Part shown: piece by piece, positions 1 to 64,000 of the stretch
How the letters are laid out: each line of letters starts with the position of its first letter
Numbering within the stretch: the stretch's first letter is position 1
Assembly (NCBI GenBank): GCA_964448095.1
Contig: CAYUUT010000002.1
Coordinates: forward strand, 27,959-91,958
Length of the DNA: 64,000 bases
Direction: 5' to 3'
From: an uncultured Candidatus Saccharibacteria bacterium
Lineage (GTDB): Bacteria > Patescibacteriota > Saccharimonadia > Saccharimonadales > UBA10212
Translations under genes and position numbers: made by a program
Notes under the pieces: model-generated
Told to the model about the DNA's origin: nothing
Seen by the model: the letters and a program-made list of their open reading frames with translations, nothing else
Database searches by the model: none

Positions 1-1748
1 ACACGCCTACTTATATAGTGGATTACATTGTCGCCAATGCCCTTAAACCGGTACTTGATAAGTGCCAGTCAGTTCAAGATCTTAAAAATATCAAAGTTTT
101 AGACCCGGCCTGTGGATCGGGCTCGTTCTTAATTCGGGCCATGGAAATGATTTATCAAAAATATCTGGAGTTCGGCGCCAATCCTGGCGAAATGACTAAG
201 ATTACCATTCTGCTCGATAATATTTTCGGCGTAGATCTAGACGAGCAGGCTGTAGAAATTGCTCGATTGAACCTCCTAATTAATGCTCTGGACAGTCGGA
301 TGAAGCTACCGGACCTTTCTGGCAATATTAAAAATGGCAACTCACTGATTAGTGGCACGGACGCTGAGCTAAAAAAAGCTTTTGGCAAAGATTATCGCGA
401 TAAAAAGCCCTTCAACTGGCAGGAACAATTCCCGCAAGTTTTCGAACGCAAAAACCCAGGATTTGATGTCATCATCGGAAATCCTCCATATATTAAAGAG
501 TATGTAAGCAAAGAAGCATTTGATGGACTAAGAAGCAGCCCATATTACCAGGGGAAAATGGATATTTGGACGCTTTTTTCCTGTCAGGCAATTGATTTGC
601 TACGGCAAGAAGGAACGTTAAGTTTTATCGCACCCAATAACTGGACAATGAATGCTGGTGCGAGTATTTTCCGCAATAAGATTTTGTTAGACGGGGAGCT
701 TATATCATTTATAGATTTCGCCGACTACAAAGTTTTTGACGGAGTGGGAATACAAACGATGATTTTTGTGTTTCACAAATGTGAGCCTAGGAGCGGATAC
801 CCAGTATCCTATGCAAGAATAGATAGCTCAACACATGACGCGATACAAGCAATCAAGCAAGTTGAGGAGTTAACCATAAATCCTGAAAAACTTATTGATA
901 AAACTCTCTCTTTTAGCCACTCAGGCATAGAAACTCTTCTAGAAAAAATAGCATCTAGGGCTAATTTTGAACTAGATGACGCGGAAGTAGCCCAAGGCAT
1001 AGTAGCCGCGCCCGATAAATTATTCCTCACCGATGGTCTTACCGGATTCAACAAGGATGAACAGGAGTTCTTAAAGCTCTTTCATACTTCAGTTGGAAGA
1101 TACACTAGTGGAAGTGCGGCGAAATACCTTTTTTACATTTCAGCTAAAAACTTTACCGGGGTAATAAAAGATTATCCTAATATCATGAAGCATTTTGAGC
1201 CGCATAAAAATACATTAATTGCCGCAAAAATTAAGTATGGGACTCCAGATAAACCTTACTTTTTTCTTCATCGTGAGAGAGACGAAATTTTTTTCAAAAA
1301 TGGACCCAAAATTATTTCTGCAACAAGAACCCCTTACCCAAAATTTTTATATACAGAAAAAGAATATTATGGCTCTCGAGCATTATTTTTCCTCAGGACG
1401 GACAGAGCAAACTTAAAATATTTAACAGGCATCTTGAATTCCAGATTGATAGATTTTTGGCTACATCGTAGAGGCAAACGTTTAGGAGACTTATTGCAGG
1501 TTGATAAGGGACCATTATTAAAAATACCCCTGTTTGTTCCTCCTATATCACAGCAGCAACCAATAATCGAGCTGGTCGATAAGCAACTCAATCTGAACGC
1601 AGAGCTTGATGACACTAATGAGAACTCCAACAAATGGCACGCATTAAAGTCAGAAACTGAAAAATCTGATCATCAAATCGACCAACTTGTCTATAAACTC
1701 TACGGCTTAACCCCCGAAGAAATAAAAACCATCGAATCAGGCGCGTAA
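1..1748 (+). CDS. N6-adenine DNA methyltransferase, Eco57I/TaqI-like (type II / IIG R-M family), 5' end cut by window edge
   Basis: The frame is open back to nt 3 (TPTYIVDYIV...). Motif I is DPACGSGSFL and motif IV is GNPPYIKEY. A long C-terminal TaqI-like target-recognition region follows. Stop TAA at 1746-1748. Confidence 0.8.
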   Translation, partial: TPTYIVDYIVANALKPVLDKCQSVQDLKNIKVLDPACGSGSFLIRAMEMIYQKYLEFGANPGEMTKITILLDNIFGVDLDEQAVEIARLNLLINALDSRMKLPDLSGNIKNGNSLISGTDAELKKAFGKDYRDKKPFNWQEQFPQVFERKNPGFDVIIGNPPYIKEYVSKEAFDGLRSSPYYQGKMDIWTLFSCQAIDLLRQEGTLSFIAPNNWTMNAGASIFRNKILLDGELISFIDFADYKVFDGVGIQTMIFVFHKCEPRSGYPVSYARIDSSTHDAIQAIKQVEELTINPEKLIDKTLSFSHSGIETLLEKIASRANFELDDAEVAQGIVAAPDKLFLTDGLTGFNKDEQEFLKLFHTSVGRYTSGSAAKYLFYISAKNFTGVIKDYPNIMKHFEPHKNTLIAAKIKYGTPDKPYFFLHRERDEIFFKNGPKIISATRTPYPKFLYTEKEYYGSRALFFLRTDRANLKYLTGILNSRLIDFWLHRRGKRLGDLLQVDKGPLLKIPLFVPPISQQQPIIELVDKQLNLNAELDDTNENSNKWHALKSETEKSDHQIDQLVYKLYGLTPEEIKTIESGA

Positions 1749-2264
1749 AAACTCTTCTATTTCCCGTAGATACTCACCGAAGTCGCCATGAGGATAATTC
1801 CACCACGGCCATTTGCCATATTTCTCGAAATAAGACTGCTGGAATAGAAATGGTACTAGATACTGGTTGAAGTACTTTTCGAGGTCAAAACCGTTCGCAA
1901 ATGTTTGCTCCAATTCCGATCTTGGAGCAACACAAAAGCTACCTGGCGGTGTAGCGTTTAAGTGCATATCCTGCGAGCTGACCTTTAGCCTATCTTGCGT
2001 CCGATATAACCGATCTGAAGCATCAAAAACTCGGGGCACCTGCGAGCCGCCCCGGTAGTTATGGAGGAAAATTATCGGCCAACTATCTTTGATAATTGTC
2101 TCGGGCCTGACAATAATCGGGATTTTGTCATGATAAATTAATAGATCACCATTGTAGTGGGCTCTGAAGCTGATTGTTCCAGCAAGGTGTAGGGTTGAGC
2201 CGGTGATTACGGTTCTGAGCCTGTAAATTCGGCGCGCCCATTCCGCATCAGCCTGCGGGCTCAT
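1737..2264 (-). CDS. stand-alone E2 (UBC-fold)-like protein, last gene of the NTase operon
   Basis: ATG at 2264, 2 nt after the NTase stop. The motif MHLNATPPGSFCVAP has the same H-x-N-x7-C spacing as the eukaryotic E2 motif HPNVYPSGTVC. An upstream VPRVFD resembles PPKIAF. The C-terminus looks helical and W-rich. Confidence 0.45.
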   Translation of the reverse strand: MSPQADAEWARRIYRLRTVITGSTLHLAGTISFRAHYNGDLLIYHDKIPIIVRPETIIKDSWPIIFLHNYRGGSQVPRVFDASDRLYRTQDRLKVSSQDMHLNATPPGSFCVAPRSELEQTFANGFDLEKYFNQYLVPFLFQQSYFEKYGKWPWWNYPHGDFGEYLREIEEFLRA

Positions 2265-2266
2265 AA

Positions 2267-3241
2267 CTACTCAGCCCAGGCGCCTGTCGGCCTCACATAG
2301 CCAGTTGGTCCGCCAGTAGATTTTTTCTGGTCCAGACCGCAAACTTCCGAAAGTGATTGATGCACATCTTCATTGGAGTTTAGACTCTCTAGCCCAACAA
2401 TTTTGGTAGCGGCTATTTTGATTTCGGAGTTTAAAACTTCTTTGTCTTGCGCGGTCAAGTCATTAACGTATTCGTCCACCATAACGTCGACGGAGGCCCG
2501 GTCAGGAATTTGAGCTTTCGTTAAAAAGCTGGGCAGATTTTCGAAAAAAGATTGGATAGCATCTTGAGAGGTAGCTTTGGGGTTACCGGTGAAGTATTGG
2601 GTCACGATAAGTTCGGCATGAAATGCCTTAAGCTTAAACTTATTGTCCAAACGCTTACGGCAACCATGCCGCCAACCCTTGACCAATTTTACCGAATGTC
2701 TGAAATCAGGGTTAGCCTCATTTAAATCTTGGGCTTGCTTCCTGTAGCCTCTGGGGTCAGACTTTTTGCTGTCAATTTGGTCTCGGGCTTCATACTTAGC
2801 AGCCCGAGCTGAATGGCTCATCTTCTGGATATCTGGCACTAGATAGAGCGGCTCCCCAAATTCATTCGACTCACCATCTAGTCTTAGCCCTGGGACAATG
2901 TCAATAGAAAATTCGTCCGGAAAGACCGCTGCAACCGAGTGACTCTGCTCTGTGACGGTAGCATTGTCGCCGTAGTGTTCGACAAGCATTACCGCTAGCT
3001 CCCTCATCAACTTGGGAATGTCTTCAAATTGGAGCTCAGTGTACTCGTTAATGACGTCTAGGTCGTGGACTGGATGGATTGCTGTGTAGCGGGCGTACGA
3101 TCCCGAGCGAAAAGTGTGGCCAGATAAAGTTTTCTTAAGATCGTCATATCGATTTTCGATTAGGTTGCGCTCTTTTTCCAGGGGCGATAAGTTTTCTTTT
3201 ACAAATTCGTTAATAGCTAGGTTGAGTTCCTGGGCATTCAT
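2267..3241 (-). CDS. SMODS / CD-NTase-like nucleotidyltransferase (Pol-beta superfamily)
   Basis: RSGSYARYTAIHPVHDLDV is a G-S-x11-D-x-D active-site motif. The third acidic residue is in FSIDIVPG. A helical C-domain carries KLVKGWRHG...KAFHAELIV. SD GGAAGGA lies 9 nt upstream of the ATG at 3241. Confidence 0.65.
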   Translation of the reverse strand: MNAQELNLAINEFVKENLSPLEKERNLIENRYDDLKKTLSGHTFRSGSYARYTAIHPVHDLDVINEYTELQFEDIPKLMRELAVMLVEHYGDNATVTEQSHSVAAVFPDEFSIDIVPGLRLDGESNEFGEPLYLVPDIQKMSHSARAAKYEARDQIDSKKSDPRGYRKQAQDLNEANPDFRHSVKLVKGWRHGCRKRLDNKFKLKAFHAELIVTQYFTGNPKATSQDAIQSFFENLPSFLTKAQIPDRASVDVMVDEYVNDLTAQDKEVLNSEIKIAATKIVGLESLNSNEDVHQSLSEVCGLDQKKSTGGPTGYVRPTGAWAE

Positions 3242-3242
3242 A

Positions 3243-3722
3243 TTAGTTATCCTTCCTATTTGGTGCCGTTGCCATTACTGCGAAAACATCCGCCATTAGA
3301 CGCAATGGCGTAGTAGCCAGCGAGTGGTAAGCATATTTTTTAATTCGTTTAAGCTGGTCATGGTCAATTGTATGGTCGCGGGCGTAAACAATCACATATA
3401 CCCCTTTAGCAGCGGCTTTATCATAAACTTCCCAGAATTTCTTGGAGTCCGGGCTATAGCCCAGAACCACTAAACGTTGTTCGCTCACTAAGGAGGCGAG
3501 GCTCTCACCTTCAGGCGCCAACTGCACGTTCATGAAAAGACCATTACGCTTAAAAATATCTTGTTCGGTCGCTACCGAGCAATTTTCAGTACTAACAAAA
3601 AGGACTTCACGACGGATATTGCTATAGAGGCGTTTCTCTTTACCTAGCCACCATTTGGCCACACCAACAGACGTAAACACTGAGACTAAGACAGGCAGAC
3701 CGATTTCAAAAGTTATGTTCAC
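3243..3722 (-). CDS. single-pass membrane protein with cytoplasmic TIR-like alpha/beta domain
   Basis: I place the start at GTG 3722, which has GGAGG 9 nt upstream and sits 4 nt after the DUF2188 stop. The TM helix is ITFEIGLPVLVSVFTSVGVAKWWL. TIR-like strings are VLFVSTEN, LVVLGYSPDSKKFWEV and VYVIVYARDHTIDHDQL. The longer ORF (to 3908) overlaps DUF2188. Confidence 0.5.
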   Translation of the reverse strand: MNITFEIGLPVLVSVFTSVGVAKWWLGKEKRLYSNIRREVLFVSTENCSVATEQDIFKRNGLFMNVQLAPEGESLASLVSEQRLVVLGYSPDSKKFWEVYDKAAAKGVYVIVYARDHTIDHDQLKRIKKYAYHSLATTPLRLMADVFAVMATAPNRKDN

Positions 3723-3726
3723 TACG

Positions 3727-3960
3727 TCAGCCCTCCGGTGGGTAGGGGTCTTTAGCCGGCGGAATCGTATACGCCTCCCTAATTTGGTTATTGTCTGCAC
3801 GGTGAATTTTAACTTCGCCGCCGCCGGAATTGTGAGCATGATGTTCGGCGCCGGCGATTGCCTCGGCCTGGGTATCGTACACCGCAGCGGCCCGCTCAGC
3901 GTGTTCACGCTTATCTTCCCAGTCGCCGTCTGGCCGCTTCATTACATGATAGTTTGACAT
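3727..3960 (-). CDS. DUF2188 domain protein
   Basis: The pattern HVMKRPDGDWEDKREHAERAAAVYDTQAEAIAGAEHHAHNSGGGEVKIHRADNNQIRE matches DUF2188. SD AGGAG lies 7 nt upstream of the ATG. Confidence 0.7.
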   Translation of the reverse strand: MSNYHVMKRPDGDWEDKREHAERAAAVYDTQAEAIAGAEHHAHNSGGGEVKIHRADNNQIREAYTIPPAKDPYPPEG

Positions 3961-3988
3961 TGATTTTCTCCTTTAATGTCTTACTTTA

Positions 3989-4021
3989 GTCGACGGCAAG
4001 GCTCGCAATCCGGCCGTCGAC
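3989..4021 (-). promoter_or_regulatory. 9-bp GC-rich hairpin in the 5' UTR of the DUF2188/NTase operon
   Basis: GTCGACGGC(N15)GCCGTCGAC lies 29 nt upstream of the DUF2188 ATG. No U-run follows it in the sense direction. Confidence 0.4.
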
Positions 4022-4094
4022 CGTTTTGGTGCGGATAAAACCCTCCGAACCCGCCGATAGTCTTCCTTTTTGTTCGTTGATAATCGGTAATTAA

Positions 4095-4159
4095 AACTTA
4101 CCATGCCCGTAATAACTTGTCAAACTATTTTGTCAAGGTGTTACATACTATGATATACT
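4095..4159. promoter_or_regulatory. back-to-back divergent promoters sharing a TTGTCAA-N6-TTGTCAA repeat (candidate operator)
   Basis: Minus strand: -35 TTGACA (4123-4118), 17-nt spacer, TAAGTT (4100-4095). Plus strand: -35 TTGTCA (4130-4135), 18-nt spacer, TATACT (4154-4159). Confidence 0.4.
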
Positions 4160-4167
4160 GGCTTTAA

Positions 4168-4824
4168 GTGAAACCAATCCATCAAAATATTCTTGACTTG
4201 GCCCAATCCCAGGACCTCGGCCTACTTACTTATCGAAAAATTGGTGAGATGCTCGGCGGAGAGCACCCATACCATATCCAGCACAATATGCGTCAGCTTA
4301 TTAAGATGGGTCTTCTCGTCGAAAATAAACGTTCCGGGTCGATTTATTTAGCTAGAAATCGCGCTGGGGACGAAAATCTTATGACTATACCGATTCTGGG
4401 TAGCGTTAGCTGCGGCGCACCAACCGAACTAGCCAATGATGAAGGCAAGGGATTTATTTCTGTTTCACCAAGCCTTATTAATGGTCGACATCCGGATAAG
4501 CTTTTTGCCCTCGTGGCAAAGGGAGATTCCATGAATAGAGCTAATATTGGCGGGGTTAGCGTGGAAAACAATGACTTTGTAATTGTTCGCCAGTCTGATT
4601 GGGGAGAGGCAAACGAAGGAGATTATGTCGTGTCGATTATCGGAGACAGTGCCAATCTTAAACGTTTCTATGTTGACAGGGAAAACCGTCGATTCGTCCT
4701 GAGGTCAGAGTCAGACATTGACTATCCTCCAATAATTATCGCTGAAGAGGACATGGAATATTATAAAATTAGAGGCGTTGCAACTGGCGTGGTAAAGGGA
4801 CTTCCGGAATCGACAGAGCCCTAG
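4168..4824 (+). CDS. lexA: LexA-like S24 peptidase repressor
   Basis: The N-terminus has a wHTH (LTYRKIGEMLGG...MRQLIKMGLL). The cleavage-site-like string is VSCGAP. The Ser nucleophile is in KGDSMNRA and the Lys is in LKRF. GTG start with no SD. Confidence 0.7.
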   Translation: MKPIHQNILDLAQSQDLGLLTYRKIGEMLGGEHPYHIQHNMRQLIKMGLLVENKRSGSIYLARNRAGDENLMTIPILGSVSCGAPTELANDEGKGFISVSPSLINGRHPDKLFALVAKGDSMNRANIGGVSVENNDFVIVRQSDWGEANEGDYVVSIIGDSANLKRFYVDRENRRFVLRSESDIDYPPIIIAEEDMEYYKIRGVATGVVKGLPESTEP

Positions 4825-4920
4825 AGCCAGGTCGCGCCGCCGGCGGTGTGGGAGCAGGTGCCGCTACGGGATTGGCTACGATTTCCAATGATTACCTATA
4901 TTTAAAGTAGAATGTAGGTA

Positions 4921-5268
4921 ATGAAGTTTTGGCGAAGGAAACCGACCAGGGAAGAAGAGATGCTGAAGCTTGCGCTAGAAAAGCTGGGCGTCCGGGTTTT
5001 GTCGCAAGTTTATGACGGGCACAAACACATTGATCTGGCGATTCCATCCGCGAAGATAAATATTGAGGTAGACGGCAAACGGCATCTGACTGACCCGCAT
5101 CAGATAATTAGTGATTTGTCGCGCAGCCACTACTCGGACACGTCCGGCTATGAAACTGTGCATATTCCAAACGAGTACATTCATGATGACCTGGAAAAAA
5201 TCGCCAAAGCCCTAGCCGAGGCCGCCGCAATCCGTGAAAGACAAATACTAGAAGGCTTAACACCGTAA
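4921..5268 (+). CDS. DUF559 / Vsr-fold endonuclease-like protein
   Basis: The pattern YDGHKHIDLAIPSAKINIEVDGKRH...D..R......GYETVHI is typical of DUF559. Confidence 0.6.
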   Translation: MKFWRRKPTREEEMLKLALEKLGVRVLSQVYDGHKHIDLAIPSAKINIEVDGKRHLTDPHQIISDLSRSHYSDTSGYETVHIPNEYIHDDLEKIAKALAEAAAIRERQILEGLTP

Positions 5269-5309
5269 CTTATTTAGCGAACTAACTAGAGAAGGGCAGG
5301 CAGGGAAGT

Positions 5310-5339
5310 TGTAAAAAAGTCATCAAGTGTGATATAATC
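5310..5339 (+). promoter_or_regulatory. sigma-70-type promoter with extended -10
   Basis: TTGTAA (5310-5315), 18-nt spacer, TGaTATAAT (5331-5339). Confidence 0.5.
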
Positions 5340-5433
5340 GTAGTAATTAGTCGACACTTAAGTACGCTATTTAAAGGAGAGTGCTACTAAACTGCCGGTC
5401 GCTGGTCGTATAAGTTTAGGAAGGTACTCCCTT

Positions 5434-5979
5434 ATGGCAAATATTCTGCAGCCATTAGTGGCTCATATTAACCCGGTTAACGCCATCAACCGAGCGTTGG
5501 TAAAACACCCGCTGGAAATAAAAAAACCCCGTCGCCGGTTCCCCTTAATCCGCCGCGAAACCAATGAAGAAAAGCTAATAGACGCCACCGTTGGCGCCCA
5601 CGACATATTGTTTAGCGCCAATACGGTATTTCCGTTCGTACTCTTTCCGGACACCATCAGTATGGACCGGGAACAGCTAACTATTGTTCACCGGGCGTTC
5701 TTCCAGACCGCCAATACCATCAGCGTAAGAATAAACGACATTTTGAATATAGAATCCAACGTGGGGCCGTTTTTTGGCTCTATTCATCTGTTTTCCAAAT
5801 TCTTTACCAACGACCTAAAATCAATCCATTTCTTAACGCGCGGAGACGCCCTGCGGATACAGCGGCTGATTCAAGGCTATGCCATAGCCCACCACCGGAA
5901 AATTGACTGCGCCAACATCGAAAGACGCCAGCTGATTGCTATGCTGGACAGCCTGGGCCAAGGCGCAGCGGTTTCCTAA
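5434..5979 (+). CDS. hypothetical protein (possible bacterial PH-like domain)
   Basis: 181-aa ORF downstream of the promoter. The strand pattern ISMDREQLTIVHRAFFQTANTISVRINDILNIES resembles bPH_2. I recognised no catalytic motif. Confidence 0.5.
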   Translation: MANILQPLVAHINPVNAINRALVKHPLEIKKPRRRFPLIRRETNEEKLIDATVGAHDILFSANTVFPFVLFPDTISMDREQLTIVHRAFFQTANTISVRINDILNIESNVGPFFGSIHLFSKFFTNDLKSIHFLTRGDALRIQRLIQGYAIAHHRKIDCANIERRQLIAMLDSLGQGAAVS

Positions 5980-6115
5980 AACCGGAGGGTCGTAATCCGT
6001 AAAAAAGTTAGCGTTTAGTGTGAGCTTAATCACAGTATGAAAATCGCCCATCGGTTACGGTGTGGGCAACCACGCGAAGCGGACAAAAACAACTGCTTCG
6101 GCGCGGAGTAAGCGC

Positions 6116-6145
6116 AAAAAAGGAGCCATTAAAAGCTCCTTTTTT
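6116..6145. terminator. bidirectional intrinsic terminator
   Basis: AAAAA-AGGAGC-cattaaaa-GCTCCT-TTTTT sits between convergent genes 5434..5979 (+) and 6156..6731 (-). Confidence 0.7.
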
Positions 6146-6155
6146 GTGTAGCAGT

Positions 6156-6731
6156 TTAGCTTTCTAGGGTTTCTTCGGTTTCTATGGATTCTTCAATAGA
6201 ATCAGCGACATCGAATATCTTGTCTTTGAGATTGTACTTATAACCGGCAAGCCTGATGTTCTGCGGCGTTAATTCATAAAGGACGTAGTCGCCGGCATCG
6301 AGCCTGGAGATGGGAGTAACCGGTGTTCCGGCGGTTTCCTGAGAGAACTTGGCCATGATTGCCAAGGCGTCTTTTAGTTTTTCCGGGTCATCAATAGCTT
6401 GTACGGTGCCGTTCACTTGGGCCGTTGTTTGGCTGGAACTTTCATAAATAACCAGAGCGGCGATAGGGTTAGACCGCAAGTTTCGGCTTTTGGTGGTGTC
6501 TTTTTTGGTAACAAAGAATAAGTCGAGCTTTGATGTAACGGTGTAGTAGATAGCAGCCGCGTGCGGCACCGCTGTTTTTTCGTAGGCAGTCGCCAGCACG
6601 GCAACATGGTTGCGACTTAAGAAATCTGCAATCGCTGGGTTCTGGGAGCTTGGGGCTAGAGCCATTACATCAGAATAGGCAAAGATAGCCTGTCCCGCAA
6701 GTAGCAGCGGGCTAAGAGTAGGGGGTAGCAA
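6156..6731 (-). CDS. pyridoxamine 5'-phosphate oxidase family (FMN-binding split-barrel) protein
   Basis: VAVLATAYEKTAVPHAAAIYY...LFFVTKKDTTKSRNLRSNPIAALVIYE is a PNPOx-like pattern. The true start may be the internal ATG at 6665. Confidence 0.6.
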   Translation of the reverse strand: MLPPTLSPLLLAGQAIFAYSDVMALAPSSQNPAIADFLSRNHVAVLATAYEKTAVPHAAAIYYTVTSKLDLFFVTKKDTTKSRNLRSNPIAALVIYESSSQTTAQVNGTVQAIDDPEKLKDALAIMAKFSQETAGTPVTPISRLDAGDYVLYELTPQNIRLAGYKYNLKDKIFDVADSIEESIETEETLES

Positions 6732-6774
6732 TTTTATCGTTCTTGTGCTAAAATATATATATTGTTTAATAAAT

Positions 6775-6855
6775 GAATCCTCGGTTTACTTAAGAATTTT
6801 ACTCAGGCTTCACCAAAGACAAGAGTAAATAAACCAAAAAGAGGATTCTTTTTTT
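6775..6855 (+). promoter_or_regulatory. structured 5' leader of the DEAD-box helicase gene (SD-sequestering long-range stem)
   Basis: GAATCCTC (6775-6782) pairs with GAGGATTC (6841-6848). The 3' arm contains the GAGG SD and is followed by T7, then ATG 6856. An extended -10 TGcTAAAAT lies at 6746-6754. Confidence 0.35.
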
Positions 6856-8055
6856 ATGTATCAAAATAAGCCCAGCTATCACCGTAACCGCCCCGGTGTA
6901 CGCCATTTTGGCCCCAACAGCCGCCCTAAGCGCGGCGCCAAGCCATCTGTTAACCCGGAACGCTTTATAAAAGCCGCCACGCCGGAGCTAATTCCGAAAT
7001 ATACGGCTACCCACGAATTTGCCGACTTTGAAATGCACCCGCTGCTTAAAGCCAACGTGACCGTTAAAGGCTACATTCGCCCTTCGGAAATCCAGGATAA
7101 AACCATCGCCCTGGGCCTGGCCGGCAAGGATGTGATTGGCATTGCCAACACCGGCACTGGCAAAACCGCCGCCTTTGCGCTGCCAGTTCTAAACAGCCTG
7201 ATGCGCCATCCCGGCACATCGGTTCTAATAATTGCCCCCACCCGCGAGCTGGCCATTCAGATAGAAACTCAGTTTAAGATACTGGCTAAAAGCAGCGGCC
7301 TGCGGCACGCACTACTTATCGGTGGTTCGCCGATGGGCCGCCAACTTCACGACCTGAGCATTGGCGCCCAAATAATTATTGGCACGCCAGGCCGGATTAA
7401 AGACCACCTGAGCCACGGAAAACTGAACTTAGACCGTTGCCAGACCGTAGTCCTGGACGAAGTTGACCGGATGCTGGACATGGGCTTTGTTAAGGACGTT
7501 AGGTTTATCCTGGCCGCGCTACCAGCCCAGCGCCAGTCTTTCTTCTTTAGCGCCACCATGCGGCCGGAAATCAGCGAGCTGATTCACACTTTTGCCCGCG
7601 AACCGGAAATAATCAACGTTAAACAGGGTGAAACCAGCCAAAACGTCAATCAGGGTGTGGTGCGTTTTAATGATAAAACCCACAGAATGAACTTGCTACG
7701 CGACATCTTGAACAGCCCAGACGTTACCAAAGCCATCATTTTTGGCCGCACCAAATACGGCGTTGAACGGCTGAGCAAAGACTTGGTTGGGCAGGGATTC
7801 CGTGCCGGTTCAATCCATGGCGGCAAAACCCAGGGCAATAGAAACCGCACGCTGGACAGTTTCCGCTCAGACCAGATTAAAATCCTGGTGGCCACTGATG
7901 TTGCTGCCCGCGGCATTGACATCAGAGACATCAGCCACGTGATTAACTTCGACGCCCCGGAAACCTATGACGACTATGTGCACCGCATTGGCCGCGCCGG
8001 CCGCAGGGGCGAGCCGGGCCACGCCCTGACCTTTGTAGAAAACAGCCCGCGCTAA
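6856..8055 (+). CDS. DEAD-box ATP-dependent RNA helicase
   Basis: Motifs seen: ANTGTGKTAAF, PTRELA, TPGR, DEVD, SAT, HRIGRAGR. Confidence 0.9.
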   Translation: MYQNKPSYHRNRPGVRHFGPNSRPKRGAKPSVNPERFIKAATPELIPKYTATHEFADFEMHPLLKANVTVKGYIRPSEIQDKTIALGLAGKDVIGIANTGTGKTAAFALPVLNSLMRHPGTSVLIIAPTRELAIQIETQFKILAKSSGLRHALLIGGSPMGRQLHDLSIGAQIIIGTPGRIKDHLSHGKLNLDRCQTVVLDEVDRMLDMGFVKDVRFILAALPAQRQSFFFSATMRPEISELIHTFAREPEIINVKQGETSQNVNQGVVRFNDKTHRMNLLRDILNSPDVTKAIIFGRTKYGVERLSKDLVGQGFRAGSIHGGKTQGNRNRTLDSFRSDQIKILVATDVAARGIDIRDISHVINFDAPETYDDYVHRIGRAGRRGEPGHALTFVENSPR

Positions 8056-8093
8056 TTACCACTAACGTGATACTATGGTTCCTGTTAACAATT

Positions 8094-8187
8094 TAATATC
8101 AAGAGCGCAGTAAGGGTACTAGCCCGTTGACCTGCCGCCAACCCATTTAGTTGGGTGGTAAATCTAGCCCGCAAGGGAAAGATATCG
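8094..8187 (+). promoter_or_regulatory. SAM-I riboswitch aptamer
   Basis: AUAUCAAGAG...AGGGUACUAGCCCGUUGA...GCCAACC...GGUGGUAAAUCUAGC...GAAAGAUAU matches the SAM-I core strings and the P1 pairing. It sits directly upstream of metK. Confidence 0.8.
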
Positions 8188-8196
8188 CTGAGCATG

Positions 8197-8224
8197 TCCT
8201 TCCTTTGTCAGGAAGGATTTTTTT
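8197..8224 (+). terminator. riboswitch expression platform: intrinsic terminator that also covers the SD
   Basis: TCCTTCC-tttgtca-GGAAGGA-TTTTTTT abuts ATG 8225. The 3' arm GGAAGGA is the only SD-like sequence. Confidence 0.7.
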
Positions 8225-9184
8225 ATGAGTTCATACAAAACCGCCGAGAGTGTCAGCCCCAAACACCCGGATAAACTGTGCGACCAGATCAGCGACGCCA
8301 TTTTGGACGCCTATCTAAAGCTGGACCCGCGGGCCCGCGTGGCGGTAGAAACCGTGGGTGGCCACGGCGAGATTTTTGTGGTCGGCGAGGTGACCGCCAG
8401 CCACAAGATTGATATCGCGCCGATTGTTAAGCGCTTGGCCGGCGAGGTAAAACTGCGCCAAAAAATCGTCCACCAAAGCTCGGAAATCGCCAGCGGCGTA
8501 GACACCGGCGGCGCCGGCGACCAAGGGATTATGGTGGGCTACGCCACCGCCGAAACAGCTGAGCTTTTGCCCCTGGAAGTTGTGTTGGCCCGCCAGCTCA
8601 ACCAACTTCTGTACCAGAGCTGGCCGTACGACGGCAAAACCCAAATAACTCTTAAAGACGGAAAGATTGTTGGAGTTGTAGCCAGTTTTCAGCATTCTAA
8701 ATCGGCTGATCTGGCGGCCGCTATCGCCGAATGGCTGAAGGACAAATCTACCGCTAAAAACGTAACAATTTATGCTAACCCTACGGGCGACTGGCAACAG
8801 GGCGGCTTTGACGCCGACAGCGGCCTGACCGGCCGTAAGCTGGTAGTAGATAATTACGGTCCGCAGATCCCGATTGGCGGTGGCGCGTTTAGTGGCAAAG
8901 ACGCCACCAAAGTGGACCGCAGCGCTGCCTATATGGCCCGGCGCATCGCCGTGGATTACCTAAAAAAACATAACGCCCGCGAAGTTTACTGCTACTTAGC
9001 CTACGCCATCGGTGTGGCCGAGCCGGTAGAAGCTACGGTGATAGTAGATGGCAAACCGCGCATCGTGGAAGGCTACGACTTGACTCCGGGAGGCATAATC
9101 GAACACCTAAAGCTTAGGAAACCGCAGTTTGAGCAGACCGCCCGCTACGGCCACTTTGGCCACGGCTTTGCCTGGGATTCTTAG
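8225..9184 (+). CDS. metK: S-adenosylmethionine synthetase, unusually short (319 aa)
   Basis: Motifs seen: ESVSPKHPDKLCDQISDAILDA, GAGDQGIMVGYA, GLTGRKLVVDNYG, GGGAFSGKD.TKVDRSAAY, YAIGVAEP. Confidence 0.85.
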   Translation: MSSYKTAESVSPKHPDKLCDQISDAILDAYLKLDPRARVAVETVGGHGEIFVVGEVTASHKIDIAPIVKRLAGEVKLRQKIVHQSSEIASGVDTGGAGDQGIMVGYATAETAELLPLEVVLARQLNQLLYQSWPYDGKTQITLKDGKIVGVVASFQHSKSADLAAAIAEWLKDKSTAKNVTIYANPTGDWQQGGFDADSGLTGRKLVVDNYGPQIPIGGGAFSGKDATKVDRSAAYMARRIAVDYLKKHNAREVYCYLAYAIGVAEPVEATVIVDGKPRIVEGYDLTPGGIIEHLKLRKPQFEQTARYGHFGHGFAWDS

Positions 9185-9204
9185 GCTTGCTAAACTGCTA
9201 AGAC

Positions 9205-9324
9205 ATGCAAGAGCCAGGCACCGAACCAATAAAATCCAACCGCAAGTGGATTATCGGCATTATTGTCTTGCTTTTAATAATGGTTGGCCTTATCGTGGCT
9301 ATTATCCTGAAGATAACCAGCTAG
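9205..9324 (+). CDS. small (39 aa) single-TM protein, not in the ORF track
   Basis: ATG 9205 to TAG 9324 translates to MQEPGTEPIKSNRKWIIGIIVLLLIMVGLIVAIILKITS. It is a hydrophobic helix with a positive-inside N-terminus. Confidence 0.3.
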   Translation: MQEPGTEPIKSNRKWIIGIIVLLLIMVGLIVAIILKITS

Positions 9325-9445
9325 ACGGGCGTTGGGGGCGGTGGATAAGTTTTTATTTCCATAAAATGCTTATTGTATTTTGTAAACAAAGTAGTACATT
9401 GAGCCTATGCACTGCCGCTAACAGTACCAGCGGCGACAAAAACAC

Positions 9446-10411
9446 ATGAAAACCCACAACCGCGCGCCTACAATAGACGAGCTACTGGTAGAGCATCGTA
9501 AATCACACGGCACAGTTCCAACCGGTGAGCTATTGGAATTCCACACTGACTTGCCAAACAGCGGAATTTACAATCCCTTCGCACCCTTTGAGCATAATGG
9601 GCAGCTGCGAATTCCCGTAAGGGTGGACCCTCCGGCCAGCGAAGATGGAAGCACGCATTTCTTTCAACGTAACGGCAGTCCCGTAAGCTGGGATCACGAC
9701 ACCGGCCTGCCAGAACTGCCGTGGCAAGACCCATTTCACGCACAGATAGGCGATAAGTGGTATTTTGGCGGCGTCAGAACTTATAAAGACTCCAGCGGCA
9801 GGATTTACGATTGGGATACTCAGATTGTCGAGGTTGCCGATCCGGATGAATTAAATCTATTACCTGAGCCGGTAATAACAGGCCCTATGCGTATGAAGGG
9901 CCTTCGCCCTCTCGGTCTGGACGATGAATTAGCCGGTATGATAACTAGGCCGATTGATGACCGCTTTCCTCGCGGAAAAGTTGGTTATTTAGCGCTTAGG
10001 AACGCTTCGGAAGCCACTCCCGAAGCTTTGGCTGACGCGCCGATAGTAGACGGGTACATCGCTCATGAAATCGGCGAGTGGGGCGGACTTGGACAGCCAA
10101 AGGACATTGGCAATAGAACATTTCTTGCGACCGGACATTTGGCGCGGTTCTCTCCCGATAACGGTAGGGAGTACTATGGAACCCTGGTGTTAGCTCAGGA
10201 ACGCGGAAAAAAACTTGCAGTTATTGCTCAGAAAATTGTCGCCTGTCGCCAATGTTTTCCAACAACCCCGGCCAAGCGCGTAGATTTGCATAATGTTTTC
10301 TACATGACCGGTGAATATGAGAATTTTGCTTACGGGGGCTTAAGCGACTTCGGGTCCGGACGAATCTCTATAGCAGAAGACATAGAAGAGATGCGGCAAC
10401 TCGCCGCCTAA
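9446..10411 (+). CDS. hypothetical protein (possibly DUF1861 / beta-propeller glycosidase-like)
   Basis: 321-aa ORF. The function guess rests only on overall resemblance recalled from memory. Confidence 0.5.
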   Translation: MKTHNRAPTIDELLVEHRKSHGTVPTGELLEFHTDLPNSGIYNPFAPFEHNGQLRIPVRVDPPASEDGSTHFFQRNGSPVSWDHDTGLPELPWQDPFHAQIGDKWYFGGVRTYKDSSGRIYDWDTQIVEVADPDELNLLPEPVITGPMRMKGLRPLGLDDELAGMITRPIDDRFPRGKVGYLALRNASEATPEALADAPIVDGYIAHEIGEWGGLGQPKDIGNRTFLATGHLARFSPDNGREYYGTLVLAQERGKKLAVIAQKIVACRQCFPTTPAKRVDLHNVFYMTGEYENFAYGGLSDFGSGRISIAEDIEEMRQLAA

Positions 10412-10565
10412 ACCACTTATCCACAGATTTTAAGCATAAGCTTTACAAAATACTTGCATGATTATTTAGCTGGGTATACATTGAAAATGTATTTAAGTTC
10501 GCGGCATGACTGTCACTTCGTGAAAGCCGCTTACAAGGAGGGTCGCATGAATTTAGAACCGTTTT

Positions 10566-10594
10566 AACCAACCAGATTTTCGGTTGGTTTTTTG
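10566..10594 (+). terminator. intrinsic terminator / attenuator in the leader of 10626..10982
   Basis: AACCAACC-agattttc-GGTTGGTT-TTTTgTT. The stop codon of a 6-codon mini-ORF (10547-10567) overlaps the 5' arm. Confidence 0.6.
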
Positions 10595-10625
10595 TTCTTC
10601 AAAGTAATTTTAAGGAGTAAATGTC

Positions 10626-10982
10626 ATGAACGCAGTCAAATCAAATAAAATCGTACGCACCTTGCCGTGGGGCGAGGAAATCTATCTGGAAATCCCGTTA
10701 CACAAGAATTCCGCCAATAAATTCTATGCCCGCCACGGCCGCACTGGCGAGGGCAGGGAGTATATAGAATTTTCCAAGTTCGGACCAAAGCCAAACACCG
10801 AAGGCGAAAACTACATGCAAAAGTTGCGGTTGTTTGGCCCAACTCAGTGGGCGCAAATCAAACACTATGTAGAAGGCGAGCTGGCCGAGTCCGCTGGTTG
10901 GGACTTAGAAACCGCACAGAAGGACTTTGAAGAAAATCTCAAAAACCCCCAGGAGTCCAAAAAGCCAAAGGCAGCCGCCTAA
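10626..10982 (+). CDS. hypothetical protein
   Basis: 118-aa ORF with SD AAGGAG 8 nt upstream. No recognisable motif. Confidence 0.5.
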   Translation: MNAVKSNKIVRTLPWGEEIYLEIPLHKNSANKFYARHGRTGEGREYIEFSKFGPKPNTEGENYMQKLRLFGPTQWAQIKHYVEGELAESAGWDLETAQKDFEENLKNPQESKKPKAAA

Positions 10983-11004
10983 TTTTGGGATATAATTTAC
11001 GGCC

Positions 11005-11586
11005 ATGAGGAGTTTGCACTACTGGCGGAGGCATAAGCTGAAGTTCCTGATAGCTTTGCTAGTATTGATTGCCGTAGTAGCCACTCAGTCCGGCTGGCTC
11101 AATGGCGGTTTTAAGACCGCTGAACAGAGCCAGCCGGGGCTCTACCCGATAGACCATTACATTGATGGCGACACCATCGCCGTCAACATGAACGGCAGCG
11201 TAGAAACTGTTAGATTCATTGGCGTGGATACGCCAGAAACTCACAAGCCCAACACGCCGGTTCAGTGCTACGGTGAGCTAGCGGCCGCCAATACCAAGAA
11301 TAAAATCAGTAAATTCGGCAAAGTTCGCCTGCAAGCCGACCCGCTGGACACTAACCGCGATGTTTACGGCCGGTTGCTGCGCTACGTTTATTTGCCCGAC
11401 GGTACGCTACTCGACGAACAGATTATCCAGCAGGGCTATGGCTTTGCTTATCTGGATTTTCCGTTCACCAAGAAAGCTCAGTTTGCCATTGACGGCCAGA
11501 AAGCCCAGGACCAGAAAGTCGGCCTGTGGGGTGTTTGTCATCCCACTATCAACAAATACGGCGGCTACACCTCCAACCCGGCCTAA
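11005..11586 (+). CDS. secreted/membrane-anchored thermonuclease (staphylococcal nuclease family)
   Basis: N-terminal signal anchor. Motifs seen: DGDTIAV, RFIGVDTPE, GRLLRYVYLPDG, GYGFAY. Confidence 0.8.
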   Translation: MRSLHYWRRHKLKFLIALLVLIAVVATQSGWLNGGFKTAEQSQPGLYPIDHYIDGDTIAVNMNGSVETVRFIGVDTPETHKPNTPVQCYGELAAANTKNKISKFGKVRLQADPLDTNRDVYGRLLRYVYLPDGTLLDEQIIQQGYGFAYLDFPFTKKAQFAIDGQKAQDQKVGLWGVCHPTINKYGGYTSNPA

Positions 11587-12005
11587 TCCGTCTTGAAGAC
11601 GTAAAAACGGTACCATAGATAGTCCCAAACAGTGGTGAAGGCGGCCGAAACAGCAAAGCCAGCGTACGGCGTGATACCGTTATGCACAAATGCCCAGACA
11701 ATGGCGTAATCAAAGACAAAATCAATGCTGTTGATGAGTACATAGCGGAAGAGAACGCGGCGATCCTGACCTTTGAGCTTGGAGCTGTAAAACGCCCAGT
11801 AGCGCTGAATGCCGTAGTTGGCGCTCCAGCCAAAGCCGTCGGCCAGCACTTTGGATACCCACCAGGGCCAGTGGAAAACGTCAAAACAGAGCGCAAAGAC
11901 CGCCAAACCGCCCCAAAACCAGACGCCGCCGCCGACCATATATTCGGCAAACTGAATCATCAGTTTGTTGCTGCGCCAACCGGATTCGGTCTGTTTAATC
12001 CCCAC
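11583..12005 (-). CDS. GtrA family membrane protein
   Basis: Four hydrophobic segments. FAEYMVGGGVWF... and YGIQRYWAF are GtrA-like. The start is uncertain (GTG 12005 or ATG 11960). Confidence 0.6.
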   Translation of the reverse strand: MGIKQTESGWRSNKLMIQFAEYMVGGGVWFWGGLAVFALCFDVFHWPWWVSKVLADGFGWSANYGIQRYWAFYSSKLKGQDRRVLFRYVLINSIDFVFDYAIVWAFVHNGITPYAGFAVSAAFTTVWDYLWYRFYVFKTD

Positions 12006-12732
12006 GCTTTTTGTGCTTTCCGAATTCGTACTTTATGGAGTTCCTTTCAAGTTTTTGATAGCCAAAAAGCAACCTATGAATTTCGTTTAAGGTTCCTTTA
12101 TAAATTAACCGCCAGCCTTCTTTTTCATTACGTCGCGGATCCATATAGTAGTATGTCTTATCCACAAATCCGAAGCCTTGTTTGCCAGCCTTGCTAACGT
12201 ACTCGTAGTCTTCTCCGAACTGAATCTTTTCATTAAAACCGCCAAGTTGCTCAAACAGCTCTCTTTTGGTCAAGACACAATAGCCCGATGCTACCGGTCT
12301 TTTAGTATGTGATAAGAGTTTTTGATAGTTATAGAGGACCCATAACCCTTTCTTATCTTTGAACTTCATCTTTGCCGAGGAAGTTTCCCAGCCTTTAGAT
12401 TCGGTGGTTTCTAATAGGGTTTTTATGAATAAGGAGTCGTCGATGTCATCGTCGGCGTCCAAGAACAGCAGCCAGTCGCCGCGGGCGTGTTTAGCGCCCT
12501 GATTACGCCCAAAGGCGGGGCCTTTGGGCGGGGCCTCGACGAACTTGATATCTAATTGTTTCTTGAATGAGTCAACAACTTCTTTACTGCCGTCTTTAGA
12601 CTGGGCATCGGATACAATCACTTCAAAATCTTTGAAATTCTGCCGAGCCAGCGCCTCCAACAGTCGGTCTATATAGGTCGCTTCGTTATAAGCTGGTATT
12701 ACCACCGATACGGCAGGGGATTTTTTGGCCAT
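11995..12732 (-). CDS. family 2 glycosyltransferase
   Basis: VSVVIPAYNEATYI and the LFLDADDD DxD motif. Confidence 0.8.
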   Translation of the reverse strand: MAKKSPAVSVVIPAYNEATYIDRLLEALARQNFKDFEVIVSDAQSKDGSKEVVDSFKKQLDIKFVEAPPKGPAFGRNQGAKHARGDWLLFLDADDDIDDSLFIKTLLETTESKGWETSSAKMKFKDKKGLWVLYNYQKLLSHTKRPVASGYCVLTKRELFEQLGGFNEKIQFGEDYEYVSKAGKQGFGFVDKTYYYMDPRRNEKEGWRLIYKGTLNEIHRLLFGYQKLERNSIKYEFGKHKKRGD

Positions 12733-12744
12733 AGACTAAGAGTA

Positions 12745-13611
12745 CTATTCGGCTTTGAGCGGTACAACCTCGCCGGCTTTTTTGGGCTGGCTCTGAAGGT
12801 CGCCAAAAAGTCCCCAGATTGGCTTCAGAATATATTTATCCAGCAGAGTTAAGGAGTAGATAAAGAACATGCTACACCAAACAGCCATAAAAATTGCCGT
12901 CTTGGGTAGGCTGTTATGATGATAAAAAGTCCGCACGGCGCGGAACTGATAGCGGGTTTGAGTAAACAGGGATTTATGTACCGCCCTAAACGAGCTGGCG
13001 ACGTCTATGTCGTCGACAATTTTGAGCTGGCCGTGAGGCGCCAGGCAGAAAGCCAGGTCGTAATCTTCCCAGATGTCGCCGCGGCGCATCACCTGATTTT
13101 TAACTTTTAGCCAATCGCGGCGGCGCAGAGCACAGTCCGCGCCCCACAGCATCCGGCAGCCGGCCAGCCAACTGGCAAAATCAATATAGAAGCGAAAGAC
13201 TTTGGTGCCGGCGCTGCCAATTGATATGTCATAAGGAGTTGTGCTGCCGGTAATAGCGCTCAGCCCGGGCTGCTTGGCAAAATGTTTTTTTACCCGACGC
13301 GTCCAGTCCACGGGCAATATACAATCGGCATCAATCCGGCCCAGAATATCTGAGGTAGCCGCGTTAAAGCCGGTGGCCTGAGCGAACGATTGGTGTTGGT
13401 TGGGTTCGTGCAGCAAAGTTACGAAGCTATAAGCTTTGGCGATTTTGCCGGTGTTATCGGTCGAGTTATTATCGACCACAAAAACTTCGTCCGGCATCTC
13501 GACCTGCCGAGCAATAGAGTCCAGACAGGCTTTCAGGTAGCGCTGTTCGTTGTAGGCTGGTATAACTATACTAAGCGTTAGCTTTTTATTAGACATAAGC
13601 AATGTGGGCAT
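12745..13611 (-). CDS. family 2 glycosyltransferase with C-terminal membrane segment
   Basis: LSIVIPAYNEQRYL, VVDNNSTDNT, RIDADC. Confidence 0.8.
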   Translation of the reverse strand: MPTLLMSNKKLTLSIVIPAYNEQRYLKACLDSIARQVEMPDEVFVVDNNSTDNTGKIAKAYSFVTLLHEPNQHQSFAQATGFNAATSDILGRIDADCILPVDWTRRVKKHFAKQPGLSAITGSTTPYDISIGSAGTKVFRFYIDFASWLAGCRMLWGADCALRRRDWLKVKNQVMRRGDIWEDYDLAFCLAPHGQLKIVDDIDVASSFRAVHKSLFTQTRYQFRAVRTFYHHNSLPKTAIFMAVWCSMFFIYSLTLLDKYILKPIWGLFGDLQSQPKKAGEVVPLKAE

Positions 13612-13629
13612 TCATTAGAATAGCAGTTG

Positions 13630-14805
13630 ATGGCTAAAAAATCGAAATCCTTATCCGTTAAGAAATATTTGAGCCGCGCGTGGGCTTGGCTTTGGCCTCG
13701 GTCTATTTGGCGGCGTATCGTCTTAGTTCTGGCCGCTGCCGTGCTGTTATTCACCGCGACATCTTATGGCGTTGCCGAATGGTACATCCACAAGCACGAC
13801 GGCGAGCCGCTGGTGCTGGGCACGACTTTCATCCCCGATTACGCCCAGAGCTTTGGCCTTGATCCCCAGCAGACCCTGCAAGCCATTTTAGAACCTGCCA
13901 GCCAGGGCGGTTTGGGCATGAAACAACTGCGCCTGGTCAGCTACTGGAATGAGGTGGAACCACAATCCGGCGTTTATGACTTTAGCCAGCTAGACTGGGA
14001 ATTCGCTTTAGCCAATAGGTACGGCGCCAAGGTAGACCTATCGGTTGGCTTGCGCCAACCGCGCTGGCCGGAGTGCCACGTACCGACTTGGGTGAATATG
14101 AATGACAAGGCCCAGTGGGAACCCCAGCTCTACAGTTTTATGACGGCCGTAGTTAACAGATATAAAACCAATCCGGCGCTAGGCGGCTACGAGCTAGAGA
14201 ACGAGTACTTCCTAAAAGTGTTCGGCCAGTGCACTAATTTCGACCGCAGCCGGCTGGTCAGCGAATTTAATATGGTCAAGAACTTGGACCCCAACCACAA
14301 AGTAATTGTCAGCCGCAGCGATAACTGGGTGGGCATTCCAGTGGGCAAGCCCACACCGGATGAATTCGCCATATCGGTTTACAAACGGGTTTGGGACGCC
14401 ACTATCACTCATCGTTATTTTGAATACCCGCTGCCGCCGTGGTTTTATGCCTCGCTGGCCGGCTACGAGGAACTGTTATCGGGCAAGGATATGATTATCC
14501 ACGAACTCCAAGCCGAACCCTGGACGCCCAATGGCCTGGCAATTACCCAGATATCAACGGCTGAAATGGCTAAATCGATGAACGCCAATATTCTGCAAAA
14601 ACGCATAAAATACGGCGAGGATACGGGCATGCGTACGATTGATTTGTGGGGCGCTGAGTGGTGGTACTGGATGAAAGTGGACAAACATGACTCCAGTGAC
14701 TGGAACGTGGTTAAACAAGCTGTAGCCCAGGCTGCCGCCCAAAACCAACGGTTGGAACCCACGGCCTTAAAGTCGCCCCAGCTGACATTAGATATAAAAT
14801 CCTAG
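13630..14805 (+). CDS. membrane-anchored TIM-barrel glycoside hydrolase (clan GH-A, GH5/GH42-like)
   Basis: N-terminal TM segment. WNEVEPQSGVYDFSQLDW and the ELENEY acid/base motif. The ORF track starts 3 nt earlier at TTG 13627. Confidence 0.55.
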   Translation: MAKKSKSLSVKKYLSRAWAWLWPRSIWRRIVLVLAAAVLLFTATSYGVAEWYIHKHDGEPLVLGTTFIPDYAQSFGLDPQQTLQAILEPASQGGLGMKQLRLVSYWNEVEPQSGVYDFSQLDWEFALANRYGAKVDLSVGLRQPRWPECHVPTWVNMNDKAQWEPQLYSFMTAVVNRYKTNPALGGYELENEYFLKVFGQCTNFDRSRLVSEFNMVKNLDPNHKVIVSRSDNWVGIPVGKPTPDEFAISVYKRVWDATITHRYFEYPLPPWFYASLAGYEELLSGKDMIIHELQAEPWTPNGLAITQISTAEMAKSMNANILQKRIKYGEDTGMRTIDLWGAEWWYWMKVDKHDSSDWNVVKQAVAQAAAQNQRLEPTALKSPQLTLDIKS

Positions 14806-14828
14806 TCTAAAGAGTTAAAATAAGGCTT

Positions 14829-15281
14829 ATGGCCAAACGCAAGCCCCAACCCGGTAACATTAGAAACCGCCGCGCCAGTTATGATTACGAGCTCGGTGAT
14901 TCTTTAGTGGTGGGTATGGAGCTGACCGGCGCCGAGACCAAAGCCCTGCGCATGCACCACGGCCAATTGCAGGGGGCTTACGTGACAGTCAAAGATAACG
15001 AGCTGTGGTTAATTAACGCCCAGATAATGCCCAGCAGCGGTATTCCAATCAGTGAAGACGGCCAGGTCCGCAGCCGCAAACTGCTGGCCAAGCGCCGAGA
15101 GATTGACCACCTAATAGCCGAGAAGCAAAGTGGTAAAACCATCGTGCCAACAGAGATTATTACCAAAGGCCGCTACATCAAGCTGCGCATATCTGTTGGC
15201 CGCGGCAAAAAACGCTATGACAAGCGCGAAACCCTCAAGCGCCGCCAACAGGAACGCGACATCGCTCGCCAAAACCCCTGA
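14829..15281 (+). CDS. smpB: SsrA-binding protein SmpB
   Basis: NRRASYDYELGDSLVVGMELTGAETKALR...KLLAKRREI is SmpB-typical. Confidence 0.9.
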   Translation: MAKRKPQPGNIRNRRASYDYELGDSLVVGMELTGAETKALRMHHGQLQGAYVTVKDNELWLINAQIMPSSGIPISEDGQVRSRKLLAKRREIDHLIAEKQSGKTIVPTEIITKGRYIKLRISVGRGKKRYDKRETLKRRQQERDIARQNP

Positions 15282-15391
15282 ACAAACCGCTCACGCGCGG
15301 AAGGCCTGTTGTCTGAGCCGCTTTCAAATAATTATAGCGTCTCCTCAACAGGCCTCACCGGCTCCGCTTGGGTAAGGTTGAGTTTGTTCAG
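15278..15391 (+). repeat. conserved structured intergenic element, copy A
   Basis: It shares the 16-nt block ACCGCTCACGCGCGGA and the 26-nt block ACCGGCTCCGCTTGGGTAAGGTTGAG with copy C. The outer stem is CTGAACAAAC/GTTTGTTCAG and includes the smpB stop codon. Confidence 0.75.
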
Positions 15392-15420
15392 AGGCTTTAG
15401 CTCGCTTATAAATTGATACA

Positions 15421-16224
15421 ATGGATTTAATGAAGATTTACTCGTGGAATGTTAATGGCATCAGAGCGGTTATAAACAAGGGCGAGTTCCAGAAATTTAT
15501 CAAAAAACACGACCCGGATATTTTGTGTTTGCAAGAAACTAAAGCTCAGCAGGGACAGGCGGAAATCAATCTACCGCAATATCAGGAATTTTGGAACTCG
15601 GCCGAGAAAAAGGGTTATTCCGGCACGGCCATTTTTACTAAAATTAAGCCAATTAAGGTAGAAAATGGCCTGCCGGATGATATTGTCAAAAAATACAAAG
15701 TCGAGGGCGACGTTTACGGTGACCCCAACAAAGAGGGACGGGTGATTACCGCCGAATTTGAGAAGTTTTTTGTGGTTGGCGTCTATACAATCAACGTTAA
15801 AGACGATCTTAGCCGCTTGCCGGTACGCCAAGCCTGGGATAAAGCCTTTTTGGCTTATTGCCAGGAGTTGGAGAAGACCAAGCCGGTGATTTTCTGCGGC
15901 GACCTAAACGTTGCCCACACCGAAGACGACTTGGCACGACCCAAAGAAAACGTCGGCAAGCGCGGTTTTACCGATGAAGAACGCGCGGGCTTTGAAAACT
16001 TGGTCGGACACGGCTTTTTAGATAGTTTCCGGCTGTTTACGCAGGGTAATGGCCATTATAGCTGGTGGACCCATTGGGCCAACGCACGCGCCCGTAACGT
16101 AGGCTGGCGGATTGATTATTTTTTGGTATCCGCCAGCCTTAAGTCCAAAATTAAAACTGCTGAAATCCATGCCGGTGTCATGGGCTCCGACCACTGCCCA
16201 GTCAGTATCGACCTTGATATATGA
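15421..16224 (+). CDS. xth: exodeoxyribonuclease III
   Basis: Motifs seen: SWNVNGIRA, LCLQETK, GDLNVAH, SDHCPV. Confidence 0.9.
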   Translation: MDLMKIYSWNVNGIRAVINKGEFQKFIKKHDPDILCLQETKAQQGQAEINLPQYQEFWNSAEKKGYSGTAIFTKIKPIKVENGLPDDIVKKYKVEGDVYGDPNKEGRVITAEFEKFFVVGVYTINVKDDLSRLPVRQAWDKAFLAYCQELEKTKPVIFCGDLNVAHTEDDLARPKENVGKRGFTDEERAGFENLVGHGFLDSFRLFTQGNGHYSWWTHWANARARNVGWRIDYFLVSASLKSKIKTAEIHAGVMGSDHCPVSIDLDI

Positions 16225-16787
16225 AAACCGTGGCTGTAATCGAAGGCTTTGCGGGCGGCCCGTATCTAAGCCGGACCCTCCGAAGGGATTTGGTAGGGGC
16301 AGGGTTTGAACTGATAAAAAATAAGGCTGAAGCTAACGTTATTATTGCCCACTCGGGGGGCTGCTATGATTTACCTCCTGCTTCTAACGCTCAACTATTC
16401 ATGCTTATTAATCCCCCGTACTGGCCGAATAAAAGCATCGTCTCCAGATGGATCAGAAAAGAGGGGGCCGACACAAAAAGAGTCAGGAGAGATTATGGCT
16501 TTAGGTATCTTCTAAAACTAAAGGTTTGGGAAGGTATCTATATTTTTTTGAAACCAAGCTATGCGCTCCTAGCCTTAAGGGATATGAGTTTGACTGGTCT
16601 ACTGGATCACATCCGAGAGAGGAAAATTATATTGATTCGCAACCATATGGACTACTTTTGCACTCCTGCAATAAAGGAAGAGCTAACATCGTATAAAAAC
16701 GTTAAGTACGTAGAGCTACCAGGGGAACACGACGACTATTACACCAACCCGAAACCGTATATAGATTTACTTCTTAAAGAACTATAA
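16221..16787 (+). CDS. hypothetical protein, alpha/beta-hydrolase-like
   Basis: ATGA start/stop overlap with xth. IIAHSGGC resembles a nucleophile elbow. Confidence 0.4.
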   Translation: MKTVAVIEGFAGGPYLSRTLRRDLVGAGFELIKNKAEANVIIAHSGGCYDLPPASNAQLFMLINPPYWPNKSIVSRWIRKEGADTKRVRRDYGFRYLLKLKVWEGIYIFLKPSYALLALRDMSLTGLLDHIRERKIILIRNHMDYFCTPAIKEELTSYKNVKYVELPGEHDDYYTNPKPYIDLLLKEL

Positions 16788-16794
16788 TGAAAAT

Positions 16795-17523
16795 ATGACC
16801 AAAGGGAGAAAATTTGCGGTGTTTGATATTGATGGCACGTTGATCCGGTGGCAGCTTTACCATGCACTGGCTGACGCCCTGGCCAAAAACAGTCATATTG
16901 ATGCTAAGACCTACGCGGCGATTCGTGACGCCCGCATGCAATGGAAGCAGCGCAGCGGACTGCAATCTTTTAGCGAATATCAGGTTTACGTGATAAACGC
17001 TTACGAAGAGACGCTGCTTAAGCTGAGTCCGAAGGAGTTAGACCAAGCGGTGGATGACGTCTTTGGTGAATATAAAGACCAGGTTTACATTTTTACCCGC
17101 GGACTAATCAAGCAGCTTAAGGATGATGGCTACATACTATTTGCTATTTCCGGTTCGCAAACTGAAATTATCGCCAAGATTGCCGATTATTATGGCTTCG
17201 ACGACTATGTAGCCACCGAGTACACTGTAAAGTCCGGCAAATTACAAAAAATCTTTCCTTCGGCCGACAAGAAGAAGGCGCTTATGGGCTTAGTTAAAAA
17301 GCACAATGTTGGTTTTGCGGAGAGTATGGCTGTAGGCGACAGCGCCGGCGACATTCCGATGCTGGAGGCCGTTGAGGAGCCAATTGTTTTCAACCCCGAT
17401 GATGAACTTTTTAAGTATGCGGATGAGAAGTCCTGGAAGATTATTATAGAGCGCAAAAATATGGTTTACGAACTGGAGAAGAGCAGTGGAAAATACCAGC
17501 TGGTTAAGACAAACGCCAGATAA
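16795..17523 (+). CDS. HAD-IB family hydrolase (phosphoserine phosphatase-like)
   Basis: FAVFDIDGTLI, ISGSQ, GDSAGDIPML. Confidence 0.75.
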   Translation: MTKGRKFAVFDIDGTLIRWQLYHALADALAKNSHIDAKTYAAIRDARMQWKQRSGLQSFSEYQVYVINAYEETLLKLSPKELDQAVDDVFGEYKDQVYIFTRGLIKQLKDDGYILFAISGSQTEIIAKIADYYGFDDYVATEYTVKSGKLQKIFPSADKKKALMGLVKKHNVGFAESMAVGDSAGDIPMLEAVEEPIVFNPDDELFKYADEKSWKIIIERKNMVYELEKSSGKYQLVKTNAR

Positions 17524-18280
17524 GCCACTATTTCCGGACCTGCTTTGGAGCCGGCCGGAAAATAAACGCCTGGCGGGCAAATTGTTGATTGTTGGCGGCA
17601 GCAGTCATGGTTTTGCGACGCCGGCGGCGGCATTCGCCGCCGCCGGCAAGGCTGGCATTGGCAGCGCCCGGGTGTTACTGCCGGACGCCACTCAAAAAAT
17701 CATTGGAACTAGTTTTGCTGAAGCGGTTTTTGCGCCCAGCACTCCCAATGGCAGCTTTAGCCGCCAAGCACTGGGCGAACTGCTGGACAACGCCGCCTGG
17801 GCTGACGCTGTACTGCTGGCCGGTGATTTTGGCCGCAATTCCGAAACAGCTATTTTGCTGGAATCATTTATGGACAAGTACGCCGGCCACGTCACCGTGG
17901 CCGGCGACGCCTTAGACTATTTCCTAGCCGCTAAGAGCCGTCTTTTAACCCGAGCTGATACTTTAGCGGTTATAAACCTGGGTAAGTTGCAGAAGCTAGC
18001 TAAAGCCAACCGGCCGGGAACCGCGGTTTTACACAATATGAACTTGCACGAACTGGTAACCGTCTTGGCTGATTGGACCAACGGCCCGCCGGCTTTTATC
18101 ACCAAACACGCTGACAATATAATCGCCGCGGCCGGCGGAAAAGTCAGTACCACGCCCGAAAAAGCCGAATCCAACTGGCAAACCGACCTGGCCGCCTACG
18201 CTAGCGTCTGGTTGCTCCAGCAGCCAGGAAAAACCTTCGAAGCATTGACTTCGGCGGCTATGTATTACATGCAGAGATAA
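17486..18280 (+). CDS. YjeF C-terminal-like carbohydrate kinase / NAD(P)HX dehydratase family protein
   Basis: LLIVGGSSHGFATPAAAFAAAGKAGIGSARVLLP and LLAGDFG. GTG start overlaps the HAD gene by 38 nt. Confidence 0.5.
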   Translation: MENTSWLRQTPDKPLFPDLLWSRPENKRLAGKLLIVGGSSHGFATPAAAFAAAGKAGIGSARVLLPDATQKIIGTSFAEAVFAPSTPNGSFSRQALGELLDNAAWADAVLLAGDFGRNSETAILLESFMDKYAGHVTVAGDALDYFLAAKSRLLTRADTLAVINLGKLQKLAKANRPGTAVLHNMNLHELVTVLADWTNGPPAFITKHADNIIAAAGGKVSTTPEKAESNWQTDLAAYASVWLLQQPGKTFEALTSAAMYYMQR

Positions 18281-18330
18281 ACATACATTTTGAGACAATC
18301 AGTTTTTGAGTTAGCATAAGCTTAATTAAT

Positions 18331-18921
18331 ATGTCTATCAACGCCCGACTAACTCTTTTTAGCTTAATCTTAATTAGCATTGTTTACCTTCTGAGCGCGT
18401 TAGTAAACCGTGGATTCAAAAGAATTCATTTTAGCCGAGCATATATTTGGATAAGTTCAGTGGCGATGATTGGTGTACTTGGTGAAATATCCGTAGACGC
18501 CGCCTATCGGCATTTTTTTGGGACACCATTATGGCGCTATAATTTCCTTCCCGTACATCATGCCTACACATCCGGATTCGCGCCTGTACTTTGGGGGTCC
18601 TTCGGCCTCTACTTGTACTTAATGCATCATAGTTATGAACGGTGGACGCCAAAACAACTCGTTCGCCTCTCTGTCATATTTGGGATTGAAGCGCTATTTC
18701 TGGAAGCGGCCACGGACTTGATTTCTAAGCCGCTACTCGGAAACTATATCTATTACTACTATCCAAACGGATTGTGGCACATCTCCGCGTTTCAGAATTT
18801 TGCATTTTATTTCTTGTGCGGGTATCTTATCATTCTAACAATTCACTGGTTCAAATCTAATCCGCATTTCTTCAGCATAATCAGTACCTGGGTTACTTTT
18901 GTGACCGTATATATTAAGTAG
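18331..18921 (+). CDS. polytopic membrane protein, unknown function
   Basis: About 6 hydrophobic segments. AT-richer than its neighbours. Confidence 0.5.
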   Translation: MSINARLTLFSLILISIVYLLSALVNRGFKRIHFSRAYIWISSVAMIGVLGEISVDAAYRHFFGTPLWRYNFLPVHHAYTSGFAPVLWGSFGLYLYLMHHSYERWTPKQLVRLSVIFGIEALFLEAATDLISKPLLGNYIYYYYPNGLWHISAFQNFAFYFLCGYLIILTIHWFKSNPHFFSIISTWVTFVTVYIK

Positions 18922-19492
18922 GCGGGCGAATCGCCGCCCCAAAGCTTGCCCAAGTCTTATAAAGCAGGTTATCGATTTTAACCCAATCGTTTTTCTCATG
19001 ATGTTTATCGCTTTCGTGAGTTAGCAGCTTGGCGGCTTCGGCCCGGTAACGCCCGTATTCTCTTAAAGCCTCTGGCGGGCAGTGATATACCACCGCTGCG
19101 GCTTCGGCGATACTCTGTTCCAAAGTCTTATGATATTTTTCCGGGTAGCGGTGGATGTCCCACCACTCTAGCTCTAGTCGAGCTGCTCTATGGTAGTCGA
19201 ATGGCGCGACCACATGGTCGGAGGCTATTTTATAAAACTTTTCCAGGCGTTTTAGGACTTTAGGATAATTCTCGTGGCCTTTTTTGAGACGATAAATCGC
19301 CGCCGCTGTGCCACTGTACCAAGCCAGCCGTATTGACACGATCCAACTGGCTTTGAAGGCGAGTTTAACGGAAAGCAATAAGTAGAAAGTCAACCTTACA
19401 AAATGATGGTTGTAATAATCTCGCCACATTTTGGTTTCAACCTCGGCACACTTAACAAAATCAGCGTCCCGCATGTCTACTTTTTTAGTCAT
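18914..19492 (-). CDS. hypothetical protein
   Basis: The ORF extends to TTG 19537, but ATG 19492 (MTKKVDMRD) is preferred. No recognisable motif. Confidence 0.45.
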   Translation of the reverse strand: MTKKVDMRDADFVKCAEVETKMWRDYYNHHFVRLTFYLLLSVKLAFKASWIVSIRLAWYSGTAAAIYRLKKGHENYPKVLKRLEKFYKIASDHVVAPFDYHRAARLELEWWDIHRYPEKYHKTLEQSIAEAAAVVYHCPPEALREYGRYRAEAAKLLTHESDKHHEKNDWVKIDNLLYKTWASFGAAIRPPT

Positions 19493-19541
19493 GATTGGAT
19501 TATATAGCTTCAGCGCGAGCAAAAATACCTTTGCCAAAAAA

Positions 19542-19626
19542 TGGTGGGCGAGGAGGGAATCGAACCCTCAATCCGTAAGGAACACGATTTTGAGTCGTGC
19601 GCGTATACCAATTCCGCCACTCGCCC
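19542..19626 (-). tRNA. tRNA-Leu (anticodon CAA), CCA encoded
   Basis: Hand-folded cloverleaf: acceptor GGGCGAG/CTCGCCC, anticodon loop CUCAAAA, long variable arm, T-arm GAGGG-TTCGATT-CCCTC, 3' ACCA. Confidence 0.9.
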
Positions 19627-19696
19627 GGATTGCGCTTGAGCGAAACAAGCTGGAATAACAGATGTATTGTACAATAAAGTTGAGCATTTTATAACC

Positions 19697-20950
19697 ATGC
19701 CTGACGACGACCATAAACACTCTGGGCACTTTGATGCCGCTATGCCTTTGCCTGACGAGGTGAAGATTAAGCGTTTAACGGCTGCTAATGAGTCCAGCAA
19801 GAGCCACGGCAGCCAAGACGCCGCGGCTGATTTGATTCGCCAGCGAGTAGAGGCCGCCTACGCTAAAGCGCCGGCGGCGGCCGCCGAAGTCGACGAAGTC
19901 AACCAAATTGCGGCCGCCAAACAGTCAAAACACCAGAAGTTTATTGACAATCTAATAAACTCCGGTAAATCGTTGCCGGAGATTCAGGCCGCCTGGCACG
20001 AATATTATGCCGGGCTAACAGACCACGATAAGTATCAGGTCTGGCACGAATTTTATGCCGAACACGAAAAAAACTCGCGCTACGGGCAAGCGACCAAAAG
20101 CCCGGAGCCAAAGAGGCTAGCTGCTCAGGTGGACTACCGCAAACATATTAAGCGGGTCAGAGAACACGTTAAAAAACTCCCGCAGCTCAAAGCTCCAGCC
20201 GACAGCCCACCTACCAGCCGACCCACCCATAGACCTGCGGCCTCACCGCTGCACTCATTAGCTTTTGGGCTGGGTATTGGCATGCTGGTAATAGTAATCT
20301 TCTTGTTCAGTTTCTTTAATGAACGCTTCATCGCGCCATTTATCCAGCCCAGCCGCACCGTGACCAATACGCCCATCATCGACGAGAGCACGGTCATCAG
20401 CCCCAACCCGGAAATTATCATCCCCAAAATCAACGTTGAAATCCCGGTTATATACACCGTACCAACGATTGACCCGGACGCCGTGGAAAATGCCCTGGAA
20501 GGCGGTGTGGTGCACTATGCCGATACCGCGCTGCCCGGCCAGGACGGCAACCTGGTGATTGTCGGCCACTCCAGCAATAATATCTTTAACCAGGGCAAGT
20601 ATAAATTCGCCTTCGTGCTGCTTTCGCGATTGCAGAGCGGCGATACCTTCTATTTAGATAAGGACGGCGTGCGTTACACCTATCAGGTTTACCAAAAAGA
20701 AATCGTTGACCCAAACGACGTTTCGGTACTAGGAGCACAAGCTAAACCGGCGACAGCCACTTTGATTACCTGCGACCCGCCGGGCACTAGCAATAACCGC
20801 CTGGTGGTTGTCGGCCAGCAAATCAGCCCCGATCCCAGCGCGAATATTGCCGCTGCCAGCGGCGACAATAGCCTGGCGACCAAGTCAGCCATTATCCCCG
20901 GGAACTCGCCGACGCTGTGGTCGCGGATAGTTAAGTGGTTTGAGAGCTAG
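19697..20950 (+). CDS. sortase family transpeptidase with long N-terminal region and TM anchor
   Basis: LVIVGHSSN (His), TLITCDPPG (Cys), NRLVVVG (Arg). The ORF track begins at TTG 19667. Confidence 0.8.
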   Translation: MPDDDHKHSGHFDAAMPLPDEVKIKRLTAANESSKSHGSQDAAADLIRQRVEAAYAKAPAAAAEVDEVNQIAAAKQSKHQKFIDNLINSGKSLPEIQAAWHEYYAGLTDHDKYQVWHEFYAEHEKNSRYGQATKSPEPKRLAAQVDYRKHIKRVREHVKKLPQLKAPADSPPTSRPTHRPAASPLHSLAFGLGIGMLVIVIFLFSFFNERFIAPFIQPSRTVTNTPIIDESTVISPNPEIIIPKINVEIPVIYTVPTIDPDAVENALEGGVVHYADTALPGQDGNLVIVGHSSNNIFNQGKYKFAFVLLSRLQSGDTFYLDKDGVRYTYQVYQKEIVDPNDVSVLGAQAKPATATLITCDPPGTSNNRLVVVGQQISPDPSANIAAASGDNSLATKSAIIPGNSPTLWSRIVKWFES

Positions 20951-22440
20951 GTTTTAGGCAGGTCACTGCCGGCCCGCATGTCAACATTGTTGAGGTCATA
21001 ATTGCCGCCGTTAGCGCTGGGAGCCACGGTGAATAAGTGATTAAAATCAGAGCTGAAGTAGCCGCCTGCGGCTTCCATTGTTGGTACCAACAACTGCTGG
21101 TTGGTGCCGTCATAGTCCGTTACAAAGACAGTGTTGTTGCTATCGCCAATCAGCCGGCTGCCGTCCATCCACTGCAGGTCGCCCGCCAGCGGCGCTTTGA
21201 TAATGTATTGAAACCGGGCCTTGTTTTCGAAATCGTAAACGCCAAAGCTCTGGCCGCTCTCAACCTCCACAAAACGGGCGTTGTTAGAGAACGAAACCTT
21301 ATCGGCACCCATAACCCTTAGGGCGATGGTGGGCAGGGCTTTGCCGATGGATGAGTTTTGGATATCGCTTAGCGGGTCTTCAAAAATATCGACCCGGTCA
21401 TCAGTATCACTGCCGGCTATGTAGTACCAATGACCTTGGTACTGGGCGGCGTCGATTAGATAATGGCTGCCGGCGCTGAAATTATACAGCGCATAGGTGG
21501 GGCCATTGCTCCAAATTCGGGCCTGAGCCTGGCCACTGGGCATGTTGTTATCCGTAACATAGGTTAGCAAACTGCTGCCGTAAGCCTTGAAGGCCAGCAC
21601 GTTCTTTAGAAATACCGGGTCTAAAACGCCCTTGGTAGTATCGCCAACGCGCAGGGTTTGAGCAGACTGGTCATAAATATAAAGCTGATTGATTGACTTA
21701 TTGCGCAGCGCCACTTGGCTGGGATTGACGCCGAAAAGCCGGTTGACGTTAAAAGACTGCGAGGGGTCAGAACGGTCAAAAACGATAAACTCCGAGCCGC
21801 CTTGGTAGCCATGTTGAAGCAGCACATGATTATTATCGGTTGACCATTCCACCAGGCTGAGGCTGCTGCCGGGCAGCCCAGGGTTGGTGAGCACACTATC
21901 CGGCAAACTAAGAACCTGAGCGGCTTGAGTCGGTTTTGAGGCATCGTACTCGTCAAAGTTTACGCTCGCGCTACTGCTAACGGCGGTCTGTACTAGCAGC
22001 CAGTGCTGATCCGGTGTCTGCGTAAACAGAGGCGGAGCCGTAGCATAGCTCTGCATACTAACTGATACCGGGGCCTTGGGAAAAAGGAAGGGATAGACAT
22101 AATAGGCTACCGCACCGGCGTCGACCTCTACCGAACGCTGCCAGGTGCGGTAGCCGCCTTTGGTTAGCTTCAGGCTATAGGTAGCTGCCGGCAAATTTAA
22201 CCTGGCCGAAGTACTGCCACGCTGGGTGCCGCTAAGGTCGATAGCCGCGCCGCCGGGCTTGGAGTCTACAAACAGCAAACCGTTTTGGATAATAGTGTGG
22301 GTTTTGGTGCTGAAATTGTAGCCATACGAAATATTCGCCAAAAGGTAAGCCGCCATAGCAATAACCAGCGCCATCAATATATAGCCGGTTATTAAACGCG
22401 CTTTATAAGCACGCTTTTTACGTGGGTCTAGAAAATCCAT
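20947..22440 (-). CDS. PEGA domain-containing membrane-anchored protein
   Basis: N-terminal TM segment. The PEGA-like segment is LLFVDSKPGGAAIDLSG...YSLKLTKGGYRTWQRSVEV. Confidence 0.6.
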   Translation of the reverse strand: MDFLDPRKKRAYKARLITGYILMALVIAMAAYLLANISYGYNFSTKTHTIIQNGLLFVDSKPGGAAIDLSGTQRGSTSARLNLPAATYSLKLTKGGYRTWQRSVEVDAGAVAYYVYPFLFPKAPVSVSMQSYATAPPLFTQTPDQHWLLVQTAVSSSASVNFDEYDASKPTQAAQVLSLPDSVLTNPGLPGSSLSLVEWSTDNNHVLLQHGYQGGSEFIVFDRSDPSQSFNVNRLFGVNPSQVALRNKSINQLYIYDQSAQTLRVGDTTKGVLDPVFLKNVLAFKAYGSSLLTYVTDNNMPSGQAQARIWSNGPTYALYNFSAGSHYLIDAAQYQGHWYYIAGSDTDDRVDIFEDPLSDIQNSSIGKALPTIALRVMGADKVSFSNNARFVEVESGQSFGVYDFENKARFQYIIKAPLAGDLQWMDGSRLIGDSNNTVFVTDYDGTNQQLLVPTMEAAGGYFSSDFNHLFTVAPSANGGNYDLNNVDMRAGSDLPKT

Positions 22441-22577
22441 AATCTGTTAATTTTAACCATTGAATACTTAATTTACTCTTAGAGTGTGGCAGAAGTGGAT
22501 AGTTTTCTCAAGAACTTGCCAGCCAACGGCTGATGGGTGTAATATGGTCATTGTGCAAATAGGGGTAAGCTTCTAAA

Positions 22578-23651
22578 GTGGCCAAAAGCGCAAGCGTTAT
22601 CGAAATCAATGGTAACCGCTATAATGCCGTAAACGGTCAGTTACTTGGCGCCGTCAAAAAAGTTGCCGCCCAGATGAAGATGCCGGCCGGCGGCGCGATA
22701 GACGGGCTGGTACGTCGCCCATCATCTGTTATCAACAAGACCCGCAGCGCCAATTATAAAGCACACGGCACCCGCCGCCCACTGCAGCACTCACAGACTT
22801 TGATGCGTGCCGCCGTAAAGCGTCCAACCTTATCAAAAAGCCAAGACCAAGAGTCTAAACTGCACAAGCCGCACGTCGCGGCTGCCAGCCCGGACCGGGT
22901 TTTACGGGCTAAAACCATTATCAAAAATAGCCGGATAGAGCATTTTGGCAAGCTGCGTGCCAAGAGTTCATCAATCGTCACCCGCCGCCCCCAGGCCATA
23001 TCACCGGCAACCCGCCCAAGTCTTGCCGCCTCTTCGAGCGCGGCCGCCAGCACTAGCCTAAGTAAACCGCTGCCAAGCATGGTCACCAGCGCCTCGCACC
23101 AACAACTTGAACGACTATTGGACCAGGCATTGATCCAGGCTGACGCGCATAAGCAGGCTCTGCGATCGCGCACTAAGGGCTGGCGGCGCTTTATGTTTGC
23201 TTCTAAGTGGCTGACGCTGTGCGCCAGTTCGCTGGCCGTACTACTGTTAGGCGGTTTTTTTGCGTGGCAGAATATTCCACAGGTGTCTATGCGCGTCGCC
23301 GCTACCCGCGCGCATGTCAGCGCCTCGGTACCAGCTTATACGCCCCTAGGCTACAGCTACGCGGCGCCCGTGAGCGCTAATAACGGCAAGGTTAGTATCA
23401 GTTATAAGACTCCGGGTAACAGCGATAAGAGCTACACCATTACTCAGCAGGCTTCCAATTGGGACAGCAGCTCTCTAGCTGCTAATGGCGTGCCTAAAGA
23501 TTCTCAGGCTTCACAGATTAATGGCACTACAATCTATACTTATGGCAGCCAGGATAATGCTAAATGGGTCAACCACGGCGTACTGTTTACTATCCAGGAC
23601 AAGGCCAACCTCAGCTCCGACCAGATTCTGCAAATAGCCAATAGCCTCTAG
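22578..23651 (+). CDS. membrane-anchored hypothetical protein with DUF4367-like C-terminal domain
   Basis: Basic, disordered N-terminus, one TM segment, and a C-terminal YTITQQASNWD...TIYTYGSQDNAKWVNHGVLFTI. Confidence 0.5.
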   Translation: MAKSASVIEINGNRYNAVNGQLLGAVKKVAAQMKMPAGGAIDGLVRRPSSVINKTRSANYKAHGTRRPLQHSQTLMRAAVKRPTLSKSQDQESKLHKPHVAAASPDRVLRAKTIIKNSRIEHFGKLRAKSSSIVTRRPQAISPATRPSLAASSSAAASTSLSKPLPSMVTSASHQQLERLLDQALIQADAHKQALRSRTKGWRRFMFASKWLTLCASSLAVLLLGGFFAWQNIPQVSMRVAATRAHVSASVPAYTPLGYSYAAPVSANNGKVSISYKTPGNSDKSYTITQQASNWDSSSLAANGVPKDSQASQINGTTIYTYGSQDNAKWVNHGVLFTIQDKANLSSDQILQIANSL

Positions 23652-23677
23652 CCAATAGCCTCTAGGCAATAGCCTGC
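23636..23677 (+). repeat. three tandem copies of a 14-nt unit spanning the stop codon of 22578..23651
   Basis: AGCCAATAGCCTCT, AGCCAATAGCCTCT, AGGCAATAGCCTGC. Confidence 0.8.
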
Positions 23678-23713
23678 TTCCCGATACAAGCTTAGAAATA
23701 TATACTGTTAGTA

Positions 23714-25153
23714 ATGTCTGAGCCCGTTAGAACTCGATTCGCGCCCAGCCCCACAGGATTTTTGCATGTCGGTGGTGTACGTACGGCCCTATTCGCCTGG
23801 CTGGTTGCCCGCCAAGCGGACGGACAATTTATATTAAGGATTGAAGATACCGATAAAGTCCGTGAAGTGGCCGGCTCCGAACAGCATATTATCGATTCGC
23901 TACACTGGCTGGGGCTGGATTGGCAAGAAGGCCCGGATAAGGGCGGGGCGCATGGGCCTTATCGCCAGAGTGAGCGGCTGGATATCTATAAAGAATGGGC
24001 CCAAAAGCTGGTAGCAAAGGGCCTGGCTTACGCCGACCCGACTACGCCGGAGCAGCTGGAGCAATTTCGCCAGCAGGCCAAGGACCAAAAGAAGCCCTTT
24101 TTATTCCGTGAGCATCGGCCGGAAAAACCGCCGGCGTGGGACGGCAGCCAACCGCTACGCTTCAAATCCGACCCCAAAGACTATAAATGGCACGATGAGG
24201 TCTTGGGCGATTTGTCCAGCGGGCCGGAGGCCATCGACGATTTTATTATTATTAAATCCGACGGCTACCCGACCTACAATTTTGCCCACATCATTGATGA
24301 CCACTTGATGGAGATTACCCACGTTATTCGCTCGCAGGAATTTACTCCTAGTGTGCCGAAATTTCTCAATTTGTATGAAGCGCTGGAAATTGAACGGCCT
24401 AAACTTGCCACGCTGCCTTATGTCATGGGCCCGGACGGCAAAAAAAAGCTGTCCAAACGCGACGGTGCTAAAGATGTGCTGGACTATAAAAAGGAGGGCT
24501 ACCTGCCGGCGGCTCTGGTCAATTTTCTAGCCACACTGGGGTGGAATGACGGCACTGAGCAAGAAATTTTCTCAATCGACGAGCTGGTAGCCAAGTTCAG
24601 CCTAGAGCGAGTACACCACAGCGGCGCGGCCTTCGACGAGCAGCGACTGTTATGGTTGGACGGGCATTATATCCGCCACACACCACCGGATGAATTATAT
24701 GAACTGGCGAAGGACTTTTGGCCGCCCAGCGCCGCCAACCACGACGATGATTATAGAAAGCAGGTACTCGGACTGGTGCAGGAAAGGCTAAAGTTCCTGG
24801 CCGAACTGCCAGACCTGAGCAATTTCTTCTTTGAAGATTTGCCGGTTAATTTACAGCTTATCGACAACAATAAGCAGCTCAAGGGCCTAGACCACGGCCA
24901 GTTGAAAGACTTATTGGAAAGATCTCAGCAGCAGTTGCAAGGCAATGATTTCTCATCTGTTGAGGGCCTGGCCGAAAGCTTGAACAAGCTGCTGGAAGAA
25001 ACCGGCCAAAAACCGGCTGTCCTTTTCAGCCTTATCCGCGTGGCCACTACCTGGGCGCCAGCCAGCCCAGGCCTGGCCGAAAGCCTAAAGTTATTGGGCA
25101 AAGACAAATCTCTAGAGCGCATAGACGGAGCTGTGGCTGCCCTAGGAAACTAA
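23714..25153 (+). CDS. gltX: glutamate--tRNA ligase
   Basis: RTRFAPSPTGFLHVGGVRTALF (HIGH region) and KLSKR (KMSKS). Confidence 0.9.
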   Translation: MSEPVRTRFAPSPTGFLHVGGVRTALFAWLVARQADGQFILRIEDTDKVREVAGSEQHIIDSLHWLGLDWQEGPDKGGAHGPYRQSERLDIYKEWAQKLVAKGLAYADPTTPEQLEQFRQQAKDQKKPFLFREHRPEKPPAWDGSQPLRFKSDPKDYKWHDEVLGDLSSGPEAIDDFIIIKSDGYPTYNFAHIIDDHLMEITHVIRSQEFTPSVPKFLNLYEALEIERPKLATLPYVMGPDGKKKLSKRDGAKDVLDYKKEGYLPAALVNFLATLGWNDGTEQEIFSIDELVAKFSLERVHHSGAAFDEQRLLWLDGHYIRHTPPDELYELAKDFWPPSAANHDDDYRKQVLGLVQERLKFLAELPDLSNFFFEDLPVNLQLIDNNKQLKGLDHGQLKDLLERSQQQLQGNDFSSVEGLAESLNKLLEETGQKPAVLFSLIRVATTWAPASPGLAESLKLLGKDKSLERIDGAVAALGN

Positions 25154-25183
25154 GCATAAGCTCTGTTACAATGGGCGGGAAAT

Positions 25184-26476
25184 ATGCAAGATGACATTCG
25201 TCCATCGAAAAGCAAAAAAACTCCGCCCAACCCCGCTCATCAGCCGATGCGCAGCCAGCGGTTGCGCGGCCATAACCTGGAAACTGCCAAAGACCGCTTG
25301 AATCCCAAGCCAGTGGCCAGGCCGGCTGCTGCCGAAGAAGCACCGATAGTTTTAGCGGCCGCCGAACCCCCGGCCAAGCAAACGCCAATTAAAAAGCAGC
25401 GCTTTGCCTGGTGGCGCGATCTGAATCGTAACCTGCGTTTTGGCATTATCGCGTTGCTACTGCTACTTTTCGCCACCGGCGCCATCCTTTTTTATAACCA
25501 CAATCGGCCAGCCGGCAGTTCTTTTATATCAATCACCAGACATAAAAAGGCGGCCGCTAAAACCGTCGCTTCGCCGCTCACCGGCCTCCAGGTAGACCCG
25601 GCGCTAGCCGCCCGGCCAGTCACCGGCATAATGATAGAAAATAGCGACGCCGCTCGGCCACAGTCCGGCCTGCAGGATGCCGGAGTGGTTTACGAAGCTA
25701 TTGCCGAAGGCGGGGTAACCCGTTTTTTGACGCTGTTCCAGGACGCTTCTCCGCAATACATCGGACCAGTGCGTTCACTGCGGCCGTACTATATTGATTA
25801 TGCCGCGCCGTTTCAAGCCAGCATCGTGCACGTGGGCGGTAGCCCGGATGCGCTGGCGGAGGTCACAGACGGCAGTTTCCGCAATTTGGACCAGTTCGCC
25901 AACGGCGACTACTTTACGCGCGTTAACAGCCGTGACGCGCCGCACAATGTCTACACCAGCTTTTCCGAGATCGACCAGCTCAACCAGAGCAAGGGCTACA
26001 CCAGCAGCTCTTATACCAGCTGGCCACGCAAAGCCGATAAAAAGCTAGCCACACCAACCGCCAAAACCATTCAGTTGGCCATTGCCGGCCCCGATTTCTA
26101 TGCCAATTACACTTACGATGCCAAGACAAACACTTACTTGCGCAGCGAGGGCGGGGCGCCCCACCTGGATCTGGTCAACGCCAGCGACACCACTGGCGTC
26201 CAACTGAGTCCAAAGGTAGTGATTGCCATAGTCGTGCCCCTAAGCAGCGGCGCTTTAGACGCTTCCGGAGCCTACTATTCAAATTATCAAACCAGCGGCA
26301 CCGGCACGGCATACGTCTTTCAGGATGGCGGTGTTACTCAGGGTAGCTGGACCAAAGGCGGCACCAATGACCAGATTAGCTTCAGCGACGCCAGCGGCGC
26401 ACCGCTCAAGCTTGATGCCGGCCAAACTTGGATAACACTGATCAGCGGCGACAATATGGTCACCTACGCCCCTTAG
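25184..26476 (+). CDS. DUF3048 domain-containing protein (YerB-like), membrane anchored
   Basis: IMIENSDAARPQSGLQDAGVVYEAIAEGGVTRFLTLFQD and RSLRPYY. Confidence 0.6.
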   Translation: MQDDIRPSKSKKTPPNPAHQPMRSQRLRGHNLETAKDRLNPKPVARPAAAEEAPIVLAAAEPPAKQTPIKKQRFAWWRDLNRNLRFGIIALLLLLFATGAILFYNHNRPAGSSFISITRHKKAAAKTVASPLTGLQVDPALAARPVTGIMIENSDAARPQSGLQDAGVVYEAIAEGGVTRFLTLFQDASPQYIGPVRSLRPYYIDYAAPFQASIVHVGGSPDALAEVTDGSFRNLDQFANGDYFTRVNSRDAPHNVYTSFSEIDQLNQSKGYTSSSYTSWPRKADKKLATPTAKTIQLAIAGPDFYANYTYDAKTNTYLRSEGGAPHLDLVNASDTTGVQLSPKVVIAIVVPLSSGALDASGAYYSNYQTSGTGTAYVFQDGGVTQGSWTKGGTNDQISFSDASGAPLKLDAGQTWITLISGDNMVTYAP

Positions 26477-26570
26477 CGCAGTCCGGGAAGCTGCCTAAAT
26501 CTGGGTATATTTAGGGTCTTGGGTGTCATTTTCGAATATACGGAGCCAACTATGATAGAATTTGCAGAAT

Positions 26571-27473
26571 ATGGCTACTCAAAGAGATATTGAAGCGACA
26601 TACGACTACATGGATAGGGTTTTTAGGTTAAGCCTTGGCAATCATGCGGATATTACAAATGCTTTCTACGACGGCGATTTTAGTCTAACGCTTGAGCAGG
26701 CACAGAATGCAAAACATAAATATGTGTTCGATGGGATAAAGTTCAAGCCTGGAGATAAGATTCTTGACATAGGTTGTGGTTGGGGCCCCATGCTTGCAGC
26801 TATTAAAGAGCGTGGTGGCAAAGGCATAGGCTTAACCTTATCGCCGGCACAAGCTAAAGCCTGTAGAGCAGATGGCTTGGATGCTCAAATACAAGATTGG
26901 AAAAAACTAGATGCCAAAAAGTTCGGAAAAATGGACGGCGTGGTAAGCATTGGCGCATTTGAACATTTTTGTAGTATTGATGAATACAAAGCTGGCAAAC
27001 AAGAAGAGATTTACGGCCAGTTTTTCAAATTATGCCACGACGCCCTTGAGCCGGACGGGCGACTTTTCTTGCAGACTATGATGTTCGTCAAAACACCAGA
27101 CCCCGACAAGATCAGTGTTCGCGCAGCCAAATATTCCGACGACTGGGTCTGGGGGCACCTGGCAAAATATTATCCTGGCAGTTGGGCGCCGACAGGCCTA
27201 GAGCAGATAGTTAGGTGCGCAAGCCCTTATTTTAATTTGATTTCCGAAAATGATGGACGGCTCGACTATATCCAAACAATGAAAGAGTGGACCAAAGCCG
27301 TTAAAAAACCTAGCTTTAAAAAATTGCTCTTCCTGCTGACATTAGTACCCAAGTACATAACAAACCAAGATTTCCGCTATCAATTAGCGTCTAATAGATA
27401 CGGCTGTAACAGGTTAGCCTTTGAGCGCAATATCCTCTCCCACCAACGCATGGTTTTTGAGAGAAAAGCTTAA
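26571..27473 (+). CDS. SAM-dependent methyltransferase, cyclopropane-fatty-acyl-phospholipid synthase family
   Basis: Motif I is ILDIGCGWGPML. The layout is CMAS-like (HYD-type N-terminus, FEHF). The ORF track begins at TTG 26562. Confidence 0.65.
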   Translation: MATQRDIEATYDYMDRVFRLSLGNHADITNAFYDGDFSLTLEQAQNAKHKYVFDGIKFKPGDKILDIGCGWGPMLAAIKERGGKGIGLTLSPAQAKACRADGLDAQIQDWKKLDAKKFGKMDGVVSIGAFEHFCSIDEYKAGKQEEIYGQFFKLCHDALEPDGRLFLQTMMFVKTPDPDKISVRAAKYSDDWVWGHLAKYYPGSWAPTGLEQIVRCASPYFNLISENDGRLDYIQTMKEWTKAVKKPSFKKLLFLLTLVPKYITNQDFRYQLASNRYGCNRLAFERNILSHQRMVFERKA

Positions 27474-27505
27474 CGTCAATTGATAGAGTCTAGGATGCTT
27501 ATAAT

Positions 27506-27581
27506 TGGTGACCCCTGCGGGATTCGAACCCGCGATCTTCTGGATGAGAACCAGATATCCTAACCGCTAGACGAAGGGGCC
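27506..27581 (-). tRNA. tRNA-Glu (anticodon CUC), CCA encoded
   Basis: Acceptor GGCCCCT/AGGGGTC, anticodon arm TCTGG-TTCTCAT-CCAGA, T-arm GCGGG-TTCGAAT-CCCGC, 3' ACCA. Confidence 0.9.
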
Positions 27582-27732
27582 AGCACTTGGCTTTAATTCG
27601 CCATTAGCATAGCACATTTCGTATCTGGACAACAGGGGTAGAGCTGGGGCGGTTTTTAGTTTGCATAAACTTCCAAGCCAACAGATAATGTAAGCGAAAG
27701 CATCATGAAATTACAGATTAATCACTTTGGGC

Positions 27733-28989
27733 ATGTTGTTCAAGCGTAGTTCCAGCCCGGCAGGCAAGGGCAGCCAGGCTTCCTGGCTGGAAGGCATGGC
27801 GGTCAGCCGTCAGGTGATGAAGAACAGCAAAAAGAGTTCGGATTTTATCCTGAGCGTAATCCAGGATGGCGTAGTAATGGTTAACCGCGAGAACCTTATC
27901 CAGCTATTCAACCCCGGCGCCAGCGCCATCACCGGCTGGCCGGCCAACGAGGCGGTCGGACTGGATTTTCATAACGTCTTGCCGATAACCGACGAGCACG
28001 GCGTAGCATATCCGCCGGCCAACCATCCTTTTGCCCAGGCTTTAGCCACTAATAAAACCGTCCGCGACAGCAAAGGCTGGCTGGCTACCCGCGGCGGAAA
28101 AAAAATTCCGGTATCAATCATTGTGTCGCCGCTAGTTACCGACAAAGACCAGATAGCCGATACAGTAGTAGGCATCGTCCGTGATACCGCCAGCGAAAAA
28201 GCTGAGGAAAAGCAGCGCTCAGATTTTATTAGTACCGCCAGCCACGAAATGCGCACGCCGGTGGCGGCCATTGAGGGTTATTTGGCTCTGGCGCAGAATC
28301 CTAAAATCGCAAAGATTGACCCTAATGCCCGCAACCTGCTTGAAAAAGCCTCAGCCTCCACTAAGCACCTTGGGGTGTTGTTCCAGGACTTACTCACCAG
28401 CTCGCGCGCCGAGGACGGCCGGCTGGCCAGCTACCCTAAAGTCGTCGAGGTCGGCGAGCTAGTGCAGCAAGTGGCCGATGCCGGACGCTTCAACGCCCGC
28501 AAGAAAAATCTTGAGCTGCGCTACGTGCTTAGCAACGACAACGATGTCAGTGGCGCTAAAGTCGTCCGGCCGCTTTATTTCGCCAACGTTGATCCCAACC
28601 GCCTGAGCGAAGTCATGCAGAATCTCGTCGATAACGCCATAAAATATACCCCGGAAGGCTCAATCACCATGCGCCTTACCGGCGACGGCTCGACTGTCCA
28701 GATTCAAATTCAAGATACCGGCTCCGGTATTGCTTCGGAGGATATTCCTCATCTATTCCAGAAATTCTACCGGGTGGATAGTTCTCTGACGCGTAGTGTT
28801 AGCGGCACCGGCCTGGGCCTGTTCATCAGCCGCAAAATTATCGAGATGTACCAGGGACGAGTCTGGGTTGAAAGCGAACTCGGCAAGGGTAGCACCTTCT
28901 TTATCAACCTGCCACGCCTTAATACCGACCAGGCTCTGGCAACACAACGCCAGCAAAGCGCCAACTCTAGTCCGCTGGATACCCACTAG
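27733..28989 (+). CDS. PAS-domain sensor histidine kinase
   Basis: H-box FISTASHEMRTP, N-box LVDNAIKYT, G-boxes DTGSGI and GTGLGLFISRKI. Confidence 0.85.
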   Translation: MLFKRSSSPAGKGSQASWLEGMAVSRQVMKNSKKSSDFILSVIQDGVVMVNRENLIQLFNPGASAITGWPANEAVGLDFHNVLPITDEHGVAYPPANHPFAQALATNKTVRDSKGWLATRGGKKIPVSIIVSPLVTDKDQIADTVVGIVRDTASEKAEEKQRSDFISTASHEMRTPVAAIEGYLALAQNPKIAKIDPNARNLLEKASASTKHLGVLFQDLLTSSRAEDGRLASYPKVVEVGELVQQVADAGRFNARKKNLELRYVLSNDNDVSGAKVVRPLYFANVDPNRLSEVMQNLVDNAIKYTPEGSITMRLTGDGSTVQIQIQDTGSGIASEDIPHLFQKFYRVDSSLTRSVSGTGLGLFISRKIIEMYQGRVWVESELGKGSTFFINLPRLNTDQALATQRQQSANSSPLDTH

Positions 28990-29052
28990 GCATGGGCTGT
29001 AAAAATGATACAATGATAACCATAAGCGAAGATAACAGATTGAAGACCCCTG

Positions 29053-29865
29053 ATGCCTAAAATACTATTAGTAGAAGACGATAACAGCCTAAGGGAGATT
29101 TTTGAGCTGCGGCTGCAGGCCGAGGGCTATCAAACCCTGACTGCCGGCGACGGTGAAGAAGCCTTGGTAAAGGCTATGAAGGAGAAGCCGGATCTTATCA
29201 TCTGCGACGTTATGATGCCCCGGATGAGCGGTTTTGAGATGCTGGAGACCCTGCGCAATTCGCCGGACATGGCCGGCACTATGGTCATAATGATGACCGC
29301 TCTGGGGCAGGCCGAAGATCAAGCTCGCGGCGCTAAGCTGGGCGTGGTAAAGTATTTAGTGAAATCTCAAGTTACCTTGGAAGATTTCGCCCGCGTAGTC
29401 AGCGACGTCGTAAAGCTGGGCCCCGGCGCAAACGCGCCAGCCGGCCAAACGCCCGCCGCAACTAACGAAGTTTCCCAAGCAAATAATAAATTAGAAAGCG
29501 AGAACCCCATGGACGATCCATCAACTAATCCGATGCCCGGCGCGCCAACTCCGCCGGCTGGCCCCGCTGGCGATGCTAACCCCATCACTAGCCCGGACCC
29601 CAGCCCAATGGGCGATGGCCAACAAAGCACTGCTGACGAGCAAAGCTCGGTAGCCAGCCAAGTTAACAGCTTTGCTAGCACGCCAGCTACTCCTAGCGAT
29701 TCAGCTGCCCCAACCGTGGGCGGTGGAATGACCTCAACCGACCCAGTAGCAGCCGAACCCGCTGAACACGATGATGTGCCAGTGAGCACTCCACCGGTTG
29801 ATCCAACCACGCCAACTGATCCAGCAGCCCCGCCTGCAGATCCTACAGTTCCACCGGCCGTCTAA
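29053..29865 (+). CDS. response regulator: receiver domain plus about 150-aa Pro/Thr/Ala-rich tail, no output domain
   Basis: KILLVEDD, LIICDVMMPRMSG, MMTA, YLVKS. The tail reads ...PPVDPTTPTDPAAPPADPTVPPAV. Confidence 0.8.
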   Translation: MPKILLVEDDNSLREIFELRLQAEGYQTLTAGDGEEALVKAMKEKPDLIICDVMMPRMSGFEMLETLRNSPDMAGTMVIMMTALGQAEDQARGAKLGVVKYLVKSQVTLEDFARVVSDVVKLGPGANAPAGQTPAATNEVSQANNKLESENPMDDPSTNPMPGAPTPPAGPAGDANPITSPDPSPMGDGQQSTADEQSSVASQVNSFASTPATPSDSAAPTVGGGMTSTDPVAAEPAEHDDVPVSTPPVDPTTPTDPAAPPADPTVPPAV

Positions 29866-29890
29866 GCACAATTGCCTTTTAGGCAGTTAA

Positions 29891-29919
29891 AAACCCGCCC
29901 GCAAAGAGGCGGGTTTTTA
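29891..29919 (+). terminator. intrinsic terminator
   Basis: AAACCCGCC-cgcaaaga-GGCGGGTTTTT. Confidence 0.8.
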
Positions 29920-29946
29920 ACTGTTTCAAGATATAATGTTTATCTG

Positions 29947-31257
29947 ATGAGTAACGGAGTTTCAATTGTCGCCATAGTCGGGCGGGCCAATGTTGGTAAA
30001 TCCAGCCTGTTTAATGCTATCATCGGCCGTCGTGAAGCTATTGTGGCTGATGAGCCGGGCACAACCCGCGACAACGTTACCGCCAAAGCCAACACCGACG
30101 AAAAGGACTTCTGGCTGGTAGACACCGCCGGTCTAAAAAGCGCCGCTGACGACTTTGAACTAACGATCCAACAGCAAATTAGCGAAGCCGCCGCCAGCGC
30201 CGATGTGATCTTAGTAGTAACCGAGGCTAATGTTCCGGTCACGGAAGAGGATAGGCGGATAGCCAAACTGGCGCTAAAGACCAAAAAACCGGTGCTGCTA
30301 GTAATCAATAAAGCCGACAAAAATTCACGCTTAGATTTCAATGACTGGCTCAAACTGGGCATTAAACCGGTGTTTGCCACCAGCGCCAGCCAGAAAAGGG
30401 GCATTTTGGAGCTTTTAGAGGGCCTTGGGGGCCATTTACCCCATAAAACCATAAAAGACCACAAGCACTTTAGTGTAGCCCTCCTGGGACGCCCAAATGT
30501 CGGCAAGTCGGCATTATTCAATAGCTTAAGCAATAAACAGCAGGCAATCGTGTCATCTAGAGCCGGAACCACCAGAGATGTCAACCGCTCCAGGGTTAGA
30601 TACCATGAACAGGAAATTGAGCTGATGGATACTGCGGGCATCCGCCGCAGCGGCAAAATCGAGCGCGGCGTCGAACAGTTTAGCGTACTGCGCACTATAG
30701 CGGCCATTGAAGAAGCTGATGTCTGCTTAGTCTTATTGGACGTAAATGAATTAGGCGTCCAACTGGACCAAAAAATTGCCGGCATGGTCGTGGAGGCTGG
30801 CAAGGGTTTGGTGCTGGTCGTCAGTAAGTGGGATGCGTTAGATAAGGACGCTTATACTCGTGACCAGCTGGCCAAACGCATCAGTGGCGAGTTTGTATTT
30901 GTACCGTGGGCGCCGTTGATATTTACCAGCGCCGTAACCGGTCAAAATGTTACTAAGATTTTTGACTTAGTAACGGAAATATCCGCGGCCCGTAAAACCA
31001 GGTTCAAAACCAGCGAGCTCAACCAGTGGCTGCGCCGCAGCGTCGACGCCCACCCGCCAGCCGGTTTGAAAAATCGGGCGCCCAAGCTCAACTATGTCGT
31101 TCAGGAAGACGACCAGGGCATGCCTAATTTCAAGATTTTTGGCGCTCACACTAAATTCCTGCACTGGAGTTATAAAAGATACTTGGACCGGACTTTCCGC
31201 GAACAGTGGCCAATGATTGGCACGCCCTTAAAGTTCTGGTTCATTGAAAAGCATTAG
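29947..31257 (+). CDS. der: ribosome-associated GTPase Der (EngA)
   Basis: Two GTPase domains (GRANVGKSSLFN and GRPNVGKSALFN; DTAG x2; NKAD / SKWD). Start moved to ATG 29947, downstream of the terminator. Confidence 0.9.
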   Translation: MSNGVSIVAIVGRANVGKSSLFNAIIGRREAIVADEPGTTRDNVTAKANTDEKDFWLVDTAGLKSAADDFELTIQQQISEAAASADVILVVTEANVPVTEEDRRIAKLALKTKKPVLLVINKADKNSRLDFNDWLKLGIKPVFATSASQKRGILELLEGLGGHLPHKTIKDHKHFSVALLGRPNVGKSALFNSLSNKQQAIVSSRAGTTRDVNRSRVRYHEQEIELMDTAGIRRSGKIERGVEQFSVLRTIAAIEEADVCLVLLDVNELGVQLDQKIAGMVVEAGKGLVLVVSKWDALDKDAYTRDQLAKRISGEFVFVPWAPLIFTSAVTGQNVTKIFDLVTEISAARKTRFKTSELNQWLRRSVDAHPPAGLKNRAPKLNYVVQEDDQGMPNFKIFGAHTKFLHWSYKRYLDRTFREQWPMIGTPLKFWFIEKH

Positions 31258-31272
31258 GTTTAGAATAAATTA

Positions 31273-31908
31273 ATGGCGTTATTTCAAAAAAGACCCGATA
31301 CCAGCAGCCGAGTACCGCTTTATAGCGTCGGTGCCCATAAGACCGTACTAATTATCGGCTTGGGCAATCCGGAGAAAAAGTACGATGGTACACGTCACAA
31401 TATAGGTTTTGCTGTGCTGGATGAATTCGCTAAACAGAACGATTTTCCGGAGTGGATAGTCAAAAAGGACCTGAAATGTCACCTAGCCAGCCTCACTATG
31501 GGAGAAAACCGGGTGGTCTTATGCAAGCCGACAACCTTTGTGAATAACAGCGGTGAGGCCGCCCAGGCGGTGCAGCATTTTTACCGGGTTTATAATGGGC
31601 AGACGCTGGTGGTTTATGATGAACTGGCCATTCCGTTCGGCCAACTTCGTAGCCGCCTGGGTGGCAGTGACGCCGGCCATAACGGTGTTAAATCACTTAC
31701 TCAGCATATTGGCGACGATTATGGCCGGCTGCGCGTCGGCATCGGCAATGAAATAGCCGAAAAGGCCGATGCTGCCGGCTTTGTACTGGGCAAATTCAGC
31801 AAAGAAGAGCAGGGCAAATTACCGGGAATTATCAAAGAAGCCGGCGTTTTAATTACTGAATATATATTTAGCGGCCAACTGGATCCCGACACCCGTACAA
31901 TCGCCTAA
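31273..31908 (+). CDS. pth: peptidyl-tRNA hydrolase
   Basis: LIIGLGNPEKKYDGTRHNIGF and GHNG. Confidence 0.9.
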   Translation: MALFQKRPDTSSRVPLYSVGAHKTVLIIGLGNPEKKYDGTRHNIGFAVLDEFAKQNDFPEWIVKKDLKCHLASLTMGENRVVLCKPTTFVNNSGEAAQAVQHFYRVYNGQTLVVYDELAIPFGQLRSRLGGSDAGHNGVKSLTQHIGDDYGRLRVGIGNEIAEKADAAGFVLGKFSKEEQGKLPGIIKEAGVLITEYIFSGQLDPDTRTIA

Positions 31909-31920
31909 AATCTTAGAAAC

Positions 31921-32330
31921 CTAAAAGCCTCCAGAGGGGGTGGGCACCGCTGGAGGCTATTACACCCTTCAACCCACCGTAAGCGAAGCTGCGAAAACTG
32001 CTAAAAAGCAAAGTTATTCGAGCCGGTACTAATCCGAAGATTAGAACGCATTCCGTGAGAAACTCGCTTACCCACGTTGAACGGGGAGAGAGTTAAAGGG
32101 GTTAGTTTGCTTAAGAGCCCGGACCCTTTTTGCTATTTCTTAGCTTAACCATTTGTAATGCAAGCGCCTGGCTTTTATACTAAGAAACAAGAAAAAGGGG
32201 CCGGATTGAACGTTTAAGTGGAGGGTATCAACTTAGACGTCCATAACTCTTAAACAATCTAACAAATGTTAGAAATGGGGGTATAAGGTACGTAAGTTTC
32301 CACTAATGAAACTTACAGATTGCAATTTTA
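31921..32330 (-). ncRNA. unassigned structured RNA candidate (strand and ends tentative)
   Basis: 460-bp ORF-free gap. It contains a UUCG-capped 6-bp hairpin (32029-32044), a 9-bp hairpin (32291-32315), a long-range helix (32000-32013 with 32126-32144), and an interleaved pseudoknot-capable 3' end followed by U4 on the minus strand. Confidence 0.35.
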
Positions 32331-32372
32331 GCAAAAAAGTGTCCTGAAGTCAAGACTAAAAAATATACCGCA

Positions 32373-33236
32373 ATGAAAGTCAATACTCTTACGCTTAACG
32401 GTCCTGGTTATCCGGCAATCCTGAAGGATATCCACCAACCGCCAAAACAGTTATTTTATATTGGAGCCCCGCCTGCGCAGTGGCTCGGCCGCCCCAAAGT
32501 AGCGGTTGTTGGCAGCCGCAAAATGACGAGCTACGGTAAGGCGGTGACCGAAAGCCTGGTGTCGGAACTGGCTAGGGCGGGGATTGTGATTGTCAGCGGC
32601 TTGGCTTACGGCATCGACGCCACAGCCCACCGGGCAGCCCTGGACGCCGGCGGTCTGACGGTTGCGGTTTTGGGAACCAGTGTTACAGACATTTCACCCT
32701 CTGGCCATATTGGATTAGCTCAGGAAATTATTAACCATGGAGGGACAATTCTTAGCGAATACGCCGCCGGCAGCCCGGCTTTTGCCGGCAACTTCGTCAT
32801 TCGCAACCGGATAGTTAGCGGCCTCTGTGACATTCTTCTAGTCACCGAGGCCGCGCTAAAGAGTGGCAGTCTACACACAGCCCGTTTCGCGCTGGAGCAG
32901 GGAAAGACGGTCATGACCGTACCTGGTAGCATTCTCACCCCTAGCAGCGAAGGCTGCAACAACTTAATTAAAAGTGGCGCTATTCCGGTAACGGATGCAG
33001 AAGATGTTTTCTTCGCCCTCAAAATCAATCCAGGTAAGCAAAAACTCGCCCTTGAGTTTCATGGTACAGACGAAGAAGAGCAAATCTTGCAACTAATCAG
33101 GGATGGCCTTGCCGGTCAGGAAGAGCTAGCTCTAGCTTCCGGCCTGGACGGCTCACAGATTGCCGGCACGCTGACCAGCCTAGAACTGCGCGGCCATATC
33201 CGCCCAGCCGGTTCGGGCAACTGGCTCGCGAACTAG
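32373..33236 (+). CDS. dprA: DNA-processing protein DprA
   Basis: VVGSRKMTSYGKAV...IVSGLAYGIDATAHRAAL. Confidence 0.85.
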   Translation: MKVNTLTLNGPGYPAILKDIHQPPKQLFYIGAPPAQWLGRPKVAVVGSRKMTSYGKAVTESLVSELARAGIVIVSGLAYGIDATAHRAALDAGGLTVAVLGTSVTDISPSGHIGLAQEIINHGGTILSEYAAGSPAFAGNFVIRNRIVSGLCDILLVTEAALKSGSLHTARFALEQGKTVMTVPGSILTPSSEGCNNLIKSGAIPVTDAEDVFFALKINPGKQKLALEFHGTDEEEQILQLIRDGLAGQEELALASGLDGSQIAGTLTSLELRGHIRPAGSGNWLAN

Positions 33237-33297
33237 CACGAGCCCCTAACTTTCCGCCGGACTCGAGACGAGCCTAAAGTCCTTTGTTGAGCGAGCC

Positions 33298-33416
33298 CTA
33301 CTTTCGACAGAGATTCAACGGAGGCGCAGCCGGTTGGGTGCTGAGCGGAGATGCGATGATTCTTTCGCAGCTCAGGCGAAGCACCCTCCGCGCGTGAGCG
33401 GCTCTGGAGAGAGTAG
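33298..33416 (-). repeat. conserved structured intergenic element, copy B (inverted orientation)
   Basis: The reverse complement shares CCGCTCACGCGCGGAGG, TGCTTCGCCTGAGCTGC and the 27-nt block GCATCTCCGCTCAGCACCCAACCGGCT with copy C. Confidence 0.75.
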
Positions 33417-33472
33417 CGTGAGCGGCGGTTGCATATATAGGTAAAGGCCTTTACACTGGGCATTTGAAATCT

Positions 33473-35788
33473 ATGGCGAAGAATCTTGTAATTGTTGAAA
33501 GTCCGGCTAAGGCCAAGACCCTCACCGGCTTTTTAGGTAGCGACTACCAGGTAAAAAGCAGTTACGGCCACATCCGTGATTTGCCGGAGCGCAAACTCGG
33601 CGTCGATGTTAAAAAGCATTTTGAGCCTACTTACCAGGTTAGCCCCGATAAAGAGCAGGTGGTCAAGGAGCTAAAGACCGCCGCTAAAGGCAAGCACGTC
33701 TGGCTGGCCAGCGACTCCGACCGCGAAGGCGAAGCCATCGCCTGGCATGTGGCCCACGTGTTGGAGCTCGACCCCAAAAAGACTAAGCGAATTGTCTTTC
33801 ATGAAATTACCAAAAGCGCTGTGACAGAGGCCATCGCCCATCCGAGGACTATCGATATGAAACTCGTGGACGCCCAGCAGGCCCGGCGCATATTGGACCG
33901 CTTGGTGGGTTATGAACTAAGTCCGGTGCTCTGGAAAAAGGTGCGCCGCGGCCTGAGCGCCGGAAGAGTACAGAGCGTGGCTGTGCGTTTGATTGTTGAG
34001 CGCGAGCGCGAGATTAAAGATTTTAAGCCGGAAAGCTCGTTTAAGGTTAGCGCGATATTTGAAGCCGGCAAACACCAGCTGGCGGCGGAGCTGAGTGAAA
34101 AAATCGCTAATCTGACAAGCTCCAAGAAGTTCTTAGAGCACGCCGCTAAGGCCGATTTCAGCGTCGTCAACATCGAACAAAAGCCTGGTAAACGCAATCC
34201 TGGAGCGCCATTCACCACCAGCACCCTGCAACAAGAGGCTGCCCGGCGGCTAGGCTACAGCGTTCGTCAGACCATGACCATCGCCCAAAAGCTTTATGAA
34301 CACGGCCACATCACCTATATGCGTACCGATAGCACTATTTTGTCCGGCTTGGCTATAAATGCCGCTAAGGAGTACATAACCAAGGAATATGGCGCCAAAT
34401 ACAGCCAGGTTCGCCAATACCAGACCAAAAGCCGTAACGCCCAGGAAGCCCACGAAGCCATTCGGCCAACCCAGATTGGCCGGCTAGAGTCCGGCGCTGA
34501 CAGCGGCCAAAAGAAACTTTATGAGCTGATTTGGCGGCGTACTGTAGCTAGTCAGATGGCCGCCGCTGACATCGAAAAAACAGAGGTCAAGATTGATATT
34601 AGCGGCCGCCAGGAGCAATTTTTAGCTACCGGCGAGGTCCTTATCTTTGACGGCTTTTTAAAAGTTTACGGTGGCGGCAAGGACGACATGATTCTGCCAC
34701 CGCTCGAAAGTGGCCAGAAACTACGGCTGAAATCGGCCGGCGCCTTGGAAACTTACAGTCGGCCGCCGGCTCGCTACGGTGAAGCGTCATTAGTCAAAAA
34801 ACTCGAAGAACTGGGCATTGGCCGCCCCAGCACTTACGCGCCGACTATCGGTACCATCCAAGATAGAGGTTATATCGAGAAAAAGGATTTGGAAGGCGAA
34901 GCCCGTCAGCTCCGAGAAATCACCCTAAATGGTTCTAAAATAACTGAGCAGACCCAAGAGGTTACCGTTGGTGCCGACCGCGCCAAACTGGTGCCCACGC
35001 CTCTGGCCGATATCGTCACCGATTTCCTGGTTAAATACTTCGGTGAAATCCTCAATTATGACTTCACCGCCAAGGCCGAGAACGAACTGGACGACATTGC
35101 CGACGGTAAATTAGCCTGGCAGAAAATGCTCGAGGATTTTTATAAAGGCTTCCACCCCTTAGTAGAGAAGGGGGAGGAAGCCGACCGCGCCGAGGCCGCC
35201 CAGACCCGCCACTTGGGCAAAGACCCTAAAACCGGCAAGCCGGTATACGCCCGCTATGGCCGCTATGGGCCGGTACTGCAGCTAGGTGAGGCCGACCCGG
35301 CGGATAAGGATAATAAAGACATCCCTAAGCCTAAATTCGCGCCGATGCCCGAAGGCGCCGAGCTAGAGACCGTAACCTTGGAGCAAGCACTACCCATGTT
35401 CGCCCTGCCGCGTGAGGTCGGTAAGACCAATGAGGGCCTGGTGATTACCGCTGACATCGGCCGTTTTGGCCCCTATGTAAAGGTAGAGAAGGAATTCTTC
35501 AGTATCAAAGATCACGACCCGTTCACAATCACTGAAGACGAGGCCCTACAGGTTATCAAAGATAAGCAAGTGGCCGCCGCCAAAAGGGTAGTCGCTGACT
35601 GGGGTAAAATCAAAATTTTGCGCGGCCCATACGGACCCTATGTAACCGATGGCACGAAGAATGCCCGAATATCCAAAGAGCAGGATCCAGAGAAGTTAAA
35701 CGAAAGCGCCGCTAAAGAGCTATTAGCCAAGGCGCCAGCCAGCAAACGCGGTAATTTCCGGCGGCGCCGCGGCGCAAAAAAGTCCTAA
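33473..35788 (+). CDS. topA: DNA topoisomerase I
   Basis: LVIVESPAKAKTL, SDSDREGEAI, active-site ITYMRTDS. The basic C-terminus lacks obvious Zn-ribbon cysteines. The ORF track begins at TTG 33464. Confidence 0.9.
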   Translation: MAKNLVIVESPAKAKTLTGFLGSDYQVKSSYGHIRDLPERKLGVDVKKHFEPTYQVSPDKEQVVKELKTAAKGKHVWLASDSDREGEAIAWHVAHVLELDPKKTKRIVFHEITKSAVTEAIAHPRTIDMKLVDAQQARRILDRLVGYELSPVLWKKVRRGLSAGRVQSVAVRLIVEREREIKDFKPESSFKVSAIFEAGKHQLAAELSEKIANLTSSKKFLEHAAKADFSVVNIEQKPGKRNPGAPFTTSTLQQEAARRLGYSVRQTMTIAQKLYEHGHITYMRTDSTILSGLAINAAKEYITKEYGAKYSQVRQYQTKSRNAQEAHEAIRPTQIGRLESGADSGQKKLYELIWRRTVASQMAAADIEKTEVKIDISGRQEQFLATGEVLIFDGFLKVYGGGKDDMILPPLESGQKLRLKSAGALETYSRPPARYGEASLVKKLEELGIGRPSTYAPTIGTIQDRGYIEKKDLEGEARQLREITLNGSKITEQTQEVTVGADRAKLVPTPLADIVTDFLVKYFGEILNYDFTAKAENELDDIADGKLAWQKMLEDFYKGFHPLVEKGEEADRAEAAQTRHLGKDPKTGKPVYARYGRYGPVLQLGEADPADKDNKDIPKPKFAPMPEGAELETVTLEQALPMFALPREVGKTNEGLVITADIGRFGPYVKVEKEFFSIKDHDPFTITEDEALQVIKDKQVAAAKRVVADWGKIKILRGPYGPYVTDGTKNARISKEQDPEKLNESAAKELLAKAPASKRGNFRRRRGAKKS

Positions 35789-35908
35789 ACCAGGCTATTT
35801 ATCCACAATCTTCCCAGATTGACAAAAAGTTTTCTATAAAAATATACATAAACAGATTGTGCCGCGAAGTCGAATTAGTGATACAATATAGTTGATAGCG
35901 AAATATTC

Positions 35909-35937
35909 TTGACTTTTAAAAACTAAAGTTTTATAAT
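35909..35937 (+). promoter_or_regulatory. near-consensus sigma-70 promoter
   Basis: TTGACT (35909-35914), 17-nt spacer, TATAAT (35932-35937). Confidence 0.6.
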
Positions 35938-35987
35938 TGTTATAACCTAAGGCGGAATAACTGCCAATAACAGGGAAGAAAGTTACA

Positions 35988-37031
35988 ATGGACGACAGTA
36001 AGACTAGCAAAAAATTTGACCTTGCCATTGCCGTACAAGACATTTTAAATACGATTGAGCGCGAGCGCGAACGGGAGATAATCGCCCGGCGTTTTGGCCT
36101 GTTTGACCGCCGGGAAACTCTGGAACAAATCGGTGAACTTTTAGGTATTACCCGCGAGCGCGTCCGCCAGCTGGAAAAAGCCGTGCTGACCCGCCTAAAA
36201 AGCACCGCCGAAAAAGATTTGGTACACATCAGTGAAGTCGAGAAAATCCTGGGCGAAGAGCTCGCCGGCATGGGTAAAGTAGCTCGCATCAGCGAAGTTA
36301 CTGCCAAAATCGTTCCGGCTAACGCCAAGGTTGACCAGTCCCGTGTGGCTTTTATTGCCCAACTGGCGCCCAGCGTAGCGGTTATCGACGATAACGACCA
36401 CTTTTATCACGCCATTGGTTTGGCCGCTGACCACACCGAAAAAGCCATCCGCGACCAGGTCAACGCCATTATTGAAGCCATCCAACAGATTGGCAAACCC
36501 ACCGATATCACCACCGTAGCTAAGCAAATTGGCGACGAAGACAAACAACACGTCGAGGCTCTCGCCGGCATCTCCAAGAACCTGGCTACCCTGAACGACC
36601 GCTGGGGCTTAATTAAGTGGCCGATGGTCAACCCCAAGAACATCCGCGACAAAATCTACGTTATCCTGCACGACCACGGCAAGCCGATGCACTTCAGTGA
36701 AATCGCCAAGGCTATCAAAGACAGCGATTTCCGCCGCAAAGACGTCACCACCCAGGCTATTCATAACGAGTTAATCAAAGATAAGCGTTTCGTGCTGATT
36801 GGCCGCGGTATTTATGCTCTCAAAGAGTGGGGCTACAAAAAGGGCACTGTGGCCGATGTTATTGCCGAAGTTCTACGCAAAGAAGGCGGCCCGTTGCACC
36901 GCGACGAAATCGTCCGCCGGGTTCTTAAAAGCCGCCACGTCAAAGAAACCACTATCTTGCTGAATTTGCAGGGAAAACCCCAGTTCAAGCGCGTCGCTAA
37001 GGCGACATACACCTTGGCCGAGCCTAAATAA
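35988..37031 (+). CDS. sigma-70 region-4 HTH protein with two HARE-HTH/delta-like winged-helix repeats
   Basis: EIIARRFGLFDRRETLEQIGELLGITRERVRQLEKAVLTRLK. It also has IYVILHDHGKPMHFSEIAKAI and VIAEVLRKEGGPLHRDEIVRRVL. Confidence 0.6.
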   Translation: MDDSKTSKKFDLAIAVQDILNTIEREREREIIARRFGLFDRRETLEQIGELLGITRERVRQLEKAVLTRLKSTAEKDLVHISEVEKILGEELAGMGKVARISEVTAKIVPANAKVDQSRVAFIAQLAPSVAVIDDNDHFYHAIGLAADHTEKAIRDQVNAIIEAIQQIGKPTDITTVAKQIGDEDKQHVEALAGISKNLATLNDRWGLIKWPMVNPKNIRDKIYVILHDHGKPMHFSEIAKAIKDSDFRRKDVTTQAIHNELIKDKRFVLIGRGIYALKEWGYKKGTVADVIAEVLRKEGGPLHRDEIVRRVLKSRHVKETTILLNLQGKPQFKRVAKATYTLAEPK

Positions 37032-37052
37032 AAACAACCTCTTTGGAGTATA

Positions 37053-39734
37053 ATGAAGGGAGGGAAACCTCTTATGGCGTTATTTGGTAAGGCACAAAAA
37101 ATTAGGGCAGCGCACGAGCATTGCTTATTGATGCTGGAAATCCCGCGCACCAACGACAAAGCGGCGTTATCAGCCGAACAGATGTTGGCGGCACTGCACG
37201 GTATTTTACGCACCAGGCGCGAGCTTAGGACCTCCGGCACCCTGCAGGAGCACATCAGCCTGGAGATTGTGGCTATCGGCCAGCGCATCCGCTTCTTTAT
37301 TTGGACGCCTAAACACCTGCAATCCTTCGTAGAAGGGCAGGTCTATGCCCAGTATCCAACGGTGCAAATTTATGAACAAGACGAAGATTACGCTGACCGT
37401 CAATTACACCATACGGTGGTCCACAGCACTGAGCTGACGCTCACTACCGACGAGACTTTGCCGATAAAAACCTTTCCTAACTTCGAGGTCGACCCCTTGG
37501 CGGCCGTCACTGCGGCGCTGGCCAAACTGGACAAAGAAGACGAGGAAATGTGGATTCAGATTATGAGTCGGCCAATTTCCGATGATTGGCACCGGCGCGG
37601 TGCCCGGATGGTCAGTAGGATTCAGCGCGGCAAAGGAACCTTCGGCGGAGCAGGGGGCAGTACTGTCAGTTACGTCGGCCAGGTTTTTGGCGCCTTGGCC
37701 AAGCCGCCGGAGGGCGGGGTAGGCACCCAGACTAAGGCCCCGGAACTTTCCGAACGCGACAAATCGCGGATTGCGGCTATTCAGGAAAAATCTAATAAGC
37801 TGGGCTACCAGGTCAAAATCCGTTTGCTCTACGCCGGCCACGACCAAACTACGGCCCGCCTGCGGATGCAGGCATTGGTTGGCGCTTTCAAACAGTTCAA
37901 TACTACAAATCTGAATGGTTTTGAGGCCAAAAGCCCGAGCTTCAACCGCGACCGGCAAATCGAATATCAGGCCCGTTTCTTCATCGACCACAGCTACATC
38001 CTTAATATTGAGGAGCTGGCCAGTATCTTCCACCTGCCACATACTTCGGTAGAGACGCCAAATATTCTGTGGGCAACCACCAAAACCGCTGAACCGCCGC
38101 CCAACATTCCCATCCAAGAAGCCGGTAAAGAGACCGAGATGAGCCTGTTCGGCGTTACCAACTTCCGCGGCGACAACACCATTTTTGGCCTCAACCGCGC
38201 TGACCGCGGCCGCCATGCTTATATCCTGGGTCAAACCGGCACCGGTAAATCCGGCGCCTTGGAGCTGTTAACTCTGTCTGACATTTATTACGACCAGGGC
38301 TTCGCGGTGATTGACCCGCACGGCGACTACGCGCAACATGTGTTGAGTTTTATTCCCAAGCGCCGGCTGGACGACGTGGTTTATTTTAACCCGGCCGATA
38401 CCGCCTATCCCATCGGCTTTAATCCGCTGGAGATTTCCGACCCCTCGCTAAAAGGCCACATCAGCTCGGAGTTGGTAGGTGTTCTAAAGAGGTTATTCAT
38501 CGATAGCTGGGGCCCGCGGCTGGAATATATCCTGCGCTATACGCTGCTGGCGCTGTTGGATTACCCCGATTCCACAATGCTGGGAATTACCCGCATGCTA
38601 ACAGAGAAGGACTATCGCCAAAAGGTGATTGCTTACATTGACGACCCGGTGGTTAAAAACTTCTGGGTCCATGAGTTTGCCAGTTGGAATGATAAGTTTG
38701 CCAGCGAGGCTGTGGCGCCAGTACTAAACAAAGTCGGGGCCTTTACCGCCAACCCGATGGTCAGGAATATTATCGGCCAGCCCAAGAGCACCTTCAACAT
38801 TCGTGAGATTATGGACCAAGGCAAGATCCTGGTGGTCAATCTTAGCCGCGGCTTGATGGGCGAAGACAACGCTGGCATTTTGGGCGCCATGATGGTCACC
38901 AAAATCCAGCTGGCGGCTATGGGCCGGGCCGATTTGCCCATGGAGCAGCGCCGGCCGTTTTATCTCTACGTCGACGAGTTCCAGAACTTCGCCACCGACA
39001 GCTTTGCGACTATTCTCAGCGAGGCTCGCAAATATAACCTCAACCTGACTGTCGCCAACCAGTATATTTCCCAGATGGAAGAACCGGTGCGTAACGCCGT
39101 GTTTGGTAACGTTGGCACAATCTTGTGCTTCCGGATTAGTCCCGACGATTCGCCGTTCTTGGAAAAATACTTCACGCCGCAGTTTGAATCTACCGACCTT
39201 ATTCAGCAGCACAGCCGCTTCTTTGTAATTACCATGATGATAAACGACGAAAAGGCCCCGGCGTTCTCGGCCAAGACCCTGAACCTGCCGCAACCTGCCG
39301 AAGATCACACGGCTGAAATAGTTGAGCTTTCGCGCCAACGCTATGCCAAAGAACGCTCGGTAGTCTCCGAAGATGTCCGCTTAGCCGCCGGACTCGACGC
39401 CGCTAACCCTACTAAGTTTGCTTCAGACCCGCAACCCAATTTACGCACCAAGGCACAAGTCCAGCTAAATACTGCTGAGGCGCTCCAGTCTGCCCACTCA
39501 ACTCAAGCCGATAGTCATAAAGTTGGTAGAGTCGCCGCCAGCCTATTTAGGGGCGTAGCTAGCTCTCCTGAGCCCCCTAGCCAGTCAAATCAGCAGTCTG
39601 GCCCGGAAAAGCCCAAGCGTAAGCGCACCCGCCGCGGTAAGCGTAAGGGCGGTGGTAATGCGGCAGAGCAGGCTAAGAAGCCATCAGAGACCGTAACGGC
39701 TACTGAAAACGAACAAGTCATAAGGTTGCGTTAA
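37053..39734 (+). CDS. VirD4/TraD/HerA-like P-loop ATPase with a large soluble N-terminal domain
   Basis: Walker A is ILGQTGTGKSG, followed by VIDPHGDY. Walker B is FYLYVDEFQNF, followed by EARKYNLNLTVANQ. The probable true start is ATG 37074, with SD GGGAGGG 9 nt upstream. Confidence 0.7.
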   Translation: MKGGKPLMALFGKAQKIRAAHEHCLLMLEIPRTNDKAALSAEQMLAALHGILRTRRELRTSGTLQEHISLEIVAIGQRIRFFIWTPKHLQSFVEGQVYAQYPTVQIYEQDEDYADRQLHHTVVHSTELTLTTDETLPIKTFPNFEVDPLAAVTAALAKLDKEDEEMWIQIMSRPISDDWHRRGARMVSRIQRGKGTFGGAGGSTVSYVGQVFGALAKPPEGGVGTQTKAPELSERDKSRIAAIQEKSNKLGYQVKIRLLYAGHDQTTARLRMQALVGAFKQFNTTNLNGFEAKSPSFNRDRQIEYQARFFIDHSYILNIEELASIFHLPHTSVETPNILWATTKTAEPPPNIPIQEAGKETEMSLFGVTNFRGDNTIFGLNRADRGRHAYILGQTGTGKSGALELLTLSDIYYDQGFAVIDPHGDYAQHVLSFIPKRRLDDVVYFNPADTAYPIGFNPLEISDPSLKGHISSELVGVLKRLFIDSWGPRLEYILRYTLLALLDYPDSTMLGITRMLTEKDYRQKVIAYIDDPVVKNFWVHEFASWNDKFASEAVAPVLNKVGAFTANPMVRNIIGQPKSTFNIREIMDQGKILVVNLSRGLMGEDNAGILGAMMVTKIQLAAMGRADLPMEQRRPFYLYVDEFQNFATDSFATILSEARKYNLNLTVANQYISQMEEPVRNAVFGNVGTILCFRISPDDSPFLEKYFTPQFESTDLIQQHSRFFVITMMINDEKAPAFSAKTLNLPQPAEDHTAEIVELSRQRYAKERSVVSEDVRLAAGLDAANPTKFASDPQPNLRTKAQVQLNTAEALQSAHSTQADSHKVGRVAASLFRGVASSPEPPSQSNQQSGPEKPKRKRTRRGKRKGGGNAAEQAKKPSETVTATENEQVIRLR

Positions 39735-39739
39735 GAGCT

Positions 39740-39783
39740 AGTCTGCAGGCCATTGGCCTGCAGACTAAGCTATTTCTTTTTTT
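39740..39783 (+). terminator. strong intrinsic terminator
   Basis: A 12-bp stem AGTCTGCAGGCC-att-GGCCTGCAGACT is followed by a T-rich tract. Confidence 0.8.
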
Positions 39784-39966
39784 AATATCTACCGAACATT
39801 TTACGAACATGATATAGGCATTAAGGCTCGGGTAGTTGCATAGCCAAATATGGTGCTTGGGCAGCCGGGTAGTAAAGACGATAAAATAATTACTAAAAAT
39901 TAAATGGCCGGGCGAAAAATCCGTCGGACAAAAGGCAGGGCAATACCATTTCCAGCCATAGACCAT

Positions 39967-39994
39967 ACGTCGCACAATGTATATTTTGCGACTC
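39967..39994. other. dif-like Xer recombination site at the point of gene-orientation convergence
   Basis: ACGTCGCACAA-TGTATA-TTTTGCGACTC. By hand alignment, 17 of 28 positions are identical to E. coli dif (GGTGCGCATAATGTATATTATGTTAAAT), including the uninterrupted core AATGTATATT. The two arms are near-inverted copies of each other. Confidence 0.6.
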
Positions 39995-40364
39995 TACATA
40001 TTAGTCTCAGGTTGATATGCCAATACCCCCCTAACAGGGTAGTTTCGGCTTAATTGCTTAAAACCAACGCCAAGCTCTACAACTCGCAATATTTATCTTT
40101 AATTAATTATCTATGTCCTAGCCCAGCTGCCGCTACGTCGCAAAAAGCGCGTGAAAAGTCGTAGAGTTTTCCACAGCCTTTCACAGCGATTTGACTTTAG
40201 CCTATTTCATATTTTTGTATATATTTCCCCTGCCTTTCCGCTTTGAACAAAATATTTGACTTTTGGTGTTTTGATATAGAAGTATGTTTTTCCCTGCCCA
40301 ATTATTTAATTAACAATTGTGAACAAAATGCGAACTGAGCAGAGGAGAGAGGGTGCGATGGTCT

Positions 40365-41075
40365 TTAGCTTGGTAACACAAACGTCGATACTAGGTTATC
40401 ATCTTTGAGTTTCTCGTGATATTCAGCCAACGCTTCCAGCTCCTTATTCCCTATCCGCCTATGCTCAAAAAGGAATCTAGCTGCGGCCGTAAGACCGGTT
40501 ACGGAGTTAGCCTTAAAACCATAGTTTTCCAATGACTCCATGCCACCTTCTTCACGATCGAACTTAATGGTAACTGCAACCGGTCTTAAGCCAACATCCG
40601 TAAGTACCCGTGCACCCTCGACTTTCGACTTACCGTCAGTTACAACATCATCCCCTAGACACACGGTTTCACCAGCTTCATAGTCTCCTTCGATCTTCTG
40701 GTGCGATCCATACTCTTTATCTGGCTCATCGACCCGTTCCCAAAGATATGATAGGCCAGCTTCGTAGGCGCCTATAGCCGCGGGTGCTGTAGCAGCCTGA
40801 GCCTTACCAAATACATGGTCAATTGTTATGCCTAAATCCAAAAAACTGGCGGCGTATCCCGATGCTAAGGCCCGACGAAAATCTCGCTGTTGCCCAATAG
40901 ACATTTGGCCACTTCGATCCAATTTGCTGCTGAAAGATAGGCTTGGCCGATCATTGTAGTAATAGGGCGAGTGTCGACCGGATTTAAGGGTCATGCCGCC
41001 TTCTGGAAAGCCAAGAAGACCCCTATCGAACATACCGATTACAATTTGTTCTTCGATCCTTTCAGGTGAAGCCAT
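40365..41075 (-). CDS. pyrE: orotate phosphoribosyltransferase
   Basis: MTLKSGRHSPYYYN and the PRPP motif VCLGDDVVTDGKSK. Confidence 0.75.
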   Translation of the reverse strand: MASPERIEEQIVIGMFDRGLLGFPEGGMTLKSGRHSPYYYNDRPSLSFSSKLDRSGQMSIGQQRDFRRALASGYAASFLDLGITIDHVFGKAQAATAPAAIGAYEAGLSYLWERVDEPDKEYGSHQKIEGDYEAGETVCLGDDVVTDGKSKVEGARVLTDVGLRPVAVTIKFDREEGGMESLENYGFKANSVTGLTAAARFLFEHRRIGNKELEALAEYHEKLKDDNLVSTFVLPS

Positions 41076-41824
41076 TAGGCTGCCCTCTGTTGTAAGCCCT
41101 GTTTGATTTCCTGGACTACTGCCGCATAAGCGGCGGCCGGGTCTTCGGCACCGGTAACCTGACTGCCAATTACCAGAATATCGGCTCCGCCCTCGATGGC
41201 CTGCTGCGGCGTTATGCTACGCTTTTGGTCCTGCGTGTCCGCACCTTTTGACCTTGTCCCTGGAATCATTGCGAACAAGCCGCCCCTGTCTTGGGCGAGG
41301 TCTTTGGCCATCTTAACTTCTAAGCCAGAACAGACAAGTCCGCCAATTCCGGCGTCAGTAGCACGCCGCACTTCTCGCCGGACGACAGTTTTAGGTAAAA
41401 TATGCTCAAATCTTTTTGTTTCCTCTTCTCCTATGGAAGTTAGTAGCGTGACACCCATGACCATAATTCCGGCTTCCGCGGCTATTCTTTGAGCCTCTTT
41501 CATAGAATCAACCCCGGCTCTGGTCCCCATGGTTATGGCCACCGGTGGGTGATCAAGCTCCGCTAAGTTATTTACGATTCCCGCCGTAGTCCTTGGGATG
41601 TCGTAAATCTTAGCATCAGCCACCCAATCCAGATCATTTTCGGCGGCTAAATCCGAACAATATTTCCAGCTGGTGGCGGATTGGAGCTCGAGACCTTCTT
41701 TGACGACCCATGCCCCGGCATTTTTAGCGAGACCCACTAGGGACTCGGCTGTTGATTCTTTGGATGTGTCAATGGCGCACACTATCCTCTCGGCGGCTGA
41801 TAGATTCGGTTGAAGTCCTGGCAT
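41075..41824 (-). CDS. pyrF: orotidine-5'-phosphate decarboxylase
   Basis: IVCAIDT and DAKIYDIPRT (D-x-K-x-x-D). It shares 1 nt with the pyrE start. Confidence 0.75.
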   Translation of the reverse strand: MPGLQPNLSAAERIVCAIDTSKESTAESLVGLAKNAGAWVVKEGLELQSATSWKYCSDLAAENDLDWVADAKIYDIPRTTAGIVNNLAELDHPPVAITMGTRAGVDSMKEAQRIAAEAGIMVMGVTLLTSIGEEETKRFEHILPKTVVRREVRRATDAGIGGLVCSGLEVKMAKDLAQDRGGLFAMIPGTRSKGADTQDQKRSITPQQAIEGGADILVIGSQVTGAEDPAAAYAAVVQEIKQGLQQRAA

Positions 41825-41941
41825 CTTCCCTCTTTCCCCACCAAGTTAGTTTAAGCTAAGTATACTACGCCACTTTTTGATTACTTTGTATATTTTTTAC
41901 AACAGTGTACCCTGCCCGATTTTAACTTGAGTGTCCTGAGC

Positions 41942-42685
41942 CTAGTTAGCGTCACGCCGCAAAAATAGAACCCAGGCCACCGCCCAGCCAACGACCAAAT
42001 AACCGCAAAATACTAGGGCTGCCCGGCCTGGCGCTAAGCTCCCGCCGCCCAGCGCGCCATCTCCAACCAACTGGCTAAGTGAGGTAAACGGCAAGTAAAC
42101 GGCGTTTTTGTTTAGCAGCTGGCTCAGCAGTGGCTCGATAGCCGCGGGAATCGCAAACAGGGCTACAATCGCCCCAACCTGCACGCGTATAAGCGTAGCC
42201 AGCAGCAGCCCGAGCATGGCGTAGGCCCAGCCATAGAACAAGCTGCGCCAAATAACATCTTTGTAATAAATCGTTTGCGATACCAGGACATGTCCGTGGG
42301 CATGCACTCCCAGATAAGTGGCTACCGGAGACAGCACACCGATGATAATGGTCAGAAAGATGGCGTAGCAACTAATAACTAGGATTTTGGACGCCAAGAC
42401 TTTACTTCGACTATTGCTGCTGGTGAGGCTGTACATAATGGTGTTATAGCGGTATTCGTGAGTCATAAACAGAATCGCTATGACAGCACCGAATAACATC
42501 AACCCCAGAGCGCCATAGGTGTCACTGGCCAGCTGACCGGATTCGTGAAGCTCGAACGGCTTTAGGCGCCAGCCTTCGACGTAAAAAGCAATAAAGGCCA
42601 CGAATAGGATAACCAGAGTTGTAATAATATAGGTCGAGCGGATAGTCAGAAGCTTACGGAACTCGGATTTAATCGTCTGCATCAT
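41942..42685 (-). CDS. ABC-2 type transporter permease
   Basis: Six hydrophobic segments. 4-nt overlap with the upstream ATPase gene. Confidence 0.7.
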   Translation of the reverse strand: MMQTIKSEFRKLLTIRSTYIITTLVILFVAFIAFYVEGWRLKPFELHESGQLASDTYGALGLMLFGAVIAILFMTHEYRYNTIMYSLTSSNSRSKVLASKILVISCYAIFLTIIIGVLSPVATYLGVHAHGHVLVSQTIYYKDVIWRSLFYGWAYAMLGLLLATLIRVQVGAIVALFAIPAAIEPLLSQLLNKNAVYLPFTSLSQLVGDGALGGGSLAPGRAALVFCGYLVVGWAVAWVLFLRRDAN

Positions 42686-43599
42686 GATTTTTCGGCCTTC
42701 CCGGTTTTGGCCTGGTACTCTTCTGTCCCTTCGGTTAGCTCCAGAAATACGTCTTCCAGCGAGGCCGCGTGGCTGGCTAGTTCTAGGATTGGCAGACCAG
42801 CGCTAAAGGCTAGTCTGCCTACTTCATCGGTTTTGACACCGTAAACTTTTAGGCCACCGTCATTTTTTTCGAATTTGAGCTTGGTTTTTAGCAACCGCTT
42901 CTCTAGTTCTGAAACTTTGGTGGTACGCACAAAAACACTGGAGTGCGAGCTGCCGCCAATCAGTTTATCCATCGAAGTGTCGGCAATCAGCTTACCTTTG
43001 CCAATGACCACCACGTTATCGGCCATTTGTGACATCTCGCTCAGCAAGTGGCTGGAAACCATCACCCCGCCGCCATTCGCGGCGTATTCACGTAAGAATT
43101 GGCGCAGCCAGGCGATTCCTTCAGGGTCAAGACCGTTAGCCGGCTCGTCTAAAATTAAATACTTAGGGCTGCCCAACAGTGCGGCGGCGATGCCCAGGCG
43201 CTGGCTCATTCCCAAACTAAATTTGCCAGGGCCCTTTTTGGCTACCTCAGTCAAACCGACAATTTCTAAAACTTCATCGACTCGTTTTATAGGGATATTT
43301 CCGGCAGCGGCTAAAATTTTAAGGTGATTTTGGGCGCTGCGAGTTGGGTGAAAAGCCTTGGCTTCCAGCAGGATGCCGACAATCTTTGAAGGCTGTTGGT
43401 ACGACTGCAACGGCTTGCCGTCATAGGTTGTACCGCCGCTGCCAGCATCCAGACCAAGCATTAAGCGCATGGTGGTGCTTTTGCCGGCGCCATTCGGGCC
43501 CAGGAAGCCGGTAACTTTACCGGTCTCTATCTCGAAGGACAGGTTATCGACGGCTTGCTTCTTACGATACGCCTTGCTGAGGTTTTTGGCCTTAATCAT
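42682..43599 (-). CDS. ABC transporter ATP-binding protein
   Basis: GFLGPNGAGKSTT, LSLGMSQRL, LILDEPANGLD. Confidence 0.9.
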   Translation of the reverse strand: MIKAKNLSKAYRKKQAVDNLSFEIETGKVTGFLGPNGAGKSTTMRLMLGLDAGSGGTTYDGKPLQSYQQPSKIVGILLEAKAFHPTRSAQNHLKILAAAGNIPIKRVDEVLEIVGLTEVAKKGPGKFSLGMSQRLGIAAALLGSPKYLILDEPANGLDPEGIAWLRQFLREYAANGGGVMVSSHLLSEMSQMADNVVVIGKGKLIADTSMDKLIGGSSHSSVFVRTTKVSELEKRLLKTKLKFEKNDGGLKVYGVKTDEVGRLAFSAGLPILELASHAASLEDVFLELTEGTEEYQAKTGKAEKS

Positions 43600-43627
43600 T
43601 AACTTAAATTATACCTGAGGGTTCGGC

Positions 43628-44500
43628 CTATTTATAAAAAATCTTGCCCGGAACCCGGACGTCGAGGTACTCTGCCGGCTGTTTGCCGCTTTGGGCAAAA
43701 TTATGGCGAGCGGCCAGGAATTGGCCGGTCTGTAATATCGGGTCACCGCCCAGATAGAATTTGACGTAGTAGCCCTGGTCGGTGGTGCGCAGATCCAGCT
43801 CCTCGGCCTGAGGCGGTAAAACTAAAGATTTAACCGACACACTGGCGCGATCGGTCTGAACCAGCAGGTTATTAATAAAGCTAACGCTCTGAGCGCTCAG
43901 CACCTGCTGCCCCGGCCGGGCGGTAAAACCGCTTTGGTCGCTTAAGGTAGTCAAGTTCTTAACCTGCGGCAGGTTCTTGGCGATATTGGTAGCGACGCCC
44001 TCCGAATCGATTATGTAATCCTGGCCGTTATTGCTAAGGAAGAAGCTGGGCTTGGCGACGGTTAAATGGATAATCGGCGTCTCGCTAAAGATTGGCAGCT
44101 CCAGCGAAGCGCTGGCAATTTCCGGGAACTTATTTTGCAGCGCGTTGATAACACCCTGCTCGTTGAGGGTGATTTTGTTGCGATTTTTCAGGGAGCCCAG
44201 CTGTTTGGCGGCAACTGCCTGGTAGTCGGCTGCTGAGTGATAAGTCGTGTCATTGAGTTGGATTTGGGGAGTCGATTTGACCAGCAAACTGTAGACTAGC
44301 CCGGCAAGGAGTAAAAATACTATTACAGTGTCTAAAAGACGTACAAAATATTTGCGCGCCCGGCCTTTTTTGCTGGTTTTGCGATTGAATGGGCTACTGC
44401 CGCTGGCGACTGAACCGCGGCGGTAATAATTGACCGGCACTCGGCCGCCGCGGTTCGAACGCGGCTGTGGTGCCTTGGATTTTTTTATCTTGAGCGCCAT
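43628..44500 (-). CDS. ftsQ: cell division protein FtsQ-like (POTRA)
   Basis: Basic N-terminus, one TM segment and a POTRA-like region. It is the terminal gene of the dcw cluster. Confidence 0.55.
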   Translation of the reverse strand: MALKIKKSKAPQPRSNRGGRVPVNYYRRGSVASGSSPFNRKTSKKGRARKYFVRLLDTVIVFLLLAGLVYSLLVKSTPQIQLNDTTYHSAADYQAVAAKQLGSLKNRNKITLNEQGVINALQNKFPEIASASLELPIFSETPIIHLTVAKPSFFLSNNGQDYIIDSEGVATNIAKNLPQVKNLTTLSDQSGFTARPGQQVLSAQSVSFINNLLVQTDRASVSVKSLVLPPQAEELDLRTTDQGYYVKFYLGGDPILQTGQFLAARHNFAQSGKQPAEYLDVRVPGKIFYK

Positions 44501-44505
44501 CCCGT

Positions 44506-45675
44506 CTAAGTGCCCACTCCACTCTCTGCCACATGCAAAATTAGCTGGGCCAGTTTTTCAGCGGCCTGGGGCTGGGCCAGTGTACCTAGTTTGTCGCCAA
44601 GCGCTTCCCGCCCCCGTTTATTTTGCAAGAGCTGGTTTAGAACTTTGAGTAATTCTTCGGGTGTGACCTGGCTGTCAAGAACTTCGGCGGCCACCAGCTC
44701 CTGTAGTTGCTTAACGTTGGCCAGCTGGTGGCCGCCGGTTAAATGGGCCGCCGGAACCACCACGATGGGCTTACGCTGCAGGGCGAACTCGGCCAGAGTC
44801 GAAGCTCCGGCGCGGCACAATATTAGATCGGCCGCGCCGCTATATTTGTAGAAATCAGGGGTAAAGCCCAATACCGACACCCGGCCTTCGGCCTCGGGCA
44901 TTCGCTGATAGGCTTCGCTGGCTTCGGCTTGGTGCTGCTGACCGGCAATTATAATAATCCGCAACCTTGGTTGCTGTTTTAGCAGCTCTGGCGCGGTTTT
45001 GCTTATCAGGTCATTCATATAGCCGGAGCCCAGGCCGCCGCCAGCCACCAGTAGCACTAGACTGTCTTCTGGCAGCGCTAGCTCTCGCTTGAAGGTTCTC
45101 TGCTGCGCCTCGCTGACCGGTTTTATGTGCTCGTCTACCGGAATCCCGGTAAAAACCAGCTTGCCCTTGGGATAATCGTAATTTTCAACCGGCTGCCCAA
45201 CGGCATGTACCACCGCCCAGCGCGCTAGGATGCGGTTGGCTAAACCTGGAACAGCGTCCGAATCATGGGTAATAATCGGAATACCAAGGCGATGGGCGGC
45301 AATACCCACCGGTACGGCGGCGTAACTTCCCTTAGAAAAGACCACGTCGGGTTTTATCCGTTTTAGCTGGCGTTTAGCGCTGAATATACCGCGCGATACC
45401 CGGAAAAAATCCCGGATGTTCAATAGCAGCGTTTTAACATCTATCAGATGCGCCAGAAAACTCTGGCCATGGTAACGGCGATACTTACCTGAGGCAACAA
45501 GGCAAACTTCGTCAAAAGCCTGGTACTTTTCCTGTAAGCCTTCAAGCTTTTCGCCTTTCAAACCAATATAAACTATTCTGCATTTGGGATTTTTTGTTTT
45601 AAGCGCGTGGGCCAGTGACAGCAGCGGAGTGATGTGGCCGCCGGATCCCCCGCCCGTTAATACTATAGTAGGCAT
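44506..45675 (-). CDS. murG: UDP-N-acetylglucosamine--N-acetylmuramyl-(pentapeptide) pyrophosphoryl-undecaprenol GlcNAc transferase
   Basis: IVLTGGGSGGHITPLL. ATG 45675 is preferred over GTG 45687. Confidence 0.85.
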   Translation of the reverse strand: MPTIVLTGGGSGGHITPLLSLAHALKTKNPKCRIVYIGLKGEKLEGLQEKYQAFDEVCLVASGKYRRYHGQSFLAHLIDVKTLLLNIRDFFRVSRGIFSAKRQLKRIKPDVVFSKGSYAAVPVGIAAHRLGIPIITHDSDAVPGLANRILARWAVVHAVGQPVENYDYPKGKLVFTGIPVDEHIKPVSEAQQRTFKRELALPEDSLVLLVAGGGLGSGYMNDLISKTAPELLKQQPRLRIIIIAGQQHQAEASEAYQRMPEAEGRVSVLGFTPDFYKYSGAADLILCRAGASTLAEFALQRKPIVVVPAAHLTGGHQLANVKQLQELVAAEVLDSQVTPEELLKVLNQLLQNKRGREALGDKLGTLAQPQAAEKLAQLILHVAESGVGT

Positions 45676-46891
45676 GTTCTCTTTCACTAGGGCTGTTTTG
45701 TGGTTCGGTTACACTGTAACTAGTATAGCGCGAAACCTGAAAAACCATGCCCAGGGCGGCCGTCAGGAACACCAAACTGGTACCGCCCTGGCTAATAAAC
45801 GGCAGCGTTATGCCCTTCAGCGGTAACAGGCCAAGCATCGCCCCGACATTAATAATCATTTGGGTGGATAGCCAGGTCAGCACCCCGACCACTAGCAGGC
45901 GGCTGAATTGATCAGAGGTATGGTCGATAATTTGTTTTAACCGGGTAATAAAGACGCCGTAAACGGTTATTACGATTAGTGTGCCGATAAAACCGACCTG
46001 TTCGGCGATAATGGCGAAAATCGAGTCATTAGAGGCCTCGGGCGTGTAACCATAAGCCTGTACGCTGTTTCCTAGCCCCAAGCCCGCTAAACCGCCAGAA
46101 CCCACTGCAATTAGCGCCTGACAGGCCTGGTAGCCACTGCCCTGGCATTGGCTCTGCGGATGCAAGAATGTCTGCAAGCGTTCGCGGCGGTAGCTACTGG
46201 TTGAAATCGCTACCGTCAGCAGCAATAAGACCACACCGGCCACCAGCAGGACTTTCTTCAGCGGGATACCCACGGTAAAAGCCATTATGCCAATTACAGC
46301 AATCATCACTCCGGCTGAACCGAGGTCGCTTTGCAGCTTAGCCACCACCACACCAACCGCCAGAAGCAGAATTAACAGCGGCCGCAAAGTACTTTTATAA
46401 TCAGCTATCTTGCCCGCCCGCCACTGTTCGGTGAGAAACTTTGCGACGCCGGCTATCAGAGCCAGTTTGATGAATTCAGCAATCTGAAACGAGAAGCTAC
46501 CCAAGCGAATCCAGCGATGAGCCGGATAGACGGCATTTATAGGGGTGACCATGACCACCAGGCAGCCGATGGCGGCCATCCAGGCCAGCGGCCGGGCCGC
46601 CCGCCACCACCAGGCGGTTGGCAGATAAGCGGCGACGGCAAAGACCACCACTCCCAGGATAACGTCAATCAGTTGTTTGCTAATAAAATAGTTTTGGCTA
46701 ACACCTTGGCTGGCGGCCAGCCCGGGACTAATGGAGTAAACCACCACCAATCCGAAAGTTAGGAGTAGAGCCGAAAGGATTAACAGCCAATAATCTGGCC
46801 GGTGGCGGCGGTTGGGGGCGCTTGCGTTTGCCTGATTGCGAACCGTCCCCAGTGGCTGGCGTTCCGCGCTGTGGCGCGGACGGATACTCAC
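45599..46891 (-). CDS. ftsW: SEDS family lipid II flippase / peptidoglycan polymerase FtsW
   Basis: GLLPLKGITLPFISQGGTSL. I place the start at GTG 46891, which forms a GTGA overlap with the mraY stop. Confidence 0.85.
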   Translation of the reverse strand: MSIRPRHSAERQPLGTVRNQANASAPNRRHRPDYWLLILSALLLTFGLVVVYSISPGLAASQGVSQNYFISKQLIDVILGVVVFAVAAYLPTAWWWRAARPLAWMAAIGCLVVMVTPINAVYPAHRWIRLGSFSFQIAEFIKLALIAGVAKFLTEQWRAGKIADYKSTLRPLLILLLAVGVVVAKLQSDLGSAGVMIAVIGIMAFTVGIPLKKVLLVAGVVLLLLTVAISTSSYRRERLQTFLHPQSQCQGSGYQACQALIAVGSGGLAGLGLGNSVQAYGYTPEASNDSIFAIIAEQVGFIGTLIVITVYGVFITRLKQIIDHTSDQFSRLLVVGVLTWLSTQMIINVGAMLGLLPLKGITLPFISQGGTSLVFLTAALGMVFQVSRYTSYSVTEPQNSPSEREHAYYSINGRGIRRPHHSAAVTGPRA

Positions 46892-47931
46892 GAAGTTACG
46901 CCTCCTAATATATAGATAACCAGACCCAGGAAGGCAGCCACGCTGCCGAGCACCCAAAAGCGCATGGTAACCTTTGTCTCCGGCCAGCCGATGGCTTCGA
47001 AATGGTGGTGAATCGGACTGGAAAGAAAGATTTTCTTGCCGTTACGCAATTTCTTACTGGTAATCTGCAGTGCTACCGAACCGGTCTCAATCACGAACAC
47101 AAAACCGATTACCGGCAAGATTAAAACGGTGTCTGTCAGCATGGCTACCACTCCTAGAGCCGTTCCCAAAGCAAACGAACCAACATCTCCCATGAAAAAC
47201 CGCGCCGGATAGATATTAAACCAGGTGTAGCTGAGCAGCGCGCCGACCACCGTTGTGCAGAAGCCGGCCAGGCCGTATTTCCTTTCGATTAAAGCTATAA
47301 AGGTATACACACCGAACGCGATAACCGATAGGCCGCCGGCCAAGCCGTCTAGGCCGTCAGTTATATTCACGGCGTTAGCGGTCGAAAAAATTACCAGTAT
47401 GAACAGCGGGATAATCAGCCAGCCCAGATGCCACAGGCCTATAAATGGCACATGAATATCAGTTACACCCAGTTTGGAATAAAACCACCAACCACCAACC
47501 AGGGCTATGGCAATCAAAAATAGCGATTTAACCTTGGCACGCATACCGGCAATGTTACCGCCGATACCACGGATATTGATAATGTCATCGAACAGGCCGA
47601 TTGCCCCCGCCCCTACCATGGCCGCCAGCGGCAACCAGGTTTCCGAACGGCTAAGGTTGCCGGCCAGCGTCACTAAAACCGTAGCCAATACAAAAATAAT
47701 ACCGGCCATGGTTGGGATGTTGCGGGCGTGTTTGGCGGCGTGTAATTTATGGTAAACCTTGGCCGCTTCGCCAGTCATAGCGTGGGTACGGGCCTTTTTC
47801 CACCACTTACCAGAAAAGGCTGCCGCGGTGTATAGCGGTGTCAGGGCCATGCTGGCTAAAAAACTCAGCAGACCGAAGGTAAAAATTTGTTCCAAGGTGT
47901 GCGAATCGACAACTAATTCAAGTGATGTCAT
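46888..47931 (-). CDS. mraY: phospho-N-acetylmuramoyl-pentapeptide transferase
   Basis: NAVNITDGLDGLAGG and HHHFE. Confidence 0.9.
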   Translation of the reverse strand: MTSLELVVDSHTLEQIFTFGLLSFLASMALTPLYTAAAFSGKWWKKARTHAMTGEAAKVYHKLHAAKHARNIPTMAGIIFVLATVLVTLAGNLSRSETWLPLAAMVGAGAIGLFDDIINIRGIGGNIAGMRAKVKSLFLIAIALVGGWWFYSKLGVTDIHVPFIGLWHLGWLIIPLFILVIFSTANAVNITDGLDGLAGGLSVIAFGVYTFIALIERKYGLAGFCTTVVGALLSYTWFNIYPARFFMGDVGSFALGTALGVVAMLTDTVLILPVIGFVFVIETGSVALQITSKKLRNGKKIFLSSPIHHHFEAIGWPETKVTMRFWVLGSVAAFLGLVIYILGGVTS

Positions 47932-47976
47932 GTCTGTTTTTCATTTAACTCTAGCATTATAGCATTCAACCCCATA

Positions 47977-49770
47977 TTACGAACCACTTTTGGGGGTGAT
48001 ATAACCACCGTTAATAAGCATGTGAGCCAGATCGCCAAACACTGGCTGGCCGCCATAAGATCCGGCGTAACCCGGGACGTCGGGCAAGGTATTAAAGACC
48101 ACTATCACGTCTTGGACTTTGTCGCCGCCGACAAATCCGGCATAGGTGCCATTGAACTTGTCGTCGTAGTAACCGCCGCCGGGTTGGGCTACCTGGGCGG
48201 TGCCGGTTTTGCCCCCGACTATATAATTGCTGGGAAAATTCAGATAGCTAAAGCCGCCGGGGTTGAGGTGTTGAGCCACCACATATTCCATCAAGGTAGC
48301 CAATTGTTGACCGACCTGGGGTTTGACGGCGTTTTTCTCCAGCGCTGTGGGTGCCTTAACCTTAACCTTGCCGTTGGCGGCGGTGGTTTTAGCCACCAGC
48401 GTCGGCTGGTAATAAGTGCCGCCATTGAGAATACTGGACAGAGCGGCGCTCATTTGCAACGCCGTCAGCGTAACACCCTGCCCGAAAGCCGTGTTAGCGT
48501 AAGTCAGGTTTAGGCCATAGCCATTGTCCGGACCGGGAACGTAACCGGCGGCTTCGTAACCCTGCTCAATACCCGTGGGTCTGCCCAGGCGGTAATGGTT
48601 AACCATATAATCGTACCAGTGGTCGCGGGCCTGTTGGTTAATTTGGCCGCCGCCCATCTGCATTAGCTCCCAAGTGGCGCCGGTATTAAGCGAGAGATTC
48701 AGGATATCACCGAGGCTTTTAACTCCAGCCCCGCCGTCTTCTTCGATGTCGGTTATATTGAAGCCGTCAATCACCCAGTGGGCCGGATCATAAAAGGTAG
48801 TGCTGGGCTGAACCACGCCCAGGTTCAGGGCGGCCGCGGTGGTTAGATTTTTCATACTGGATCCGGGTTCGATGGGGTTATCGACGGCTGCGTTCTGGAA
48901 TAGGTTCTGGTCGCTAACCTCTTGATAGCTAGCCGGATTATAAGTCGGATAGTTAGCCATGGCTTTTATCTGGCCGGTGTTAACATCCATAATAATCGCA
49001 CTCAGGCCCTGAGATTTGGTCTTTTGGTATTCCTGCTTCAGTATGGTTTCCATCTGGGTCTGCATACCCAGGTTGATTGTCAGTTCGATATTATCGCCGT
49101 TTACCGGATCGATCTGGACATTGTCACGACTGGCGGCCAGTGGCACACCATTGGCATCGGTGATAGCTTTGAGCGTGCCCGGCGTGCCGGTCAGCTGGCT
49201 GTTAAGCGCCTGCTCTATGCCGTATTGGCCCTGGCCGTTGTTATTAACAAAGCCCAGTAGCTGCGAGGCCAGGCTGTCATCTGGATAAGTGCGGTAATCT
49301 TGACCCTGGGTACCGACTCCCGGCAGCTTTAAGGCAAGTATTTGATTGCTTTGATTCTGGTTGAGTTTTTGGGCCAGCGCCACGTAGCGGGTGTTTTTCG
49401 ACTTCATCTGCTCGGCGTAAATGACCGCGCTGCCTTTAGTGATAGCCGATAACTTTACGGCGTCAGGAACAGCATTCTTTACCAGCGTGGGATCAGCATA
49501 AAGCGTGTACAACTCCTGGTTAAGAACGATGGGCACCACCGAGTCGCCTTCCTGGGCTTCGATAATCCCCCGCTGCGGCGCGATTGAATATTGTTTCAAC
49601 TGGTCGCTGAGCGCCGCCGCCCGGTACTGGTCGTGGCGTACAATCTGCAGCCAGAACAGCCGGAACACAAAAATCATCATAATTAAAATAAGCGCCCCAT
49701 ACCATACGGCGAGGCGGCGACCGGCGCTATTGCTAGCTGCCGGCGGGCGGCTATTTTGGCTTGGCCTCAT
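47977..49770 (-). CDS. class B penicillin-binding protein (FtsI/PBP2-type transpeptidase)
   Basis: SxxK (GSSMKNL), SxN (LSLNTG), KTG (GGKTGTAQ). N-terminal TM anchor. Confidence 0.85.
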   Translation of the reverse strand: MRPSQNSRPPAASNSAGRRLAVWYGALILIMMIFVFRLFWLQIVRHDQYRAAALSDQLKQYSIAPQRGIIEAQEGDSVVPIVLNQELYTLYADPTLVKNAVPDAVKLSAITKGSAVIYAEQMKSKNTRYVALAQKLNQNQSNQILALKLPGVGTQGQDYRTYPDDSLASQLLGFVNNNGQGQYGIEQALNSQLTGTPGTLKAITDANGVPLAASRDNVQIDPVNGDNIELTINLGMQTQMETILKQEYQKTKSQGLSAIIMDVNTGQIKAMANYPTYNPASYQEVSDQNLFQNAAVDNPIEPGSSMKNLTTAAALNLGVVQPSTTFYDPAHWVIDGFNITDIEEDGGAGVKSLGDILNLSLNTGATWELMQMGGGQINQQARDHWYDYMVNHYRLGRPTGIEQGYEAAGYVPGPDNGYGLNLTYANTAFGQGVTLTALQMSAALSSILNGGTYYQPTLVAKTTAANGKVKVKAPTALEKNAVKPQVGQQLATLMEYVVAQHLNPGGFSYLNFPSNYIVGGKTGTAQVAQPGGGYYDDKFNGTYAGFVGGDKVQDVIVVFNTLPDVPGYAGSYGGQPVFGDLAHMLINGGYITPKSGS

Positions 49771-49783
49771 TTAATATCCACTG

Positions 49784-50131
49784 CTACTGCGAAATTGTTC
49801 CGGAAGGCGTTACCGGCACCAGGTTTTTGGCTACCTGGCTGGCAGCAACCCTATCCAACGACTGCTGACGAGCGGCGTTTACTTCCAGGTTGGCATTCTG
49901 GCTCTGCAGCTGGCTCTGTTGTTGCTGCAACGAATTAATGGTATAGCCAAAGCTGTTGGTTTTAGTTACCTGGGTCAGATATAGCAGGCCGATCATACAG
50001 GCCAGTACTATCAAAATGATAGTGTTGCTAACCGGGCCAAGCGTACGGGTCTGGGCTACGAAGGATACAGAATTTTGATTGCGGCGGGCCATTGGCCGGC
50101 GGCTCATGGCTACGGAGGATGAATATGTCAT
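49784..50131 (-). CDS. FtsL/DivIC-like septation protein
   Basis: One TM segment followed by a Gln-rich coiled coil (LQQQQSQLQSQNANLEV). It occupies the ftsL position in the dcw cluster. Confidence 0.55.
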   Translation of the reverse strand: MTYSSSVAMSRRPMARRNQNSVSFVAQTRTLGPVSNTIILIVLACMIGLLYLTQVTKTNSFGYTINSLQQQQSQLQSQNANLEVNAARQQSLDRVAASQVAKNLVPVTPSGTISQ

Positions 50132-50275
50132 ATGTTTTTATTTTTGGCGGCGGCGCTTAGCTTGCGTACTTAAAGCGCCGCCAATCCCTCAGAGACCGCT
50201 AGTGTTCAACACGAACGGCGACTCTTTGTACGCGGGATTTGTCCGTAATTTTAATGGACATAAGGAAAGTTCCTT

Positions 50276-51169
50276 TTACCTTTCTATTTTTGTTTTTATT
50301 TTCACTGCGGCACGCAGTTTTGCGCTGCGGGCGCGCGGATTGGAAACGGTTTCATGGGGTTGGGCAGTCACGGGTTTTTTGGTCAATAGCTCTAGTTCGG
50401 CTTCGTAGGTATTACCCGAGTGCTCGGCCAGAAATTGTTTGACGATACGGTCTTCTAGGCTGTGAAAGCTGATGATGGCCATCCGGCCACCGGGCTTCAG
50501 CAGTTGCAGCCACAGCGGTAATGCCCGTTCCAGCTGCCCCAGCTCGTCATTAACTGCGATACGCAGCGCCTGAAAAGTCCGGGTGGCCGGATGGACACGA
50601 CTGTGTCCGGGCCAAAAACGGCTAACGATTGCCGCCAGCTCCTTGGTGCTGCTGAGCGGCCGGCGACGCACAATTGCCCGGGCTATTGCCCTGGCCTTGG
50701 GCTCCTGGCCGTAATCTGTTAGCAACGCCGTTAGCTGGTCTTCATTCCACTGGTTTACTATGGATTGCGCGCTGAGCTCTTGCTCGCTATCCATGCGCAT
50801 ATCCAGTGGACCGTCGTGGGCCAATGAAAAGCCCCGGTGCGGATCGTCAAGGTGCGGTGAACTTACGCCCAAATCTGCCAAAATCAAATCATATTGCCGG
50901 CCGGCTTTTACTAACTGCTCGCTGGCGCTGGCAAAATCGCCCCGAATTACCTCGGCTTCGCCGCCAAACTCCAGACCCAAAACCTTTATGGCTTCCGGAT
51001 CACGGTCTATTAGCGTCGCTTCGGCTCTGGTTTTATCTAAGACGGCCGCTGCATGCCCACCGTATCCGGCGGTCAGGTCCAAATAGGACTCCCCCGCTTG
51101 CGGAGACAGATAATGCAGTGCTTCGTCCAATAAAACCGGTGTGTGAACTTTTTGTGTTTGTTTTGGCAT
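50276..51169 (-). CDS. rsmH: 16S rRNA (cytosine1402-N4)-methyltransferase RsmH
   Basis: HTPVLLDE, DLTAGYGGH, DLGVSSPHLD. ATG 51169 is preferred over GTG 51199. Confidence 0.9.
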   Translation of the reverse strand: MPKQTQKVHTPVLLDEALHYLSPQAGESYLDLTAGYGGHAAAVLDKTRAEATLIDRDPEAIKVLGLEFGGEAEVIRGDFASASEQLVKAGRQYDLILADLGVSSPHLDDPHRGFSLAHDGPLDMRMDSEQELSAQSIVNQWNEDQLTALLTDYGQEPKARAIARAIVRRRPLSSTKELAAIVSRFWPGHSRVHPATRTFQALRIAVNDELGQLERALPLWLQLLKPGGRMAIISFHSLEDRIVKQFLAEHSGNTYEAELELLTKKPVTAQPHETVSNPRARSAKLRAAVKIKTKIER

Positions 51170-51500
51170 CTTTTTTGTTTTTGTTTTTTGCAAGATCACC
51201 TAATTAGCAGCCAGCTGTTTGTTTTTTTGTGGTTTTTGTTTTTGTTTACTTCATCGAATGATGAAGTGGTTGGAGCTTAAAGCGCGAATTGCTTCTTGCT
51301 TTGGGCTCTAAAGAAAGTTCTTGTGAGAGACTTTTGTGAGGTGGAGTTTTGGGAGGTGTTACGAAAGTAAAGTACAAAGGTTTTTATAACGATGGTTGGC
51401 CTTATAATCCATCGGCTGACTGCCAAATAGCCAATCTCGAGCTAAGTGGTTTCTGCTGCTTGAATGTGACCGAATTGTTAAGGTGCTCTGCGGGAACGTA

Positions 51501-51857
51501 TTAGTTTTTACGTGTTAGCCTCCAATAACGCCCGGCACGCACTGCAACTACATCCCGTTCAATCCCGGCAAAGTCCAGCAGGTGCTGTTCGAGGGTGATA
51601 CGCCCTTGTTTGGCATCTATCACCCCCTCAGCCTTGCCCATTCTAAACCTAACGTTCAGGTCGGCTATGGTTTCGTCCAAGATACTGCCTTGCAGTTCCG
51701 GTTCTACTAGCTGTTCCCAAACCGCTTTGGGATAGAGGTGCAGATAGTTCTTAAAGCCTCTGGTGATAATTGCTCCGTCCGCGAACTCGTTCCGAAGTTC
51801 GGTCGGTATGGTTAACCGCCGTTTGTCGTCGAGCTTGCGTTCAAAGTAATCTCCCAT
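51501..51857 (-). CDS. mraZ: transcriptional regulator MraZ
   Basis: Two SpoVT/AbrB-like repeats (DDKRRLTIP and KQGRITL). Confidence 0.85.
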   Translation of the reverse strand: MGDYFERKLDDKRRLTIPTELRNEFADGAIITRGFKNYLHLYPKAVWEQLVEPELQGSILDETIADLNVRFRMGKAEGVIDAKQGRITLEQHLLDFAGIERDVVAVRAGRYWRLTRKN

Positions 51858-51919
51858 GGCTTTTCGAAAATTTTTTAATAGTGGTTTTTTGTTTTTTAGG
51901 GATAGTCTGTTTTGGACTA

Positions 51920-51965
51920 CCCACTTTCACCCACTGCCAACAGTGTAATACCCACTCTGCCCCAC
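51920..51965 (-). promoter_or_regulatory. candidate MraZ operator: four GTGGG repeats in 10-bp phase
   Basis: On the plus strand, CCCAC occurs at 51920, 51930, 51951 and 51961, giving spacings of 10, 21 and 10 nt. The repeats lie 63-108 nt upstream of the mraZ ATG. Confidence 0.6.
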
Positions 51966-51980
51966 ACGCAAGTGTTTTAT

Positions 51981-52004
51981 AAAAAAAACACCCGAATGTT
52001 CGGG
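51981..52004 (-). terminator. intrinsic terminator of 52076..52672
   Basis: The minus strand reads CCCGA-acat-TCGGG followed by T8. Confidence 0.6.
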
Positions 52005-52075
52005 CAGTTGTCCACAGCTGAGTTTTGGAAGTTAATTATGCGCAATATATGGTGTATATAAGGCACCTGCCTACA

Positions 52076-52672
52076 CTACTTGTTGGCATCGGCGCCCGAT
52101 ACCAAAGTACCGACCCCATATTGGGGCGGCAGTAGAATCGGCCCACTGGCCAGCAGCGTGGGATCAATCTGACCTTCTGGCACGCCTTCACGGCGCTGAA
52201 CTTCAGTATCCTCGGCCATTACTAAATCGGTTACCTCACTGGCGCTTATCTTTGGATTATGCTCGTGGACGTAATCAGCGACGGAGCTTACGTCGCCCAG
52301 AATAACACTTCCGTATTCCCGACCTGCATAAAGTACGCGGTGCGATTCATTTTCCGTAGGTATCCTAAACGGACCGTTGTATTGCTCCTCACGATCTATA
52401 GCCTGCTGCTGAGCCTGATTCAGGCTGTGATTAAACGACCGTACGGCTTTGGGGCCGAACTCAACAAGCACAACGGTGGCAGTAACGATGGCGCCGCCTA
52501 CTTTCAGACCAAGCTTAATCTTTCGGCCTAGTTCTTTACCGCTTTTAGCGCGGGCTTCCTGGCGCATAAGATTAATATCTTCTTCGCTTAGAGGACTGTT
52601 TTCGATATATGAACGGGCTATTGATGTTGATTTCACTCTCAATATACTAGCATAAAGTGTTAAAATGGTCAA
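52076..52672 (-). CDS. hypothetical membrane-anchored protein
   Basis: 198-aa ORF with one TM segment (VGGAIVTATVVLVEF). The start is uncertain (TTG 52672, an in-frame GTG, or a later ATG). Confidence 0.45.
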   Translation of the reverse strand: MTILTLYASILRVKSTSIARSYIENSPLSEEDINLMRQEARAKSGKELGRKIKLGLKVGGAIVTATVVLVEFGPKAVRSFNHSLNQAQQQAIDREEQYNGPFRIPTENESHRVLYAGREYGSVILGDVSSVADYVHEHNPKISASEVTDLVMAEDTEVQRREGVPEGQIDPTLLASGPILLPPQYGVGTLVSGADANK

Positions 52673-52681
52673 GCTTATAAC

Positions 52682-53971
52682 CTAGGAGAGTTTTTTGATA
52701 CGATCGGCAAACCATTTGGCGCTGGGGCGGATAGTGCGGCGCATTCCCCTGGCCCGGTCCACCTTGACCAAGCCAAAGCGCGGCCACCAGCCATAGCTCC
52801 ACTCAAAATTGTCTAGCAGACTCCAGTGGAAGTAACCAATAATGTTTACGCCCTCGCTGCGGGCGCGCTCCATTGCTACGATAGTCTCTTCTAGCCACCA
52901 GCGGCGGTATTCGTCATGCATGTCGGCCACGCCATTTTCGGTGATGATAATCGGCTTGCCACCGTAATGCGCCCAAACACGCAACAGCAATGGATAAATG
53001 CCTTCCGGCTCCATATACCAACCCATGTCGCTGGCGGGAGTTTTGGGGTCTTCGGGGCTGACCGGAAACTTAAAGCGGTAGTAGTCGGTAAAGTAATAAT
53101 TGAAGCCGATGAAATCCTGTTCCAGCCGGGTTCGGCGCAGAAACCACCAGTCCCAAAAATAGCGCATCCACTGGGTAATTTCTTCATCGAACAGGTTGTG
53201 CGGCCGCTTAGCCTGAATATTGGCCAGGTGTTGGGCCATGCCAACTTGCAGGCTGGGTTTGGCGTGCTTGAGAATGTAATAAGAGGTACGGTGGGCGCGG
53301 ATAAGGTTCAAATAAACTCTGATGAAGCTGAGCACGCTCTTTTCTTCCGGCGGCCAGTGGATTTTGGTGACGGGTTCTGGCGCCAGATAGCCATAGGTGG
53401 TGTAAACGTTGGGTTCGTTCAAGATTAGGACATAGGTCAGGTCGGTGCAGAGTTCGGTGGCTACCAGCTGTATAAAGCGGTAAAAGTATTTAAGGTTGCG
53501 TTTGTGCTTGAATGCACCCTTATCGGTAAACCAGGTGGGCATCGTCCAGTGCCAGATGTTCATCATCGGTTCAATACCGCGGTCCTTCAACTCCTTTATA
53601 TAGTCTTTATAATGCTGAATGGCTTCCTGGTCCCACTCGCCCTCTTTGGGCTCGATACGCGACCATTCAATGCCAAAGCGGAAGGCGTTGAGATTGAGTT
53701 GTTTTAGCAGATCAAAGTCTTTTTTGTACCTGGTGTAATGTTCCAGGCCACGGCCGTTAATATAGTTGCTTTGCTTGGTGGCGTCTTTTTTGATCTCCGG
53801 CCAGATTTTTAGATTCTTGAGCCGGGCCTCGGCAGTTTTTGCCAGGTGCTCGGCGTGTTTATGCTCCCACTGGGTCCACTGGCCGTTATTGCCGCCCTCT
53901 GATTGGTAGGCCGATATACTGGCACCCCACATGAAGTCTTCGGGAAACTGTTTGTCCGTATCCTCAGGCAT
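52682..53971 (-). CDS. family 1 glycoside hydrolase (beta-glucosidase-like)
   Basis: FPEDFMWGASISAYQSEGG, acid/base LNEPN, nucleophile ITENG. Confidence 0.85.
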   Translation of the reverse strand: MPEDTDKQFPEDFMWGASISAYQSEGGNNGQWTQWEHKHAEHLAKTAEARLKNLKIWPEIKKDATKQSNYINGRGLEHYTRYKKDFDLLKQLNLNAFRFGIEWSRIEPKEGEWDQEAIQHYKDYIKELKDRGIEPMMNIWHWTMPTWFTDKGAFKHKRNLKYFYRFIQLVATELCTDLTYVLILNEPNVYTTYGYLAPEPVTKIHWPPEEKSVLSFIRVYLNLIRAHRTSYYILKHAKPSLQVGMAQHLANIQAKRPHNLFDEEITQWMRYFWDWWFLRRTRLEQDFIGFNYYFTDYYRFKFPVSPEDPKTPASDMGWYMEPEGIYPLLLRVWAHYGGKPIIITENGVADMHDEYRRWWLEETIVAMERARSEGVNIIGYFHWSLLDNFEWSYGWWPRFGLVKVDRARGMRRTIRPSAKWFADRIKKLS

Positions 53972-53997
53972 AAGCCTATTTTAGCAAACTGCTAGTG

Positions 53998-54972
53998 CTA
54001 CAGGGCGACTTCCGCGGCATATTCTTCGAGCATCTGGGTGACCGCGTATTCCCATTTGCGGCTATTCCAGAGGAATGACACTCCGCTCGCGGCTACCGCT
54101 CCGTGGCCCAGCCGCCAAGCCATTTCCTTGCCGGAATCAACGCCTTGAGCGCTGATGATATCCATGAAATCGCTGACTTCGTCAGCCCATAGCTCTAGCT
54201 GCTCACGGCCATTGGCTCTGGTAGCTGGGCCGCTCAAGCCGCCGGCTCCACCGGGAACGCTCAGTATATTATTGCCGTCATCATCGACTGGAACGTATCC
54301 GGGAATCGTGTTCGGACCTTCCATAAAAGTAAATACTGGACGGCCGCGATATAAGCCGGCCAGGCGCGGAATCAGAAGTTTTTGTTCGATAGTGACGTGA
54401 TTTGCCGGCTTAACTCCGAGACGACCAGTTTCACCGATCCTCTCCCAGAATGTTTCCACCAGCTCTTCCATAGTATCGAAGTCATAGCCCATAATCGGTT
54501 TACGACCATCGCCGCCTTCTACTATATTTGGGCAGCTGACGTTTACAATTACCCGGTCGACCTCAGTTTCTAGAAAACTTTCCGCCAGTTCAACTGACTG
54601 CTCAACAGAACTACCCGCATCTTTAGTCGCCGATACGCTCATTATTACGGCTTTGCCGGCCTCGTGGGCGATGGCCACCAACTCGGGGGTAATCCTTAGC
54701 ATTTCGTCTTTGCCGGGGCTGGGCAAGCCTTTCGAATTAGCCATCTTTCCGGTTCGGGGATCGTAGTGATGGGTAGGCTCGCCGAAGAGTACCTCGTTCC
54801 CCGGGCTTGGCGGTTTGGTTACCGACCCGGGCTGAATCGCGCCAACTCCGGTGTTTGCTAACAAGCGGGCTTCGTTCAAAATTGTTTCCGGATTGAAGTG
54901 ATTTATTGCTCCGGCGGCATTCATTAGTGGTGATTCTAGCTCCAGACCGGCAACTTTGTAAGTTTCGCTCAT
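53998..54972 (-). CDS. pyrD: dihydroorotate dehydrogenase (class 1-like)
   Basis: ESPLMNAAG, ANSKGLPSPG, VNVSCPN. Confidence 0.75.
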   Translation of the reverse strand: MSETYKVAGLELESPLMNAAGAINHFNPETILNEARLLANTGVGAIQPGSVTKPPSPGNEVLFGEPTHHYDPRTGKMANSKGLPSPGKDEMLRITPELVAIAHEAGKAVIMSVSATKDAGSSVEQSVELAESFLETEVDRVIVNVSCPNIVEGGDGRKPIMGYDFDTMEELVETFWERIGETGRLGVKPANHVTIEQKLLIPRLAGLYRGRPVFTFMEGPNTIPGYVPVDDDGNNILSVPGGAGGLSGPATRANGREQLELWADEVSDFMDIISAQGVDSGKEMAWRLGHGAVAASGVSFLWNSRKWEYAVTQMLEEYAAEVAL

Positions 54973-56147
54973 ATGATTACTCCTCTAGTTAATAATCGCG
55001 GCTCTCGGCGCACAATTCGGCCGTTTTCAAATAATGCCCGGCCTTTTATTTGAACTTGGACAACTTTTGCCAAAGCCGTATGGCCGATAAACGGCGTGGG
55101 CGCGGCTTCGGGCAGTTTAACGTCGTCATCCGGGCCTATTTCCCATTTGCCTATCTGATAAGTAGTAGTAGTGTTTTTTGATAGATGTATGTCGATCGCC
55201 CCGGCGGTATTGGTAGATGTCATTTCCTCAAATCGTTTGACCGGATCAAAATCTTTTATTTCACCTTCATGCTTCATAAATTCACTGAGTACTACCGCAG
55301 TCGCGATGCTTAGGCTGCGGACACCAAAGGCCTTGTTAGGATTATCCAGATCGCCATCAGGATTCAGTCGGCCGGCCTCTTCTTTGGCGGCCTGAGTGTG
55401 AGGCGCGTGGTCGGTGCCGATAGTATCTATTTGCCCTGCCATAGCCTGCCAAAGAAGCTTTTCACGGTCAATTGCCTTAGCCAGTGGCGGCTGCATACGC
55501 AAGCTCCAATCGCCCGGTTCGACCTCCTCTTCCGTGAATATAAGGTGATGGGGAGAAATTTCCCGGGTTATCCTTACTCCGCGGTCAATGGCTTTAGTAG
55601 CCAAGTCCACATCATCCGGGTTATTCATATGGAATATGTACAGATGCAGCTTTAGTTCTTCGGCTAAGTCTATAAAGCCCTCCAGGTTATCCGGACCGGC
55701 GTGCACGGCCAGCGGCAAATCTCGGTCTAATTTACTTAGTTCAACGGCAAACTCCCGTAAGTCCTCAGGACCGTGATATTTATCATTACCCGTGGACGGA
55801 TGAGAAAAGAATTTTCCGCCCAAAATCCAAGAACGAACTGCGCGAAGTTGGCCGACGCCATTATCTTCCGGCTGGGCAGATAGCCAAACACCGGTGGGTA
55901 TCCAAGCTTCGTTGCGGCCGATGGTGATTTTTTCCCATACTGTTTCCACGTCTTTGGTGGGACGCCCTAAGGTATTGGATATATCGCCGATGCCCACATA
56001 GCCACCTTTTAGAGCAGCTTCGGTGCCCTTAGCGTACGTTTCGGCCTTATTAATCGGGCTTGGTTGCCGTAAATGTGTGTGCGGGTCAATCGCCGCTTGG
56101 ACGGTAATAAATTCAGGCGGCTTCGGCATAATCACCGGTTTCGCCAA
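54969..56147 (-). CDS. pyrC: dihydroorotase-like amidohydrolase
   Basis: AIDPHTHLR and IGTDHAPH. Confidence 0.7.
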   Translation of the reverse strand: MAKPVIMPKPPEFITVQAAIDPHTHLRQPSPINKAETYAKGTEAALKGGYVGIGDISNTLGRPTKDVETVWEKITIGRNEAWIPTGVWLSAQPEDNGVGQLRAVRSWILGGKFFSHPSTGNDKYHGPEDLREFAVELSKLDRDLPLAVHAGPDNLEGFIDLAEELKLHLYIFHMNNPDDVDLATKAIDRGVRITREISPHHLIFTEEEVEPGDWSLRMQPPLAKAIDREKLLWQAMAGQIDTIGTDHAPHTQAAKEEAGRLNPDGDLDNPNKAFGVRSLSIATAVVLSEFMKHEGEIKDFDPVKRFEEMTSTNTAGAIDIHLSKNTTTTYQIGKWEIGPDDDVKLPEAAPTPFIGHTALAKVVQVQIKGRALFENGRIVRREPRLLTRGVII

Positions 56148-57153
56148 TGACAGTTGAATTATTGGGAGTCAGCTTGGATTTTCTAAGGCGGCGATGAAGC
56201 GGTATAACATTGCTGCCATCAAGCAGACAATTTATTAGCGCCATCCTTACATAAAGGCCGTTGCCCGCTTGTTTGAAATATTTCGCCCGCGGATCCTTAT
56301 CAACATCAGAGGTGATCTCGCCTACCCTTGGCAGCGGATGAAGTATAATCGTATCCTCCTCCATAAATTCCAGGCTGTCTTGGTCTATCACTAGGCCGCC
56401 TTCCGGTATTGATGAGGGGTCAGTAATATATTCCTTTTGTAACCTTGTCCAATAAACAGCGTTTGCACCCTTGAAGGCCGCGTTCATATCCTCTGTAATG
56501 CCGTAAGACACACCAGCCTGCTCAAGACTATTGGTAATGTCTTCATTAGGGAACAGACCGGGAACCGACACGAACTCTATGTGGTTATTTTCGTACAGGC
56601 TTAGTATTTTAGCTAACGAGCGCACAGTGCGCCCATATCTTAAATCACCACCCATAACAACGTTGAGATTACTAAGCCGACCCAGTTCCTTAAAGATTGT
56701 GTAGCTATCTAGAAGCGCCTGTGTGGGGTGCTCGCCACCGCCGTCACCACCGTTAATAATCGAGGCTTCGCTAACCGCGGCAGATCTTGCCGCTGACCCA
56801 ACCTCATCATGACGCATGACAATTATGTCTGGACGGTAGCCGTTTATGACTCTGACTGAGTCTTCTAGTGTTTCCCCTTTTGCGGCAGACGAAAATTCCT
56901 TAGCATTTTCAGTACTTACAAGACCCATTCCCCACGCCACGGCTGCAGTTTCAAAGCTAATTCTTGTTCTAGTCGATGGTTGATAAAAAAGAGAGGTTAG
57001 CCTGCGCCCAACGTGCCTCTGAGCATTTTTTCTGCGCAAACCCTGGTAAGTATCGGCAGCATCGAGATAATCGGCCTGTTCAAATAAAAATGCTAAGTTA
57101 TCCGGGTCAAATTGCTCGGCGGACAGAACATGTTTTGGGAAATCCCTCGCCAC
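56113..57153 (-). CDS. pyrB: aspartate carbamoyltransferase catalytic subunit
   Basis: FYQPSTRTRISFE and HPLPRV. GTG start. The 3' end overlaps pyrC by 35 nt. Confidence 0.8.
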   Translation of the reverse strand: MARDFPKHVLSAEQFDPDNLAFLFEQADYLDAADTYQGLRRKNAQRHVGRRLTSLFYQPSTRTRISFETAAVAWGMGLVSTENAKEFSSAAKGETLEDSVRVINGYRPDIIVMRHDEVGSAARSAAVSEASIINGGDGGGEHPTQALLDSYTIFKELGRLSNLNVVMGGDLRYGRTVRSLAKILSLYENNHIEFVSVPGLFPNEDITNSLEQAGVSYGITEDMNAAFKGANAVYWTRLQKEYITDPSSIPEGGLVIDQDSLEFMEEDTIILHPLPRVGEITSDVDKDPRAKYFKQAGNGLYVRMALINCLLDGSNVIPLHRRLRKSKLTPNNSTVIGETGDYAEAA

Positions 57154-57216
57154 TAAGAAGATATACTAGTAGCGATTTTCATGTAGAGCAAGAATAAATT
57201 GTTGTGGTTTATGCGA

Positions 57217-57582
57217 TTAGTTGTTTTGGTTAGCGTTTGGCCTCTGACCGGCAGCGTAAGGCCGATAAGACTGGTGCTTGGCCAAGCGATTGATTTCGTA
57301 CAGGCAAATCAACAAGGCCGGCAGATAGACCAAGCCGATTAGTGCGGTTGGTTGCTGCAGCCTGTTTAGGGCAATGCCGGCTTTGGGTATTACCCATATA
57401 TAAGTCACCTGCCCGTTTCGGATAAGGGCCGCATCCTGGCGGCTAATGCCGAACTTGGCTTGAGCCTGCGCAGGATTATAAAAGCTTAAGTGTTGAGTCC
57501 GATACAAAACAACTGCTGCGGTTATCAGAGCGGCAATGCAGAGCAGAAATGTAACGAATAACGTGCGCAGATAGCTCTTCAT
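57217..57582 (-). CDS. small two-TM membrane protein, unknown function
   Basis: 121-aa ORF immediately downstream of the TasA-like gene. Confidence 0.5.
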   Translation of the reverse strand: MKSYLRTLFVTFLLCIAALITAAVVLYRTQHLSFYNPAQAQAKFGISRQDAALIRNGQVTYIWVIPKAGIALNRLQQPTALIGLVYLPALLICLYEINRLAKHQSYRPYAAGQRPNANQNN

Positions 57583-57589
57583 GGTTGGC

Positions 57590-58174
57590 CTAGCTGCCTA
57601 CGCCGGTAAAGCTGAGATTTACACCGTTGATGAAGACACCAACTCCGGTACCGGAATAGGCGTCGATATCCATGGAAACGCGCAGGCTGTATTGGGCCGT
57701 GGCACCGGAGTTCAGCGTATCGCCCAGGGCAACACCGCCGGTGGTGTTGGCACTGATAAGAGTTTGCAGCGGGATACTGACCTCCGGCTCCGGTACGTCA
57801 ACGCGGGTGAAGCTAAAGTAGACTTTGGTTAAGTTGATATTGGCCAGGTTGTTCGGCGTGGTGCTGATGGAGGCTTTTAGAGCCAGCGGCGCCGTGCCGT
57901 TATTTTTTAGATAAAATGTATTGCCCGCTGCCGGCACTTTCCCGCCGCCCGGCACCACGCCGCTAAAGTTGAAGCCAGCCGTTGAAGGCTCGGTAAATAC
58001 CGTGCCATTGGTGCTAATCTGGAGATCGGCTGCACCAATGTTAATGGCGTTGTTGGTTAGGCTGATCTGCGGACTCTGCAGTGCCGCAAAGGTAACGCCG
58101 GTACTAATTACACCCGCGGCGGTAATAATCGCCAAAGTTCTAAATAGCTGTCCCGCACCTCTTGAAGCTGTCAT
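57590..58174 (-). CDS. secreted TasA/camelysin-like protein with SipW-type signal peptide
   Basis: SD AGGAG. The N-terminus is LAIITAAGVISTGVTFAALQS. The body is beta-rich and high in Asn, Thr and Gly. Confidence 0.45.
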   Translation of the reverse strand: MTASRGAGQLFRTLAIITAAGVISTGVTFAALQSPQISLTNNAINIGAADLQISTNGTVFTEPSTAGFNFSGVVPGGGKVPAAGNTFYLKNNGTAPLALKASISTTPNNLANINLTKVYFSFTRVDVPEPEVSIPLQTLISANTTGGVALGDTLNSGATAQYSLRVSMDIDAYSGTGVGVFINGVNLSFTGVGS

Positions 58175-58262
58175 TTAGCTGAAAGTCTCCTGATAAAAAT
58201 ATCTCATCGGCAGCTATCAGCGTCAAACGCTTATGTTGAGTTTCTTTTACAACAAACGCTCT

Positions 58263-58394
58263 GCCGAACTTTCCCGGGGACCGCTCACGCGCGGAGGTGC
58301 TTCGCCTGAGCTGCTAAATAATGACCTTAGCATCTCCGCTCAGCACCCAACCGGCTCCGCTTGGGTAAGGTTGAGTCCCCAGGATAAGTTCGGC
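58263..58394 (+). repeat. conserved structured intergenic element, copy C (longest)
   Basis: The outer stem is GCCGAACTTTCCCGGGGA / TCCCCAGGATAAGTTCGGC. The core is identical in blocks to copy A and to the reverse complement of copy B. Confidence 0.75.
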
Positions 58395-58406
58395 TTCGCT
58401 ATAACT

Positions 58407-59021
58407 TTACAGTTCGATGGATTGGCCGCGCTCCAGGCCGTGGGTTTTGACGCCCTTCTCGTTGAGGCTACGCGCCAGAAAATCGGGGTTGCCACCCAGA
58501 AAATCATAGTGGATGGGTACGACTTGCTTGGCGCCAACTTGCATAGTGAAGGCGTAGGCGTCATGGAGCGAAATATCCGGACCGCTGATTGGCGCGGCCA
58601 GGATTTCGACATTCAGGCCGTCTAATTCCTTGCCGTCACCCGGGTGGAATAGGCGTTCGGCGAACAGATAGCCGGTGTTTTGGACGCTGGTGTCACCGTT
58701 AACCATCAGACAATGCGGCAGCTCTCTGGCCTGGACTTTCAGGCCACTTACCTCAAACTCTTGCTCGTCGCTAACAATTTCCGGCTGGGTTTTCATCTGT
58801 TTGGCGGTACTGGCATTGGCGTAAATTTTAACACCGTCGCCAACGAACTTTTCGGCCATATCCGGATCAAAATGATCCATGTGCTCATGGGTGTAAATTA
58901 CAGCGTCGAGCTTGCCGAATTTGTCGTAATTATCGGCGTCCTGGCCGCTGGGGTCAATTAGCACTCGGGCATCGCCATCCTCCACCAGCAAACAGCTCTG
59001 AAAATATCTCGTTAGTTTCAT
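58407..59021 (-). CDS. MBL-fold metallo-hydrolase
   Basis: YTHEHMDHF (HxHxDH). Confidence 0.75.
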   Translation of the reverse strand: MKLTRYFQSCLLVEDGDARVLIDPSGQDADNYDKFGKLDAVIYTHEHMDHFDPDMAEKFVGDGVKIYANASTAKQMKTQPEIVSDEQEFEVSGLKVQARELPHCLMVNGDTSVQNTGYLFAERLFHPGDGKELDGLNVEILAAPISGPDISLHDAYAFTMQVGAKQVVPIHYDFLGGNPDFLARSLNEKGVKTHGLERGQSIEL

Positions 59022-59051
59022 AAATTCCTCCTTATTCGTACTTATATTGTA

Positions 59052-59567
59052 CTATGGCCTTTTGCCCTTAGTCCTTAGGCGGCTGGAAGATACGTGTGGC
59101 TTCGGGCTGGCGATGATGGTTGCCCGGGCTTGCGGCAAATGTTTAGCCAAAAACTTCACGAAGCCGGATTCATCATCGCCAGCCCGCATGCCTATAATCA
59201 ATTTAACCTCTGGCAAAACCGTCTCAATGCCCTCCCACTTAGGCAGGTTGTAGCCGGCGTCGGAACCCATCAAAAAATTTAACTCGGCATTAGGAAAGCG
59301 CGACTTTAACTCGGGAATCGTGATGGCGATAGAAAAATGCGGTTCATCAAACTCCAGGATTTCCAGGTTTCCATAAGACTTTAGGGCTTTTTCTAATAAT
59401 GCAAGGCGGCCTTTGAAATCCGAAGCATTTTGCTTAGTCCACGGTTGGTGTTCCGGCAGGAAGTAAACTTTTTGTAATCCCCCGGTTTTGGCTGCCGCCA
59501 GGGCAAAAGCAACATGACCCTCGTGCACTGGGTCAAAGGTACCGGCAAAAATTCCTACCGACCTCAT
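59052..59567 (-). CDS. nadD: nicotinate/nicotinamide-nucleotide adenylyltransferase-like cytidylyltransferase
   Basis: GIFAGTFDPVHEGH. Confidence 0.6.
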   Translation of the reverse strand: MRSVGIFAGTFDPVHEGHVAFALAAAKTGGLQKVYFLPEHQPWTKQNASDFKGRLALLEKALKSYGNLEILEFDEPHFSIAITIPELKSRFPNAELNFLMGSDAGYNLPKWEGIETVLPEVKLIIGMRAGDDESGFVKFLAKHLPQARATIIASPKPHVSSSRLRTKGKRP

Positions 59568-60133
59568 TTTTTGCGGAAACTGCGGTAAGCCAGCTGCCGG
59601 CGCATCTTATCAATACGCACGATAGAGCTCTCGTATTCCTTAAGCAGAGTCGAGAATTGCCAGTTGGGAACCATCAGTTTGAGCAGCTTCTTTTGCTGGT
59701 CAAGGTATTCCACCAGGGCGAAAAAGTCGCCGTCGCCGGAGACGATAATGGCTTTGTCATAATTGGGCATTTCCTTCATGGCGTATAGCACCAGCTCGGC
59801 ATCCACGTTGCCCTTGACCATTGGTTTGGGCGCTTCTTTCTCCTCTTTGTTATCAGTATCCTCGCCGTTGGCGGCTGGCGGCTTGTCGTGACTCTTGACT
59901 TCCAGGGTGCGCTTGAGCACGATAAAATAGCCCAGCTCGTGCAGCTGTTCGTACATGGGCTCGTTCCCCGGTATATAACCGATGAACAGGAAGGCTTTGT
60001 CGACGTTATATTCTTTACGCAGGTGCGCCAAGAATTTGCGCCAATCCATCTTCCAACCCATTTTCTGGGTGCCTAGATTGAGATTCTGGCTGTCGATGAA
60101 GGCATAGTTGCCTTTTTTCTGGGGTTTTTCCAT
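59564..60133 (-). CDS. NYN (LabA/DUF88-like) domain protein
   Basis: NYAFIDSQNL and IIVSGDGDFFALVEYL. Confidence 0.65.
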   Translation of the reverse strand: MEKPQKKGNYAFIDSQNLNLGTQKMGWKMDWRKFLAHLRKEYNVDKAFLFIGYIPGNEPMYEQLHELGYFIVLKRTLEVKSHDKPPAANGEDTDNKEEKEAPKPMVKGNVDAELVLYAMKEMPNYDKAIIVSGDGDFFALVEYLDQQKKLLKLMVPNWQFSTLLKEYESSIVRIDKMRRQLAYRSFRKK

Positions 60134-60164
60134 TGGTTCAATTATCTCACATTTTCATCTGTTT

Positions 60165-60755
60165 TTAAGATGTTTCGATTTCCCGGCCAGTAAACTCGGG
60201 TGCGTTAACCAGGCCTTTCAAGCTGCCATATTTTTTGAATAAATCAGTGTTTAGGTCTAGGCGATGTTGCCCTTCTGATTTCGAAATAACTTCCTCGAAC
60301 GTCATGAGAGACTGTTTAATTTTCTCCCCGTTATCGTGTTTTGTGCCAACCTGACTATCAAAATCGGTCGCTAGGAAAGTGTATACAAAATGCTCGATTT
60401 TAAGCGCCGGTTGCCGCACATCAACGAGTTTCCAGTTTTTAAAAGCCATTCCTGTTTCTTCTAGTAATTCTCTTTTTGCTGACACAATTGGCAATTCGCC
60501 AGCATCGGCTCTACCTCCGGGAAAATCTAAAAATTCATTCTTAAGATTCGGCTGATGTTGGCTTAGGACCACAAACATGCCATCCTTTATCGCAATTACT
60601 ACCACTGTATTCGCCCTCTTCAGCATTTCGAAGGTTGCGATAGAGCCGTCATACATCTTTTGGGGCCATTGGTAGACATCATATATTTCGCCTCTGAACA
60701 CTCTTTTCGCATCCTTGGGAATAAGGTTGGCGTCTTTGGGAATTAGCTTTTTCAC
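60165..60755 (-). CDS. NUDIX hydrolase
   Basis: Nudix box GGRADAGELPIVSAKRELLEETG. Confidence 0.8.
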   Translation of the reverse strand: MKKLIPKDANLIPKDAKRVFRGEIYDVYQWPQKMYDGSIATFEMLKRANTVVVIAIKDGMFVVLSQHQPNLKNEFLDFPGGRADAGELPIVSAKRELLEETGMAFKNWKLVDVRQPALKIEHFVYTFLATDFDSQVGTKHDNGEKIKQSLMTFEEVISKSEGQHRLDLNTDLFKKYGSLKGLVNAPEFTGREIETS

Positions 60756-60795
60756 CTAGCTCTAGTTTAACCGTTTTTAGCACGGCCCACTATAA

Positions 60796-61248
60796 CTACC
60801 CCCATTTTAGGTGATATTTTTGGCTGGGTTTGGATTCGCGGCTGTCAAAAAGATAAAAATCTAAGACGGTTATCCTGTAAACTTTGTGGCCATCATCCAG
60901 TTTTGATTCTTCGACTATATCTGGACCCGCGCCGAGCCTATCGCGGAAAAGCTCATAAGCAGGATGGCCCGCGCTGAAATCTTCGACTATGCCGGCTAGG
61001 CCCTCAAAGTAAACGCCTCGCGGTTTTTGCTCAACCGAATGCTGCTCGACAATATTGCCTGCCACGTTTGGATTGGCGGCAATTTCCTGGCTGTGACGCC
61101 GCGATTTCTTGGAGCGAAAGTACAAATTTAAATCTTTGTCATAAACAAAGTGAACCTCGCAGACCCAGGGTTTGTTATCGCGGCTTGTGGCCAAGGACAT
61201 GTGTACTACGCCTGGTAAGTAGCTTCTGATTGTCTTTTCTATGTCCAT
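60796..61248 (-). CDS. pyridoxamine 5'-phosphate oxidase family protein
   Basis: The split-barrel pattern MSLATSRDNKPWVCEVHFVYD...LYFRSKKSRRHSQEI. Confidence 0.6.
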   Translation of the reverse strand: MDIEKTIRSYLPGVVHMSLATSRDNKPWVCEVHFVYDKDLNLYFRSKKSRRHSQEIAANPNVAGNIVEQHSVEQKPRGVYFEGLAGIVEDFSAGHPAYELFRDRLGAGPDIVEESKLDDGHKVYRITVLDFYLFDSRESKPSQKYHLKWG

Positions 61249-61259
61249 CCAGCTTTAGT

Positions 61260-62006
61260 CTACGCCCGATTTTCCGGAAACTTTTTCATCCAGCCGGCGT
61301 CTACCGCAATGGTGGTAGCGTTGACGTGCGGATTCTCTGCTAAAAAGACAAAGGCCGTACCGATATCTGCGGCGTTGACCCATTCTTTTTGCAAACTCTG
61401 GTTCAGGCGCATGTTTATATAGTCCTTGCTAGCGCTATCCCAGGCGGGCGTTTTGGTTACCCCGGGCGCCACAACATTGCAGCGAATATTCGGAGCCAGC
61501 ATCTCGGCCATTGTTTGGGCGAAGTTTACAATCGCGGCCTTGCCGGCGGAATAGATTGCCAACCCCGGATTACCGCTCATACTCATACCGTAAATAGAGC
61601 TGTTGAACAAGATAGCTCCGCCTTTGTTTATGGCGGGTATGAAGACTTGGGTGCAAAGAACCGCCGAGATGAAGTTGGCCGAAAGACTGTCAACAATATC
61701 TTGGTAGGTCAGCGAGGAGAACTCCGGCTCGTCAGCATAGCCAGCGTTATTTACCAACACGTCGAGCTTCTTATTATTCTTGGTAGCGGATTTGTAGAGT
61801 TTTTTCACTCCCTGCTCAGTAAACACGTCGGCCTGAACTATTTCGGCCTGGACTTTATGCGTCCTGGCTTTTTGAGCAACTGCTTCCGCCGCGGTTTTAT
61901 CGCTTTTGTAATTTATCACTACGTCGTAACCGGCTTTGGCGAACTCTAGGGCCGTAGCCGCACCTATGCCTTTGGATGCGCCGGTGATTAAAACTCTCTT
62001 TCTCAT
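61260..62006 (-). CDS. SDR family oxidoreductase (FabG-like)
   Basis: VLITGASKGIGAA, NNAG, YSAGK. Confidence 0.8.
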   Translation of the reverse strand: MRKRVLITGASKGIGAATALEFAKAGYDVVINYKSDKTAAEAVAQKARTHKVQAEIVQADVFTEQGVKKLYKSATKNNKKLDVLVNNAGYADEPEFSSLTYQDIVDSLSANFISAVLCTQVFIPAINKGGAILFNSSIYGMSMSGNPGLAIYSAGKAAIVNFAQTMAEMLAPNIRCNVVAPGVTKTPAWDSASKDYINMRLNQSLQKEWVNAADIGTAFVFLAENPHVNATTIAVDAGWMKKFPENRA

Positions 62007-62036
62007 AATTTTATTCTACGCCAGTTGGGGGAAAGT

Positions 62037-62516
62037 TCAGGATCTTTGGTTTTTGGCGCTTCGGAGCAGCCGTTCGTAGCCCTCTTTAGACATTATGCGG
62101 CCTGATATTTCGGTTTCGCAGGTAACTATACCGTTGACCGAGGCCCGACCTACGCCCTCGAACATGGATTTCTTGCGTTGTTCGGCAATCTCCACAAATA
62201 AATCCAGCGTTTCCCCCGGGAAAACCGGACCTAGGAACTTTGTGTTCGCACTTCCAAATAAAACCCCTAGCTCTCCAGGCTGATCGTACATGGCAGCATA
62301 GCCACCAAGTTGGGCTATAGCCTCTAGCTGCTGTACTCCTTGGAGTATCGGCTCACCGGGAAAATGACCCTCGAACTGCTCATCCGCCGGTATCCAGAAG
62401 CCTGCCACCGAAACTCCCGGCTGGAGCTCTTGAACGCCGCTTAGCCACAGGCGTGGCGGCCGGTGCGGAATTACGTTTTCGATAGGTAGTAACTTTGGGT
62501 TGTGCTCGTAAGCCAT
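62037..62516 (-). CDS. FabZ/FabA-like hot-dog fold dehydratase
   Basis: IPHRPPRLWL and EGHFPGEPILQGVQQLEAIAQ. Confidence 0.65.
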   Translation of the reverse strand: MAYEHNPKLLPIENVIPHRPPRLWLSGVQELQPGVSVAGFWIPADEQFEGHFPGEPILQGVQQLEAIAQLGGYAAMYDQPGELGVLFGSANTKFLGPVFPGETLDLFVEIAEQRKKSMFEGVGRASVNGIVTCETEISGRIMSKEGYERLLRSAKNQRS

Positions 62517-63307
62517 TATTCAGTCTCCTTTTTAGCTATTGCAAGAAATGTTTCCTCATCGGCGCCGATAATGCCTGTCGCGCCGTTTTCCAGGTCCGGG
62601 TTATTCACCATGCCAAAGATGAATTCGGCGATTTCCCGGGCTCTTGGGGCATTGCCAAGCTCTTCCTGTTCATTTACGAATTCAGGCGCGCCACGTTGGC
62701 CCAACCTGCCAACTATAGTATCAGGGGCATAGCCAGAGACAGCTACCAGTAAACGGACATCCCTGTCAGTAAAATCCGGAATCATGTCTCGCAGCGCCGT
62801 TTCACCGGCATGTTTGCTGCCAGCGACCACATCATAGTCCTTACCCTCAATTTCTAACGGCGGCATCTTGAGGCCGCGATCGTACCAGTGGGCCCAGTGG
62901 CTGGTCACAAACAGAATTCTAGCCGCCGGGGCCATGCCCCGCGAGAACTTCTCAGCCAAAGCGACCTGGGAGTCGCGGTTAATTATTGAGCCATAATTGC
63001 GGCTTTTACCTCTTTCAAGACCGCCGCCAGCATTTAGTATTAGCGCGCTAAGGTCATCGCCAGCCCAATCCAGCACTTGGTTTATAAGCCTGTGCCGAGA
63101 GTCCGGAAACGTTATATCACCCCAGGCTATCAGCGGATCAACTCCGTTATCAGCCAGTCTTTCCAGGGTTTTGTGCATGTCGCGGGATTCACGCGTAGCG
63201 CCAATCGCTACGTCCCAGCCATTCTCCGCAAAGACCACAGCGGTTTCCGCTCCGATTCCTCTTGAACCACCTGTAATAAACGCTTTTTGAGACTCTCCGC
63301 TGGCCAT
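62516..63307 (-). CDS. atypical SDR family protein
   Basis: AFITGGSRGIGAE and NAGGG. The Tyr/Lys spacing is non-canonical. Confidence 0.6.
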   Translation of the reverse strand: MASGESQKAFITGGSRGIGAETAVVFAENGWDVAIGATRESRDMHKTLERLADNGVDPLIAWGDITFPDSRHRLINQVLDWAGDDLSALILNAGGGLERGKSRNYGSIINRDSQVALAEKFSRGMAPAARILFVTSHWAHWYDRGLKMPPLEIEGKDYDVVAGSKHAGETALRDMIPDFTDRDVRLLVAVSGYAPDTIVGRLGQRGAPEFVNEQEELGNAPRAREIAEFIFGMVNNPDLENGATGIIGADEETFLAIAKKETE

Positions 63308-63383
63308 AATTTCTCCTTATTTCAATGAGTATAAGCAGATTCGCCTCCAGTGCAAGCACAAGCAAAATGCTTTTTATTTTACG

Positions 63384-63989
63384 CTAAGCGGCCTGGGCGG
63401 CGGCAAGCTCTTCCAGATATTCGTCGGGCCAGATGGTTGTTCGCTCGTGGGTTCGTTGCGAGACCTCGGGTGTTGGCTGCCGTAAACGGCGAGCCCTTTC
63501 CCAAGGGAAATCAATCCAGTCTTCCCTCTCCGCTACGTGTACATCCGGACGGTTAGGTTCGGTTTCTGTAATCATGTTATGCCCCGGCTTGAAATATAGG
63601 GTTGCCACACAGACCGAGGCCGCTTCCATAATCTTTAAGTAACGGGCGATAAAGTTTAGCGTATGGCCGGACTCCCAGACTTCGTCGAGTACCAAAAAGT
63701 GTTCGCCTTCAATCTCTTCGTGGCTGGGCATGGTTCTGGCGATGACTAATTGACCGGGGCTTTCTTGTTGCTGTCCGCTATATGATTGTACGGAAAATGA
63801 TTGTAACTGGTCGTTGCCTACACCGAACCACTCCGTGAGGTCGCTAGCTAACAGCCAGCTGCCGCGCGCCGGAACCGCGACTTTGCCAATTTTTAAACCG
63901 CTTTCACGGTATCTGGCCTCTATCTTATCAGCCAGCTGGACGTTCTTTTCGTGTACCCCGGCATAGGTTTCATAAAAGACTTCGCCCAC
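63384..63989 (-). CDS. phosphoribosyltransferase (purine PRT-like)
   Basis: PRPP-binding loop FLVLDEVWESGHTL. GTG start 11 nt from the window edge. Confidence 0.6.
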   Translation of the reverse strand: MGEVFYETYAGVHEKNVQLADKIEARYRESGLKIGKVAVPARGSWLLASDLTEWFGVGNDQLQSFSVQSYSGQQQESPGQLVIARTMPSHEEIEGEHFLVLDEVWESGHTLNFIARYLKIMEAASVCVATLYFKPGHNMITETEPNRPDVHVAEREDWIDFPWERARRLRQPTPEVSQRTHERTTIWPDEYLEELAAAQAA

Positions 63990-64000
63990 TTTAGCGCCAG

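Follow-up and report, generated by a model that had tools for sequence, protein, structure and literature searches.

The 64,000-nt stretch of DNA analysed here (the window), from an uncultured Candidatus Saccharibacteria bacterium, carries three copies, A, B and C, of a previously undescribed, lineage-restricted family of non-coding, hairpin-forming repeats of the Saccharibacteria (Saccharimonadales), ∼140–170 nt in length. Each copy forms one long irregular hairpin in which conserved internal loops alternate with variable complementary helices. The reading we favour, held with about equal measures of confidence and doubt, is that the family is a persistent, mobile or formerly mobile palindromic element that resembles REPINs, MITEs or Rickettsia palindromic elements (RPEs) and is recognised as a folded single strand.

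Copy A (15263..15408) lies between smpB and an xth-like gene, with its better-folding strand, hereafter R, on the minus strand of the window. On R its order is TAA-GCGAGC-arm-core-arm′-GGCGAGCG. The foot motif GCTCGC is found at 15264 and 15400, and the outer arm (15271..15286), which is copy-specific and forms covarying helix 1 of the consensus, is complementary to and pairs with 15383–15399; this arm corresponds to a 20 nt inverted repeat (I6) with 85% complementarity. It is followed by the box CCGCTCACGCGCGGA (15287..15301), which on R is the 3′ side of a GA-rich inner junction, by an apical hairpin (15302..15356) made up of the variable helix AGGCCTGTTG/CAACAGGCCT, the conserved motif CTGAGCYGC...GCRTCTCC and a variable AT-rich loop, and by the box ACCGGCTCCGCTTGGGTAAGGTTGAG (15357..15382). 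Copy B (33288..33425, R on the plus strand) lies between dprA and topA, as judged from the Pfam assignments of its neighbours, and belongs to a second subtype (type 2), with CGGAGGCGCAGCCGG and without the 10-nt segment CCUUACCCAA. Copy C (58257..58403, R on the minus strand) is, like copy A, of type 1, and lies between two genes called as minus-strand ORFs (57590–58174 and 58407–59021). The foot motif GCGAGC/GCTCGC is present at both stem feet in copies A and B and degenerate in copy C (CGCTCTGCC / GGCTTCGCT). A covariance model matched the three copies on the same strands at 15273–15401 (125 bits), 33295–33415 (95 bits) and 58267–58394 (112 bits), and a search of the window with this model (R1) revealed no fourth copy.

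The 15-mer CCGCTCACGCGCGGA has exactly three matches in the window, at 15287 (+), 33387 (−) and 58281 (+), the remaining looser matches having three mismatches, which is the level expected by chance. The 26-mer ACCGGCTCCGCTTGGGTAAGGTTGAG occurs at 15357 and 58350, with none expected. The copies are solitary and 18–25 kb apart. Two pairs of GCTCGC motifs with element-like spacing (50782/50917 and 1973/2042) and two long inverted repeats (25344–25568 and 45404–45595) fall inside coding sequence and are unrelated. The blocks that the first-pass annotation described as shared between copies were all found in place, as were the outer and inner stems it proposed for copies A and C. The element it recognised is real; its extent was set too small, since the conserved unit covers ∼140–150 nt including the foot motifs.

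An anchored pattern scanned over one genome per species matched 38 loci. Six were true copies, in five metagenome-assembled genomes (MAGs) of Candidatus Saccharibacteria/Saccharimonadales, and the other 32 were chance matches in the high-GC coding DNA of Stenotrophomonas, Streptomyces and others. A three-anchor pattern run over the JGI metagenomes returned 32 contigs, mostly from soil or rhizosphere samples, all with true copies, and additional copies were reached through flanking genes. Altogether, ∼40 copies beyond those of the window were found, most of them collected with patterns that fixed parts of the conserved boxes, and all came from Ca. Saccharibacteria/Saccharimonadales MAGs or soil metagenome contigs; the nearest named relatives of the SmpB encoded in the window are also Saccharimonadales. 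Carriers hold roughly one copy per 20 kb, and in the ∼0.6 Mb searched decayed copies are almost absent. The 20-kb neighbourhoods taken from more distant relatives contain no copy. One extra copy was detected by the covariance model in 260 kb of loci; it lies ∼50 nt from another copy, in the opposite orientation (locus L063).

No copy was present among the IMG/VR viral contigs, the GenBank phages or the PLSDB plasmids, and a phage or plasmid origin was rejected on the basis of these collections; a degenerate loop-anchored pattern (CTGARCYGC..GCRTYTCC..ACCGGCT) matched viral contigs at chance level only. At gathering thresholds, Rfam 15 recognised only two tRNAs in the whole window; the same two were reported by ARAGORN. 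When the three copies were searched on both strands at E ≤ 10, Rfam returned generic hairpins (miRNA precursors, sR19) with 13–20 bits, versus thresholds of 45–95. By eye, no fit was seen to a hammerhead, group II domain 5, SRP, k-turn or dif-like motif, and Rfam concurs. Searches of the literature on repeats and structured RNAs of Saccharibacteria and the CPR yielded no description of such a family. The initial impression that no described family matches thus stood, with no Rfam family or known mobile element matched, and the further copies that would be expected of a genuine family proved to be numerous outside the window.

Thirty-seven non-redundant copies were aligned in orientation R, the reverse complement of the orientation used in the first-pass annotation (F). 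On R the unit reads 5′-(TRR)-GCGAGC-C - arm - ACUYRR - junction - variable helix - GGAGAUGC - AT-rich loop - GCAGCUCAG - variable helix′ - CCGYCCGCGCGUGAGCGG - arm′ - G-GCGAGC-G-(YYA)-3′. Three forms were distinguished by the 5′ junction: type 1 (CCUUACCCAAGCGGAGCCGG; 23 copies, including A and C), type 2 (CGGAAGCGCAGCCGG; nine copies, including B) and a short form (CCGNAGCGGAGCCGG; five copies). Box CCGCTCACGCGCGGA is present in every copy found, save for a single-base variant, GTTCACGCGCGG, in two copies reached through their flanking genes (L081 and L083); its invariance arises partly by construction, because the search patterns required most of the box. ACCGGCT is common to the whole family. 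GCTTGGGTAAGG, put forward as conserved on the strength of the window alone, is confined to type 1 and is missing from copy B and from a whole subtype. The arms are copy-specific and 17–30 bp long, and every internal loop in the alignment is kept across genomes. Seventeen of the 37 copies have the foot motif GCGAGC (with at most one mismatch) on either side, at a constant distance. It forms a direct rather than an inverted repeat, and would therefore not be maintained by selection for pairing alone. Inspection of the core showed only a two-codon ATG ORF, and a small ORF or type I toxin was discarded.

All three window copies fold better than shuffled sequences on either strand (z = −3.1 to −5.9), with −49.3 kcal/mol for copy A (z = −5.9) and −70.8 kcal/mol for copy C (z = −5.8). 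The RNAalifold consensus has 39 pairs, 27 of which show compensatory double changes; in its apical helix (helix 3) such changes affect 13 of 22 pairs. Standard pairs fill 92.4% of the cells, versus 75.7% when partners were shuffled and 35–42% when the partner was slid by one to three columns, and 268 double-change cells were observed versus 90 expected. None of 500 shuffles reached the observed value on any of five pairing measures. Six fully invariant pairs lie inside the conserved boxes and are uninformative, because the search patterns fixed part of those boxes. In the arms, the mean duplex energy was −37 kcal/mol for cognate versus −17 kcal/mol for non-cognate combinations, and the cognate 3′ arm was the best partner of the 5′ arm in 29 of the 37 copies. 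Arm complementarity could be kept by arm-to-arm conversion at the DNA level, without selection on folding. Covariation is thus supported by the consensus, by the shuffle counts and by the arm duplexes, and, together with the additional copies, it bears out the earlier proposal of a selected structure as opposed to decaying duplicates.

The hairpin was initially described on strand F. The more stable fold is that of strand R in every window copy and in 33 of the 37 aligned ones, by a mean of 7.6 kcal/mol (Wilcoxon p = 1e-6), and the outer stems contain 73 G·U pairs on R versus 44 on F. Copies whose two neighbours transcribe R and copies whose two neighbours transcribe F show the same preference, which therefore belongs to the design of the family and not to local transcription. 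By our reading of the alignment, the conserved mismatches would be purine–purine on R (GCGAGC versus GCGAGC, GGA versus GUGA, and single G·A and A·G oppositions in the apical motif) and C·U on F.

As for genomic context, smpB (14829–15281, plus strand; PF01668) runs into copy A. Its last codons, ATC GCT CGC CAA AAC CCC TGA, pass through the foot motif into the outer arm, placing the stop codon inside that stem as the first-pass annotation had it, and GCTCGC is at this site native coding sequence (ATC GCT CGC, Ile-Ala-Arg). SmpB reads 3–17 codons into the element and, because this distance varies, exists in variants of 159–177 residues. The copies at large, in either orientation, adjoin the ends of ordinary housekeeping genes, whose products include SmpB, an exonuclease III-like protein, DprA, topoisomerase I, RNase J, class II ribonucleotide reductase, a MacB/FtsX permease, a MarR-like regulator and peptide deformylase. 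An ORF in the F direction ends inside the modelled hairpin or at most 17 nt from it in 16 of 39 copies, typically as stop-C-GCTCGC, and an R-direction ORF ends within 26 nt of the hairpin in ∼10 further copies, with spacers to the next gene down to 20 nt. Relative to both neighbours, ten copies are co-directional on R, nine on F and 12 are mixed, so that no orientation bias is apparent, although these counts rest on simple, approximate ORF calls. Neither a sigma-70-like promoter consensus nor, on either strand, a terminator-like site was found in scans of the three window copies, which also lack a U-tract. A canonical bidirectional intrinsic terminator occurs elsewhere in the window, at 29884–29923. 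Among the Pfam-annotated neighbours, in the window and in ∼0.5 Mb of loci, there was no candidate for a mobilising enzyme (no Y1_Tnp and no transposase). A 218-aa HTH protein located between two inverted copies (locus L022) was considered as a partner and discarded, as its sole homologues (P0242 and P0243) have no elements nearby.

The preference for R in 33 of 37 copies, the G·A pairs that our reading of the alignment places at the conserved non-canonical positions, and the copy-specific arms of 17–30 bp are also what might be expected if the copies were stand-alone small RNA genes transcribed from strand R, with the double-stranded arm processed like a precursor hairpin and a common core binding a protein. 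We consider this improbable, because there is no conserved promoter upstream of the R 5′ end and little room for one, several copies leaving only 20–28 nt, which are taken up by the start of a neighbouring gene on the opposite strand. Further, the 3′ end on R often reaches into the end of a convergent coding sequence, and no terminator follows.

The comparison of two strains indicated that an established copy evolves much more slowly than the neighbouring genes. Between the window and L086, smpB differs at 5.7% of sites and xth at 13.6%. The second strain shows no substitution relative to the window over the 216 nt that include copy A (15249–15464), nor over the 259 nt that include copy B (33166–33424; compared with L087). 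The coding DNA adjoining these identical tracts differs by 14–25% between the two strains, and dprA, just upstream of the copy B tract, by ∼20–38% per 50 nt. Elsewhere, however, the genomes of the two strains form a mosaic in which identical tracts reach 8.3 kb, and for this reason the identical runs do not by themselves prove selection; they would reflect strong constraint or else a recent exchange with the elements at its centre. That the likeness of the copies is due to chance, or that they are intergenic duplicates decaying neutrally, can be excluded. Nothing beyond the small copy number in the window speaks for such an origin, and it conflicts with exact 15- and 26-mers far above expectation, with ∼40 copies in other genomes carrying compensatory changes, and with elements that are undiverged where their flanks diverge.

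Orthologous sites, defined by clustering of the flanking proteins, differ in occupancy. The smpB–xth site is filled in the window, in L086 (SmpB 99% identical), L083 (81%) and L081 (74%), and in L053 and L064. L084 (80%) has no element there, its smpB overlapping xth. In L080 (83%) the smpB–xth spacer consists of 55 nt with GCTCGCC-14 nt-GCTCGG and is possibly a relic of the element. At dprA–topA, the window and L087 (DprA 93%) have the element and L089 (64%) is truly empty; L088 (71%) has a relic in which both feet and the outermost arm bases surround a 13-nt centre. In L083, a complete element with its own arms is nested between the two conserved boxes of an outer element. Finally, L018 and L076 carry different subtypes, in opposite orientations, between the same convergent gene pair, which we read as independent insertions. 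Copies are thus gained, nested and duplicated, and are lost when their central part is deleted. These gains and losses are deduced across 60–85% protein identity rather than from close strain pairs offering a clean filled and a clean empty site. Three options had been left open at the outset, a REP/MITE-like element, a protein-binding RNA motif and a recombination site; the cases of presence and absence, the relic, the nested copy and the opposite orientations favour the first of them.

As a candidate target-site duplication, the end triplets TRR and YYA match as a direct repeat in only two of the 14 copies inspected by eye. GCTCGC could itself be a specific target that is duplicated, since it is native coding sequence in smpB. 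The foot motif also bears on whether the hairpin is a folded-strand site for a site-specific recombinase, like the integron attC or the attP hairpin of the CTX phage used by XerCD, in which case the direct GCGAGC repeats would be the crossover core at both junctions. Such a site would agree with a 6-nt motif directly repeated on both sides in 17 of 37 copies, with the strand-asymmetric fold, with a conserved structure built of variable helices and with the stop codons at the foot; the occurrence of GCTCGC in smpB itself, and in L080 without a full element, could mark a target. However, the motif is missing in half of the copies, the RYYYAAC/GTTRRRY core sites are absent, the copies are solitary rather than arranged in cassette arrays, and no integrase was found among the neighbours. 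In addition, L080 contains two GCTCG motifs, while a clean empty site would have one. A recombinase site thus seems quite unlikely.

A further explanation assigns the hairpin a role in the cell, as a cis-acting RNA module domesticated by the host. As a hairpin in the 3′-UTR of the upstream gene or between the genes of one operon, it would shield mRNA against 3′ exonucleases, serve as a cleavage site for RNase III or separate neighbouring transcription units, with its conserved GA-rich loops binding a protein; this is compatible with a mobile origin. The position of copies at gene 3′ ends (inside the hairpin or within 17 nt in 16 of 39, and within 26 nt in ∼10 more) suits such a role, as do the conservation of all internal loops across genomes, the identity of copies between strains with divergent flanks, the near absence of decayed copies in ∼0.6 Mb and the high stability of the folds on both strands. 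Indeed, the scarcity of decayed copies and the conserved internal loops are as compatible with a host function as with a selfish element. Yet R is preferred whichever way the neighbours are transcribed and the copies show no preferred orientation relative to flanking genes, and therefore half of them would be transcribed as the strand bearing C·U rather than G·A mismatches. An RNA motif that acts purely in cis and on one strand only is difficult to square with the absent orientation bias; a role in transcripts as a stable hairpin that works in either orientation is possible and could explain retention. Copies are, moreover, sparse, at about one per 20 kb, related genomes show nothing in place of the element at the sites where they lack it, and the hairpin has no U-tract while the genome has ordinary intrinsic terminators, such as that at 29884–29923. 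We regard the domesticated module as a possible explanation, to be held tentatively.

Among known elements, REPs are palindromes of 20–40 nt with a GTAG or CGTC tetranucleotide at the foot (PMC3733652), and REPINs are REP doublets that form hairpins, are mobilised by RAYT tyrosine transposases and are reported to show compensatory changes commonly (PMC3116915, PMC3337134, bioRxiv 10.1101/2021.07.10.451892). The Saccharibacteria element resembles REPINs in being an extragenic, non-coding hairpin of ∼100–150 nt predicted to form in single-stranded DNA or mRNA, in having conserved blocks split by stretches preserved only in their complementarity, and in its vertical inheritance and long persistence; in both cases it is presumably the folded single strand that is recognised. 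It is, like them, an extragenic, long-persisting, compensated hairpin. Unlike REPINs, it has no GTAG/CGTC tag, its feet reading GCGAGC/GCTCGC, as a direct repeat, where the motif is conserved. It is a single hairpin of 140–170 nt rather than a doublet of short REP palindromes, and an adjacent pair of copies in opposite orientation was found only once (L063). Its conserved parts (the asymmetric junction and the apical motif) are interior rather than terminal, the arms near the ends being variable. Copies number in the tens rather than the hundreds, the host belongs to a CPR phylum, and no RAYT was found among the annotated neighbours.

MITEs such as Correia/NEMIS in Neisseria, RUP in pneumococcus and ERIC are small, non-autonomous palindromic repeats that lie by genes and show presence/absence polymorphism. 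Their hairpins end up in transcripts, and their ends often supply or abut stop codons; they are defined by terminal inverted repeats conserved across copies and by target-site duplication. The Saccharibacteria element is likewise small, palindromic, gene-adjacent and polymorphic in its presence, at smpB–xth and dprA–topA (for bacterial MITEs, see PMC10969869); its hairpin would also enter transcripts, and its ends often touch or contain a stop codon. It differs in that its inverted arms are copy-specific, as the gap between cognate and non-cognate duplex energies indicates, its conserved terminal 6-mer is direct rather than inverted, and no transposase occurs in the annotated neighbourhoods. 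RPEs, in turn, insert in frame into genes. The resemblance to RPEs (PMC1779305, PMC3767692) is one of behaviour and lies in palindromic repeats of ∼100–150 bp kept at orthologous sites in the reduced genome of a host-dependent bacterium and able to join coding sequence, here as an SmpB tail of 3–17 codons. The taxon is, however, unrelated, RPEs are often inside genes whereas the Saccharibacteria elements are at gene ends, and the latter have nearly invariant internal loops.

Integron attC sites are strand-specific folded hairpins in which structure is conserved over helix sequence and unpaired bases matter, and they begin at or over the stop codon of the preceding gene. The present element is also strand-asymmetric and structure-conserved, with a stop codon at its foot. 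In contrast to attC, neither its feet nor the inner arm ends fit the core sites (R″/R′), its interior blocks are highly conserved, and it occurs as solitary copies with no cassette array and no intI nearby. It differs from intrinsic terminators in that no U-tract follows the hairpin, and from retron msr-msd in that no reverse transcriptase is adjacent, the neighbours being SmpB, Xth, DprA, TopA, RNase J, RNR, MacB and similar proteins. By their defining tests, the family falls outside REP/REPINs, MITEs, attC sites, intrinsic terminators, retrons and all Rfam families. It may be a new kind of single-strand hairpin element that is not a REP, MITE or attC site, characterised by direct GCGAGC feet, a hypervariable compensated arm, a GA-rich asymmetric junction, a second variable helix and a conserved apical motif. 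Such an element would owe its mobility or maintenance to an enzyme so far unrecognised in the CPR, or be kept for a cellular function of the folded strand, with purifying selection on each copy either way. We put this forward as a conjecture that is rather unlikely.

The reading as a mobile or formerly mobile element rests on the patchy occupancy, the relics, the nesting and the adjacent or opposite insertions, together with the strand preference, the conserved unpaired or mismatched positions and the direct foot motif, a combination known from REPINs and from related hairpin elements that are handled as folded single-stranded DNA. If it is right, the functional form would be the folded single strand R, with G·A as the conserved mismatches and G·U or G·T as wobbles. 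This strand would be recognised by a sequence- and structure-specific protein, most likely an enzyme acting on single-stranded DNA hairpins, as RAYTs act on REPINs or the IS200/IS605 transposase on its substrate, and the direct GCGAGC repeats at the feet may be the ends of the element or the cleavage sites of the enzyme. Transcription through a copy would also generate a very stable RNA hairpin, which would probably affect the 3′ end of the mRNA, either as a side effect or as a domesticated function. The enzyme, the boundaries of the element and its current activity are what we infer from these features.

Repeated non-coding DNA is unexpected in Saccharibacteria and other CPR bacteria, because their genomes are among the smallest and most densely packed known. 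Nevertheless, the family persists across genomes whose SmpB proteins share only ∼74% identity, with a compensated fold and stronger conservation than the neighbouring genes. Its covariance model lets annotators mask or label these loci, and the family accounts for variable C-terminal tails such as that of SmpB, can be used as a strain-typing marker and offers a concrete target in the search for the enzyme or binding protein involved. The family is one of two things: a REPIN-like replicator that persists within the genomes of a new phylum, or a nucleic-acid module with a function.

At the smpB-xth site of L083 (like the other L-numbered loci below, a locus from outside the window genome), the element was nested or duplicated (10450-10690): the outer boxes CCGCTCACGCGCGGA and CCCGCTTGGGGGAGGTTAAG flanked a whole inner element, which had arms of its own (GGAAATTTTTGGAGA / TCTCCAAAAATTT) and an apical hairpin nearly identical to that of copy A of the window. 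Two full copies in opposite orientation, with about 50 nt between them, were found in L063 (4631-4925; the same as L074:1197-1491), the second being detected by the covariance model only. In L022 (3483-4676), two inverted copies enclosed a 218-aa protein with two HTH motifs, the C-terminal part of which presumably resembles a repeat associated with HNH homing endonucleases. This protein was adjoined by another long hairpin (about 3660-3760) and by a perfect 34-nt palindrome (about 3775-3808); its sole homologues, P0242 and P0243, lacked flanking elements.

Possible 'solo' relics were present in L088 (8118-8209) and L080 (10440-10511), where both foot motifs were kept around a centre of 13-14 nt. 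Other genomes contain a full element at these two sites. The retained feet, the short centre and the filled sites elsewhere suggest that the element was lost from L088 and L080 by deletion of the palindrome centre. The dprA-topA spacer of a more distant relative (L090:10865-11611) contained a different insert. Among its components were an 82-aa ORF and, at about 11480-11560, a GC-rich hairpin accompanied by a T-run; the element model gave no match to this insert.

The window also contained a perfect 16-bp GC-cored hairpin at 29884-29923, preceded by an A-run and followed by a T-run (CAGTTAAAAACCCGCC ... GGCGGGTTTTTAACTG). This hairpin resembles an ordinary bidirectional intrinsic terminator, so conventional terminators exist in the genome in addition to the hairpin elements. 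Searches of the window with Rfam (at gathering thresholds) and ARAGORN yielded tRNA-Leu(CAA) (19542-19626) and tRNA-Glu(CTC) (27506-27581), both on the minus strand, and no further matches.

Window positions 13690-43233 were compared with L086 and L087, the smpB-xth and dprA-topA loci of a second strain (ENA ERZ27245399, contig k141_832240). Overall identity was 95.4%, distributed as a mosaic in which identical tracts of 8.3, 3.3 and 1.8 kb lay beside stretches of ∼86%. This mosaic points to frequent homologous recombination in the population of the window genome.

The C-terminal tail of SmpB was partly encoded by the element (window 15263-15281; homologous loci L064 and L081). Its length differed between genomes, the homologues having 150 to 177 residues; the tail in L064, for example, reads ...IARHNLSNKPLTRGRSSV. 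The tail of SmpB has an important function in trans-translation, so it is notable that the protein puts up with element-encoded tail extensions.

Follow-up and report, generated by a model that had tools for sequence, protein, structure and literature searches.

The stretch of DNA analysed, 64,000 nucleotides in all and called here the window, carries a gap at positions 31909-32372 that is flanked by pth (31273-31908, plus strand) and dprA (32373-33236, plus strand), within a cluster in which a response regulator gene, der, pth, the gap, dprA and topA follow each other in this order. The gap had been described as gene-free and proved to be so, the longest open reading frames (ORFs) in it being of only 30-36 amino acids. 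In its dprA-proximal part the G+C content falls to 0.36-0.43. The closest relatives of the Pth protein encoded here all come from metagenome-assembled genomes of Saccharibacteria (TM7), a lineage of the Candidate Phyla Radiation (CPR). A minus-strand ORF of 76 amino acids (33233-33463), for which no Pfam match was found, fills the spacer between dprA and topA.

The minus strand of the gap carries a sigma-70-type promoter that reached 10/12 with TG in the promoter scan, with a predicted start, deduced from the promoter itself, near 32321-32320, and it also carries an intrinsic terminator at 31958-31923. Therefore, the RNA gene would extend from about 32320 to 31923 on the minus strand, for a length of approximately 400 nt. 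We infer from the sequence a discrete minus-strand transcript, together with its ends and its abundance. The features of this predicted gene, with helices named in the order H1 to H12 and with base 1 of the RNA placed at window position 32322 (window position = 32323 minus RNA index), are as follows:

32325-32353, minus strand: sigma-70-type promoter, with a -35 box TTGACT (32353-32348), a 17-nt spacer and an extended -10 box TGcTAAAAT (32333-32325).
32291-32317, minus strand: H1, 5'-terminal hairpin of 9-10 bp that begins about 5 nt past the predicted start (index 6-15/23-32).
32277-32291, minus strand: S2, conserved single strand GYACCUUAUACCCCC, in which ACCUU is invariant in 146 sequences.
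32258-32273, minus strand: H2, hairpin UCUAAC/GUUAGA, fold z = -6.3.
32246-32257, minus strand: 5' strand UUGUUUAAGAGU of helix PLR, which pairs with 32107-32118 and closes domain 1.
32208-32243, minus strand: H3, hairpin with the invariant apical loop UACCCUCC (32220-32230).
32119-32204, minus strand: H4, long hairpin of variable length, fold z = -4.5, its 3' strand being GGGUCCGGGCUC.
32101-32118, minus strand: 3' strand GCUCUUAAGCAA of PLR, followed by junction J, ACUAAC.
32092-32100, minus strand: d, CCCUUUAAC, 5' strand of the 9-bp helix d-g1, which closes domain 2.
31979-32086, minus strand: interior of domain 2, with H6 (32071-32086), H7 (32064-32071/31979-31986), H8 (32050-32063), H9 (32029-32044) and H10 (31987-32024).
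31965-31978, minus strand: g, made of GGUGG (31978-31974; putative 5' arm of pseudoknot PK2) and GUUGAAGGG (31973-31965; 3' strand of d-g1), invariant in 146 sequences.
31923-31958, minus strand: H12, intrinsic terminator, a 9-bp stem AGCCUCCAG-15 nt-CUGGAGGCU followed by UUUU.
31935-31949, minus strand: terminator loop CGGUGCCCACCCCCU of 15 nt, with GGUGC (31948-31944) as putative 3' arm of pseudoknot PK1 and CCACC (31943-31939) as putative 3' arm of PK2.

The promoter consensus of the family, GTATTGACA...TTTGCTAAAAT-TGCAA, also written TTGACA...TGCTAAAAT-TGCAA, is 80-100% conserved in 142 homologues, the -35 box being TTGACA in the family versus TTGACT in the window. At the opposite end, the stem AGCCTCCAG/CTGGAGGCT followed by UUUU, which the preliminary description had taken as one of two interleaved helices, is the stem of terminator H12; it folds better than shuffled sequences and covaries in 43 homologues. 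The U tract of this terminator is present on the minus strand only. Folding of the minus strand gave -157.7 kcal/mol (z = -7.6 vs. shuffles), compared to z = -4.0 for the plus strand.

The distance from the first modelled base of the RNA to the dprA start codon was nearly constant, 50-51 nt in about 30 loci (for example, window 32322-32375, L003 5061-5112 and L006 5509-5560). As a consequence of this spacing, the -35 box lies about 20 nt from the ATG of dprA, and neither a promoter of dprA nor a Shine-Dalgarno site would obviously fit in between.

Copies of the RNA gene were searched for by blastn and by nhmmer in about 8-15 kb of DNA per locus, the latter with a profile HMM derived from an alignment of 43 full-length homologues (alignment A1). 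Of 73 Saccharibacteria genome loci, 67 contain exactly one copy; in the six others the sequence ends within about 1.1 kb of pth. All the copies found lie downstream of pth and convergent with it, nearly always with dprA-topA next, and intervening genes, amounting to 1-3 kb, occur between pth and the RNA gene in several genomes. When metagenomes were scanned with the pattern TTGAAGGG-N10-40-GGTGCCCACCCCC, at least 120 loci matched; among the 120 matches listed, 111 were family members in the same gene context, and the other nine were discarded as chance matches, eight of them falling within GAPDH coding sequence. A single match of the motif pattern to a viral contig was also attributed to chance. 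One metagenome contig (L152) holds two inverted copies, at 987-1375 (minus strand) and 2909-3300 (plus strand), and may be an assembly chimera, and in L038 a further fragment comprising terminator loop and stem (4697-4744) follows the full copy.

The profile search of other CPR lineages (e.g. L075, L076 and L080) revealed no RNA gene at pth-dprA. In CPR bacteria outside the Saccharibacteria, pth and a longer dprA (about 360 amino acids) abut or nearly abut each other (L075, 4537/4538; L076, 4525/4538; L080, 4543/4657), and the order der-pth-dprA(-topA) is kept across CPR classes. Judging from the sequences compared, the RNA gene at the pth-dprA locus is an insertion specific to Saccharibacteria.

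In total, 146 distinct full-length homologues of about 305-525 nt were collected. Over these sequences, identity reaches 97% or more at 74 window positions and 90% or more at 105, with peripheral hairpins that are free to vary in sequence and length. This core is kept even in loci L070, L071, L185 and L195, though their Pth proteins are only 41-44% identical to that of the window. As the core is nearly invariant where Pth has diverged to such an extent, and is preceded by a consensus promoter, the RNA is very likely important to the cell.

The helices were assayed on a profile-HMM alignment by explicit pair counting, with 500 column shuffles and with partners slid by 1-3 columns as controls. 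An alignment of homologous pth-dprA spacers had been proposed as a check of the locus, and in such an alignment several of the helices turned out to be conserved and covarying. In A1, 89.2% of the cells were paired vs. 82.3% in the column shuffles and 35-52% in the slid controls, and 223 cells were changed on both sides where 74 were expected; none of the 500 shuffles reached the observed values for pairing or for two-sided changes. Changes on both sides affected 35 of the 67 pairs, and the helices supported by covariation were H1, PLR, the inner stem of H3, d-g1, H7, the base of H10 and H12. In these helices G-U pairs outnumbered A-C mismatches by 221 to 51, and therefore the minus strand is the functional one.

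When the homologues were folded one by one, the same two junction domains recurred, the layout of domain 2 included, with H4, H5, H9 and H11 variable in sequence or length, or missing. The RNA folds into two multi-helix domains, domain 1 being closed by PLR and containing H3 and H4, and domain 2 being closed by d-g1 and containing H6 to H10. PLR (index 66-77/205-216), which forms a three-way junction together with H3 and H4 and closes it, has 8 of 12 pairs changed on both sides; at its pair 72-210, for instance, 92 sequences have UA and 47 have AU. The same kind of change was detected in 3 of 5 pairs of the H3 inner stem (index 88-92/104-108), in 6 of 7 pairs of H7 (index 252-259/337-344) and in 8 of 9 pairs of the H12 stem (index 365-373/389-397), the loop of which is invariant. 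In d-g1 (index 223-231/350-358; 32092-32100 with 31965-31973) all pairs are retained in 146 sequences; its terminal pair is CG in 132, GC in 11 and AU in 1, with UA in L185 and L195, and a U-G pair is replaced by U-A in 3 sequences. At the base of H10, GGC/GCU (index 299-301/334-336), the middle pair is GC in 108 sequences and AU in 28. In many species only a short hairpin is left of H4, which is absent from L185 and L195 and is not conserved in sequence, and extra hairpins occupy the loop of H2 in many species.

Several of the hairpins reported in the preliminary description were found again in this fold. The 9-bp hairpin at 32291-32315 is H1, which gave a hairpin fold z of -4.6, has 8 of 10 pairs changed on both sides and covaries in the 43 homologues. 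The TCTAAC/GTTAGA hairpin (H2, 32258-32273) and the UUCG-capped stem at 32029-32044 (H9) are also present and beat shuffled folds, and the CCCCG/CGTGGG hairpin is H6. In contrast, the bulged long-range helix proposed between 32000-32013 and 32126-32144 would join the variable apex of H10 to the variable 3' strand of H4, neither of which is conserved, so the domain of about 145 nt that it was thought to close finds no support; the closures detected are those of PLR (32246-32257/32107-32118) and d-g1 (32092-32100/31965-31973). A tag-like reading frame in H10, GSNNFAF*, was rejected for its lack of conservation.

Two further observations concern pairings within this fold. GUUAG at 32259-32263 is complementary to either of two CUAAC segments, that of H2 (32268-32272) and that at 32101-32105, where it would extend PLR by 5 bp. 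At the triplet 51/64/218, 119 sequences have CGC and 6 have UAU, so that both partners of GUUAG change along with it, and in some species the two alternative pairings do not overlap; these alternatives may constitute a two-state switch. The long versions of H4 (window, L001, L006, L019 and others) share a motif UAGUAUA opposite CUUAAGCUA that is lacking in the short ones. We presume this motif to be akin to the 11-nt receptor of GAAA tetraloops with one C-G pair swapped to U-A.

Two segments of the minus strand, GGGUCCGGGCUC and ACCGGCUCGA, had been likened to the CR-I and CR-V regions of RNase P RNA. In the window copy, GGG(U)CCGG (32116-32109) and CCGGCUC (32026-32020) can indeed pair into a P4-like helix in which one U is bulged. 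This helix was nevertheless dropped, because the homologues show both segments to be unconserved and paired locally: the CR-I-like GGGUCCGGGCUC makes up the 3' strand of H4, a variable hairpin, and the GGC of the CR-V-like ACCGGCUCGA pairs with the GCU that closes H10, with compensatory changes. In RNase P RNA, P4 is formed from CR-I (…GAAAGUCC…) and CR-V (…GGCUUA…), and comparison over 43 to 146 homologues speaks against the look-alike GGGUCCGG/CCGGCUC of the window. To our knowledge, CR-I and CR-V are kept in every known RNase P RNA, and neither sequence was present in any of the invariant blocks described below. The RNase P lead was thus a misleading one, both motifs being peculiar to the genome of the window and located in locally paired variable hairpins, and it can be removed.

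The possibility of an RNase P RNA of extreme divergence, or of an RNA that replaces it functionally, was considered also on broader grounds. The RNA studied here resembles RNase P RNA (RF00010/RF00011; 300-500 nt) in its size of about 400 nt, in an invariant core knitted by long-range and putative pseudoknot helices, in peripheral helices that are longer, shorter or missing from one species to another, in being single copy and in presumably being a stable housekeeping-type transcript. It differs from it in having no conserved P4, no P1 end-pairing, a helix order without correspondence to P1-P18, no hit to a covariance model and a distribution restricted to one lineage. RF00010, RF00011, RF00373 and RF02357 gave no match at gathering threshold in the window and 17 loci, and no RNase P model matched the window copy or the divergent homologues L059 and L033 at E≤10 (listing floor of about 13 bits). 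In tblastn searches of the locus DNA (about 8-15 kb per locus), no match to RnpA or L34 was obtained, an outcome that is uninformative for the RNase P reading. Rfam cut-offs do miss real RNAs in the genome of the window, as in the case of a SAM riboswitch of metK (41.7 vs. 44.4 bits), and RNase P RNAs of CPR bacteria frequently score below these cut-offs (PMC8172020). Lui et al. recovered RNase P RNAs with canonical features from all their CPR genomes, two Saccharimonadia among them (PMC8172020). As the PGAP annotation of a complete Nanosynbacter genome lists only two ncRNAs (PMC8830319), and as CPR RNase P RNAs are often sub-threshold, a small residual probability is kept for the RNase P reading, which we regard as highly improbable.

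The scan was extended to all 4227 families of Rfam 15, another check proposed in the preliminary description, at both gathering threshold and E≤10. No family matched at gathering threshold in the window or the 17 loci, and at E≤10 only chance matches to microRNA-precursor hairpins and one rimP-leader match below threshold (16.3 bits, E = 4.1, on the plus strand of L059) were obtained, with none of them assigning the window copy to a family. Large lineage-restricted RNAs such as OLE, the raiA motif, ROOL, GOLLD and HEARO are highly structured, contain many conserved nucleotides, are often free-standing with their own promoter and terminator and had a function that was unclear or only partly known at discovery. 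The RNA at pth-dprA shares with them the restricted distribution, the structure, the many conserved nucleotides and the promoter and terminator of its own, and it differs from them by its two junction domains, by a putative double pseudoknot through the terminator loop and by its Saccharibacteria/CPR host. The OLE, raiA, ROOL, GOLLD and HEARO models matched neither at gathering threshold nor at E≤10, and these identities were rejected on that basis. The literature that could be searched on ncRNAs, RNase P and tmRNA of Saccharibacteria contained nothing specific to this RNA, and in the searchable literature no match to its invariant motifs was found.

An aberrant tmRNA, SRP RNA or 6S RNA could be imagined from the housekeeping-like conservation and the strong promoter and, for tmRNA, from the similar size, the several putative pseudoknots and the position next to pth, a gene that acts in ribosome rescue. 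ARAGORN was negative for tmRNA both in the window and in 20 homologous loci, and none of the tmRNA, SRP and 6S models matched at E≤10. Unlike tmRNA, the RNA lacks a tRNA-like domain, a CCA end and a tag frame, and indels among the homologues are not multiples of three, with no conserved reading frame. Its two junction domains, supported by covariation, correspond neither to the domain IV of SRP RNA nor to the single rod with a central bubble of 6S RNA. We consider this possibility extremely remote.

On the other hand, the promoter and the terminator, the lack of a conserved frame, the covariation and the existence of relatives are those of a free-standing structured ncRNA gene, with transcription as a prediction. 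The preliminary description was thus partly confirmed in its observations and partly supported in its interpretation. Its reading of the gap as a structured ncRNA is upheld by the conserved promoter and terminator, the covarying helices and the absence of an Rfam match, with the minus strand as the most likely one.

The invariant blocks of the RNA are GYACCUU in S2, the H3 loop UACCCUCC, CUCUUAAACAAACUAAC-CCCUUUAAC, GGUGG-GUUGAAGGG and the terminator loop CGGUGCCCACCCCCU. The segment UACCCUCCAC of H3 is at least 97% identical in 146 sequences, and alignments of the homologues revealed no intramolecular partner of the H3 loop conserved family-wide. The terminator loop is complementary to two of the other blocks: its GGUGC to the GYACC of S2 (32291-32287), which would form PK1, and its CCACC to the GGUGG that directly precedes the 3' strand of d-g1, which would form PK2. 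The latter corresponds to a pseudoknot already put forward between GGTGGG (31939-31944) and CCCACC (31973-31978), of which the arms are present and invariant in 146 sequences and the pairing is plausible and beyond the reach of covariation. Because the segments involved are invariant, covariation cannot test PK1 or PK2, with the exception of position 33, where 74 sequences have C and 72 have U, in each case facing the invariant G378. If the terminator loop does pair with both GYACC and GGUGG, as its complementarity suggests, a double pseudoknot would result in which ten consecutive loop bases are paired and which clamps both ends of the molecule to its centre. Such clamping could produce one compact, nuclease-resistant core.

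An alternative pairing of UUAUACCC in S2 with GGGUGUAA was rejected, since conservation does not extend to its outer bases, five loci (L044, L056, L067, L070 and L071) lack the ACCCCC of S2 and the GGG is engaged in the covarying d-g1.

Reduced RNAs of about 290 nt were detected in L185 (approximately 120-420, plus strand) and L195 (approximately 2070-2380, plus strand), where Pth is about 41% identical to that of the window. Both lack H4 and H5, have U-A as the terminal pair of d-g1 and carry an A instead of C36 in PK1. As they retain UACCCUCC, CCUAAC, UUGAAGGG and GGUGCCCACCCCC despite this reduction, they outline a minimal core.

The C-rich composition of the invariant single strands raises the question of a base-pairing regulatory RNA, in which the loops UACCCUCC and CCCACCCCC and the segment ACCCCC would repress translation by pairing with mRNAs at their G-rich or Shine-Dalgarno regions. 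RNAIII of Staphylococcus aureus, its terminator loop included, and the actinobacterial 6C RNA, which is an Rfam family, act through C-rich loops. The RNA described here resembles both in being free-standing and multi-hairpin, with its own promoter and terminator, and in having several single strands that are C-rich and invariant, of which one belongs to the terminator loop and another, the H3 loop, contains CCUCC. Unlike in RNAIII and 6C RNA, however, invariant G-rich partners (GGUGG and GAAGGG) are found within the same molecule, so most of the C-rich stretches are probably used internally, and a whole folded core is conserved phylum-wide. About 74 invariant nucleotides across the phylum combined with a variable periphery are typical of RNP or ribozyme cores and not of seed-type regulators. 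In addition, sites complementary to the H3 loop are not enriched within the window and no targets were found there, a survey of Shine-Dalgarno usage in the genome of the window gave a weak and noisy signal with few strong sites, and 6C RNA was absent from the Rfam matches at E≤10. A regulator of this type is therefore rather unlikely.

The position of the gene suggests a further possibility, that its main role is exerted in cis as an antisense unit within an ancestral der-pth-dprA-topA operon, where transcriptional interference or antisense pairing would control the read-through from pth into dprA-topA. It agrees with the gapless junction of pth and dprA in other CPR lineages, with an RNA gene that is always convergent with pth in Saccharibacteria, with the spacing of 50-51 nt in about 30 loci, in which a dprA promoter would not obviously fit, and with a U tract at the terminator on the minus strand only. 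Interference, however, needs neither 74 invariant nucleotides nor covarying domains nor an invariant terminator loop, and in several genomes pth and the RNA lie 1-3 kb apart, with other genes in between. Thus, a main role in cis is very unlikely; as the spacing to dprA is nearly constant and the terminator one-directional, a side role is possible, and a cis effect could be at most a secondary consequence of gene position.

With the alternatives so weighed, it is likely that the locus encodes an independently transcribed, single-copy ncRNA on the minus strand, that this ncRNA represents a new family specific to Saccharibacteria and that it acts in trans as a structured RNA or ribonucleoprotein (RNP). 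Action in trans is favoured because of the consensus promoter, the 5' hairpin, the terminator stem, the phylum-wide core and the variable periphery, a five-part pattern that points to a stable folded RNA or RNP core rather than to a seed-type regulator. As judged by Rfam 15 and the searchable literature, a previously undescribed family is the best reading, with an earlier description being possible.

In the mechanism that we propose for this trans-acting RNA, it would work as a stable structured RNA or as the scaffold of a ribonucleoprotein, and its exposed invariant elements, namely the H3 loop UACCCUCC and ACUAAC, would offer a recognition surface to a conserved partner. The loop shares a CCUCC core with the anti-Shine-Dalgarno sequence of 16S rRNA, and one copy of the ACUAAC element would always be unpaired.

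A more speculative extension, which we hold to be possible at best and on balance unlikely, is that the RNA forms the core of an essential RNP or ribozyme specific to Saccharibacteria, that is, a new class of large housekeeping RNA of the rank of RNase P RNA, tmRNA or SRP RNA. In the most extreme version, it would replace the canonical RNase P RNA without homology to it. One universal ncRNA may be escaping the standard annotation of these genomes. Saccharibacteria are the best-studied members of the CPR, ultrasmall epibionts with genomes of about 1 Mb that contain little dispensable sequence. The RNA provides a concrete entry point into lineage-specific RNA biology of the CPR, for which cultivated and genetically tractable strains of Saccharibacteria exist (PMC10633639).

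Elsewhere in the window, a full-length SAM-I riboswitch match (RF00162) was detected at 8093-8188 on the plus strand, directly upstream of the ORF for SAM synthetase (metK, 8225-9184). With E = 4e-6 and the score of 41.7 bits mentioned above, against a gathering score of 44.4, it is almost certainly a real riboswitch missed by the standard cut-offs, and it illustrates how Rfam cut-offs miss genuine RNAs in Saccharibacteria.

Follow-up and report, generated by a model that had tools for sequence, protein, structure and literature searches.

The longest intergenic region among the gene calls of the window, that is, of the whole 64-kb stretch of DNA analysed, is a 630-bp gap at 39735-40364, with a GC content of 0.41, compared with 0.505 window-wide. 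Open reading frames with Pfam support are all on the plus strand between 22578 and 39734 and all on the minus strand between 40365 and 63989; a tRNA-Glu gene (27506-27581) is the sole minus-strand gene within the plus-strand stretch at the left of the gap. These strands and the GC value bear out the convergence of coding sequences on an AT-rich 630-bp gap, described in an earlier reading of the same DNA (the sequence-only reading). A known RNA gene in the gap was rejected, since a search against Rfam returned no family at the gathering threshold or at E <= 10, and ARAGORN found no tRNA. A small protein gene was rejected as well: conservation is blockwise and not codon-like, and the purine-rich end of the conserved region is not followed by a shared downstream ORF. 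The features of the gap and its two flanking genes are listed below by position.

37053-39734, plus strand: gene for an 893-aa ATPase, type IV coupling protein-like (Pfam: DUF8128, DUF87/HerA, TrwB, TraG)
39739-39767, plus strand: intrinsic terminator hairpin of the upstream gene, a 13-bp stem followed by a T-run; its sequence is not kept across species
39794-39808, plus strand: left GAAC box GAACATTTTACGAAC, about -173 from the core
39934-39940, plus strand: KOPS-like GGCAGGG, directed at the core from 33 bp to its left
39967-39994, plus strand: dif-like core, the 28-mer ACGTCGCACAATGTATATTTTGCGACTC; single window copy, conserved, and junction of inovirus-like elements in related contigs
39967-39977: left arm of the core, ACGTCGCACAA
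39978-39983: central region of the core, TGTATA
39984-39994: right arm of the core, TTTTGCGACTC
40022-40040, plus strand: conserved block ATACC..TAACAGGGT, 28 bp right of the core, from the conservation profile and alignment
40167-40175, plus strand: DnaA-box-like TTTTCCACA, with the conserved block GTGAAAAGT directly before it
40189-40330, plus strand: two tandem units of ~65-76 nt (direct repeat D1), conserved across species
40228-40234, minus strand: GGCAGGG (CCCTGCC on the plus strand) in tandem unit 1, pointing at the core, in the conserved TTTCCCCTGCC block
40292-40299, minus strand: GGGCAGGG in tandem unit 2, pointing at the core, in a conserved block
40321-40335, plus strand: right GAAC box GAACAAAATGCGAAC, +354 from the core, in direct orientation with the left box
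40365-41075, minus strand: gene for a 236-aa protein with no Pfam match, which opens a variable 'cargo' stretch

As the sequence-only reading had proposed, the 28-mer shows the 11-6-11 architecture of Xer sites (ACGTCGCACAA-TGTATA-TTTTGCGACTC), its arms are near inverted repeats (GTCGCACAA agrees at 8/9 positions with GTCGCAAAA, the reverse complement of TTTTGCGAC), and it has a core in common with E. coli dif (15/18 positions in the middle, 17/28 overall). It is unique within the 64-kb window, where the next-best match, its own reverse complement aside, has 9 mismatches. When the full left arm is compared with the reverse complement of the right one, the agreement is 8/11 in the window and up to 10/11 in relatives; at arm position 9, related loci show a near-invariant difference, C on the left vs A on the right. 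The E. coli site is GGTGCGCATAATGTATATTATGTTAAAT (table in PMC2731167), and AATGTATATT is what the two sites share; by our own estimate, a match of 15/18 is expected by chance about 0.04 times per 128 kb. The hexamer TGTATA and the inner arm bases are near-identical (GCACAATGTATATTTTGC here, GCATAATGTATATTATGT in E. coli). The palindrome criterion of Kono et al., under which positions 7-12 and 17-22 must form more than 4 complementary pairs, is passed with 5/6 pairs. Overall length (28 bp), 11-bp arms with partial dyad symmetry and a 6-bp centre are those of the XerCD/dif sites of E. coli and other Proteobacteria. Two differences from these were observed: the right arm TTTTGCGACTC matches the highly conserved XerD arm TTATGTTAAAT at just 5/11 positions, and the arms of the Saccharibacteria sites are more symmetric, being close inverted copies of each other.

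Related loci, 50 in all, were gathered by means of the 893-aa ATPase. Across about 40 species the 28-mer mostly carries 0-4 mismatches, whereas the neighbouring protein is just 60-87% identical. Its orientation is constant, and it lies about 100-900 bp past the ATPase gene in most loci, with a maximum of 1.6 kb. Conservation takes the form of a sharp island, as the flanks fall to background at the edges of the 28-mer. Within it the arms are near-invariant, and seven central hexamers were found (TGTATA, TATATC, TGCATA, TGTAGA, GATAGA, TATACC and TGTACC). The same combination of conserved arms and a central region variable between species has been described for proteobacterial dif (PMC2731167). 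Each related locus of about 20 kb contains one full copy, and genes converge on the site in 28/28 species having both flanks; in the window as well, the single copy is placed at the convergence of gene orientation, as in XerCD/dif systems.

The ATPase gene is the conserved left neighbour in this Saccharibacteria order. The right-hand neighbour varies by species (MFS transporter, exonuclease, PAP2, histidine phosphatase or RNA ligase), and the variable 'cargo' stretch that it belongs to separates the conserved non-coding region from the cell-division (dcw) gene cluster. Phage contigs and other Saccharibacteria clades also have the 28-mer, there without the ATPase gene, and the linkage between the two is therefore regarded as synteny, with no demonstrated function. 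This bears on the possibility that the palindrome is a transcription-factor operator, or an oriT served by the adjacent coupling-protein-like ATPase. A 9-6-9 inverted repeat has the typical shape of an operator, and a T4CP-like gene lies upstream, by a few hundred bp (up to 1.6 kb), in about 40 species; in conjugative systems, oriT is often found next to genes for coupling proteins. Convergence of the genes on the site, however, leaves no promoter for an operator to control, while a global regulator would hardly be served by one copy per 64 kb, with none upstream of the LexA-like gene. On the oriT side, a T4CP homologue was found near 0/80 of the viral-contig sites examined, other Saccharibacteria clades have a different left neighbour, and Pfam searches of the gene calls revealed no relaxase domain in the window; a linked relaxase and coupling protein with a travelling site, as for an oriT, was not the arrangement observed. 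Either function can be given hardly any credence.

The 28-mer belongs to a conserved non-coding module of about 540 bp, with fixed geometry and a DnaA box, a point missed by the sequence-only reading. The left GAAC box is found at -160 to -219 in 28/34 related loci, mostly at -160 to -186, and the right one, which marks the right end of the module, at +329 to +405 in 34/34, mostly at +329 to +380. The two exact GAACANNNNNCGAAC matches in the window are the left box and its partner at 40321. An interpretation of these boxes as LexA boxes was discarded: both exact copies in the window are within the module, and none is upstream of the LexA-like gene. The block about 30 bp upstream of the 28-mer, which contains GGCAGGG, is conserved across species. 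At the right of the core, TTATCCACA or TTTTCCACA was found 171-263 bp past it, mostly 183-213 bp, in 33/34 related loci, 25 of which contain the exact DnaA-box consensus TTATCCACA. Each of the tandem units that follow is made up of ATTTGACTTT, with a TTGACT box resembling a -35 element, then TATGTTTTT, CCCTGCC and an AT-rich stretch; the GGGCAGGG of the second unit matches the E. coli KOPS consensus GGGNAGGG exactly. RNAalifold, applied to the segment from the DnaA box to the GAAC box in 29 species, did not yield a consensus structure for either strand.

The presence of promoter-like units and of a conserved DnaA box at a distance of 200-330 bp was unexpected beside a dif site, and was counted against that reading; the proteobacterial sites are not placed within a conserved module containing a DnaA box. 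Exact copies of the DnaA-box 9-mer in the 19-kb flanks are confined to conserved intergenic spots, and the 9-mer is also found just upstream of ordinary promoters, at 35799 and 10417; it probably acts as a transcription-factor site. The idea that it precedes dnaA itself was rejected, as in those species where the gene downstream of the module is on the plus strand, its product is an exonuclease, an MFS transporter or a PAP2 protein.

These same elements might point to a replication origin, or an origin-like element, with the palindrome as the binding site of an origin-associated protein. In nearly all species the 28-mer has a consensus DnaA box at a distance of about 200 bp, close to two tandem repeat units and an AT-rich stretch, and in the Beckwithbacteria locus L051 the site is found where divergent genes are separated by an AT-rich gap of 1.35 kb, the DnaA-box-like TGTGGAAAA being nearby. 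The conserved DnaA box is single, however; dnaA and dnaN are absent from the window and from every locus, and the 9-mer is shared with the two promoters mentioned above. Moreover, the genes over 17 kb at the left and 24 kb at the right would all be head-on to replication, and G-rich polar motifs point at the gap, while those at origins point the other way. A cluster of DnaA boxes with dnaA nearby and diverging genes and motifs, such as define an oriC, was not found, and an origin at this position is very improbable.

The distribution of these polar motifs was analysed over the window. GRGCAGG occurs 16 times on the plus strand at the left of the core and 9 times on the minus strand at its right, so that 25 copies point toward it and 0 are opposed; of the 2099 7-mers tested for polarity, its two forms take the first and fourth ranks. 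For GGNAGGG, 19 copies point toward the core and 1 away from it, and the best switch point is just past 39934. The GGCAGGG at this position is the final plus-strand copy ahead of the switch, and the one at 40228 is the first KOPS-like motif right of the core, which places the switch between 39934 and 40228. Such counts are partly confounded with gene orientation; four copies of GGNAGGG at the left side (3741, 12712, 21332 and 22086) are antisense within minus-strand genes, which indicates that polarity tracks the DNA strand and not the gene. When motifs from 39 loci were pooled, excluding the module, 195 were directed toward the site and 45 away, counts that are inflated by orthology; the corresponding figures are 8 vs 1 within opposite-strand genes and 27 vs 4 within intergenic DNA. 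Pooled 7-mer polarity over the same 39 loci was dropped as evidence, as counts are inflated by orthologous coding sequence. Polar G-rich motifs of the GGGNAGGG family, aimed at the site from both sides, are also what characterizes the FtsK/KOPS system of E. coli.

The sequence-only reading had placed a probable replication terminus here, and had expected an inflection of the GC skew near 39.9 kb. No such inflection was found: cumulative skew falls throughout the 64-kb window. At four-fold degenerate sites the skew varies with the side rather than with the strand, in the window as in a pool of 28 loci. As opposite-strand genes carry the coding-sense skew of their neighbours, a replication signal is unmeasurable, and local GC skew, whether raw, by codon position and four-fold sites or pooled over 28 loci, was set aside as uninformative. 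The terminus is consequently inferred from motif polarity and from the convergent genes of the 28 species, which support the earlier proposal indirectly. In two large related records, the locus is found at about 226.6 kb of 669.3 kb (OZ246413.1) and at about 80.2 kb of 776.5 kb (JBEKOJ010000001.1).

Five related contigs (L064, L107, L112, L139 and L144) contain a second copy of the site, 5.3-5.6 kb to the left and in direct orientation, in which the left arm and the central hexamer are identical and the right arm is degenerate. The intervening DNA was annotated in four of them (L064, L107, L112 and L139). A rolling-circle Rep and a Zot-like ATPase are encoded between the sites in L064, L107 and L139, while for L112 a single protein was tested, and matched nothing; no integrase or XerD-like recombinase was detected in the integrated elements. 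In L107 the module is split by the element exactly at the 28-mer: a GAAC box is found about 185 bp ahead of the left junction, and the DnaA box and the right GAAC box at +210 and +362 past the right junction. L139 and L144 appear to be tandem arrays, and several 'viral' contigs are truncated copies of the same 5.3-5.6 kb elements. Among the fetched loci there was no empty-site relative of the five occupied ones. Junctions of the same pattern have been described for the TLC phage and the gonococcal genetic island (GGI), which exploit Xer recombination (PMC5357621), and a full and a partial site flanking an element with no detected integrase match elements of this type. By comparison of these junctions, strand exchange appears to occur at the 28-mer. 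Left-arm-plus-central duplications around integrated phages are not produced by operators or oriT sites, a further point against such functions.

The resemblance to the integrative mobile elements exploiting Xer (IMEX), such as the TLC-, CTX- and VGJ-phages of Vibrio and the gonococcal genetic island, extends to several properties: small elements at the site, with no integrase detected; filamentous-phage genes (rolling-circle Rep and Zot-like ATPase); a junction retaining the left, XerC-side arm and the central region, with a degenerate right arm; and the apparent tandem arrays of L139 and L144. Differently from known IMEX, the hosts belong to candidate phyla, integration is seen here as sequence junctions alone, and tailed-phage contigs bear a full two-armed copy beside terminase genes. 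We know of no IMEX class with this last arrangement. At least 120 IMG/VR contigs contain exactly one copy each, in which the arms are conserved and the central hexamers diverse; many of these copies sit just upstream of terminase genes, of three different families. Single copies in so many viral contigs agree with recognition of the site by a host factor that these bacteria share.

The integrated inovirus-like elements and the site-bearing phage contigs, being direct evidence of recombination, would also agree with a 28-mer that is only an attB/attP site for mobile elements, with no role in dimer resolution and no link to the terminus; the phage contig L069 does encode a weak tyrosine recombinase itself, about 600 bp away from the site that it carries. 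Yet the site stays near-unchanged across about 40 species, both in the presence and in the absence of an element, which requires selection on the host, and the integrated elements have no detectable integrase. The site is also where both KOPS-like polarity and gene orientation switch, 15/18 middle positions are as in canonical dif, and the gene linked to the site in Microgenomates is of the Xer family and not of the phage-integrase type. A role limited to attachment is thus improbable.

No tyrosine recombinase was found in the window, either by Pfam on most of its approximately 65 gene calls or by tblastn of two Xer proteins over its whole length; nor, in about 50 Saccharibacteria loci, did tblastn reveal one in the 10 kb around the site on either side. 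In L051, a Xer homologue directly adjoins the non-coding stretch in which a full and a partial site are found. Over 306 aa it is 36% identical to E. coli XerD (E = 1e-45), with a score of 246 bits under XerD and of 241 bits under XerC. The full site lies 0.8-1.9 kb upstream of xer in three relatives, and in four more distant ones a half-site is found 10-35 nt ahead of the xer start. A recombinase gene beside the site was thus found in the loci L051 and L176-L178 of Microgenomates, a different candidate phylum, and not in the Saccharibacteria loci.

Taken together, four independent kinds of evidence (conservation across species, phage junctions, linkage to xer in Microgenomates and converging KOPS-like motifs) support the proposal that the 28-mer at 39967-39994 is very probably the site (dif) at which chromosome dimers are resolved in this Saccharibacteria genome, a conclusion reached by sequence comparison. 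A Xer-family tyrosine recombinase of the host would bind both 11-bp arms, and would cleave and exchange strands at the edges of the 6-bp central region, turning a chromosome dimer into monomers at division. The site would be located where the two replication arms meet and replication ends. A translocase of the FtsK type would be steered to it by GRGCAGG and GGNAGGG, pointing inward from both sides, two or three of these motifs being fixed inside the surrounding module. Filamentous phages in which no integrase is detected would integrate through the same site and the same host enzyme.

In the literature searched, a dif site has not been described for Saccharibacteria or Patescibacteria. If the dif reading is true, the 28-mer and the polar motif would provide a sequence marker of the terminus, useful for the curation and closing of metagenome-assembled genomes and for coverage-based estimates of replication rate, and assembly breaks at this locus would be accounted for. 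The 28-mer would also be the docking site of filamentous phages in these bacteria, and suggests a natural, probably neutral, site for DNA insertion in the few Saccharibacteria that can be manipulated.

A broader, tentative and rather doubtful proposal is that the 28-mer is the core of a terminus module that acts as one nucleoprotein assembly, conserved across Saccharibacteria. Through the module, Xer recombination, translocase loading or the arrest of replication forks could be linked to DnaA or some other factor, and the reduced genome may employ, within it, a single Xer recombinase acting on symmetric arms. To our knowledge, no chromosomal dif site has a comparable built-in accessory architecture; the closest parallel is offered by cer and psi, plasmid sites with accessory sequences.

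A single-recombinase Xer machinery, suggested by the sequence-only reading, is plausible for this genome on the basis of sequence features. High dyad symmetry of the arms, found in the 28-mer, is shared with XerS/difSL of streptococci, XerH/difH of Helicobacter and Campylobacter and XerA/dif of archaea, and in the Microgenomates relatives the xer gene is beside the site, as in xerS-difSL. Unlike these systems, Saccharibacteria have no recombinase gene within 10 kb of the site in about 50 loci, and, unlike the 31-bp difSL and the longer difH, the site is 28 bp long and nearer in sequence to classical dif. If one recombinase acts on its near-symmetric arms, the system would be a bacterial counterpart of archaeal XerA, in a very reduced genome. 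For candidate phyla, a separate subgroup of Xer-related recombinases, 'Cand', has been defined (Smyshlyaev et al. 2021, PMC8138268); the passages searched describe the 'Cand' proteins and do not give their DNA target. The enzyme acting at the 28-mer most likely belongs to this family. The recombinases linked to the site in Microgenomates show equal XerC and XerD scores, and two of them pass the cut-off of the archaeal XerA model. The equality of these scores and the symmetry of the arms speak for the use of a single recombinase, and the near-invariant difference at arm position 9 is the point on the other side.

The 28-mer ACGTCGCACAATGTATATTTTGCGACTC (39967-39994) occurs once in the window, within a non-coding gap of 630 bp (39735-40364), which has a GC content of 0.41, versus 0.505 for the window, and is the longest intergenic region among the window gene calls. 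From 22578 to 39734 every coding gene lies on the plus strand, and from 40365 to 63989 every one lies on the minus strand. The AT-rich gap and the convergence of genes on it, both proposed in the sequence-only reading, were thus confirmed. The dif-like architecture claimed for the 28-mer was also borne out: E. coli dif (GGTGCGCATAATGTATATTATGTTAAAT, from a table in PMC2731167) shares 17 of 28 bases with it, 15 of them among the middle 18, and the palindrome criterion of genome-wide dif prediction is passed. Neither Rfam families nor tRNAs were found in the gap.

Among the genes left of the gap are der, pth, dprA, topA and those for a sigma-region-4/HARE-HTH protein and a type IV coupling protein-like ATPase; those on the right include orotidine-phosphate decarboxylase, an ABC transporter and the cell-division cluster murG-ftsW-mraY-ftsI-mraW-mraZ. 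A pair of genes (35988-39734) is conserved directly upstream of the 28-mer in this order of Saccharibacteria; it encodes the sigma-70-region-4 and HARE-HTH protein, followed by an 893-aa DUF8128/HerA/TraG-like ATPase (37053-39734), a member of the FtsK/HerA superfamily. This 893-aa protein has relatives in 50 species-level genomes, almost all of which carry the label Candidatus Saccharibacteria or Saccharimonadales, so that the window can be assigned to this candidate phylum.

At the related loci, the 28-mer is present with 0 to 4 mismatches in most species, and its orientation relative to the upstream gene is constant, though the protein encoded by the latter is only 60-87% identical. Identity drops to background immediately beyond both edges of the 28-mer. 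The arms are near-invariant (left, [A/G][C/T]GTCGCACAA; right, TTTT[G/A]CGAC), and the central hexamer takes seven forms among the related loci. Variation of the hexamer between species resembles that of proteobacterial dif, whose central region is conserved within, but not between, species (PMC2731167). One difference between the arms, CACAA on the left versus the equivalent CAAAA on the right, is kept almost everywhere, and the polarity of the site is therefore conserved. The version found at a locus from a different candidate phylum, Beckwithbacteria, is ATGTCGCACAATGTATCTTATGCGACAT.

The inflection of cumulative GC skew expected near 39.9 kb is absent, as the skew falls across the whole window. 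In a pool of 28 loci, coding-sense skew at four-fold degenerate sites was -0.25 for left-side and -0.09 for right-side genes, on either strand; since it follows the side and not the strand, replication-linked skew is not measurable at this locus. Gene orientation converges on the 28-mer in 28 of the 28 species with both flanks, despite differing right-hand neighbours. G-rich polar motifs change strand exactly at the 28-mer. In the window, plus and minus copies of GGNAGGG number 12 and 1 on the left, 0 and 7 on the right, with the best switch point just after 39934; those of GGGNAGGG, the E. coli KOPS consensus, number 5 and 0 on the left, 0 and 3 on the right. For GRGCAGG the corresponding counts are 16 and 0, and 0 and 9, and its two forms take first and fourth place in a ranking of 2099 7-mers. 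Four left-side copies of GGNAGGG lie antisense within minus-strand genes, two of them Pfam-supported, and polarity therefore follows the DNA strand, not the gene. When motifs from 39 loci were pooled, excluding the conserved module described below, 8 pointed toward the site and 1 away within opposite-strand genes, and 27 toward and 4 away in intergenic DNA, counts that are inflated by orthology.

The 28-mer is one block of a conserved non-coding module of about 540 bp (39794-40335), which has fixed spacing in about 35 species and the same layout in the related loci L005-L053.

Blocks of the module, by offset from the core
About -173: left GAAC box, GAACAttttaCGAAC, conserved across species
-33: GGCAGGG, conserved across species
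0 (39967-39994, plus strand): the 28-mer core
+55: ATACC..TAACAGGGG, conserved across species
About +200: DnaA box, TTATCCACA in most species, TTTTCCACA in the window
Between the DnaA box and the right GAAC box: two tandem units, each with a TTGACT box, TATGTTTTT and CCCTGCC
After the tandem units, before the right GAAC box: AT-rich stretch
About +354: right GAAC box, GAACAaaatRCGAAC

The two GAAC boxes (GAACA-N5-CGAAC) are in direct orientation to each other, and the three G-rich boxes of the module are KOPS-like and all directed at the core. The segment from the DnaA box to the GAAC box measures 212-234 nt in 29 of 29 species; no conserved RNA fold was found in it, on either strand, in these 29 species.

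A DnaA box would be at home in a replication origin. This reading of the gap is unlikely, because the module holds one such box only, no dnaA was found in the window, and the gap is where genes and polar motifs alike converge; polar motifs directed at a site are the signature of dif and would not mark an origin. The search for DnaA, which also revealed no tyrosine recombinase in the window, was performed by Pfam on most of the approximately 65 gene calls, and by tblastn of the whole window with two Xer proteins and E. coli DnaA. The 9-mer TTATCCACA is also found at 35799-35807 and 10417-10425, just upstream of canonical promoters. Within 19-kb flanks the exact 9-mer occurs on the plus strand only, and mostly at intergenic positions that are conserved, which in related loci are about -4100 to -4800 and about +8700 to +8900 relative to the site. 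It precedes promoter-like boxes (TTGACA/TTGCAT) by 13-27 bp, as it does ahead of the sigma/HARE-HTH gene; this suggests that DnaA, or another factor, regulates transcription in these genomes, with the 9-mer as a probable transcription-factor site.

IMG/VR was scanned for GTCGCACAANNNNNNTTWTRCGAC, and at least 120 viral contigs matched, with one match each. In the 80 examined, the outer arm bases are conserved too and the central hexamers are highly diverse; no homologue of the coupling protein was found near the site. Five of these contigs (L064, L107, L112, L139 and L144) carry, 5.3-5.6 kb leftward, a second copy in direct orientation, with identical left arm and central hexamer and a degenerate right arm. 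About ten small genes lie between the copies; in L064, L107 and L139, two hallmarks of filamentous phages are among them, a rolling-circle replication initiator (PF23343, phrog_3419) and a Zot-like assembly ATPase (PF05707, phrog_197). For the L112 element, the one protein tested had no match. Nothing resembling a Xer-type recombinase was found in the inter-copy DNA, by gene annotation in L064, L107 and L139 and by tblastn with Xer proteins. In L107, the cleanest case, a chromosomal GAAC box precedes the left junction by about 185 bp, and the DnaA box and right GAAC box follow the right one at +210 and +362; with parts of the module on both sides, the insertion point of the phage is therefore precisely the 28-mer. 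Tandem arrays are suggested for L139 and L144, where the sequence flanking the element on the left is similar to its right end. Retention of left arm and center with a degenerate right arm is also seen in the TLC phage of Vibrio and the gonococcal genetic island, which keep the XerC-side arm and central region, have a diverged XerD-side arm, and exploit the host Xer (PMC5357621). Inoviruses of candidate-phyla bacteria have been reported in a paper in which neither "dif" nor "Xer" was found as a whole word (PMC6813254).

Several tailed-phage contigs (L056, L058, L063, L074, L101, L104, L115, L152 and others) carry one full two-armed site each, placed intergenically, immediately upstream of genes for the small and large terminase, which belong to three different families. 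Here the site might be used to integrate at the host dif, to resolve multimers of circular prophages, or to circularise the DNA once injected. The last function is served by loxP in phage P1.

Architecture, conservation pattern, evidence of strand exchange and convergence of polar motifs all agree, and make it well supported, at the sequence level, that the core site works like dif, which is useful for the genomics of candidate phyla. Two features differ from XerCD dif: the right arm mirrors the left one, without a match to the canonical XerD arm, and the site is surrounded by a conserved accessory module, a part that could be new to science.

Tblastn with Xer proteins over the related loci revealed no recombinase gene within 10 kb of the Saccharibacteria site. 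When all fetched DNA was searched with E. coli XerD by tblastn, one strong match was obtained, a 316-aa ORF of the Beckwithbacteria contig L051 (36% identity over 306 aa, E = 1e-45), which directly adjoins a 1.35-kb non-coding region with a full and a partial site. This gap is AT-rich and lies between divergent genes; its sites are at 6810-6837 and 7372-7399, 564 bp apart, and the partial one shares the left arm of the full one, differs from it at one base of the central hexamer and has an unrelated right arm. The L051 protein was used as query to fetch metagenomic relatives. In the three closest (L176-L178), xer is preceded by a site with perfect arms, at a distance of 0.8-1.9 kb, and by two arm-like half-sites, at -263 and -284; in four more distant ones (L182-L185) a half-site lies 10-35 nt ahead of the xer start codon. 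These half-sites in the promoter region of the Microgenomates xer gene, such as ATGTCGCACAAT and ATGTCGTACAAT, may reflect autoregulation by the recombinase. NCBIfam gives the linked Xer proteins nearly the same score for XerD as for XerC (roughly 190-305 bits), in each case short of the curated cut-off, and two exceed the archaeal XerA cut-off. Three observations make a single-recombinase Xer system plausible: the symmetry of the arms, the linkage of xer to the site in Microgenomates, and the equal scores of the linked recombinases as XerC and XerD. The linked proteins would also fit, as candidate members, the Xer-related "Cand" subgroup noted for candidate phyla (PMC8138268).

Genes between the module and the cell-division cluster vary by species: the window (40365-43599) has a 236-aa unknown protein, pyrF and the ABC transporter, and L005-L053 have an MFS transporter (on either strand), an exonuclease/GIY-YIG protein, PAP2, a histidine phosphatase or a 2'-5' RNA ligase. 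This stretch next to the 28-mer appears to be a hotspot for gene turnover. At the far left, a segment of lower GC (18-3908; 0.40-0.47), carrying an Eco57I/MmeI-type restriction-modification methylase and a minus-strand SMODS nucleotidyltransferase-domain gene (CBASS-like), is probably a defence island. It is followed by a LexA-like protein with an S24 peptidase domain (4168-4824), upstream of which neither arms of the 28-mer nor a GAAC box were found. Some metagenomic contigs end at or near the 28-mer, L002 (Logan) at about window position 39973, and L004, L019, L030 and L039 34-215 bp past the site; this could be due to branching of the assembly graph at a sequence that co-occurring species and phages share, or to variation between strains on the right-hand side.
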